Part shown: positions 1 through 64,000 of the stretch, piece by piece
Layout of the letters: every line of letters starts with the position of its first letter
How positions within the stretch are numbered: the stretch's first letter is position 1
Assembly: GCA_004431415.1 (NCBI GenBank)
Contig: QPMI01000237.1
Span: forward strand, 49,559-113,558
Origin: Cyanophora paradoxa CCMP329
Lineage: Eukaryota; Plantae; Glaucophyta
DNA: 64,000 nucleotides
Direction: 5' to 3'
The notes under the pieces: generated by a model
Told to the model about the DNA's origin: nothing
Seen by the model: the letters and a program-made list of their open reading frames with translations, nothing else
Database searches by the model: none
Made by a program: the position numbers and the translations under genes

Positions 1-440
1 GATGGCCGGCCTCGACTTCAAGGGCAGCGTCGTCGACTGCCTCTTCCGCGACGTCAAGATCCACGGTCCGCCCGCCCCGCCCCGCCCCATCCCCCGCCGC
101 CCCCGCGAGCCGGGGCACGACGCCGGCGCCCGCCCCCGCAGGCTTTTGGATCACCCCGAGGCTCTACGCGGCGGGGGCGGAGAAGTGCGCCGCCCGGGCG
201 GGGGCGCGGGGCGGCGGGGGCCGACGCGGGCGCAGGTCGCGGGCGCTGGCGCAAGACTGCATGGCGCTGCTCGCGGACGGGGCGGTGAAGCCGCACTCGG
301 GGCGCGTCTTCCCCCTCGCCGAGGTCGCCCAGGCCGTCAAGCACCAGGTGCCCTGCCGCCGCCCCGCCGCCGCCGCGCTGCGCCGACACGCCCCGCAGGT
401 CCAGGACGCCCGCGGCGGCAAGGGCTTCCTCTCCTCTTAA
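1..440 (+). CDS. 3' end of an MDR-family (MECR/quinone oxidoreductase-like) reductase, spliced, truncated by the window edge
   Basis: Spliced reading LFRDVKIHGFWIT...LAQDCMALLADGAVKPHSGRVFPLAEVAQAVKHQ/VQDARGGKGFLSS*, resembling an MDR C-terminus; GT-AG intron at 66-141; TAA at 438-440. Confidence 0.7.
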   Translation, partial: WPASTSRAASSTASSATSRSTVRPPRPAPSPAAPASRGTTPAPAPAGFWITPRLYAAGAEKCAARAGARGGGGRRGRRSRALAQDCMALLADGAVKPHSGRVFPLAEVAQAVKHQVPCRRPAAAALRRHAPQVQDARGGKGFLSS

Positions 441-797
441 GCGCCCCGCCGGCCCCGGCCTATGCACGAGGCCCGCGGCGCCGCGAGCAGCTGTCTATCG
501 ATTACATAACTATTGAACAGAGCGAAGAGCGGACAGGGACGACGGGGGCTGACAAAGCAGGCCGCAGACCGCGGGAGCGGGGCGCGGGGGAAGCGAGACC
601 CAGGGCCGCTGCCAACAGCTGGAACCACGCGAGGGGCGGCCGGAAGGAGAGAGGACGCTGGAGCTTAGTACGGGGCGGAGGAAGGGTCGGGACAGGAGGC
701 CGGGGGGGCAGCATGGGCGAAGGGAGGTCAGGGGTGGTCCCGGTGGCCGAGGCTGCGCAGAGGGCGGGAGGCGGATGGGGCGGGAAAGGGTGGCGGG

Positions 798-2676
798 TCA
801 TGGGGCGGCCTTGAGCTTGAAGCCGGCGGGGGGCGGGCCGCCCTTGGCGGCGTAGCTCCTGCGGGGGCGTGAGCGGGGGCGGGAGCGGTGCGGGGCGGAT
901 AGGCGTGCCGGTCGAAGGCAGAGTAGTCCGTTTCCTCTTCCTCCTTGACGGCGCCGCGGCGGACCTCGAGCTCGTGGAGGAGGTCCTCGTCCTCCCCGCG
1001 CCGCCGCTTCCGCGTCGGGTCCTCGTGCAGCGACGGGAAGGTCGGCATCAGCTCCGGGTCCTTCGCCGGCGGGCTCTCCTGGAACCACGGGTGCCGCAGC
1101 GCCTCCGCCGCCGAGATCCGCTTCCTGCGCCCCGCCTCGCGCCCGGCGCGGCGGGGCGGGGCGGGGCGGGGCGGACACGGGGTCGTAGGTGAGCATGCGG
1201 TTGAGGAGGTCGAAGCCGGCCTCGGAGAGGTGCGGCTTGCCCGGGATGAAGGAGGCCGGCGGGAACTTCTGCCGCAGGTTGTTGTACGGCTGCTGCACCC
1301 ACCGCACCTTCTTGAAGTTCGGCAGCTCGTCCACCCCCTTCCAGATCTCCTTCGTCGGGGTCCCCAGCAGGCGGAAGATCTGGCGGCGGCTCGGGCGGGG
1401 CGGCGGGGGCGGGGCGGGCGGGGCGGGCGGGCCTTGTCGATCTGGTCGATCTCGCCCTTGCCCATGACGAGGGGCTCGCGCTGCAGCATCTCCGCGAAGA
1501 TGCACCCCGCCGACCACATGTCGATCGCCGTCGAGTAGCTCTTCGCCCCCAGCAGCAGCTCCGGCGCCCTGCCGCCCGTCACCCCCGCCGCCGGGGCGCG
1601 GCGGGGCGGGGCGGGGCGGGGCGGGGGCGCGCGCACCGGTACCAGAGGGTGACGACCATGTGGGTGTAGGGCTTGAGGGGGGAGCCGTACTGGCGGGCGA
1701 GGCCGAAGTCGCAGATCTTGAGGTGGCCGGCGTTGTCCATGAGCAGGTTGGAGGTCTTGAGGTCGCGGTGCAGGATCCAGTTGTCGTGGAGCGCCGCGAT
1801 CCCCTCGAGGAGCTGCAGCAGCAGGCACTTGACCTCGGCCGTCGTGAACGGCTGCTTCATGCCCTCCATCAGGCTCTTCAGGTCGTGCTCCATGAACTCC
1901 ATGACCATGAAGATGGCGTCGAGGTTGTGCCCCACGCAGATCTCCTTCACGTTCACGATGTTCTTGTGGTGGATGGAGAGTAGGATGTTGATCTCGCGCA
2001 GGGAGGTGACGGGGAAGCCCTCGCGCTCCCGCTCCATCTTCACCTTCTTGAGGGCCACCACCTCCCCCGTCTCCTTGTCCCGCGCCCGGAAGACCACCCC
2101 GTACGTCCCCTCGTCGATCCGGTTCATCTTCTCGTAGCAGTCCACGCTCCGGCACCCTGCGCGCCGCCCGTCGCACTCCCGCCCTACGCAGCGACCCGCG
2201 CGGGGGCGAGGGGCGCGCGAACCGAAGCCGCGGTCCCGCAGGGCGTTAACGATGGCTCGCGCCCCAGCCGGCGCCGGCGAGGGGCTCGACTGCGGCCGAT
2301 CCACCGATTCCGGCGGCGTCGCGTGATACTCCCGCTTCTCCACCTCCTCTTCCTCGTCATCCTTCTTCGCGCGCTCCACGTCGGGCGTTCGCGCCGAGTC
2401 TTCGTGCGCGGGAGTGTTCTCTTGCCCAGCGGCCGGCGTGCCAGCAGCTGGCGCCCCGCCTGGACTGAGGTCCACTTCGTTTGCGCTCAGCGTTGGCGGA
2501 GGCGTGGGGGCCTCCCAAATGCTGCGCTTCTTCCGCGGCGGCTCGGCCGCCGGAGGATCGCTTGGCACGGACGGCGGAGCGCTTTTGGCGGGGCGTCGAG
2601 CGTCGCCGTCCTGGCTGATGGGCGAGCCCTCCTGCACCTCGCCTTCCTCCAGCTTCGGCGAGTTCCGCGACGCCAT
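798..2676 (-). CDS. CDK11: Cyclin-dependent kinase 11 (PITSLRE/CDKG family), about 5 introns
   Basis: [85 protein letters not shown]-terminal GFKLK; the last exon is uncertain. Confidence 0.93.
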
Positions 2677-2804
2677 CGAGCGTCTGTCCACGACAGCTAC
2701 GCGTGCGCGGACGCTACGACTGAGCTGCTATGCGGCCAGGCGGTGGGCTTTGTCGCTCAGCAGGTATCAGGCTCTACCCCCCTGTGCAGCACTCTTTCGC
2801 TGCA

Positions 2805-4728
2805 ATGGCGGGCGAGGAGAGCGGTGAGAAGCGCTCCAAGAAGCGGAAGGCGTCGCGCGGAAGCGATGGCGAGCCTCCCTCGCGCGTCCAGCTATCCCGC
2901 GAGCGTATCAACGTAGACCCGATTGATGAGGTGGAGCGGCGGCGCGAAAAGGACAAGTGTATTGACGTCGACGGCAAGGGCGGCCAGTCGGAGCGGAGGG
3001 CGAAGAAGAAGGCAGAGCGCGCGGCTGCTGAACCATCGCCTGAGCCGGAGGCGGCGTTGGACGAGGTGGGCAGCGAACCGCAAGAGAAGAAGAAGAAGCG
3101 GAAGCACACAGAGGACGCGGAGGTGCGCGAACTGGCGCCGCCAGCATCGAAGAAGGCGCGCGGACGCAAGCTCAAAGAAGACGCTCCATCGCCAGCACCG
3201 GAGGCATCCGACGACGCGCATGCGTCTGCGGGAGAAGATGCGGAGGGAAGCTCGAGCGCTGCGCGTATGCAGCGAGCGGAGGAGAGGAAGCCATCGCCAG
3301 GCAGGGGTGAGGGGGATCGCCGCCCAGTGCGGGACGGCGGGGACGTCCGGCCGGGCAAAGGACACGGGCGCGGCAAATTCGTCTTCGGGAACTACGACCG
3401 CTACTACGGCTACAGGACGGGCCACGAGGGGGACGCGCGGATGCAGTTCCTCAAGCGTCGCTGGTTCCGAGGCAAACGCTGCCTGGACGTCGGCTGCAAC
3501 TCCGGCGCGCTGACCATCGCGATCGGTGCGTGCCGCGGCCCGCGCAGCGCCGGTGGGCGCTGAGTGCGAAGGCGCGGGCAGCGCGGGAGTTCGAGCCGGC
3601 GCACATCGTGGGGGTCGACATCGACGCCAAGCTCATCGCAAACGCGCGGCGCCACGTTCGGCAGCAGTTCTGGGGCCGCGGACCCGCCTCCCAGGGCCCC
3701 GCTCCCAGCTCGAAGCCCGCCGAGTCGGCCCGGATGTCTCCGGCGGCGGAGGCGCCTGCAGCGGCGCCGCCTGGCCCGAAGGCGACAACGCTGAGCATGG
3801 TGCCGCGGGCGGCACAGCTACGGGGGGCGAAGGAAGGCCCTACGACGCACATGATGCGGACCCAGCAGACGAAGGAGCAGGAGCCGATCGAGGAGGAGGC
3901 CGAGGCCGCGCGCATGGCGCGCCGCAGGCGGGGCGATCCGGAGGAAGCGCCCGAGGAGGACGAGGCGGCGCCCGAGCGGCAGGGCCCGGCGCACACGCGG
4001 GAGGATCTCGGCTGGCCGTACAACGTGCGCTGCGCGGGGCGGGGCGGGGCGGGGCGCGACGGGACGGCAGGTCTCGTTCCGCGTGGAGAACTACGTGGAG
4101 ATGGAGCGTCCGGAGGTGCCCCCGCCGGCGCCCGGGCCCGAGGAGGAGGCCCCCCCAAAGCGGAGGAAGGAGAGGGCCGAGGGGGCCGCCCCCCCGCCCC
4201 CGCCGGGACCCGCGGCGGACCACGGCGACCACAGCGAGGACGGCGCCTACGACGTGATCTTGTGGCGCGTGAGGCCGCGCGGTGGGGCCGTGGAGGGGCC
4301 TGACGGGCTGGCGCAGCATGAGCGTGACGAAGTGGGTGCACCTCAACTGGGGCGACGACGGCCTCCTCTTCCTCTTCCGCAAGGCGCGCAGCACCGCCGG
4401 CCTCGCCCCCGCGCCTCACGGGGCGCCGCAGATGCACCGGAGCCTGAAGCCCGGGGGCGTGCTGATTCTGGAGCCGCAGCCGTGGCGCTCGTACCAGAAG
4501 AAGCACCGGATCTCGCCGGTGACGCGGTACCACTTCGAGCACGCGAAGCTGCGGCCCGACACCTTCCCCGCCGTCCTCGCCCGCGACATAGGCTTCTCCT
4601 CCGTCGAGCTCATCGGCGTCCGCCCCCGGCCCGCCCGCCCGCCCCGCCCCGCCCGCCCGAACGCCCCGCAGGTGCCCGAGGACGAGCGGGAGAACTTCCG
4701 CCGCCCCATCTACAAGTGCACCAAGTAG
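2805..4728 (+). CDS. MEPCE: Bin3/MEPCE-type SAM-dependent RNA methyltransferase (7SK methylphosphate capping enzyme family)
   Basis: [67 protein letters not shown] motifs spread over spliced exons. Confidence 0.9.
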
Positions 4729-4815
4729 CCGGCTCCCCGTTCCCCCTCCCGGAGTCCGCACTAGTATACGTACTGCCCAAATCCCACGTGCCCGGTCTAC
4801 TAGAGCTACGCATGG

Positions 4816-5890
4816 CTACGCTGAGGCCTCGTCGTTGGGGGGGTCAGGCAGGGGAGGGGCGTCGGGGCGGGTGGCAGAAGCGCCGAGAAGGCGGAAGTGC
4901 TCGTCGGGGCTCGAAAGGGCGTAGCTATAGGCGGCGTGGACCCCGCACGTGGAGAGCAGGCAGGGGTTCGCCCCGCCGGCGATGAAGATGAGCGGGAGCC
5001 AGAACTCGGCGATGGCCACACAGGAGGCGTCTAGCAACCCACCAGAGCCCACGAGCACCTCGCACTCCTGGCATCTGCGCGCGCGCAAGCCCGCTCCTTA
5101 TATCAGCTGCAGCAGCGCCAGTGCCGAGGATCAAGGATCCGGGCCCGGGGGAACTCGGGAGTGTGCTCACGAAATCGCGGACACGGCGCGGGCTGCATCG
5201 TCTCTGCGCAACTCAAAGTGAGCTGAGGGCCGAGGAGCGGATCCGGACGCGCGCGCGACGCGGGCGCCACGCAACAGGAAGCCGAGGAGGCGCGCGATAC
5301 CCTCCGGCGTAGGCCGCGTTCCCTCTCTGCGGAACCACAGCACTTGTCATGAGAGAGCGGCAGTTGCACGCGCCATAGGGGGATACGGACGGGAAGTATT
5401 GCAGAACAGACTCCAGCACGATGAGAGAGGGCATTTGCTGGCGCGGGATCAAGTGTGCGTTCGCCAGAAAACCAAACAAAGCCTCGGAAGTTCGGATCCA
5501 CTTCATGCCGCAGCGCGCGAGCGCTGGATCGTCCCCATCGATGCCTTCGTGAAGCGATGGCCGAATCTTGTTCAACCGCTGCCGTACTGTGCTCGTCAAC
5601 CGATTATAACGTTGAGATTAGATTAGATTATTACGAGCACAGTATTAGATTAGAGAGAGGGGTCGCGGTTAACGTTGAATTCGAACCTGCTTGTCGGCGA
5701 TGAAGTACACGGCCCGTCCAGCGCGCGCGCAGTTGAACGCGTACGTAAAGAGGAGTGAAGTTGTACCGCTCTCGTCTGGCCCGTGCAGTAAAGCTCGGTC
5801 GCATGGGGGGAGCGCGGCGCAGAGCGACTGCAGCTCCGCGTGCAAGGCGTCCTCCGCCGCGGGGCGGAAGAACAATGGCAGCTGGATCAT
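4816..5890 (-). CDS. RecA/RAD51-paralogue-like protein, SWSAP1-like
   Basis: Degenerate Walker A LLHGPDESGTTSLLFTYAFNCARAGRAVYFI; later exons ALARCGMK/..EALFGFLANAHL and Walker-B-like PSLIVLES; exon chain uncertain. Confidence 0.6.
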
Positions 5891-6227
5891 GCGCCTTCAG
5901 GCGCTCAAAGCGCTCGAGCTCACGCGCTCAACGCGCTTGAACTTTTTTGTTTTCTGGGGTACGCTTGCCGGCAACCTGCAGCGGCTCTAGCTGCTGCGGC
6001 GCGCAGCTATCAAAACGCTGTATCGCGTGCTATCTGGCGCGCTGCGCACGCGCGCATCGGGCGGAAGCGAGCCTGAGCGAGCTTGCAGCAAAAGCGTGCA
6101 GCGAGGCATCCGGGCCTCTGTGGCGTTTAGCTCAGCTTGTACCGCACGGCACCTGCAGCTGAGCCCGCTGGTCAGCAAGGCATCTGCGAGTGGACCTGCG
6201 GGGTCCCTTAGCTGAGCCGCAGCCGCG

Positions 6228-9116
6228 ATGGATTTGGTTCTCAGCCGTGTAGACTACCTGCAGGCGCGTGCACTCGCTTGCCATCGGAACCGCACTCGCT
6301 CTGCCTCCCGCTCTGACTACTGATGCGGCAGGTCTCGTCGACCTGCAGGCGGTCGATGCGGCTGCTGCGGGCAGAGAAGAAGCGTTCCCATCAGGTCGTG
6401 GTCGCGGATGACACGGGCTCCATCGTCTGCTTCGGCGCGAAGAAGGGCCAGCTGCAGACGGTGTTCAAGACGCAGCCCACCGGAAAAGAAGTGAACCGCC
6501 TGGAGCTTGGCGGCGCTCGCGGCGATAAGACGAAGATCTTTACATCGTCTGGAAGCACTATACGAGGGGTGACTAAGAAAGGAAAGGAATTCTTCAAGTT
6601 CCAAACGAATCTGACCGAGACGATCAACTCGCTGTACGTGGAGGATGTGAACATCTGGACAGCGGGGGAGTTCGTTTACAACGTATTCGTCGACTGCAAT
6701 GTGCGCCCGCGCGCATCCTGGCCGGGTGGCGGGGTGGATGGGGCAGGGGCGTGGGTAGGCGGGGAGGGCCCCTCCGACTCGCGCCACAGGACAAGAACTA
6801 CTACATGGCGGGCGACCGGATCAACGACATGATCGTGGATGTGGTGTCGGGGGACCCGTCGAACGTGGGCGGCTACGACGGCGTCTTGGGCTGCCAGGAC
6901 CGCTTCATCCGGGTCATCCAGGGCTCCAACCTCTTCTACGAGTGCGCCCTGGACGGCGCCTGCAATGCGCTCGCGCGGTACACGCCGCGGCGACGGGTCG
7001 GCCCCGACGGGGACGACGTCGACGAGGACACGCCGGACCCGGCGGCGAAGCAGCGGGAAGTGCTCTACGGGACGGACAACGGGCTCGTGGGGGTCGTGCA
7101 GATGGACGCCGTGGGCATCAAGAAAGGGTGGAAGATCGCGAACACGAAGCGGCTCGGGGCGGTGCAGTGCGTGGCGGCGTACGACCTGACGGAGGACGGG
7201 CGCAACGACGTTGTCGTCGGGCGCGACGACGGCTCCGTGGAAGTCTACTGCTTCGACGTCAGCGACGAGCCGCGCCTCGTCTTCTCGAAGAACGTCGCCG
7301 AGTCGGTGACGGCGCTGGACGTGGGGGTGGTGCAGAACCCGCCCTACCGCGAGATCGTCCTCTCCACCTACGGCGGCAAGGTCCTCTCCTTCACCGCCGC
7401 CCCCGAGCCCGAGCGGGCCCCCGAGCTCGACAAGCCCCTGCCCGACCCCAAGGAGGAGAAGAAGAAGGAGAAGGAGAAGAAGGCGGCGGGGGCCAAGGGC
7501 CCGGACCCGAAGGGGGACATGGCGAAGAGCATCCAGTCGCTGCGCGGGGACCTCGACAAGCTGCGGGGGCAGGTGGGGCAGGCCCGCGACAAGTACCTCA
7601 AGAGTACCCAGGACGTCGTCGCCGTCGCCCCCGCCTTCAAGGCCCGCCCGCCCGCCCGCCCGCCCGGCCCCGTGCCTCACGCCGCCGCGCAGGTCAACGA
7701 TAAGTTTGTCCTCAGCGGGGAGGACGCCAGCTACACGCTTACGATCGAGATCCAGGCGCGGCCGGGCGGCGGCGCGGGGGGTGGGGCGCGGGGCGGGGCG
7801 TGACGCGTGCCGCAGACGCCGATCGACGTGGTGGCGCTGCAGAGCGAGGCGGCGATCGACCTGCTGGACATGGACACGAGCGTCGCGATCGTCTCGCGGA
7901 CGCCGCCGGAGCCGGAGTCCGGGAGCCGCCTGCTGGCGACCTTCCGCTGCCAGGAGGCCGTCTCCCGCCTCGAGATCAAGCTCCGCTCCACCGAGGGCCA
8001 CCACGGGCCCCTCCAGGCCCGCGCCCCGCCCCGCTGCGCCGCCCCGCCCCGCCGCGCCGCGCCCCTCACCCGCCGCAGGTCTACGTAATGCCCCGCGTCA
8101 CCCCTAAGAGCTGCACCCTCCTCTCCTACTCCATCAAGCCCCTCTCCCTCCACCAGGTGCAGGGGCCGGGCGGGGGCGGCGGGGCGGGGCGAGCCGGCGG
8201 GGCGCAGCGGGTGGCGGAGCTGCCGGAGGACGCGCTGACGCGGCCGATGAGCGAGCTGCGGCTGACGGGGAGCTTCTCGCTGGCGGACGCGCACGCGTGG
8301 GTCGTGGGCGTCCTCCCCGAGGTCCCCGCCCGCTACCCCGCCGGCGACGAGCTCTCCTTCTGGTTCCGCAACGTCTTCCTCGGCCCGCCCGCGACCCGCC
8401 GGCGCCCCGCCCGCCCCGCCCGGTTCCTGACGGGCGGCGTAGGGACGCTGCTGACGTGCACGTACAAGAAGGGGGAGGCGTCGTTCCGGTCGGACTCGCT
8501 CTCGACGCTGGCGATCCTGAAGGAGTTCGTGTCGCGGGAGGCGACGGCGAAGAAGATCTCGGTGCGGCCGTCGTTCGACATCAAGGAGGAGAGCGTCCCG
8601 CACGTCCTCCGCCTCCTGCACCCGCGCGTCGAGTACCAGCGCGGCCTCGCCCTCAAGGTCCGCCTCATCGAGGCCCTCAAGGAGCTCTCCATGCACGTGC
8701 GCCCGCCCCGCCGGCCCCCGCCGCCCTGCCCCCGCGTCGCCCCGCGACTCCCCGCAGGAGGAGGACACGAGCTACATGACGGACGAGTACAAGGGCATCC
8801 TCGCCAACGCGGAGACCATCCAGCGCGACTTCGCGGTGCGCTGGGCCGGCCCTCGCTCTGTGCGGCCGGCTGGGGCGAGCTGGGCGGCAGAACCAGCCGC
8901 GGCGTCTCGAGTTCCTCAACTGCATCGTAGCCGACCTCTACATTGATCGCCTCAAGTTCAAGGCGCGGCACGCGCCGGCGCCCCATGCCTGCCCCCCGTG
9001 ACCGCACCCCGCAGGGCCTCGACGGACGCGCGCGCCTCCCTGCGCTGCAGAAGCTGCTCGAAAGCTACGACTCCATAGACCGCCTCACCGCCTTCTTCCT
9101 CGAGCCCATCGCGTAG
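6228..9116 (+). CDS. BBS7: Bardet-Biedl syndrome 7 protein (BBSome subunit), 10 introns
   Basis: N-terminus MDLVLSRVDYLQ/VSSTCRRSMRLL; TKKGKEFFKFQTNLTE, LGCQDRFIRV, VVGRDDGSVEVY, LLATFRCQ, IKPLSLHQ, FRSDSLSTLAILKEFVSREAT, DLYIDRLKFKG; TAG at 9114-9116. Confidence 0.95.
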
Positions 9117-10071
9117 AGCCAGCGCTAGCGCTAGCACCGCCGCGGCGCCGGAACCCCTCGCCCCGACCTGCCCCCCTTCGATTCGAAGCTTCTGGCCTTT
9201 CGTCCCCCCGCCTCTCGCTTCCCCTCCGGCTCCGTCACTGTTAGTTTCCGGCCCAGTCAATGCAGTCTTGGGGACTCCGGCATATGCATGGCGCGGCTGC
9301 TCGTGATCAGCGCCAGCGCTAGCGCTAACGCTAGTACTAGTATACTGCCAGCTACAGTGATGGGATGTCGACGTCGACCGATGCGCCGAATTCGAAAGCG
9401 GCCCGGGCCGGGTACCGGTACAGATCTAGATGCCCTGGAGCTCATCGTTACATGCGCACATAAGCGACATGTACGGCTTCAGCCTCAAGTCATTGAGGGG
9501 TACACCAACCGCAGCACTGGTTCTGCGAATTGATAACACAGCCTAGCCTGGCAGGCAGACTGCTATAGCCGCGCGTCCCCGTTGAGGCCGCGACTTCAAC
9601 GGGGCGCGGTGCGTGCGCGCGCACCGCGGCCCCAGTTAACGTTTTTCCTGCCCCGCCGCGTTACATTTCTCGCAGGAACATCACGCTTCGGAAGGCCTCG
9701 GGTGCGGACGACGCCGACGGGAAAACCCCTCCGCTGGAGGTCGCGGCCGTCGACGTCCCGGCACGAGCTCGAGCCCCGGCCTTTTTGAATATGCATGCTA
9801 TTGAAAACTGAAGAGTATTGGATCCGCACCACCTTTGTTTTCTGAGGCAATCGTTAGTCTACTTCAAGATCTCTAGGTTAGTGCCCAGCGAACCCAAAAT
9901 ATCCAGCTGCTCATATACTGGCTCGCCCCCTGAAAAAATGTTTCCGAAGCTATTGCTTTGCAACTGATTGCAAAACACTGTGCCCTAGATCAGGGGCTGG
10001 CACCGGTTTATACATAGCCGGGGGCGGGTGGCGAGTTCTTACATTTCAAATTATTTAAAAGTTGAACTCGA

Positions 10072-13000
10072 TTTTTTTTTTTGGTGAATTACCGGCCACA
10101 GTCTCTAGACACCAGCACTGCGGGGGCTGCCCAGGGGGCATAGAGACAAAATAGCAAAATAACTAAGACAAGAGCACGAAGAAAGATAAGACAAAGAGCC
10201 AAAATCGACAATAAAAAAGGAAAGACACAGAGCTCGAGACAGATCGATTGCGAGAAGAGACGATAAATCGAGCAGATCTAGGGACAGAGGATAACTGACA
10301 CGAAGAAGAGCCAGAGCTAGAGGATAACTGACACGAAGAAGAGCCAGAGCTAGAGATACCATCAATATCAGAAGGAATTACATCACTAAGAAGCGGGGGA
10401 CAAAATTGAGAAAGATAAATAACAGGAAGAAGACAAGTAAGAGGAACAACAAGACGACATGGAGGCGGAGGCGAAGCAGGACGATGCGAAAGGGCAGAGC
10501 TACGGCACGAGGTCGAGGAGGACACAGGAGGCGGAGCAGGCGGATCAAGAGCAGGCAAAAGAACAGTCAAAGGAATCACTAAAGCCGGCCGGGGTCGAGG
10601 CGGGCAATCGAACTGCAAACGACGGCGAACAACAGGTCGAGCACGAGGACTATAGCTAGTATTGAAACTAACTCTAGCATCAACACTACGATCAGAATCC
10701 GAACCAGACCGAACTAAACTAGAAGACGAAGAAGTACGCCGGCGCCGGCGGATACGATCGCGACCAGCGAAGCAGAAGACAAGGACAAAGGCGGTAGTCC
10801 GGTATCAAGAACAAAGGCCGGAGGGTCCGGCCCGGCAAACCGCCGGGGGAAGTAGAAGGAGCCGCAGGCTCGGCAAGCCGGCGACGGGTACGACCACGAG
10901 TCCGGAAGGAGATCGGGGAAGCCGGTCCCGGAGCTGAGGGCCCAGGAGCAGAGCCAGGAGAAGGTAAGCCCGGCGAGAAATCTGACCCGGAGCCGGAACC
11001 CAGCGAACGACGACGACGAAGAGGCCCCCGAGGAGCCACGACGGGGGAGCTACCGAGCAAAGTACTGACAGCCGGCGCCGAACACGGCGGCGGAGGTACC
11101 CCGCAGACAGTGGCAGGCGGAGAGTCCAGGGTCGATCGAGAGATCCGCCGACGGGAATGCGGCGGGGGCCGACGAGACGGAAGAGGCGAGGAGGGGCCGA
11201 GGAAGGGTCGGAGGCAGGGGAAGGGCCACGAGCAGGTGACGGGGATCGCTGCCGGCGCCGAAGAGAGGGCAGCAAAGCAGGAGAAAGGTCGGGTGGCGCC
11301 GGAGCAGATGACACGGAGGTCATGGCCATGGGCGGTGCAGAGAGAGACGAGCTCGAGGGCGCAAGGGCCCGACGAGGGCGCCGGCGGCGAATCTCACGAG
11401 CGCCAGGAAGCGGGATAGGACCCGCAGATGGGACCCGAGGCGCCGAAGGGGAGCAGGGAGCCGGAATGACGGGGAGATCGAAAAGAGGACAGTCTCGCCA
11501 ACACTCGGAAGCGGGGCAGAGGCCGAGGACCCGGAGCTCGAGGGGGGGAGGGAGGGCGGAGGAGGAGAGAGGAGGCGGCTATTCGAAGGGTATGGAGAAT
11601 CGAGAGCGGAGGCGAGGGAGGCCGAAGTGATGGCGAGCTCTGGAGGCGAGGGGGCCTGCAAGCGGATCCGGGAAAGTGGATGCAGACGCAAAGAGACCGG
11701 GGACGTAGAGGCGGGAGGGGCATGCAAAAAGATAGTGCCGCCCAGCGTCACAGTTGCAGAAGCGGGGGCAAGAAGGATGGGCTGAAGAGGGGGCTGAACC
11801 AGGAGGACGTCAGAAAGAGGGCCTCGCAGGGGCGGAAGTGGAGGAGCAAGGGGAAGAGGTAAGAAGGGGTATGGAGCTGCAAGATGACCAGGGACCTGCC
11901 GGGGAACAGGCAAGTGAAGAGGCCCCGTGACAGCAAGTTGTAAGGAGGGAGGAGGCAGAGGCGGGGCCAGAGGGCCAAGGAGCACAGGGATCGGGACCGC
12001 AGGGAATGGGGGAAAGGAGCGTCGAGAGGGGCAGCGAGAGCAGGAATAGGAATGGGCCCAAGGGTCACTACAGGGGCCAGAGCAGGAGGGGACGGCGCAG
12101 GAGGCGGGCGACCACCAGGGATCCCAACGGGACATTCCCACGAACGGCAAACTCCGCAGGATTCCGGAGGACAGAATCGATGTCACGCGAAGAGACGAGG
12201 TTGTCAGCACCGCCCGAAGAAGGAGCGCCGGACGAGTCAGAATCAGAGCTTGAACTAGAACGATGAGAACCGGTACCAGACTCTGAATCATGTGCGTCAT
12301 CATCCGAGGCAGCCTGATCATCAGCGTCAGCAGCAGCCAAGCGAGCGCGCCGCTCCTCCAACAAGGCCGAAGCCTGCGAAAGGGTGAACTCGAGGTACGA
12401 CATATTTCTGTCCCAGGCGGCAACAAGCGCGGCGCGGTTGTAAGAAGGCGCATCAATGTCAGCCTCCTCAAGATCGCACCGAGCGCGAGCAACCTGTTGG
12501 ATGGAAAATACGCCAGCAAGGATCGCTCCAAGTGAGCGAAGGCAGAAGGCGGGGTTAACTTTACTGCGCAAAATGGGCCCAGATAAATCCGGAACCGAGA
12601 GGATGTGGAAGAGAGAGAGCTCAGGCACTGCGACCTCTTCACGCTCATCCGGTGGAAGAGTAGAAGCCCAGAAATTCAGGCGCTCACGAATGAAATCCCA
12701 GAACGAACGAGAAAGCGGGCACTCAGAGAAAACGTGCGCGTGAGAGCGAGCAGATCCGTCATTACAAACCCGACAGAAACGACGGCGGGGCGACTGTTGC
12801 TCGCCCAAACGATACAATTTGAAATGCAAACGGTAAAGAGCATCGATCCAAAGCATCGGGAAACACTGAAGGACGACAAGATTAGGAAGACGGGACGGAG
12901 ACAAGGCGCCGGGAAACCCCCACTTAGCATCGGGCATCTGAGCGTGGCTAGACACATCGCGAAGCCGCTGGACCTCAAGGCAGTAGAAGCGACGAACAGA

Positions 13001-15177
13001 GGAGAGGCGGAGAGGGAGCATACGAGCGAAAGTGAACGCAAGATTATCAAGAGAAAGAAAGGCCGAAGGGCCTGCGCCAAGAACAAAAAGGCCAGGCAGG
13101 GTCCCGCGACGAAGAGAGAGGAAGACAGCGCTGAAGCAAACATGCAGCGGGAGCAAACGGGACAGAATTGAATTGGAGCTCGAGGATAGGCCCACAGGGT
13201 GGGAAGCCGCAGGGCGGCAAGGAACGCGCGGTATGTAGTCCAGCACCCGTGGAATTATCTGGTTATCGCGAACAGGGAAGGCAACAAAAGTACCACTTGG
13301 GCCTCGAAGGAGAGCAAACGAGGCGTCCGGTCCGGACCACCAGAGATGCTGAGGCGGCGATGCAGGGGCCTCGAGAACCTGGCGCCAAGTAGCCGGGAGC
13401 GCAGAACACAGACTAGGGAAAAAGGAGTGGAGGGCGGAGGAGGCAGCTGCTGGAGCCCGGAACCCCCGGGCAGCACAATCCCAGATATCGCAGACCCGCA
13501 GCAAGCCGGACCGTGCACAGCGACTCCAGTCGACCTCGTCGCCGGGAGTACTGAACAGAGGATTGAAGAAAAGAGGTTGGGATAACACTTCGGGAGAGTT
13601 ACGAGGTTGACACACGCCCTGGCGCTGAGCCCACTCGGAGAGAGTCCGCTTCCAAATAGGAGGCAAGTCAAGTCTGTCAAGTGGGAGGCGGAGCGAGACA
13701 AGGGCGGGGCCATAGGAAAAAGGTGCCAGCTGAGCGTCCAGTTTGCTCAAGAGGTACTCCTTCCAAGGAGCTGAACAAGAGGGGTCAGCGAGCAAGGCCA
13801 CCCACTTCATTTTCAGCGATAACGAAAAAGCTCGAATATCCGGGCAGTTGAGACCACCTTGACGCCACGGCAGAGGAGAAATATACTTCGAAAGCTGCCC
13901 GCTCACGCCAGCAAAAGCGCGAAGCTTCTCTTGCCATGTCGAATACTGAGCATCAGGGGGGTCAAGCAAATATAGAGCATAATGTAGGGACCCAATAAAT
14001 ACAGCCCAGGCAAGGAGAACGCCGGATCGCATCGGCATGCGATAAGTCTTCGCTTGCTGGACACGGATATCAAGAGCAGCGGTCTTTTTCCGCCAGAACC
14101 GAGACAGATCGGGCTCTAGTGGAAAGCCCAGGTATTTTCGAATTTTTTCAGCGGGAGGGAGATCCGTCACCTGAAGACGCCGCCAGGGGCAGTCCTCGAC
14201 GCTAGGCCAGGCATGTGCGGGGATATCGCGGAGTGGAAGAAGGCTAGATTTCTCGAGATTAATAAGAGCTCCAGAGAGCCGGCAGTATTTATCAAAGCAC
14301 TCTTTCCAGAAAGGCAATTCGGTAAAAGACGAGATTAAAGGAACCGTGTCGTCTGCAAACTGGAGCACCTTGCAAAGAGAGCTAGAGGACAAGCGGACAC
14401 CTCGTATACGAGCATCAGCATTAATCAAAAGGGCTAAAAGGTGTGTGCACAAATTATATAGATAGGGCGAAAGGGGGCCACCCTGACGTACACCGCATCG
14501 AATGGGGAAAGGGCGGAGGTCCAGCCGTTAATGTGAACAGAACCCTGCAGATCAGAGTAGAGCAGGCGGACCCACTTGATAAATTGGGACCCGAAACCGA
14601 ACTGTTCGAGCGACCAGAAAAGGAAGCTCCAGTTAACGCGGTCATAGGCTTTTGAAAAATCAAGAAATCCGAAGCACAGCTGTTCAAGTGCAGGATTACC
14701 GCCCTCGTAATGCATGAGAAGATAAACAAGCATAACCTGGTGCACTGCGGACCGACGATGAATAAAGCCAGACTGAAAGCGGGATACAAGACCAGACATG
14801 AGTGGCGTTAAGCGGTTGGAGAGGGCGCGCTCGACTGCACGCTCTTCGACATTAGAGAGAGAAATTGGGCGGCGATTTGCAATCAAAGTAGGGTCCGTTG
14901 CCGGTTTAGTAATAGGAGTAATGAGGACGTGCCGCAAAGACTCGGACGGCTGCCCAGACTCATACATAGCAGCGATGTAAGCACAGAAATCGGGGCCAAT
15001 CTCATCAAAAAAGTGAACGTAGAATTCAGCAGGGAGACCATCGATGCCAGGAGACTTGGCTCCGCCAGACATCTCCTTAAAAGCACGAAATAGTTCTCCA
15101 GACGATAAGTCAGAGTCAAGATCAGCAGACTCAGTAGGGAGCAGGCGGTGAGGGGAATAGAGAGAGGCAACGCCAGA
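10072..15177 (-). mobile_element. 5'-truncated non-LTR retrotransposon, L1/Tx1-like
   Basis: T11 at 10072-10082 (poly-A tail on the minus strand); RT motifs; absent from the second copy of the host element, which has ACATGTAC at this position. Confidence 0.92.
12068..15177 (-). CDS. LINE ORF2 (reverse transcriptase plus C-terminal CCHC/zf-RVT); no endonuclease; one frameshift near 14510
   Basis: KSPGIDGLPAEFY, RPISLSN, QSGF, LDFSKAYDRVNW, GVRQGGPLSP (shifted frame), FADD, INLEKS, KYLG, CRVC-x8-HVFSEC. Confidence 0.9.
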
Positions 15178-15379
15178 CCGCTCTCTGGGGACCGCGGCCG
15201 CAGCAGCGCGCCCACCGCGCGTGGCGGCTGGCAGAAGGCGCCGGCGCGCGCCGGCGCAGGCTTGCCGGCGCCCGGCCATACCAGATCCCGGAGCCGTGCA
15301 CTAGCATGCATATGCATGTGCACGCGCAGTCAGCGGGCTGCGGCGGGGCTGTGGCCGCGATATTGATGCACTGGCTATA

Positions 15380-15622
15380 CTGTAAACGTACTAATATCCG
15401 CCAGCACTTTAATTCGACAAAACCCGAAAATCCTGTCGAAAATTAGTCCGCCAGCGTCGACGTCTTGATTTCGACACCCTGCGACTTCGCCATAGAGAGG
15501 TCAGCCGCTGGTACCCTCTCTCCATACAAAGGCTTAATTCGCCAGCGTCAAATATTCGACAGCGCGAGGGTCTGGCGAATATAGTCGAAATTAAACGCTG
15601 GCGGAAACTCGTACGTTTACAG
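15380..15622. mobile_element. MITE with TA target duplication (Tc1/mariner-type), nested in element copy 1
   Basis: ta|CTGTAAACGTAC...GTACGTTTACAG|ta; imperfect TIR extends about 40 bp (CCGCCAGC, TTAAT, TCGAC). Confidence 0.8.
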
Positions 15623-15864
15623 TAGCTATCGCGTGGGCCTATAGCTAGGCCTGCATGCGCATCACTAGCTGGGGAGGTCGGGGTCCCTAGCTAATGGCCT
15701 GGCCGCAGGGATCCCCGTCAGCGCGTCGTTGCGACTGCGGGCCGAAAGATTGAAAGGGAGGGGGTACCGCGCTGCGAAAGGCGTGGGGGTAGAGGTATTT
15801 TCAGGGACGCCACGCGCCCCCGTGCCAATGGACCGGGTGGCGCCGGGGCTGGTTTCGGGGACGG

Positions 15865-17030
15865 CGGCGAGTCTCCAGGGGTAGGCGAGGGGGTGGGCAG
15901 GGGTACGGCTTCACGCTCTAGCCCCGCTCTCTCTCGGGGGCGGCGGCGAGTCTCCAGGGGTGGGGAAGGGACTAGGCGGGGGTACGATTCCGAGCTAGCG
16001 CCGCTCTCTCTCTCTCTCTGGGGGCGGTGGCGAGTTTCCAGGGTGGGGGAGGGGTGGGCGGGGGTGCGGTTTCGAGCTCTATAGCTAGCCCGCTCTCTCT
16101 CGGGGGACAGTGGCGAGTCTCCAGGGGGGGGGAGAGGGGCCGGGCTGGGCGGGGAGTACGGCTTCAAGCTCTAGCCCCGCTCTCTCTCGGGGGGCGGCGG
16201 CGAGTCTCCAGGGGGTGGCCATGGGGAAGGGACTAGGTGGGGGTACGACTCCGAGCTAGCGCCGCTCTCTCTCTCTCTCTCTCTGGGGGCGGTGGCGAGT
16301 CTCCAGGGGGTGGGGAAGGGACTAGGCGGGGGTACGATTCCGAGCTAGCGCCGCTCTCTCTCTCTCTCTGGGGCGGTGGCGAGTTTCCAGGGTGGGGGAG
16401 GGGGTGGGCGGGGGTGCGGTTTCGAGCTCTATAGCTAGCCCGCTCTCTCTCGGGGACAGTGGCGAGTCTCCAGGGGGGGGGGGAGAGGGGCCGGGCTGGG
16501 CGGGGGTACGGCTTCAAGCTCTAGCCCCGCTCTCTCTCGGGGGCGGCGGCGAGTCTCCAGGGGGTGGCCATGGGGAAAGGACTAGGTGGGGGTACGACTC
16601 CGAGCTAGCGCCGCTCTCTCTCTCTCTCTCTGGGGCGGTGGCGAGTCTCCAGGGGGTGGGGAAGGGACTAGGCGGGGGTACGATTCCGAGCTAGCGCCGC
16701 TCTCTCTCTCTCTCTCTCTGGGGGCGGTGGCGAATTTCCAGGGTGGGGGAGGGGGTGGGCGGGGGTGCGGTTTCGAGCTCTAGCCCGCTCTCTCTCGGGG
16801 GACAGTGGCGAGTCTCCAGGGGGGGGAGAGGGGCCGGGCTGGGCGGGGGTACGGCTTCACGCTCTAGCCCTCCTCTCTCTCAGGGGGCGGCGGCGAGTCT
16901 CCAGGGGGTAGGAGAGGGGGTGGGCGGGGGGTACGGCTTCAAGCTCTAGCCCGCTCTCTCTTGGGGGGCAGTGGCGAGTCTCCAGGGGGTGGGAAAGAGG
17001 TGGGCGAGGGGTACGGTTCCGTGTTCTAGC
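15865..17030. repeat. G-rich minisatellite array (~55-65 bp variant units with (CT)n tracts)
   Basis: Recurrent GGCGAGT[CT]TCCAGGG...GGGGTACG...CTAGC...CTCTCTC. Confidence 0.9.
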
Positions 17031-17164
17031 CTCGCTCTTTCTCAGGGGCGGTGTAGGGATGGGCACGTGCACGTGGGAGGACGGCCGAGGCTCGAGCACT
17101 ACTGCATGGGCGTGCCAAACCGGAAGGGGGCTGCAGCTGGTGAGGAGAAAGGCAACTCACGTAA

Positions 17165-17741
17165 CCCACCACCAAGCCCGCCCCCCCCCGCTGGAAACTC
17201 GCCGCTCACCCCTCAGAGGCCCGCTGCACAGGCGCGAGAAGCCAAGGGGGGCGGACGAGGAGGGAGGGCCGCGGTCCCGTACCCCACCACCAAGCCCGCC
17301 CCCCCCGCTGGAAACTCGCCGCTCAACCCTCAGGGGCCCGCTGCACAGGCGCGAGAAGCCGAAGGGGGCGGACGAGGAGGGAGGGCCGCGGTCCCGTACC
17401 CCACCACCAAGCCCGCCCCCCCCGCTGGAAACTCGCCGCTCACCCCTCAGGGGCCCGCTGCACAGGCGCGAGAAGCCGAAGGGGGCGGACGAGGAGGGAG
17501 GGCCGCGGTCCCGTACCCCACCACCAAGCCCGCCCGCCCCGCTGGAAACTCGCCGCTCACCCCTCAGGGGCCCGCTGCACAGGCGCGAGAAGCCGAAGGG
17601 GGCGGACGAGGAGGGAGGGCCGCGGTCCCGTACCCCACCACCAAGCCCGCCCCCCCCCGCTGGAAACTCGCCGCTCACCCCTCAGGGGCCCGCTGCGCAG
17701 GCGCGAGAAGCCGAAGGGGGCGGACGAGGAGGGAGGGCCGC
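17165..17741. repeat. ~119 bp tandem repeat, about 5 copies
   Basis: Unit CCACCACCAAGCCCGCC..GCTGGAAACTCGCCGCTCACCCCTCAGGGGCCCGCTGCACAGGCGCGAGAAGCCG.. Confidence 0.9.
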
Positions 17742-18143
17742 GGGCGGTCCTGTATACGTATACGTACCCCATGTCCAAGACCCGCCCCTCCCCCCCCCAC
17801 AGGAGAGGGGCGCGTGCTCTGCCCTGTCCTACCGCGAGGCCTAGGCAAGCGCATGCATGCTCGAGCTCGCCCGCAGCTTGGCAAGCGGTTAGCCTAGTAG
17901 CACTAGCGCTCATGATTTCGATCAGCCCTGATCAGGGGAAGGTTTGAAGGGCGTGCACATATGCATGTACACGTGACTCGACGTACGCGTGGGTCGCGAT
18001 TGAGGCTCGAACGAGGAGTTCAGTATGCCGCACTAAAAATTCGTATCATTTGCCTGGGCCCTACCGATGCTTTAGAAGGCCTTAGTGCGGCACCAAATAC
18101 TCGTTCCACCCTTTCTTCAAGGGGGTTGGGACCAGTATGGCAC

Positions 18144-21100
18144 TTTTTGAATATGCATGCTATTGAAAACTGAAGAGTATTGGATCCGCACCACCTTTGT
18201 TTTCTGAGGCAATCGTTAGTCTACTTCAAGATCTCTAGGTTAGTGCCCAGCGAACCCAAAATATCCAGCTGCTCATATACTGGCTCGCCCCCTGAAAAAA
18301 TGTTTCCGAAGCTATTGCTTTGCAACTGATTGCAAAACACTGTGCCCTAGATCAGGGGCTGGCACCGGTTTATACATAGCCGGGGGCGGGTGGCGAGTTC
18401 TTACATTTCAAATTATTTAAAAGTTGAACTCGAACATGTACCCGCTCTCTGGGGACCGCGGCCGCAGCAGCGCGCCCACCGCGCGTGGCGGCTGGCAGAA
18501 GGCGCCGGCGCGCGCCGGCGCAGGCTTGCCGGCGCCCGGCCATACCAGATCCCGGAGCCGTGCACTAGCATGCATATGCATGTGCACGCGCAGTCAGCGG
18601 GCTGCGGCGGGGCTGTGGCCGCGATATTGATGCACTGGCTATACTGTAAACGTACTAATATCCGCCAGCACTTTAATTCGACAAAACCCGAAAATCCTGT
18701 CGAAAATTAGTCCGCCAGCGTCGACGTCTTGATTTCGACACCCTGCGACTTCGCCATAGAGAGGTCAGCCGCTGGTACCCCTCTCTCCATACAAAGGCTT
18801 AATTCGCCAGCGTCAAATATTCGACAGCGCGAGGGTCTGGCGAATATAGTCGAAATTAAACGCTGGCGGAAACTCGTACGTTTACAGTAGCTATCGCGTG
18901 GGCCTATAGCTAGGCCTGCATGCGCATCACTAGCTGGGGAGGTCGGGGTCCCTAGCTAATGGCCTGGCCGCAGGGATCCCCGTCAGCGCGTCGTTGCGAC
19001 TGCGGGCCGAAAGATTGAAAGGGAGGGGGTACCGCGCTGCGAAAGGCGTGGGGGTAGAGGTATTTTCAGGGACGCCACGCGCCCCCGTGCCAATGGACCG
19101 GGTGGCGCCGGGGCTGGTTTCGGGGACGGCGGCGAGTCTCCAGGGGGTAGGCGAGGGGGTGGGCAGGGGTACGGCTTCACGCTCTAGCCCCGCTCTCTCT
19201 CGGGGGGCGGCGGCGAGTCTCCAGGGGGTGGGGAAGGGACTAGGCGGGGGTACGATTCCGAGCTAGCGCCGCTCTCTCTCTCTCTCTGGGGGCGGTGGCG
19301 AGTTTCCAGGGTGGGGGAGGGGGTGGGCGGGGGTGCGGTTTCGAGCTCTATAGCTAGCCCGCTCTCTCTCGGGGGACAGTGGCGAGTCTCCAGGGGGGGG
19401 GAGAGGGGCCGGGCTGGGCGGGGAGTACGGCTTCAAGCTCTAGCCCCGCTCTCTCTCGGGGGCGGCGGCGAGTCTCCAGGGGTGGCCATGGGGAAGGGAC
19501 TAGGTGGGGGTACGACTCCGAGCTAGCGCCGCTCTCTCTCTCTCTCTCTCTGGGGCGGTGGCGAGTCTCCAGGGGTGGGGAAGGGACTAGGCGGGGGTAC
19601 GATTCCGAGCTAGCGCCGCTCTCTCTCTCTCTCTGGGGGCGGTGGCGAGTTTCCAGGGTGGGGGAGGGGGTGGGCGGGGTGCGGTTTCGAGCTCTATAGC
19701 TAGCCCGCTCTCTCTCGGGGGACAGTGGCGAGTCTCCAGGGGGGGGGGGGGGAGAGGGGCCGGGCTGGGCGGGGGTACGGCTTCAAGCTCTAGCCCCGCT
19801 CTCTCTCGGGGGGCGGCGGCGAGTCTCCAGGGGGTGGCCATGGGGAAAGGACTAGGTGGGGGTACGACTCCGAGCTAGCGCCGCTCTCTCTCTCTCTCTC
19901 TGGGGGCGGTGGCGAGTCTCCAGGGGGTGGGGAAGGGACTAGGCGGGGGTACGATTCCGAGCTAGCGCCGCTCTCTCTCTCTCTCTCTCTGGGGGCGGTG
20001 GCGAATTTCCAGGGTGGGGGAGGGGGTGGGCGGGGGTGCGGTTTCGAGCTCTAGCCCGCTCTCTCTCGGGGGACAGTGGCGAGTCTCCAGGGGGGGAGAG
20101 GGGCCGGGCTGGGCGGGGGTACGGCTTCACGCTCTAGCCCTCCTCTCTCTCAGGGGGCGGCGGCGAGTCTCCAGGGGGTAGGAGAGGGGTGGGCGGGGGG
20201 TACGGCTTCAAGCTCTAGCCCGCTCTCTCTTGGGGGGCAGTGGCGAGTCTCCAGGGGTGGGAAAGAGGTGGGCGAGGGGTACGGTTCCGTGTTCTAGCCT
20301 CGCTCTTTCTCAGGGGCGGTGTAGGGATGGGCACGTGCACGTGGGAGGACGGCCGAGGCTCGAGCACTACTGCATGGGCGTGCCAAACCGGAAGGGGGCT
20401 GCAGCTGGTGAGGAGAAAGGCAACTCACGTAACCCACCACCAAGCCCGCCCCCCCCGCTGGAAACTCGCCGCTCACCCCTCAGAGGCCCGCTGCACAGGC
20501 GCGAGAAGCCAAGGGGGGCGGACGAGGAGGGAGGGCCGCGGTCCCGTACCCCACCACCAAGCCCGCCCCCCCGCTGGAAACTCGCCGCTCAACCCTCAGG
20601 GGCCCGCTGCACAGGCGCGAGAAGCCGAAGGGGCGGACGAGGAGGGAGGGCCGCGGTCCCGTACCCCACCACCAAGCCCGCCCCCCCGCTGGAAACTCGC
20701 CGCTCACCCCTCAGGGGCCCGCTGCACAGGCGCGAGAAGCCGAAGGGGCGGACGAGGAGGAGGGCCGCGGTCCCGTACCCCACCACCAAGCCCGCCCGCC
20801 CCGCTGGAAACTCGCCGCTCACCCCTCAGGGCCCGCTGCACAGGCGCGAGAAGCCGAAGGGGCGGACGAGGAGGGAGGGCCGCGGTCCCGTACCCCACCA
20901 CCAAGCCCGCCCCCCCCGCTGGAAACTCGCCGCTCACCCTCAGGGGCCCGCTGCGCAGGCGCGAGAAGCCGAAGGGGGCGGACGAGGAGGGAGGGCCGCG
21001 GGCGGTCCTGTATACGTATACGTACCCCATGTCCAAGACCCGCCCCTCCCCCCCCCACAGGAGAGGGGCGCGTGCTCTGCCCTGTCCTACCGCGAGGCCT

Positions 21101-21401
21101 AGGCAAGCGCATGCATGCTCGAGCTCGCCCGCAGCTTGGCAAGCGGTTAGCCTAGTAGCACTAGCGCTCATGATTTCGATCAGCCCTGATCAGGGGAAGG
21201 TTTGAAGGGCGTGCACATATGCATGTACACGTGACTCGACGTACGCGTGGGTCGCGATTGAGGCTCGAACGAGGAGTTCAGTATGCCGCACTAAAAATTC
21301 GTATCATTTGCCTGGGCCCTACCGATGCTTTAGAAGGCCTTAGTGCGGCACCAAATACTCGTTCCACCCTTTCTTCAAGGGGGTTGGGACCAGTATGGCA
21401 C
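18144..21401. mobile_element. Copy 2 (uninterrupted) of the ~3.26 kb element, head-to-tail with copy 1
   Basis: Junction ...CAGTATGGCAC|TTTTTGAATATG at 18143/18144; same internal arrays and MITE. Confidence 0.85.
18644..18887. mobile_element. MITE (TA-flanked), copy inside element copy 2
   Basis: Same TIRs as 15380-15622. Confidence 0.8.
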
Positions 21402-21749
21402 CCGGACCCCGCACCCGATCCGGACCCTGAGGCGCCCGGCTCCTCGTCGGCGGCCCCGCCACCGGCGAAGAGGCAGCGCCTGCAGCTTTAGCTGTAGCTA
21501 GCTAGCTGCGCTAGCTAGCTCTCGATCTCCCTCCGGTTGGTTGACCACCAACCTCTTCCGCCCACAGTCTTGTGCGGCGCCGGTTAGCGCGTGGACCGGA
21601 TAGAGGGGCTCCGTTCCCCAGGACACTCCCTTTGTTCACAGCGTCGAAGTCGTGCCGTATGCACGTAGTGTGTGCTGTACCCGTAGACGCGTGTCACAGG
21701 CCGAGTTTGTTCAATTGCAGGCAGGCAGCGTACTTCCGTGGTTGCAAGC

Positions 21750-23209
21750 ATGGATGCCGTGGCGCGCCGAAATTGGTTAGAGGAGCGCAGAAAGACGCTT
21801 GAAGCTGAGATCCAGGCTCGAAAGCAAGAAATATATACGCAGGTGCAGACCGAGTCGCTTCCGCGAGCTGGCATCGCTCTCGCTTCGGAACCAGACAGTC
21901 CGCGGGATGATTCGCCGCGCGAGGCACCGAGGAGGGCGGAGCGACCCGTCGCTGCTGACCTCGGCCGCCGGCCAGTCGCCTTTCCGACGCTCGAGGACCT
22001 CGCCGCCGAACCGTTGATACAGGTGCCGGGTGGATAGCTCACGCTCCCAGTGAAGAAGCCGAGCGAACGTTTGTTTTGCGCAGTCCCTGCGTGTGTCGTT
22101 TGGCTCAGACCGCGTCGAAATTGGCGCCACGGGGCCAGGCAGTCCGCGCTCAGATCTCCCGTCCGCTCATGCGCCAAGGTCCGCGCGTTCTGGCCCGCAC
22201 TGGCCCGTGAGACGCCTAATCCGATCGCCTCAGCCCCGTTCGGCCGGCGTCGGGCCCTAAGACCGCGGAGCGGGGCCGTGCGCTCCTGACGCTCGCTTCG
22301 GTGATGCAAGCGGAGACCGACGAACAGGAGAGGACGGCCCTAGCTCGGAGACATCCCGCCGCGCTGGCAATGCCGCACTCGTCGTCGGAGGACATGGTCA
22401 ACGTAGTGCCTGTCGGGGGGCCGCCCGCCGAGAACGGAACGCCTCGGGTAACCGCCTTCGTTCCGGCCGTCAAGACCTCCCCAGCGTGGAACTCGCCGCG
22501 CGGCGAGCTGCTCGCCCAAGATCCCGCCTCGCATGCAACGCGCAGTCCGCCTCGGGGGGCCGAGCTGCGAGGCAACGAGCTGCGCGAGTCGACGCAGAGC
22601 GCGCCGAGCAGCGCTGTACGCCCAGCGCCGGTCCGCGGCGCGGCTGCTGCGTGGGCTTCGCCACCGCGCTCTCGAGCGCCGGTCGGTCCGCTGCGGTCGT
22701 CAGCCCCAGCAAGCTCGAGCTCGGTCCCCCAGGCGGCCCGGAGCGCGAACGTTGCGCAGCCGGCGCCCATCTCGCAGCCGAAGCGGCGGCGCGCCGTGAA
22801 GCCCATCTACTCCTGGGAGCGGCCCCAGGGGACCCCGGCGGGACCCCGCAGCCCGCCCGAAGCCGCGCGAAGTCCGCCGGTGAGTTCTTTCCCGGCTGGT
22901 GACCCCGCCACCATTACTGATTGAGACTGGGGCGTGCAGAGGACGGCCCCGCCCGCCGTGCCACAGCGTGCAGCGCGAACGGAGCAGGCGCCTGTGCATG
23001 CGGCGCCGTCAGAGCGGCGGGCACCTGAGCTCTTCGAGTTCCGCATCCGGCTGACGGGCGAGGAGTACGCGGAGCTCCTCCGCCGCCAGCGCAGCTACCG
23101 CGCGCGCCTCGGGCAGCCCCACGCGACCCCGGCGGCCGCCCCCCCCTCCACCGCCCACCCCTTATCCGCCCCCAAACTTCTAGCACGACCCGTCCCCGCC
23201 TTTCGATAA
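21750..23209 (+). CDS. Uncharacterised spliced protein (N-terminal coiled coil, Pro/Ser-rich middle)
   Basis: Three protein-like exons: MDAVARRNWLEERRKTLEAEIQARKQEIY.., QAETDEQERTALARRHP.., ELFEFRIRLTGEEYAELLRRQ..; plausible GT-AG junctions. Confidence 0.55.
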
Positions 23210-23374
23210 CTGCGTACAGCTGTGTGATTTCTGAGCCGCACAAAAAAGGGGTCGCATGGACGACGTGGGCGAAGAAAGACGGGGGCGGGGGTCGGAAGGA
23301 AAAGGTTCGGGGGGATCGGGGAGGAACGCGCGGTGGACTGCGGGGGAAGGGGCGGAACCGGGGGTCGGATGGGG

Positions 23375-26300
23375 TCAGGAGACGATGGGGCGGACCTGGC
23401 GCGGCAGCAATCAGGCTCGAACGAGGGGGGCGGGGCGAGCGGAGGAGCGACTGCACGGACATTCGGCGGGACCAAGAGGTCCCGTGGCACTTTCTGGAAT
23501 CGGATGGCCTCCGGGTTGAACTCGGGGGTCTCGCAGAACTGGAGGAAGAGGTTGGCGATGCGGCGGCGCAGGCCCTCGAGGGACTTCTCGGAGCGCCCGC
23601 GGTTGAGCATGTCGGCCTCGCGGTCGATGAGGTCCACGAGGTCCCGCGTCAGGTTGCAGTCGAACTCCTTCACCGTCCACTTCACGTGCAGCAGCACGTC
23701 CAGCCGCTCGTCTATCGTCAGCAGCGGCAGCCGGAGCCCGTTGTAGAGCTCCATGAGCTCCCGCGCCCGCGTCGTGAAGGGCGTGTGGACCTCCGTCGTG
23801 GCGCCGTCGGACATGGCCCACTTCTTCGGGGCGGACATGGTGGAGAGCATCGAGTTGATGCGCGTGTCGCGGTTCTCCGACGCGGCGCTGATCTTCAGCC
23901 GGTCGATCGTCTGCAGCAGCTTCGTCTCCTTGTGCAGCAGCTGAGCCAGCGCCGCCAGCCGCTCCGTCTCCGGCAGGCCCGACTCGTTGATCTTCGTCGT
24001 TTCCGCCAGCCGCCACGCTGCCGGCCCGGGGCCCCCTCAGCGCAGAGCCGGAGTGCGCACGCAAGGGGAAGGAGAGGGGGCGAGAAGGGGGGGTGGGATG
24101 GGGCCGGCGGACCCTCCAGCTCGCTGTAGAGGATCTCGAAGTCGGCGGCGGAGCGCGGGTGCATGCGGCGCTCGATCTCCCTGCGCCTCTTATCCTCCTC
24201 CACCGCGCGCTGCTGCTCCTGCTGCTCCTCCATCTCCTGCACCGCCGCCTCCTGCTCCTCGCGCATCCGCTTCGCCAGCTTCCGCGCCCGCCACCCCCGC
24301 AGGTAGCACTGCAGCTTGATCGTCTGCGCGCCGCAGATTAGTCCTCGCCGGCGCGAGTGGCACAGAGCCCGGCGAGCCTTCTCGAGCCGCAGCTGCTCCA
24401 GCTGTTGCGAGTCGAAGTAGGGGCGCGAGTAGAGGACGACATCACGCTCTTCGCCCACGACGTGGCCCGGCGGCAGCTGCTTAGTCGGCTGCGTCTGCGC
24501 CCCGCGGCCGTCGACGGCCGGCCGGCGCGGGGCGCGGGAGCGGGGGGCGGACCATCTGCGTGCCACACTCGCGAGTGGTGACGGTGGAGAGGGTGCGCGT
24601 CTCGAATGTCTGCGTGTCCCGGTGGAAGCGCACGATCGCCGCCCGCTGCGCCCCGCCCCGTCGCGCCCCGCGGGTCGCCAGCCGCGCGGGCCGCGGCGGA
24701 CCTTCTTCTGCTCCTCGGTGGGCGGCGGGGGGTCGGTCTGCGTCTGCGCGTGGAGGTACTCGGCGCCGGAGCGGCGGTCGCGGTAGCCGCCGATGAAGGG
24801 CTTCTTCTTCTTCTCGGCGACGACCTTGACGAGCATGCGCTTGGGGGCCATCCCCGGCCCGAAGTCGACGGTGACCGAGAGCGAGTCGGGGAGGGGCCGC
24901 GCCGGCTTCGCCTCCGCGTACTCGATCTGCAGCTCGATGCTGTACTCGCCGCCCGGCGCGAAGCCGTAGCTCGCCAGCTGCCGTGGGTTCGCCATCATCT
25001 CCCCTGCGCGCCCGAGTCCCTCAGCGGCCGCGCTGCGGCGCCCCGGCGCGGGCGGATGACCGTTGAAGAGGAGCTTGATGTTGTTGAAGTTGATCTTCAG
25101 CTGCTTCTCGACAGTCATCTTTGCCCCTGCCACCGTGTCCCGCACGCTCAGGCCGGTAGTGTGGGCGTAGCCCTCCGGCATGATCACAAACGTCACGCTC
25201 GCCTCGTACGGGTTCACCTGCTGCGAGCCACCGTCAGCTGGAGCCGGCCGCGCGCTCGCAAGTACCGTCCAGACCTCGGGGGGCGGGGCTGGCGGCTCCT
25301 CGGGGGGCTCCTCCCCTGCCTCCTGCGATCGCTCCATCGACATCGAGCGCCGGACCTGGTGCCCTCGTACCACCTTCTGGATCTTCAGCGCCGCCGCCTC
25401 CTCGGTCATCTCCGGCCCCTCCCCGCCCGACGCTGCATCCGCCGTTGTTGCCGCTGCTGCTGCTGCTTCGGCCTGGCCCGCCGCGTCCGTCTGGCCCGCC
25501 GCATCGCTTCGCTCCATCGACATCGAGCGCCGGACCTGGTGGCCCCGCACCACCTTCTGGATCTTCAACGCCGCCTCATCCTCGGTGATTGCCGGGTCGG
25601 CCTCATCTCGGGGCTGCGGAAGCGGCTCCAGCTCCGCGATTTGAGCAGCCGGAGGCGCCGTCTCCGGCACACTCGCCGCTTCCGTGTCCCCCTCCGGCTC
25701 ACCGCGCTCCGTCGACATCGAGCGCCGGACCTGGTGGCCCCGCACCACCTTCTGGATCTTCAGCGCCGCCTCATCCTCGGTGATGCCGGATGCGGCGGCG
25801 GAAGCTGCGGAAGGCTCGGGGGCCAGGGGAGGTTCGTGCGCCGGCTGTTGGGGCTCGGCTCCTGCTGCCGGCTGCGCGGCCGGCGCGAGCTCCTCGTCCA
25901 TTCGCTGCATCGAGAGCGTCCTCCGAACCGCATGGCCCTTCACCACTCCTTTCGAGGGAGTCCCCGAGGGCACCGGCGAGCCGGCAGGCGACGCCTCTGC
26001 ATGCGGGCCCTCGACCTCGGGCCCGACCGCTCCTGATGACGCCGCCCCTGCGCCGTCTGCTGCCGAAACCTCCGGCGCCGCTGATGCACCATTTGCCTCT
26101 CCCAGAGCGACTGGCTGCTGCCCATCCTCTCCACGCTCCATCGACATCGAGCGCCGGACCTGGTGGCCCCGCACCACCTTCTGGATCTTCAGCGCCGCCT
26201 CATCCTCGGTGATGCCGCCCGGCTGGTCCGCTCCAGAATCCGCCGCAGCTGCTTCTTGCGCGGGCGCGCTCTCTCCGGCAACTGCTGGAGCGTCGGCCCC

Positions 26301-27724
26301 GGCACTCGCTGCATCTGCCTCTGGCGCCGCCGGCTGCCCATCCTCTCCACGCTCCATCGACATCGAGCGCCGGACCTGGTGGCCCCGCACCACCTTCTGG
26401 ATCTTCAACGCCGCCTCCTCCTCGGTGATGCCGCCCGGCTGGTCCGCTCCAGAATCCGCCGCAGCTGCTTCTTGCGCGGGCGCGCTCTCTCCGGCAACTG
26501 CTGGAGCGTCGGCCCCGGCACTCGCTGCATCTGCCTCTGGCGCCGCCGGCTGCTGCCCATCCTCTCCACGCTCCATCGACATCGAGCGCCGGACCTGGTG
26601 GCCCCGCACCACCTTCTGGATCTTCAACGCCGCCTCCTCCTCGGTGATGCCGCCCGGCTGGTCCGCTCCAGAATCCGCCGCAGCTGCTTCTTGCGCGGGC
26701 GCGCTCTCTCCGGCAACTGCTGGAGCGTCGGCCCCGGCACTCGCTGCATCTGCCTCTGGCGCCGCCGGCTGCTGCCCATCCTCTCCACGCTCCATCGACA
26801 TCGAGCGCCGGACCTGGTGGCCCCGCACCACCTTCTGGATCTTCAACGCCGCCTCCTCCTCGGTGATGCCGCCTGCCGGTTGCTCCTGCACGTCCAGCGC
26901 AGGCGGGATCTGCTCCTGTGCCCCGGCTGCAGGCTGTTCTAAGTTTGCCGAATCCGCTGCCTTCGCCTCCACCATCGACATGGATCTCCGAACAAAATGC
27001 CCCCGGAAGTGGGCCTGGATCTGGGGCGTTGGGGGGTCAGATGCGGAATGCAAGACCCGGGCGTAACGATCACCTTCGTTGCCGCGGCCTCCTCCGAGTA
27101 CATGGCGGCCACCGGCTCGCCGACAGGGGCGTCTTGCTCGCTCTGGGCCGCAGGCTGCGTCTTCAACGTCCGCCGGACCTTGTGGCCGCGGAACAGGGCC
27201 TGCACTTTCGTGGCCGCTGTCTGCTCGTCGTACTTCGTTGTGTCAGCGCCAGCTGGCTCTGCTTCTGAAACCACAGCGTCCGATGGAACTGAAAGCGCGC
27301 TGACGCGTATGTCGGTGACAGCTGCGCTGCCCTGAACCGCATCCACTGCAATGCTGATAGCTAGCCGCTCGCCATCTTGGGGGCTCTGGCCAAACTCGCT
27401 AGCCATAGCGTCGGCCTCTGCCCCGCGCGCGACCGCCACAATCTCCGGAGTCGCGCTGGGATCCTGGGCCAGCTTGAAGACGACGAAGGCATTGTGAGGT
27501 GCCGCTGCGGAAGAAAGGGCGCGGCTTTCAGAAAGGCGTGGCTGAGCGCCCGGAAGGTAACAAGCACCGTCAGGTATCGCCGGGCCTTCAAAGCGGACGT
27601 TGGCGTTCGTGTCGGATGTCCCCGCTTGGACATCAATCTCCAACACAAGCTTCTGCTCTCCAGACGCACCGCCTTCCACAGCATCTAGCACGGGAAGATC
27701 GAAGACAAACTTGTGGACCTCCAT
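23375..27724 (-). CDS. IQUB: IQ and ubiquitin-like domain-containing ciliary protein (IQUB/FAP253) with an expanded IQ-repeat N-terminus
   Basis: KKPFIGGYRDRRSGAEYLHAQTQT, SRPYFDS, REIERRMHPRSAADFEILYSELE, VHTPFTTRARELMELYNGL, ERLDVLLHVKWTVKEFDCNLTRDLVDLIDREADMLNRGR, FCETPEFNPEA; inferred last exon VRPIVS*. Confidence 0.9.
26115..26878 (-). repeat. In-frame 216-219 bp tandem repeat (~3.5 copies) encoding an IQ motif plus linker
   Basis: Near-identical units with register 26125/26341/26560/26779. Confidence 0.9.
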
Positions 27725-28033
27725 CGGCCCTCCCGCTTGCGGCCGCGGCCCCGCTCAGAGCACCTGCTCGCCCGCCGCGCCCAATTGAAAGCCGGTAGTG
27801 TTACAGATGCTTCACAGCGCTCGACTCAGCTGCGTCGCCCGGGCTGCTCGACAAGCTCGAGTTCTTGGTGCTAGAAATGGATGTTGAACATTGTACCCAG
27901 GGCCTGCCCATTGTAGCTCCGCACACCCCCTGCTCGAGGGAGAACGCCCAGCTGCGGAGTCCATCTTGAGATAGAGTTACAGCGTCCTGTGGGTGCCCCA
28001 GCGGCTAAAGCCCGAGTGGCGACGGAGTCGCAT

Positions 28034-31000
28034 ATGGCGGACCCCGGAGCTTCGGAGGAGCCGCGGGCACGCACCCTGCGCACTTTTTCCTTTCCGGTCC
28101 CGGATGCTTTGCCCCCGAAGCTCCCAAACTCTGCAAGCAAGGAGACCATTGATGTGCGCGTACCAAACCTTATCGCGCTAGCTATCCGCAATTCCCCGCT
28201 GCCGCGACGGAGCAACGCCGTTGAGATGCATGATCGTTGAGATGCATAACCCTTGGCGCATCTGCTGGCACGCAGCTAGCACGGCTTGGGCGCCGCCGGA
28301 CCGCTCACGGGCGCGCAGCTTACGCGCACGCCGCGTCCGCAGGCTCCACCGCCCGAACCCCCTTACACGCTGCACATCAAGGTAATCAAGGCGAAGGGCC
28401 TGCCGAAGGTCAATGTGTTCGGCGTCATCGACGCGTTCGCGCTGGCGGAGACGACCTCAGGCCGCGGACTGCCATCCTCCATTCAGCAGTCCGCCTCGCC
28501 TACTTGGAATTACGAATGCAAGTTGCCAGTCAAGGACCCGGAGAACGAGCTTCTAACGATTCTCATCGTCGACAAGGAGAACCTCGCGCAAGACCGCATC
28601 ATCTGCCAGGTCTGGAGCTAGCGATGGCCGCGCGGGTCGCGGAATGTTCGCGCCTGCGCCGACGCGTTGTCACGCAGGCTGTGATTCCAACGGCTGCCGT
28701 GGCCGACGGGAAGCCGCGCATGAACGTCGGGGTGGAGCTGGAGAAGTACAAAGGCCCGCGCGTCTCGTGGGACAAGGAGTGCTCATACTATGGCGTCCTG
28801 GCTGTAGACCTCCACCTCCTCCCACTGGGCGCCTCGCACGGCCCCTGGGCGAGCTCCAGCTCCAGCGCCCCCTCGCCGGAGCCGGCCAAGTCCCCCTCGC
28901 CGGAGCCGGCCAAGGCCCCGTCCCCACCGCCCCCCGCCCCGCCGGCCCCATCCGCCGTCCCGCCCCAGGCCGCCAGCCCGGTGCCGGCTTCGGGGGCGGC
29001 CGGAGCGGCGACGAAGCCGGTGGCAAAGGGCGCAACGTTGCGGGTCACGGTGGAGAGCTGCCGGGAGCTCGCGACACCACCGCGAGCGGTGCGGAGCGCC
29101 GTGCACGGGGCGCGGCGGGGCTGGGCGGGGCGTGACGGGGCGCCCGCGGCGGCAGGCGGCGCCGGACGCGTTCGTGAAGGCGGCGTTTCACGGGCAGAGC
29201 GGGAAGACGCCCCCCGTGCAGCGCTCGGCAGACCCGCAGTTCAGCTTGAACAACGTTTTTGACTTGTGAGCACTGCGCTCCGCGTGCCACCGCGCCATTG
29301 AGACGGCGCAGCACGGCGGACGCGAGTGCGGCGGCGAACGGGGCGCCACTGGTGCTGGAGGTGCGCCACAAGGGGCTCATCTCCGAGCCGCTCCTCGGAG
29401 TTGCTGAGGCGCGTCCCCGCCCGGCCCCGCCCCGCCCCGCCCCACGGCCCGACGCGGTGCCCAGATCCCCTGGCCGACGCTCGTCGAGGCGGCGGGGACG
29501 GCGACGCGCGTCGAGGTGGAGTTGGGCGATCCGCCTGCGGCGCGCGTAAAGGAAGCCGTCAAGGATGTGCGCCGCCGCCTCCCGCCCCGGGCCAGCCATG
29601 GCCGATGGTCCTCGATGCCAGATCTCGGGGGCAGTTGCGGTAGTTGTCGAGTGGATAGGGGCGCCGCCGACAGCGCCTGCGCCGGCCGCGATCCAGCCCT
29701 CGCCGGCGGCGCGCGCCGAAGCCGTGGTCAAGGCCGACGGACCGGGGCAGCCGGCATCAAAGCCGGTGCAGCCGGCGGCCCTCCACTCGGGCCTCTACGC
29801 CGTCCGCGTCACGGGTGCGCCGCGCCCGCGCCCCTGCTGGGCGGGCGGCGACGTGGCGCAGTGATGGAGGGGAAGAATGTCCCCCCCGGGGCGGGATCGT
29901 GCTCCACGCTGCCGAGCGCGCGGGTGGCGGCGTACATCGACCCGAGCCCGCCCGGCTCGCTCCCCTCCTCCACGCCGCCCGCGCCGCCGACGCAGAGCCC
30001 CGCCTGGAACCACACCCTGGAGCCCCTGTGCGCGGCCCGGGCCCCAGGGGGCGGGGTGGGGGCCGACGGGGCGGCAGGCCGGTGGTGAGCGCCAAGCAGG
30101 AGGTCGTCCTCCGCGTCTTCGACGCCTTTGCGGGCGACGAGCTCGTCGGCACCTGCAGGCTCCCCGTCTCCCGGCTGCTCGCCCCCTACAGGCCCTCCAT
30201 GCTCCTCGTCGGCAAGGCCGAGGCCCGCCCGCCCCGCCCGGCCCCCGTCCTCGCCCCCGCGCCGAGGCGCCGCGGCAGGTGGAGCTCGAGCGGCCGCGCA
30301 CGGCCGCCGTGCCCCCGGAGTGGCGCGTGCCCTCCATCTCCCTCCGCGTCGATCTCCTCGAGGCCCGCCCCGCCCCGCCCCGACACGCTTATCCTGACCA
30401 CGCCCCGCAGATGCCTGCGCCTCCGCCGCCACCGAACCCGATGACGCTCGCGGCGACCGCAAGCGCGGCGGTGGGGGCCCCCAGCGGGGCGGCAGGGCCG
30501 CTCGTTGCCCGGACGGTGGCGAGCTGCATCGCGCGGCGGGCGCTGCGCCTCTTCGTCGCCTCGGTCGCCGCGGAGCTGCAGGCCGTGCGCCCGGCCCCGC
30601 TTCAACGCCTCGCCCCGCTCGGCGCCCGACGCCGGTGCAGGAGCGCGCCACGCTGCACGAGGCGGTCTTCCCCGCCCTCGCCGAGCTCTGCCGCGCCCGC
30701 GGCCTCTACTTCTCGTGCGCCCGCCGCCGCGCCCCCGGCCGCCGCCCCGAGCCGGCTGGCGCAGGGCGGTGGACCTGCAGTACGGGCTCGGGGAGGCCGA
30801 GGGGCGGCGCGGGGCGAGCTTGCTGCGCGCCCTCGAGGAGGCCGACGCCTCCGGGCCCTACTTTGTCGCCGTCATCGGGCGCTCCTACGGTGCGCGGGGG
30901 CGGCGCCGCGGTGCGGGGGCGGACAGCGCGAGCGGGGCGGCAGGCTGGGCGCAGCCGCACGAGGACGAGCCCGACGCGGAGCAGGACGGGGAGCTGGCGG

Positions 31001-34000
31001 CGCGCTTCCAGCAGGCCGAGCAGGCGTTCCCGTACCTGAAGGACCAGCGCGGAGTGGGCGTCGCCGAGCTCGTCATCGCGCACGCCGTCCTCCGCCGCCA
31101 GCACGTGCGCGCCCCGCCCCGTGCCCCGCGCCCCGCGGGCGACCCGGCGGGGCGCAGTCGCTCCGCGAGGCCGGCGTGCGGGCGCGCAGCTTCTTCTACC
31201 TCGCCGCCGGGCCCGAGGGAGCGGCGGGCGGGAGGGCGCGGGCGGGCCGACGAGCCTGGGCATGTGCCTCGCGCTGCGGAAGCGGCTCTCGAACGCCGGC
31301 TGCGTGGTGCGGCACTTCATGGACGCGGCGGACCTCCAGCGCATGGCCCTCAACGACCTCGCCAACGCCCTCACCGCCGACTTCAAGGCCCGCCCGCCCC
31401 GCCCCGCCCCGCCCGCCCCGCCCGCCCCGCCCGCCCCGCCCCGCCCGCCCCGCCCCGCACCGCACCGCCCGCACCGCCCCGCCCGCACCGCCCCGCACCG
31501 CCCCGCACCGCACCGCACCGCCCCTCACGCGCGCCGCCCGCAGTTCCCCAAGGGGCCTCGGTGCGAGGCGCCCCGCTGGCGTCGGAGGCGGCGCACGAGG
31601 AGGCGCGGCGGCGGCGGCGCGAGGGCCTCGAGTTCGCGGGCGCGTTCTCCGGCCCTACCGCCGCCTCGACCCCGGCACCCTCGACCCGAGGCCCGCCCGC
31701 CCGCCCGCCCGCCGCCGCCGTTCGCCCCGCCCGAGCCGCGCGCAGGACGCTGCCCTCGACCAGTTCGTCGCGGGGACGGGGCCTACGCCTCCGCCCGCAC
31801 CCTCTGCCTCACCGGCGATGAGGTGCCCTCGCCGCCGCCCCCGCCGGACAGACGGGTGACGCGGGGCCGCGGGGCCAGGGCGCGGGGAAAACGTTCCGTG
31901 CGGCGCTCCTCGTCCGGCGCCTGCAGGAGGCCGCCCAGAAGCACGCCGCCGGCGCGGCGCCCAAGCCGCCGCGGCTCCACTTCGCCTTCGCCGGCGCCTG
32001 CCCCGCCGAGGTCCGCCGCCCCAGCCCGCGCGGCCGCCCCGCGGCGAGCGGCGCGCGCAGCGGACGCTCGCATCGGCGCTCGAGCGGCTGGCGGTGGAGC
32101 TGGGGCGAAGCCGCCGGCGCACGGCCTCGGGGAGCCGGCCGGCCCGTGGCTGCCCCGGGGTGGACCCCACGCGCCGGGCCCGCAGGCGCCGCTGGGCTTC
32201 CACGCCGAGTTCGGAGGGCCGGCGGCGGCGCGCGCCGCGCGGGCCGCCTCCGCCGCCTCGGAGACCGCCGCCGCCGCCGCCGGACTCCGCCCCTCGACAG
32301 CCGCCCCCGCCGCGCAGGGCGCCCCGCGGCCGGACCCCGAACCGCAGCGGCCACCCCTCGAGCCCCATCGTCCGAGCACCGCGCCGGCGGCCCTCCTCCA
32401 CGTCGGCTCGGGCCGGGCGGGGGCGGCGGCGACGGACGGCACGGTGCCTGCGGGGCCACGGTAGAGGAGGTGGCGCGGGAGCGGCTGGCGGCCGCGGGGC
32501 GCGCCTTCGGGAGGCGTGCAGGCGGGCGGCCGGGGCGCTGATCGTGATCGACGGCGTCGACGCCTTCGCGGACGCGGAGGCGGCGCGCTGCCTCGGGCCT
32601 GGCTGCCGCCCGCCGCCGCGCAGGGCGCCCGGATGATCTTCACCGCCTCGGCGGCCTGGCTGCTCGCGGCGGTGGGGGCGCGCGAGACGGGGGTGGCGCC
32701 GCTGTACGCCCCGCCCCTCTCGGAGGAGGCGCGCCGCGACTGCATCCGGCGGGTGACGACCGAGTGGCTCGACCCGCGGCGCCGCAACGTGCCCCTCGAC
32801 CTCTGCAAGCGCGTCCTCGCCGGCCTCCCGGGGGCCGCCAGCCCCCTCTACCTCGCCGCCGTCATGGGCGAGCTCCGCGGCCTCATCTGGTGCGGGGCGC
32901 CCGCCCCAGCCCCGCGCCCCGGCTCCGCGCACGCCGGCCCGACGGTCGGGGGCGGCCGGCAGGACGCGGGACATCGAGGGCCTCTCGGGGGACATCGCGG
33001 CGGTGGCGGCGCAAGGCTCTTCGCCGGCCGCGCTCGCCCCGCGCTGCTGCGCGCGTGGGCGGCGCAGGTCGGCGAGCGGCCCTTCTGGGACGCCCTCTTC
33101 TGCATCGCCCTCCTCGGGTGCGCGGCGCAGCGCCCGGCCCGCGCGGCGCGGCGGGGGCCGACGGGCGCGGGGGCGGGCGCGGCAGGGGGCGTACGAGGCG
33201 GAGGTGCGGGAGGTGGCGGGCATCGCGCCGGCGGCGCTGGCGCTGCTGCGGGAGCTGGCCGCCGTGCCCCTGGGGCACGCCCCGCCGGGCGCGCCGCTCG
33301 CCATCGTGTCGCTGCCCTTCGCGCGGGCCGTGCGGGCGGAGCTGCTCGGCCGCGCGGGGCGCTCGCCGAGGCCGCTCGCCGCCTCCGTCTCGCCGCCGCC
33401 AAGCGCCGCCTCCTCCCGAGCGCGAGGCGCACTTCCTCGCCGCCGCTGCCGCCGCCGAGGCCCTCGCTGTGCGCCCGCCCCGCCCGGGCCCGCCCTGGGC
33501 CCCGCCCCTCGCTCCGCCTCTAATCGTACGCCCCGCAGGGCCCTGCCCGGCCCACCCCGGAGCTGCACCTGCGGCCCCACTTCCTGCGCGCCATCGACGC
33601 GGCGCGGGGGCCCCTGCACGGTGCCGGCCGCCCCGCCGGCCGACCCGGGGCGGCCCGCTGAGGCGAACCGGCAGAGGCGGTGGCGGTCTGCCTCGACGCG
33701 GCACTGCGGTGCACGTCGGCCGCGAGCGCCTTCATTGCCGAGACCCCCTTCCGCCTGTGCGCCCCGCCCCTCGGCTCCGCTCCCCCGCCCCGGACCCAGC
33801 GACCGACGGCGGCGGCGCGGCCAGGGAACCCGCGGGAAGCGCTGTAGCCAAGAAGGGGGCCGGGCCCACCACCACGGGCATCGCCGAGCTGACGTGAGCG
33901 CCTCACACGGGGCCGCGGCGGCGGGGGGCCGACGAACCGCCGGCAGGGTGACGGACGCGAGGGGCGCGCGGCGCGGGGCGCTGGTGGGCCTGCACATCGC

Positions 34001-35523
34001 GGCGAAGGTGACGGGTGGGGCGCTGGACGAGGGGGCCCCGCTGCCGTGGAAGGCGCTCCAAGCGGGGAGCCCCAAGCTCGTCCTCTCCTGCGCCGCCGAC
34101 CCGCGGTGCGCGCCGCCCCGGCCGGGAGGCCAGCGGGGGCCTCACGGCGGGATCGACCGCGGCAGGATGCGCTTCCTCGGGCTCCCGCCTGGCGAGGCCC
34201 TCGATGGCTCCCTTTACATCGTCCCCGTGCCCCTGCGGCCGCCGGTGCGAGGGCCGCCCCCTGGACCAGCCCCGCGGCGACGGGACGTGGCGCAGGGGGA
34301 GGTGGGCCCCAGCTTGCACGACCAGATCCTCTGCTTCGCCACGCTCGCCGGCGCCGCCGCCTTCTCCGCCGAGGAGCGCGCCTTCTTCCAGGCCCTCGCT
34401 GTCGCCCTCGCCCGCGCCAAGTCCATGCGCGAGGCCGCCGCCCCGCCCGCCGCCCCGCCCCCCTCCCCGTTCTCGCTCCCGGCCCCTCCCCAGGGCGCCC
34501 CTGACGGCGGCAGCCCCGTGCCACCGGTGGTCCTGCCGCTGCCTGGCGCGGCGCTGCCGCTGCTGCGGCGGCCGGAGAGGCTGACGGGCCACGTGTCGGA
34601 GATGGAGCTGCGGCTCGGCGCCGCCCGCTTTGCCGACCTCGAGAGGCGCTGCGCGGCCGCGGCTCCGGACGACACCCCCTCAGACTCGTCCGACTGGCGC
34701 CGTGCGACCACCCCCCCCCCCCCCCCCCCCCCCCTCTTCCCCTCGCGTTCCCCGCCGTCTCCCGCGCCGCCTCGCTTGATGCGGCGCAGTGGCGGACGCC
34801 TGGACTCGGGAGGGGCGTCTGGAGGGAATCCCGCCGGCGGACGGCGAGTCCGGGCCTCACCGCGACCTCATCCTCGCCCTCGGCGCCGTCCTGCAAGCGA
34901 GCCGCGGGGCACTGCGGGAGGCGCTTGCGGCAGGCCTCAGGCCCTGGGCGCACAGGGCCGGCCTGGCGCACGGCCTGGAGCGCGCCCTCCCGCGGCGTCT
35001 CGCCCGGGCAGCCGTCTGCCTCGACGTGCCCGCCGAGGACGCCACGCTCCCCGCGGCGTCCGGCCCTCAGGAGCCTCTCGCAGAGGTCGGCCGGTTTCCC
35101 TTCTAGTCCCGCGCGTCGGGGGCTCACGGGGCGATGCCGGCAGGACGCCGTGAGGCGGGCCGTGGAGGGGCTGCTCGAGCGAGAGCCATACGCCCACCAC
35201 CGCCGCGTCGACCGCCTTGCCGCCCAGCGCGCAGGGGACCTTCGCGGTGCGCTGCGCGGGCAGCGGTTCCACTAGCGCCGACAGCTTACGCCACGAGCTT
35301 GCTGGCAGGGGCCATCTCGCCCGAGGTGCTGGAGTGGGCGCGGGGGCAGGCGGCGCTCGGGACTCCCGAGGCGGAGATCGGGGCGGTCGTCGCGCTCTGC
35401 GTCTGCCTCCAGAGCCTTCTCCTCCTCCAGCGCCTCGTCGGGCCCGTCAGGTGGCCGGAGCGCGAGCGGCCAAAGAAGAAAGTGGAGGACGGCGAGGAGG
35501 CGGGGGAGGACGAGGAGGCTTGA
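28034..35523 (+). CDS. Large multi-exon protein: about three C2 domains, DUF4062-like domain, NACHT/AAA-like P-loop, possible GAF-like region
   Basis: YTLHIKVIKAKGLPKVNVFGVIDAF..PTWNYE (C2); LRVTVESCREL; YAVRVT..SPAWNH; LRLFVAS..ERATLHEAVFPALAELCRARGLYFS/AVDLQYG..PYFVAVIGRSYG; LCLTGDE/GAGKT; LIVIDGVD; SPLYLAAVMGELR; start and whether this is a single gene are uncertain. Confidence 0.6.
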
Positions 35524-35762
35524 GGGGGGGGCCCAGGTCGAAACTCGCCTCCAGGCAGCGGTGTAGAGATGTCGCAGTGAAGTAATCATAACACATACGA
35601 GCACTGCGGCTCGTGCACCACACACAGCGACAGGGTACATCAGTGTGTACCCCGGGACAGGCCTAGGGCCTAGGCAGCCACTGGCTTGAACTATACACGC
35701 CCCTCCTACGCGCCAGCCAGCGAAAGCGTACGACAGCACAGCCAAGTTGCACGGCTGTCGGA

Positions 35763-36378
35763 ATGGTAGGCGCGGTCGATGGTCATGCGCTTGCGCCCAG
35801 TTGACGCGAGGGCGCGCAGATTCACTTTGTGCTGCTGCTCAGCCGACAGGGCAAGACGCGGCTGACGAAGTGGTACACTCCTTTCACACAGAAGGAGAAG
35901 CAGAAGATCATCCGCGAAGTCTGCACGCTGGTGCTTCCGCGCGCACCGAAGCTGTGCAATTTCATCGAATGGAAAGAGTACAAGCTCGTCTACAAGCGGT
36001 GCGCCGGGGCCGCCGGGGCCACTTGTTCACAGCTAATGCCGGCGTAGCTACGCGAGCCTGTTCTTCGTCGCATGCGTCAACAACACAGACAACGAGTTGA
36101 TTACGCTTGAAACTATTCATCACTTCGTGGAGGTCTTGGACCGGTACTTCGGCAACGTAAGTCCTTGCTGCCTCCCCCGAACGATTTCCGGAGAATGCTC
36201 AGTCGCTTGGCAGGTATGCGAACTTGATCTCATCTTCAACTTCCACAAAGCATACTACATCCTGGACGAGCTCGTTATCGCCGGCGAGTTGCAAGAAACG
36301 AGCAAGAAGACTGTGCTTCGGGTTACAGCCGCACAGGACGCATTGGTAGAGAACGCTGCCGAAAAGAGCGAGACATAG
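35763..36378 (+). CDS. AP1S: AP-1 adaptor complex sigma subunit
   Basis: [72 protein letters not shown]; first exon is ATG only. Confidence 0.93.
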
Positions 36379-36810
36379 CATGGACAGAAACGCTAACTGT
36401 ACATGAAGAGATCCAAGCAAGCCGCAGAGATTTGTTTGGATAAGTGCTGGTTGCTTGGACTGGGGGCAGCTTCGGTTGGGCAAGCTTGGACGGACTTTGA
36501 TCTCGAATTCCGCAGCCTGGCAGCATTGCACAGGATCTCGATCTGCGCGCGCCAGAGTTGCTGAGCACTGGTACGTATACCATTGCGCATGCCCAATCGC
36601 AGCGGTCTGAAGCTCCGAGCTCTCGATCGCAAGGCCCCGAACTTTTAATTAATTTGATTTGGAGGCCGGTCGAGAGTTTGATTTGGGGATTAATGCGTAA
36701 TACAGAGGATGCTCTTTTTACGCTACGGGCGCGGCTGGACCTCCTACCACAGCGCTTTATAATTAACTGTACCCGTGCTGTTAGGGATAGAGCGTAACCC
36801 GCCCTAGTAA

Positions 36811-37603
36811 TGCTCTAATTCAGATCGTAATCGCAACTCTAGATCTAATTCAGATCGTAATCGCAACTCTAGATCTAATTCGGATCGTAATCGCAACTAG
36901 TGCTCTAATTCAGATCGTAATCGCAACTCCGAGGCTCTAATTCAGATCGCAACTAATCGCCGGAAACGCACCCCCCACCAGGGCCATCACTGGCAGAATC
37001 CACGAGGAAAAAATACCAGCTTACGTCAAGATTGGCCCGGATCCTGGGAAGGCGGTGGGCGGACCGAGGCGGCCAGGACCGGCATCCGATGGCAAATCGG
37101 ATGTGACGTCGGCTGGCAAAGGGGATGTACATGTGAATCTTCCTTCGGCCCGGCCCAGCCATGGCCACGGCGGCGCCAGCGCCAGCTAGTGCCCACTGCC
37201 CAGGGCCGGGCCCGGCCCCATGGCTAGGCGCTGGGGCCGGCCTTGGACGGCGCAGAACCACTCGCCACATGATGTTATTATAATTATAAAATGCTTGACG
37301 ACTGGCACACAAACGTTGACGAGCATCAAGATGGTGGGCTGTGACTCGTATGTTTTTTGCCCACATGAACAGAGTCTGATCTTTTTGCAGACAGAAGAGC
37401 AGAAGGAAAAGTTTGATGCACCTCGATCTATACAAGAGATACCGGGTAAGATTGATGCAGAGATGATGCAGGCCCTAACTTCCTGAACCGACCTGCTCCC
37501 TAACAGGCGTACTACGGTAGATCACGCGCTGAACGAATCAGAGTTGCGATTACGATCAGAGTTGCGATTACGATCAGAGTTGCGATTACGAGAGTTGCGA
37601 GTT
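36811..37603. repeat. Two short tandem arrays of TCGTAATCGCAACTCT in inverted orientation flanking ~580 bp
   Basis: 36811-36958 (CTAATTCAGATCGTAATCGCAACT, about 5 copies) versus 37538-37603 (ATCAGAGTTGCGATTACG x3). Confidence 0.75.
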
Positions 37604-38439
37604 GTGACGAAGGTGACTGTCCGGGGCCCAGCAGACTCAGCAGCTCCTCGGCGGCCTTGGCGGCGCTTGCCCCGCCCGCCTCCGCCCCGCCCGCGCCTGG
37701 GACCGCCGCCATCTGCAGCTCGCACCTTCCTTGTAACCATCACGAGCTCAACCGGGGCTGCCCACAGCACCAGCTCGTATATACGTATCCAAGGCGCTTG
37801 TTGTAGGCAGCTCGTATGACCCGTCCGGCCGCAAGAGTGGGAGCGGCCCCCGCCCATCGGGGTGTCCCGCGCGATGCGGAGGACCTGCAGAGCATCGCCC
37901 TTGCCGGCGCGGGAAGACGCGGGGAGGCACAGAGCGTGCAAGACGCGATGGCAAGCAGACAGCAGCGCGGCAAGCGCGCGCGTCCTCAGACGGGCGTCGG
38001 AATCACCGCCGCTGCCGTCGGGCACGTCAGGGGGTGGAATCGGCCACATAGCGTTAGCTACAGCAAGCGCACCTCGAGGTCCCACTCCACGGGCTGCGCC
38101 GAAACCACCGCGGCATTCCACAGGAAGCGCCGGCATTTAACGGGCTGCTCCGAGAAAATGAGCTCATCCGACGCGTCGCTGCCCGGCGCGGGCGAGCGAG
38201 CGGGGAGGCCGGGCGCGGGCAAGAGGCCGGGACGGAGCGCGGCGAGCGCCTGGCTCCGCTGAGCGTGTCCACGCGCCCGAGCTTGATGTATTTATAGGAG
38301 AGATATTGAGGAGAGGACCATCGCCGAGAAGCCCCGGGGGGAGACAGGGTACGACTAGAGGCGAGGAGTTAGTGCCCTTCGCAAGTTTTTTTTGGTGGCA
38401 CCGTCCCCCCCCCCTAGCAAGCAGTACCCAGGTCACAAG

Positions 38440-39076
38440 ATGGTGCAGGTCTTCGTGCGTCAGGCCTCTGGCCTCGTGAAGTTCGATGTCGCTCCGGAGG
38501 ACACCATCTCCAGCCTGAAGGCCAAGCTCGGCGAGGAGTCGTTCCTGACCTACGCCGGCTGGTGCGGATCCCTGCGAATCCGCCTCTCTTCTTGCTTGCG
38601 TATGCGCTCTGCGCCTGCTGATCGCGCTCCCCCGCTAGCCCGCTCGAGGACGACTCGACTTTCGCGGAGTGCGGCATCCAGGATCTCGCCACCATCAACG
38701 CCTCGGCGGCGCTTCTTGGAGGTGCGCTGCACGCAGAGCTGTCTCAGTGATCTTAAGCTATGTCATCTAGCCCCGGAGTCTCTCAGGGCAGCGCATCTCG
38801 GCCCCTCTTTCACGACCGCCGCGTCCTCGCCCCGCCTCTCTAGACGCGCGCTAACGCGCTCGCACCTTTCTTTGCATCCTCTGCGCAGGCAAGGTCCACG
38901 GCTCGCTCGCCCGTGCCGGCAAGGTGCGCGGCCAGACGCCGAAGGTGGCCAAGGCCGAGAAGAAGAAGCGCCCGCGTGGCCGCGCCAAGCGCCGCGAGCA
39001 GTACAACCGCCGCTTTGTCAACATCGTTGTTGGCTTCGGCAAGAAGAAGGGCCCGAACACCAACATCAAGGCGTAG
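38440..39076 (+). CDS. FAU: Ubiquitin-like/40S ribosomal protein S30 (eS30) fusion
   Basis: [24 protein letters not shown]../[61 protein letters not shown]; 2 introns. Confidence 0.93.
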
Positions 39077-39300
39077 AGCCGCTCACGAGCATGCTCAGCC
39101 AGCATGAGACCTAATCGCCCGGACGCCGAAACAGCAGCTCTTAGCATAGAGTTGCTAATCTTCCGAGACCTGTGTGACCTGCTGCGAATGAAGGAGACGC
39201 GTTTCCACGTTTCGAGCTCGCCAACGGGAGCTTGCAGGGGAGAAAGAGACGGGAGCTCTGCCACGTTAATGAAGGAGACGCGTTTCCACGTTACGAGCTC

Positions 39301-40038
39301 TGTTGTGCAGGCATTTGGACACGTACTAAAAACGTTTTTAAAAGCAAGTCCGGGCTACGAGCGTGGGATGTACACTGCGGCCGCCGGGCTGCCGCAGCCA
39401 CAGGCGCCACAGGCGCCGGGCCGCCGCAGCCACAGCGCCACACAGCCATCTGCTCTAAAATATCGGCGCCTTCGTCGGCCTCTTCTTGTTCAATTTCAAC
39501 GATGGGATCCGTCCTGATGAGACGGTTTCCAGTCCTATGCCACAGTATATATATATATATACGTACAGCTTGGGATTTGGAATCGGACGCAATGATTGAG
39601 TTATTATTTCTTAAAAGATAGGATCGGTTTTTAACACCGATGCTACCAACTGCAAGCGCAAGGGCGCAATATTAATGCAGTGGTAAACTTCTAATTATAA
39701 CTTCAATTCTCTGAACCCAAGACTAACAACCCCCTACACCTTACAAGCACTAGTAGCTGGGGGCCATCACCAAAACCCCCGTCGTAAATTAAAAGAAAAC
39801 CCAACCCCTATCCAGCCTTGACACAGATGCATGTATGCGCATGCGCATGCAGATCCTGAACATATATGCGAAGTCGATATCGATATTAAATTCCGAAAGG
39901 CCCGAGAAAATGCATCTGTGCGCATACAAATAAATCTGTGGCTGCGGCGGCCCGGCGGCCGCAGTGTACATCCCACGCTCGTACCCCGGACTTGCTTTTA
40001 AAAACGTTTTTAGTACGTGTCCAAATGCTTGCACAACA
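39301..40038. mobile_element. Foldback/MITE-like element with ~100 bp terminal inverted repeats
   Basis: 39301-39402 is the reverse complement of 39936-40038 with few mismatches; ends TGTTG...CAACA; AT-rich interior; no clear TSD. Confidence 0.75.
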
Positions 40039-40041
40039 ACA

Positions 40042-40919
40042 TCATATGTGCTTTTCAATTTCCTGACAGCATTGTAAAAGCTGTTCCAAAGAGCCAGAGT
40101 TGTCCAGTTTGAAGTCTGCCAGTTGTATGACCTGTGCATCGAAGCTCAAGAGAGCTCAGGGAATTACAGCGAATGCTCAAGAAATTACAGCGAATGCACC
40201 GCCCGAACTTGCTGTCCTAGTGGATCGGGGTTTTGGAGCTCGATCTCATCGATGCGAAGGAAATCCTCCATCGTCTGTGTGTCTCCCACTCGACCCCTGA
40301 GCTTCGCGCGCTCAAATCTGAGCTAGGGAACTTCGCTCAGAGTCCAATTTAGCGCAGAAAGTCCTCGAAATTTAAAAAGCACTTCGGGCGGAGCTGAGAC
40401 GGCGACGAGCTTGAAGCAGCCCGACGATCGGAGCTCCTGTACCTCTGCAGGATGCCTGCGGCAGCCGCACAAAAGATGCATCACGCTGTTGCTTGGTCGG
40501 CGCTGGCGCGTTCCGCGCACCGGATTGAGTCTATGACGTAGTTGCGATCAGCCTGTAGCTGCGCCAAGATGCGCTGGGCGAGAACGCCGGGACCGTAGGC
40601 TGGCACGCGTATTGAGCTTAACTGCAGCACATGAGTGAGAGCGCGGCACGCACTCTTGCGCAAGTCATTTCCGACAGCGATCAAATTTGTGCGCGACTCC
40701 GAGAGCCCGCGCGCAGCGACCTCTTGCCTGAGTGAGCGAGGCAACCGAGCGTGAATATGCGGCATCACACCAGCTCGTCAGATGCGTGACCCGTTAGCAC
40801 GCGCACCGGATAGCGTCGGAGAGGCTGAGCACGGCGTAGTCCCGCTGCCGGAAGTAATCGCACACGACCGTCTTCCCGCTGCCGTTCAAGCCGCTCACGC
40901 CAACGAGAACGCGCCGCAT
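40042..40919 (-). CDS. P-loop nucleoside monophosphate/dephospho-CoA kinase-like protein (UPF0200/AAA_17-like)
   Basis: Spliced: MRRVLVGVSGLNGSGKTVVCDYF..LSLSDAIR/QEVAARGLSESRTNLIAVGNDLRK..YGPGVLAQRIL..NYVIDSIR/HPAEVQELR..VAVSAPPE/LRFERAKLRGR../VIQLADFKLDNSGSLEQL. Confidence 0.8.
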
Positions 40920-41432
40920 TTCAAATTCGGCCCGCGAACGCGCGATCCGAATGTTGATGCTCTCGGGGTACGTATATATACTCCTCTAGCCTTCTATAGC
41001 TCGCGATGAATTATTTAATTTCGAACTTCGGAATTCGAAACGGCGATTATAATATTTTCCCGGCCCAAATTCGAAGTGCATGAGCGTACGCGTCGACGCC
41101 TCTCTCCTCTTATAAATTATAGCATAGACTTGGCCGGGGCGCTCGCCTATCTGTTCCATGTGCCCCTCGCCCGCCCCCGGCCAGCGCATGGATTATCTTC
41201 CAAGTTCAAGGCTTACGGAAATAAGCTTCGATTAAAAGCTTCAAGAGCGCAATCCTACCTAATGACCTACAAAAGGAAACTCTGCCGTGCTGCATGAAAG
41301 CCCAAACAAATAAAGCCCATCAAAGTATTCCAGGCATGGCTCGAGCTGGGGGCGCAGTGAAAGAAAAAGGAAAGCCTGGAGGTGTCGCCCGATGCGTTTG
41401 TCTCGCTAGTTTCGCAGAAGGACCGGGGTCGC

Positions 41433-42745
41433 TTAGCGGCGGATGGGGGCCAGAAGCCGCTCCTCGAGCGCCACAACGGCCTCCTTCGTCAGGACGAGCT
41501 TCTCGTTGCGGAGGATGTCGTACACGTTCAGGGTCTGCGAGGGCAAGATCAATCGGCGTGCGCGACAGCGGGAATGGGACGTGCACGCACGCTGACGGGC
41601 ACAACCTTCACGTTCGGCAGGTTGCGGGCGGCGAGGTAGAAGTTGCGGTCGAGGTCCTTGTCGACGATGAGGGCCGACTCGATGTTCTGCGCCTTCAGCT
41701 TCTGGACGAGGAGCTTCGACCTGTGGCGCTCATTAGAGGCCTCCCCAGTGCCGGAAAGCTTCAGGGCACGAACTTGGGCTCCGCAAGCTTGGCCTCGTCA
41801 ATGACGACCAGGCTATCCGCGCCGAGCTTAGACGACAGCGCGACCTTGAGGGCCAGCCGCCGCTCCTGCCGGTTCATGTCGTGCGAGAAGTCACGCTCCC
41901 GCGGGCCGAACGACTTGTTGCCGCCGACGAAGATGTTCGCGCTCTTCGAGCCGTGGCGCGCGCCGCCGCTGCCCTTCTGCTTGATCGACTTCTTGCCGGT
42001 CGCAACGATCTACGGACAGCACAGTCAACTCCTCTAGCCCTCCCAGCGCAGCGCTGCGGCCCAGACAAACCTCGCTGCGGCTCTTCACCACCGCGGTGCC
42101 CGCGCGCTGCTTGGCCTGGAGCCAGCGCACAACGCGGTGCACGACGTGGCTGTTGATCGGCACGTTGAAGACCTAGGCAGGACGTGTAAGCCACAGCGCC
42201 CTCACGTCCGGAGCAAGCGCCCGAACCTTGCCCGGAGCGGTGATAGTGCCCGCAGACTGGCCATCAAGGGTGACCACCGCAACCTCGCGGTCCGGGGTCT
42301 CCGGCTTCGCGGGGGCGACGAACGCCTGCATGCGGAGCGGCGCGATGGGGGCCTCTGCCGCATCGGAGCGGTTGATCAGGAAGCTGCGGATCTAAACGGG
42401 TGCAAGAAAGATCTGCGCTAACCGGCAGAGCTCGAGGACACGACGGACACCGCATTGCCGGCGAAGAAGGCACGAGACCCCGCCGCGGCGCCAAGGAAGT
42501 TGCGGGCACGGACTGCGCGGCACAAGGACAGTGTAAGAGAATGACTCACACAGCCTCCCTCGGATCGGCATGAGGACGGTAGCGGGACGAGACCCCGACC
42601 CAAAAAATCTTCCACTGCCAGGCCACGCACCCTTCTGCGCGACCGGCTTCTCCTCCGCGATGCTGTGCACCGCAGACTTCATAGCGATCCCATTCTGTCC
42701 AACGAAGGTGCGGCCCGCGGACGCGGGGGCGAAGACGAACGCCAT
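41433..42745 (-). CDS. rpl4: Organellar 50S ribosomal protein L4 (uL4) with N-terminal transit peptide
   Basis: VHRVVRWLQAKQRAGT, KQKGSGGARHGS, GGNKSFGP, MNRQERRLAL, LAARNLPNV, LNVYDILR; presequence MAFVFAPASAGRTFVG...APLRM. Confidence 0.9.
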
Positions 42746-43099
42746 CTGCTCAGCTCCGCGTCAGTCACGACGCCTGCGGGGATCGCATTGCTGCTAACTG
42801 CAGAAGAGCAGAAGCGCCACGGCGTCTGCGTCGCGGGCGACACGATCCAGCGCACCTGAAGCAGAAGATATCCGGGGGGCACCGGCGAACTCTGGCGAAT
42901 CGATACCCCTGCTCAGCCCCTCACTTGTACCCCCGAGACTGCCAGGGCCCAAGCAACGCTAGCGCTAGTGTACACAGCCAGCGGCCGTCCGATCCAACCT
43001 AGCTCGTTTCTTCGGCTAGAGGCGCGGCCCCGCTCCCCCCAGCCCTGATCGAGTCCGCAAGCAAGCGTTCCTGAGAGCATGTCGAGCGCGGCGACGCAG

Positions 43100-44476
43100 A
43101 TGCAAGTACGGTGCGCGGTAAAGAGTGCGATCGCGGGGCATACGCGCGCCGCCGAGACCGCCACGCAGGAAGCCGAAGAACCAGCGCGCCAAGCGCGCGC
43201 TGGAGCGGCGGGCGCCCAAGCTTGTCGAGAACCCAAAGCACTCGCTCGTGCTGAAGGGGAAGCACACTTCAGGAACGATCACGCAGGTTCTGACGGATTT
43301 GGTGCGGGCACGCTGATCGATCGCGCATGACTTAGCTATCCCCGCCGCGCGGCCCTTCGGGCCGCCGCCGCAGCCTTCGCATTTCTATACTTGTCTGACA
43401 GTGCACTTGACGCGCCCGCCGCAGCACTTGCTCAAGAAACCGCACTCCATCAAGTTCTCCAGGCACAACGAGATCCTCCCGTTCGAGAACCACGCGTCGC
43501 TGGAATTCTTCGCACAGAAGAACGACTGCTCACTTTTCGCTCTCGGGACGCATTCGAAAAAGCGCCCGCATAACCTTGTCATTGGGCGTATGTTCGATTT
43601 CCACCTTCTGGACATGGTTGAGCTCGGCGTCGAGAACTTCAAGTCCATGCAAGAATTCAAGGTGCGAATAGATAGCTGAATCTTTCACGTCACGCTTGAA
43701 TGTCGGTTGCAGGCTTCGAAATCTGTCCTTGGCTCCAAACCTTGCATGGCGTTCATAGGGGAGGACTGGGATCGGACAACGAACTCTGCGAAATTGCGGA
43801 GCATACTTTTAGGTTTGCCGGCCCACGCCTGTGCATTTACGATTCCTCACTGGGCTTGCGTCCAGACTTTTTCCGAGGGCAAGAAGTTTCGTTGATCAAC
43901 CTTGCAGGACTGGATCACGTACTCGTCTTCTCCCTGGCTGCTGAGAAGGTGTACGTACGGCACTACAGGATTCTTCTCAAGAAGTCAGGAACGAAGGTTC
44001 TCACGCCCTTCACATCTTCTCGAATGTGGCTGAGGCGCCTCAGCTACCACGGGTGGAGTTGGAGGAGATCGGGCCTTCGATGGAAATCACCTCACGAAGG
44101 ACACACTTCGCTTCAGAAGATCTCTTCAAGGCTGCCTGCAGGCAGCCGAAGGCGGTCAAGCCCAAGAAGGTGAGACAGATTTCTGTGAAGGTGGAAGTGG
44201 ATCTTTATATTTAATCCGTACTCGTGTCCAGATCAAGAACATAAGCAGGAGTGAGACGGAAGGCAGGCTTGGCCGCATCCATATGAACAAGCAAGATTTC
44301 GGCAAACTGCAAACCCGGAAGATCAAGGGGCTGAAGAGGAGTCGGTCTGCCAATGGAGCTGAAGGAGATGACACTGCTCAGGAGGTCGGCGAGTCTTACT
44401 TGTTCTCCCCATTGAAATCTTATCATATTCTCAGGGCAAGCGCATCAAGGCCGATATCGAAACCGACGGACGTTGA
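43100..44476 (+). CDS. RPF2: Ribosome production factor 2 (Brix domain)
   Basis: KPKNQRAKRALERRAPKLVENPK, PFENHASLEFFAQKNDCSLF..HSKKRPHNLVIGRMFDFHLLDMVELGV, DFFRG, LAGLDHV, PRVELEEIGPS, LQTRKIKGLK; alternative start at 43079. Confidence 0.93.
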
Positions 44477-44822
44477 CGTTGTCGATGTCACCGCCATGGC
44501 CACTTCGAAATCGGAAGTGGCCAGCCAGGATGGCCAGCCACAGCTCAAGCAACAGCCCGATCTTTCGTTTGAAGACGTAGAACCCACGCCACAGTACACG
44601 AACTGAAATTTCTTTTGCAGTCAGAAGTCTTAATTTGATTTGATCATGATGTCACGCGTCGACTAGCAAATGTACGTATACGTGCGAGTCCTCGTAACTA
44701 GGACGCCTTAGCTTTGCAATTGTTGATCTGCGATTACGATTAGCTAGTGGGCTACCCATAGGAAGGTGCGGCCCTTGCCGTTGCCGGCCCGGCTGTTGCC
44801 CCCCCGAGGCCCGTAAGGGGAG

Positions 44823-46200
44823 TTACGCTCCACCCCCGCACGGCCTAGGCCGCGCGCGTGTCGTGTGCAGCATGGCGTCGTCGTTCTTGGGCAGTGGGAG
44901 TTCCTGCAGGCCCGGCGGGGCCGGGACCCGTCGGTAGCCTGCGGGGCCGAGGCGGCGCACGCGCGAAGGGGGGTCAGATCGGAATTGAAGCGCCCTGAAA
45001 TCGAAATCGAAATCGAAGGCGCGCACTCGGGGAAAGCGCGAAAGCGCGATCCCTCCCCGGTCGATTCTGCAGGGCGGCGGAAGCGCGCAGAGGGGGGTCG
45101 ACGTCAGACAGCGCACGCGAAATCGGAGGCGGGGCGGGCACCCAGGGGTTCCAATAGTTGGGGACAGGGTGGCGGCTGCAAGCAGTGGGGTGGAGGCTGC
45201 AAGCAGTGTGGTGTTGGCTGGAGTGGGTGGAGAGGACGGGATAGGTGGTGTTGCCGGGTGTGCACTTGTCGTAGCAATGGGGCTGGAAGCTGCAGTGGGT
45301 GGTTGAGTGGACGGGATAGGTGGTGTTGCCGGGTGTGCACTTGAAGCAGCAGTGGGGCTGGCGGCTGCAGTGGGTGGAGTGGACGGGATAGGTGGTGTTG
45401 CCGGGTGTGCACTTGACGTAGCAGTGGGGCTGGCGGCTGCAGTGGCTGGAGTGGACGGGATAGGTGGTGTTGCCGGGTGCGCATTTGTGGAAGCAGGGGA
45501 CGGAGACACCATGTCGCCGGGACTCAACAAGCTGCTTGTGCTGCTGCCTTGCGTTCCAGCATTCGATGCGCGACCATCCGCCGCAGGGAATCGGTCCTCC
45601 GCCTGCTGGAGCGCCTCTACGGCGCCAGTTGAGAGAACTTACAGACACAGGATAAACAGGCGCGCTTGATACGCACCGGCAGCAAATCCGGAAGCCGAGC
45701 TGAAGGGAAAAGAGGATCAGTATCCATGCTCTGTGCTTTAAGTAGGCAAGCCCACGGCACCTCGCAGCTCTGCCAGTGCGTTCTCTTGCTGTAGTATACG
45801 CTGCTGATCCTCATGTCGAAGTCGCTCCTCGTCCTCAATAAAACCTTGCTGCACGGGAGAGGGAAGACACCATTCGACCAGGCATTCAAACGAGAAAGAA
45901 AAGCTTCTACGCACAAGGAGGCCGTCGATGACGTGCCCTGGCACTCCCAGGGCGCGCGCTTCGTTGGTCGCCCGGTAGAAATCAACCAGTCTTGGACGCG
46001 GCGTGTGCCGCGCCATCGCACGCTGAGAAACACAGTCTGTGATTTCGTTCGGAAGGTGGAAAGAACCAAACGCACCAGTGTCTCTGCCGCTTGCGTGCGC
46101 GCCTGCTCAGCCGCCTGCGTGCGCGCCTGCTCATTGACCACTTCTGGCCTGGCAAGGACCCCAGCAAGATTCGAATAGAGCCATGATGATATATAAAGGA
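44823..46200 (-). CDS. Uncharacterised spliced gene or pseudogene with Pro/Thr/Ala repeat
   Basis: Exon-like pieces RLVDFYRATNEARALGVPGHVIDGLL, GFIEDEERLRHEDQQRILQQENALAELR, then HPATPPIPST repeats; ends undefined. Confidence 0.35.
45200..45490. repeat. 72-75 bp tandem repeat x4
   Basis: GGACGGGATAGGTGGTGTTGCCGGGTG at 45234, 45309, 45381 and 45453. Confidence 0.9.
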
Positions 46201-46389
46201 ACCAGTTCCACATTGAAGAGGACTTGACGAAAATCCGTTCCGGGAGGGGACCCCGCCGGGGTCGATTGCGATTGCAAGCTCACACCTCTATCTATTGCGG
46301 CATTCAGATCTCTAGAGCGGCGAGGCCGGGTGTGTATCCCAGGCACGCGAACTCCAAGGTACCCCCCCACATCTGGGAATTAGCGCGCT

Positions 46390-47122
46390 GTCTTGCGACG
46401 TCTTGCAATTGCGAAAATCACAATCGCTGTGAAAAACGCAAGTCTGACAGTGCGGGTTGCAAGTGTGGGATGTACACTTTGTTTTAAAGGGCTTGAAACC
46501 AAAGCACAACACCACCTAAGTTGCAACGTCTTGGCTACAAGTTAAGTGAGGAATCACAATCGCTAGCGCTGTAATCATCCGGCCTAGCTCAGACTGTACC
46601 TTATATAATATTTTGATTAGTACTCTTCGTCTTCGAATCATTGAATTCGAATTCTAAATCTATATATAGCTAGCCGCAGTACTTCGTCTTCGAATCATTG
46701 AATTCGAATTCTAGATCTAGCCGCAGTACTAGTGCGTGCTACGATTAAGAGAGATAAGCTTAAGAATTACGATCACGATCAGCTAGATTGGTATAGACAA
46801 GAATTCAATGATTACGACCACAAGGGACATACTGCCAGGTGCGATTACGATCACCTAGAACACAGGCCCAACAGCGGAGATTGATTACGATTACGATTAG
46901 AGATTGGAGCTTAAGGGTTGGGCGCACGGACTTTGATTACGATTACGATTTGAGATTCGAATTCGAGCTTAAGGGTTGGGCGCACGGGCTGTGATTGAGA
47001 TTGAGGGTTTGAGGGCTTGATCCCAATGGGGGTTAACGTTGGGTGTCGCTTTGATTTTTTTGATTTGATTGCAACGTCTTGCAATTGCGGAAATCACAAT
47101 CGCTGTGAAAAACGCAAGTGGG
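46390..47122. repeat. Subtelomeric patchwork of short direct repeats
   Basis: ~50 bp CGTCTTGCAATTGCG.AAATCACAATCGCTGTGAAAAACGCAAGT at ~46398 and ~47074; CTTCGTCTTCGAATCATTGAATTCGAATTCTA x2; GAGCTTAAGGGTTGGGCGCACGG x2; GATTAC runs. Confidence 0.75.
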
Positions 47123-47140
47123 AAAGGTCCGGGCTACAAG

Positions 47141-64000: not shown

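What the first reader, a model, noticed from the sequence alone, without database searches (positions are those of the whole stretch)
9782..21401. Tandem dimer of a non-coding ~3.26 kb element inserted with no TSD: possible rolling-circle or circular-intermediate transposon family
Seen: two head-to-tail copies with identical termini (TTTTTGAATATG...CAGTATGGCA), separated and flanked by a single shared C. There is no terminal inverted repeat and no TSD, and excision restores the flanking frame exactly. It has an imperfect asymmetric subterminal inverted repeat (GAGTATTGGATCCGCAC near the left end versus GTGCGGCACCAAATACTC near the right), a local inverted repeat, a small terminal hairpin and central tandem arrays. 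Established: Helentron-associated non-autonomous elements such as DINE-1 share these features and form tandem copies, but insert in T-runs. This one sits in a C-run. Inference: an unclassified HUH- or tyrosine-recombinase-mobilised family.
Basis: partly seen in the sequence, partly recalled or inferred. Interest (0 to 1): 0.8.

Follow-up and report, generated by a model that had tools for sequence, protein, structure and literature searches.

The report
Tandem dimer of non-coding transposon
Two identical, exactly abutting copies of a 3.26-kb protein-less DNA element lie between two genes of the alga Cyanophora paradoxa; its ends look most like those of rolling-circle (Helitron-type) transposons, which are known to form such tandems, so it is probably an unclassified member of a known kind, but no second locus could be examined.

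Summary
The tandem dimer is in the sequence. It reads C | copy 1 (9782-18142) | C | copy 2 (18144-21400) | C. The two copies show 0 substitutions over 3.25 kb and differ only by 29 homopolymer indels, which run in both directions. Copy 1 also carries a nested 5.1-kb, 5'-truncated non-LTR retroelement (10072-15177, minus strand).

The host is Cyanophora paradoxa, shown by a BBS7 match to EukProt. The site is intergenic: BBS7 stops at 9116 and the next gene starts near 21751. "Frame restored" is therefore weak evidence. Three other signs point to a precise insertion:
- An in-phase 6-nt periodic tract runs across the flanks.
- GC content breaks sharply at both borders.
- The subterminal inverted repeats sit symmetrically.

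The 3' end has a 12-bp-stem hairpin 10 nt from the terminus, and a subTIR 37-58 nt from it. Tandem arrays fill the centre and there is no clear TSD. This fits a Helitron2/HINE-like element. However, the target is C|C, the 5' subTIR lies 28 nt inside the end, and the ends are not TC...CTRR.

My best reading is a non-autonomous rolling-circle element pasted as a two-unit product (about 0.4). Rivals are a retroelement dimer, tyrosine-recombinase circle integration, a microhomology duplication and an assembly artefact.

No other copy could be reached. Earlier scan notes report Helitron2-type arrays elsewhere in this genome, but not this element.

The parts
9740..9781 (+). Left flank: GC-rich intergenic tract with 6-nt periodicity, ending in the hexamer CCGGCC. 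The last base (C, 9781) is the shared C.
9782..10071 (+). Copy 1, left 290 nt (element positions 1-290), with the T5 start and the left subterminal inverted repeat.
   Evidence: 100% identical to 18144-18433
10072..15177 (-). Nested 5'-truncated non-LTR retroelement. It has an 11-nt A tail (seen as a T run at 10072-10082), reverse transcriptase at its 5' end, and an 8-bp target deletion relative to copy 2.
   Evidence: RVT_1, E 4.5e-14; weak zf-RVT
15178..18142 (+). Copy 1, right 2965 nt.
   Evidence: 0 substitutions against copy 2; indels only in homopolymers
18143..18143 (+). Single C between the copies. It forms the end-to-start ('circle-type') junction.
18144..21400 (+). Copy 2, uninterrupted, 3257 nt, with no credible coding capacity.
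   Evidence: no Pfam-like ORFs; protein searches blank
18172..18191 (+). Left subterminal inverted repeat, 29-48 nt from the 5' end.
18642..18889 (.). Internal 248-bp fold-back unit with 41-nt inverted arms, flanked by GCTA/GCTA (or TA/TA). It is probably a nested MITE-like insertion and is present in both copies.
19122..20321 (+). G-rich tandem array, ~87-bp unit x14, with a 352-bp higher order.
20428..21001 (+). Tandem array of 115-bp units x5 (117 bp in copy 1), containing an inverted piece of the 87-bp unit.
21284..21350 (+). Long stem (10-bp perfect stem) whose 3' arm overlaps the right subterminal inverted repeat.
21344..21365 (+). Right subterminal inverted repeat, 37-58 nt from the 3' end.
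21361..21390 (+). Terminal hairpin (12-bp stem with one bulge), ending 10 nt before the terminus.
21401..21450 (+). Right flank: the shared C (21401), then the hexamer tract CCGGAC CCCGCA CCCGAT CCGGAC, in phase with the left flank.

Best explanation
This is a protein-less (non-autonomous) mobile element of Cyanophora paradoxa. It is most likely moved in trans by a rolling-circle (HUH, Helitron2/Helentron-type) transposase.

Shown: a 3257/3258-nt unit is present twice, end to start. It lies in the ~1-kb spacer between BBS7 and the next gene and interrupts a continuous 6-nt periodic tract. The 3' end carries a subterminal inverted repeat, then a hairpin, then 10 nt to the terminus. Across the junction, the two subterminal repeats can pair and enclose the hairpin and the joined ends.

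Inferred: the enzyme nicks at the 5' end and displaces the strand. It normally stops at the hairpin-marked 3' end. Here it read past that end, on a circular or tandem template, and went round once more. A two-unit product was then pasted between two Cs without target duplication. A LINE-type retroelement later landed in copy 1.
For: - The junction is exact and the copies are identical: 0 substitutions in 3.25 kb and the same repeat numbers.
- Three signs mark the borders as true insertion ends. GC goes 0.75->0.35 at the left border and 0.53->0.83 at the right. The flanks form one in-phase hexamer tract (lag-6 autocorrelation 0.56; a flanking-hexamer match of at least 5/6 has p~0.01). The subterminal repeats sit symmetrically, at 29-48 and 37-58 nt from the ends.
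- The 3' hairpin lies 10 nt from the end and is in the top 0.25% of GC-matched windows. The last 120 nt fold with z -3.15 and the junction with z -3.2.
- These distances match published values. A canonical Helitron has a palindrome ~11 bp from the 3' end. HINE/DINE-1 elements have the 3' subTIR 38-60 nt and the palindrome 8-35 nt from the 3' end, central tandem repeats and no TSD (PMC4067079).
- Helitron2 end sequences vary. Joined-end circles and tandem copies are reported for them (PMC5148889).
- Unchecked notes from this scan report Helitron/Helentron RepHel genes and array-forming non-coding Helitron2-type elements in this genome.
Against: - Only one locus was seen. No autonomous partner and no second copy were found, so mobility as a family is not shown.
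- The ends are TT...GGCA(C), not TC...CTRR.
- The target is C|C in a GC-rich tract, not A|T or a T run.
- The left subTIR lies 28 nt inside the end rather than 2-4 nt.
- The inverted repeat is short and imperfect.
- The flanking hexamers (5/6 match) could be an imperfect TSD.
- Three protein-database searches with the element's ORFs and two metagenome scans with its ends found nothing.
Confidence: 0.4

Rival explanations
1. A composite non-autonomous retroelement on the minus strand (SVA-like: unique ends plus VNTR-type arrays), mobilised by a LINE. The dimer would arise when the reverse transcriptase jumped from the 5' end of one RNA copy to the 3' end of a second.
For: - Read on the minus strand, each unit is G + TGCCATAC...TTCAAAAA: an A5 3' end, plus one extra G at each 5' end, as expected from copying the cap (the cap-G and template-jump behaviour are from my own knowledge of L1/R2).
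- The flanking hexamers match 5/6, like a TSD.
- A very recent LINE insertion, in the same orientation, lies inside copy 1.
Against: - Both A runs are exactly 5 nt, which points to templated DNA ends rather than a poly(A) tail.
- The flanking repeat is imperfect although the copies show no substitution.
- There is no similarity between the element's tail and the nested LINE's tail.
- The structured end (hairpin plus subTIR) would then lie at the 5' end and have no role.
Confidence: 0.15
2. A plain microhomology-mediated tandem duplication (replication template switch) of a resident single copy. Only the first insertion, if there was one, would have been a transposition.
For: - The left flank ends GGCC and the unit ends GGCAC. 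They share a C, or an imperfect GGC-C, exactly where a template switch would need it.
- Identical copies fit a very recent duplication.
- The hairpins near the 3' end could stall replication (inference).
Against: Both duplication breakpoints would have to fall by chance on the element's true borders. Those borders are marked independently by the GC breaks, the in-phase flank tract and the symmetric subterminal repeats.
Confidence: 0.15
3. An element that moves through a double-stranded circle and a tyrosine recombinase (Crypton-like), integrated as a dimeric circle or by two successive integrations.
For: - No TIR and no clean TSD.
- An exact end-to-start junction, with a 1-nt overlap shared by junction and target.
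Against: - There is no positive marker. No recombinase was seen, and there are no split direct repeats or ITR/ICR structures of DIRS type.
- A 1-nt crossover region is very short.
- The hairpin-plus-subTIR 3' end has no role in this model.
Confidence: 0.08
4. Assembly artefact: the second unit is not in the genome.
For: - The copies differ only by homopolymer noise, so the local consensus is poor.
- The telomere tract of the same contig is about 6% noisy.
- Unchecked scan notes mention contigs in this assembly built from single error-prone reads.
Against: - One copy carries a 5.1-kb retroelement and the other does not, so the two are distinct molecules or places.
- The duplicated block ends exactly at biologically marked borders. 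False duplications are not expected to do this (inference).
- 3.3-kb units are well within long-read length.
Confidence: 0.08

Closest known systems
Helentron-associated non-autonomous elements (HINE / DINE-1; Helitron2 group)
   Same: - Protein-less, with central tandem repeats and no TIR.
- 3' subTIR 37-58 nt from the 3' end (published 38-60) and a palindrome within 10-40 nt of it (published 8-35).
- No target duplication.
- Tandem copies are known for the group (PMC4067079, PMC5148889).
   Different: - The target is C|C in GC-rich DNA, not a T run; Ts occur only at the 5' end.
- The 5' subTIR starts 29 nt from the end rather than 2-4 nt.
- The unit is 3.26 kb, mostly two long GC-rich arrays.
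- No autonomous partner is known.
Canonical Helitrons (Helitron1)
   Same: - Hairpin about 10-11 nt from the 3' terminus.
- No TIR or TSD.
- Circular joined-end intermediates and tandem arrays are known.
   Different: - The ends are not TC...CTRR.
- Insertion is not between A and T.
- Subterminal inverted repeats are present.
Replitrons (Y1 Rep transposons of algae and plants; PMC10288648)
   Same: - Copy-and-paste elements with non-autonomous derivatives.
- Right-end palindrome.
- Most families show no TSD.
   Different: The defining short direct terminal repeats are not supported here: only TATG..CA is shared, which is not above chance. Replitrons are not reported from glaucophytes in that paper.
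SVA-type composite retroelements / LINE-driven template-jump chimeras
   Same: - Non-coding, kb-sized, with a VNTR-like core.
- A run at one end and an extra 5' G per unit when read on the minus strand.
   Different: - The A run is fixed at 5 nt.
- There is no clean TSD.
- The tail is not shared with the LINE on site.

Membership tests
Helitron (canonical) | 5'-TC and 3'-CTRR termini | tested here: not met
   The unit starts TTTTTG and ends ATGGCA(C). The reverse strand starts TGCC and ends CAAAAA.
Helitron (canonical) | Insertion between A and T, no TSD | tested here: not met
   The site is CCGGCC|CCGGAC, i.e. C|C. There is no perfect TSD longer than 2 nt.
Helitron (canonical) | 16-20-nt palindrome about 11 bp from the 3' end | tested here: met
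   Hairpin at 21361-21390, 10 nt from the end, top 0.25% of GC-matched windows.
Helitron / Helentron | Ends shared with a RepHel-encoding autonomous element | not testable with these tools
   There is no RepHel in the window.
HINE / DINE-1 (Helitron2) | 12-15-bp subTIRs: the 5' one 2-4 nt from the end, the 3' one 38-60 nt from the end | tested here: inconclusive
   The 3' repeat lies 37-58 nt from the end (met). The 5' repeat lies 29-48 nt from the end (not met). The repeat is imperfect, with p 0.001-0.03.
HINE / DINE-1 (Helitron2) | Short palindrome 8-35 nt from the 3' end; central tandem repeats | tested here: met
HINE / DINE-1 (Helitron2) | T-rich target, with Ts flanking both ends | tested here: not met
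   The flanks are GC-rich (0.75 and 0.83). A T5 run occurs only at the 5' end and belongs to the repeated unit.
Any transposon family | Several dispersed copies with the same ends, plus empty sites | not testable with these tools
   There is a single locus in the window. Two metagenome scans and three protein searches were blank.
Replitron | Short direct repeats at the two termini | tested here: not met
   The best direct match between the ends is 4-7 nt and does not exceed shuffles.
DIRS-type tyrosine-recombinase retroelements | Split direct repeats, or inverted terminal repeats plus an internal complementary region | tested here: not met
   No terminal direct or inverted repeats and no internal copy of the joined ends.
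Penelope-like elements | Hammerhead ribozyme motif in the repeated ends (tandem arrangement is typical) | tested here: not met
   Rfam at E<=1 gave no ribozyme in 9000-22500. Only the tandem arrangement is met.
LINE-dependent non-autonomous retroelement | A-rich tail, variable TSD, 3' tail shared with a LINE | tested here: inconclusive
   An identical A5 in both units, a 5/6 hexamer flank match, and no tail similarity to the nested LINE.

The most novel reading that the evidence does not exclude
The unit belongs to a so far undescribed class of circle-forming, protein-less elements of glaucophytes. It would insert without any A/T requirement, next to a GGC(N)C motif that mimics its own 3' end. 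The junction cruciform (paired subterminal repeats enclosing a hairpin and the joined ends) would act as the origin or cleavage site for a Rep or recombinase that is not a Helitron RepHel.
Probability: 0.12. Interest if true: 0.7.

Novelty: new member of a known kind. Interest (0 to 1): 0.35.

Why it matters
If the rolling-circle reading holds, this locus is a clean snapshot of terminator read-through. It shows a full two-unit product with an exact joined-end junction, in a lineage (glaucophytes) whose transposons I found no detailed account of in the papers I could search. The GC-rich C|C target would widen the known target range of Helitron2-type elements. It also shows that the genome has very recent mobile-DNA activity: the copies are identical and a fresh LINE sits inside one of them. 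With only one locus in hand, the practical value is mainly as a lead for a genome-wide search.

Tried and rejected
1. Coding capacity. All ORFs in the unit are low-complexity read-through of GC-rich arrays. Three protein-database searches found nothing: the right end, the array ORF and the left unique ORF.
2. RNA genes. There was no Rfam family at E<=1 apart from a 20-bit chance hit, so no hammerhead ribozyme, and no tRNA.
3. Other copies. None was found in the window, none in JGI metagenome contigs with either end, and none by sequence look-up in the scan's notes.
5. Insertion into the BBS7 coding region. Rejected: the annotated protein (EukProt tig00001003_g6283.t1) ends at 9116, and its cleanly aligned exon hits are identical to the window.
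6. Long degenerate TIRs. Only the ~20-nt subterminal repeat and a palindrome about 200 nt from each end line up.
7. Replitron-type direct terminal repeats. Not above chance.
8. LINE/SINE tail sharing with the nested retroelement. None.
9. A transposase in the subtelomeric low-GC part of the window. Pfam found only a Brix domain fragment.
Full report
WHAT IS THERE

Repeat finding and BLAST of the unit against the window, plus direct reading of the four borders, give this layout:
- C (9781)
- copy 1, 9782-18142
- C (18143)
- copy 2, 18144-21400
- C (21401)

Copy 2 is an uninterrupted 3257-nt unit that starts TTTTTGAATATG and ends CAGTATGGCA. Copy 1 is the same unit, split after its 290th base by 5106 nt of foreign DNA (10072-15177).

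That insert begins with an 11-nt T run on the plus strand. On the minus strand it carries an ORF with a reverse-transcriptase match (RVT_1, E 4.5e-14). A weak continuation of the RT and a weak zf-RVT match follow in the next ORF. It replaces 8 nt (ACATGTAC) that copy 2 still has. It is therefore a 5'-truncated non-LTR retroelement that landed in copy 1 after the two copies existed.

With the insert removed, the copies show no substitution and 29 indels of 1-3 nt, all in G or C runs. Copy 1 is the shorter one at 11 sites and copy 2 at 18. I read these as consensus noise of a long-read assembly. The copies cannot be told apart from identical, and their internal arrays have the same numbers of units.

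ORGANISM AND SETTING

The ORF at 7800-8930 carries BBS7 domains. It matches bovine BBS7 in the PDB. Its best relative in the representative library is a 759-aa protein recorded as EukProt EP00741 Cyanophora paradoxa, tig00001003_g6283.t1. The cleanly aligned exon hits of that protein are 100% identical to the window, so the window comes from that 'tig' assembly.

The protein ends ...LTAFFLEPIA, which places the BBS7 stop at 9114-9116. A plus-strand ORF beginning with ATG at about 21751 opens the next gene. The dimer therefore lies in an intergenic spacer that would be about 1 kb without it, not in a coding exon.

The window ends in about 6 kb of TTAGGG repeats from about 57.8 kb on. The locus is thus about 36 kb from a telomere.

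IS IT AN INSERTION WITH THESE EXACT BORDERS?

It is weak: the joined frame has no ATG, no upstream exon is available, and two of the three frames stay open across the joint in this GC-rich DNA.

Three other observations do support precise borders:
1. GC content falls from 0.75 to 0.35 exactly at 9781|9782 and rises from 0.53 to 0.83 at 21400|21401.
2. The two flanks form one 6-nt periodic tract in a single phase...CCGGCA CGAGCT CGAGCC CCGGCC | CCGGAC CCCGCA CCCGAT CCGGAC. Its lag-6 autocorrelation is 0.56 against about 0.3. A flanking-hexamer match of at least 5/6 occurs at about 1% of random site pairs in this window.
3. A ~20-nt inverted repeat lies at nearly the same distance from each border: 29-48 nt from the left and 37-58 nt from the right. 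No shuffle of 1000 reaches its score for 60-nt ends, and 14 of 1000 do for 100-nt ends.

The same hexamer pair could instead be an imperfect 6-bp target duplication. For an event young enough to leave 6 kb without a substitution, a mismatch within 12 nt is unlikely. I therefore take it as native periodic sequence, but 'no TSD' is not fully clean.

ANATOMY OF THE UNIT

- There are no terminal inverted or direct repeats.
- The left ~975 nt are unique sequence. They include a 248-bp fold-back with 41-nt arms flanked by GCTA/GCTA, probably a nested MITE-like insertion present in both copies.
- A G-rich ~87-bp array follows (about 14 units), then a 115/117-bp array (5 units) holding an inverted piece of the 87-bp unit.
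- The last 120 nt are strongly structured (z -3.15). A 10-bp perfect stem spans 21284-21350, and its 3' arm overlaps the right subterminal repeat. A 12-bp-stem hairpin at 21361-21390 ends 10 nt before the terminus.
- That hairpin is in the top 0.25% of 32-nt windows of similar GC in this window.
- Across the copy 1/copy 2 junction, the two subterminal repeats can pair and enclose the hairpin and the joined ends (z -3.2).
- The first 120 nt on their own are unstructured.
- No RNA family, ribozyme or tRNA was found.
- No ORF looks like protein.

COMPARISON WITH KNOWN KINDS

Canonical Helitrons have a 16-20-nt palindrome about 11 bp from the 3' end, TC...CTRR ends, and insert between A and T without a TSD. 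HINE/DINE-1 elements of the Helentron group have the following (all from PMC4067079):
- 12-15-bp subTIRs, 2-4 nt from the 5' end and 38-60 nt from the 3' end
- a palindrome 8-35 nt from the 3' end
- central repeats
- T-rich targets
- no TSD

Fungal Helitron2 elements show that terminal sequences vary. They also show joined-end circles, and tandem copies are reported in several organisms (PMC5148889).

The present unit meets the 3'-end rules of both groups, the central repeats and the lack of TIRs. It fails on the terminal dinucleotides, on the target (C|C in GC-rich DNA) and on the position of the 5' subTIR.

Replitrons (PMC10288648) are defined by short direct terminal repeats, which are not supported here. 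DIRS-type repeats and the hammerhead motif of Penelope-like elements are absent.

MOST LIKELY MECHANISM

I favour, at about 0.4, a non-autonomous rolling-circle element moved in trans.

Shown:
- exact end-to-start joining of two identical full units
- a structured 3' end of Helitron type
- precise interruption of a continuous flank tract

Inferred:
- The transposase began at the 5' end and failed to stop at the hairpin-marked 3' end of a circular or tandem template.
- It copied a second unit and transferred the two-unit strand between two Cs.
- The left flank ends GGCC and the unit ends GGCAC. The enzyme may recognise a similar short motif at target and terminus, as other HUH transposases do. 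This is inference only.

Unchecked notes of this scan report RepHel genes and array-forming non-coding Helitron2-type elements elsewhere in this genome. That raises the prior, but I could not compare any ends.

RIVALS

(a) Retroelement dimer on the minus strand. Read that way, each unit is an extra G, then TGCCATAC...TTCAAAAA. This is what a capped RNA copied by a LINE enzyme with a template jump would leave, and a fresh LINE is on site. However, both A runs are exactly 5 nt, the flank repeat is imperfect, and the tail shares nothing with the nested LINE.

(b) Microhomology-mediated tandem duplication of a resident single copy. This fits the shared C / GGC-C, but it needs both breakpoints to fall on independently marked borders.

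(c) Tyrosine-recombinase circle integration. It has no positive marker.

(d) Assembly artefact. The consensus is noisy. However, the copies differ by a 5.1-kb insertion and the duplicated block ends at biologically marked borders. Only reads can settle it.

LIMITS

- Metagenome scans with both ends were blank.
- Protein searches with three ORFs of the unit were blank.
- The scan's own sequence look-ups were blank.
- Copy number, empty sites and the autonomous partner therefore remain unknown.

VERDICT

The dimer is a real feature of the assembly and almost certainly mobile DNA. It is best filed provisionally as a new, atypical member of the Helitron2/HINE-like non-autonomous elements, not as a new class. 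Interest is moderate (0.35).

Noticed in passing
window 57790-64000: About 6 kb of TTAGGG telomere repeats close the window, with about 6% irregular units. The contig end is therefore a chromosome end, and its consensus is noisy there.
   Followed up: partly
window 10072-15177 (-): A very recent 5'-truncated non-LTR retroelement with an 11-nt A tail and an 8-bp target deletion. After the RT there are more than 1200 codons of ORF with no Pfam match, and a strongly pyrimidine-rich sense strand near the 3' end (AT skew 0.53 and GC skew 0.27 on the plus strand at 10-12 kb).
   Followed up: partly
window 18642-18889 and 15378-15624: A 248-bp fold-back with 41-nt inverted arms, flanked by GCTA/GCTA (or TA/TA). 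It carries four copies of a CGCCAGC motif in both orientations. It looks like a MITE nested in the unit before the duplication.
   Followed up: partly
window 8690-9116: The last BBS7 introns use GTGCGC donors, and one uses a GC donor (AAG|GCGCGG). This agrees with the scan note on frequent GC-AG introns in this gene.
   Followed up: no
window 9575-9612: A perfect 9-bp stem (CCCCGTTGA / TCAACGGGG), extended by a CGCG/CGCG outer stem across a T:G mismatch, lies in the BBS7 3' region about 170 nt upstream of the insertion site. Its function is unknown.
   Followed up: no
window 52928-54230 vs 55693-57009, and 54463-54824 vs 57226-57588: A subtelomeric segmental duplication at 91-98% identity, next to the telomere. 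It overlaps the region another note calls a nuclease gene pair.
   Followed up: no
window 23895-27053 (-): A 1052-codon ORF with at least 7 IQ calmodulin-binding motifs. It contains internal ~220-bp tandem duplications at 98-99% identity (26113-26873).
   Followed up: no
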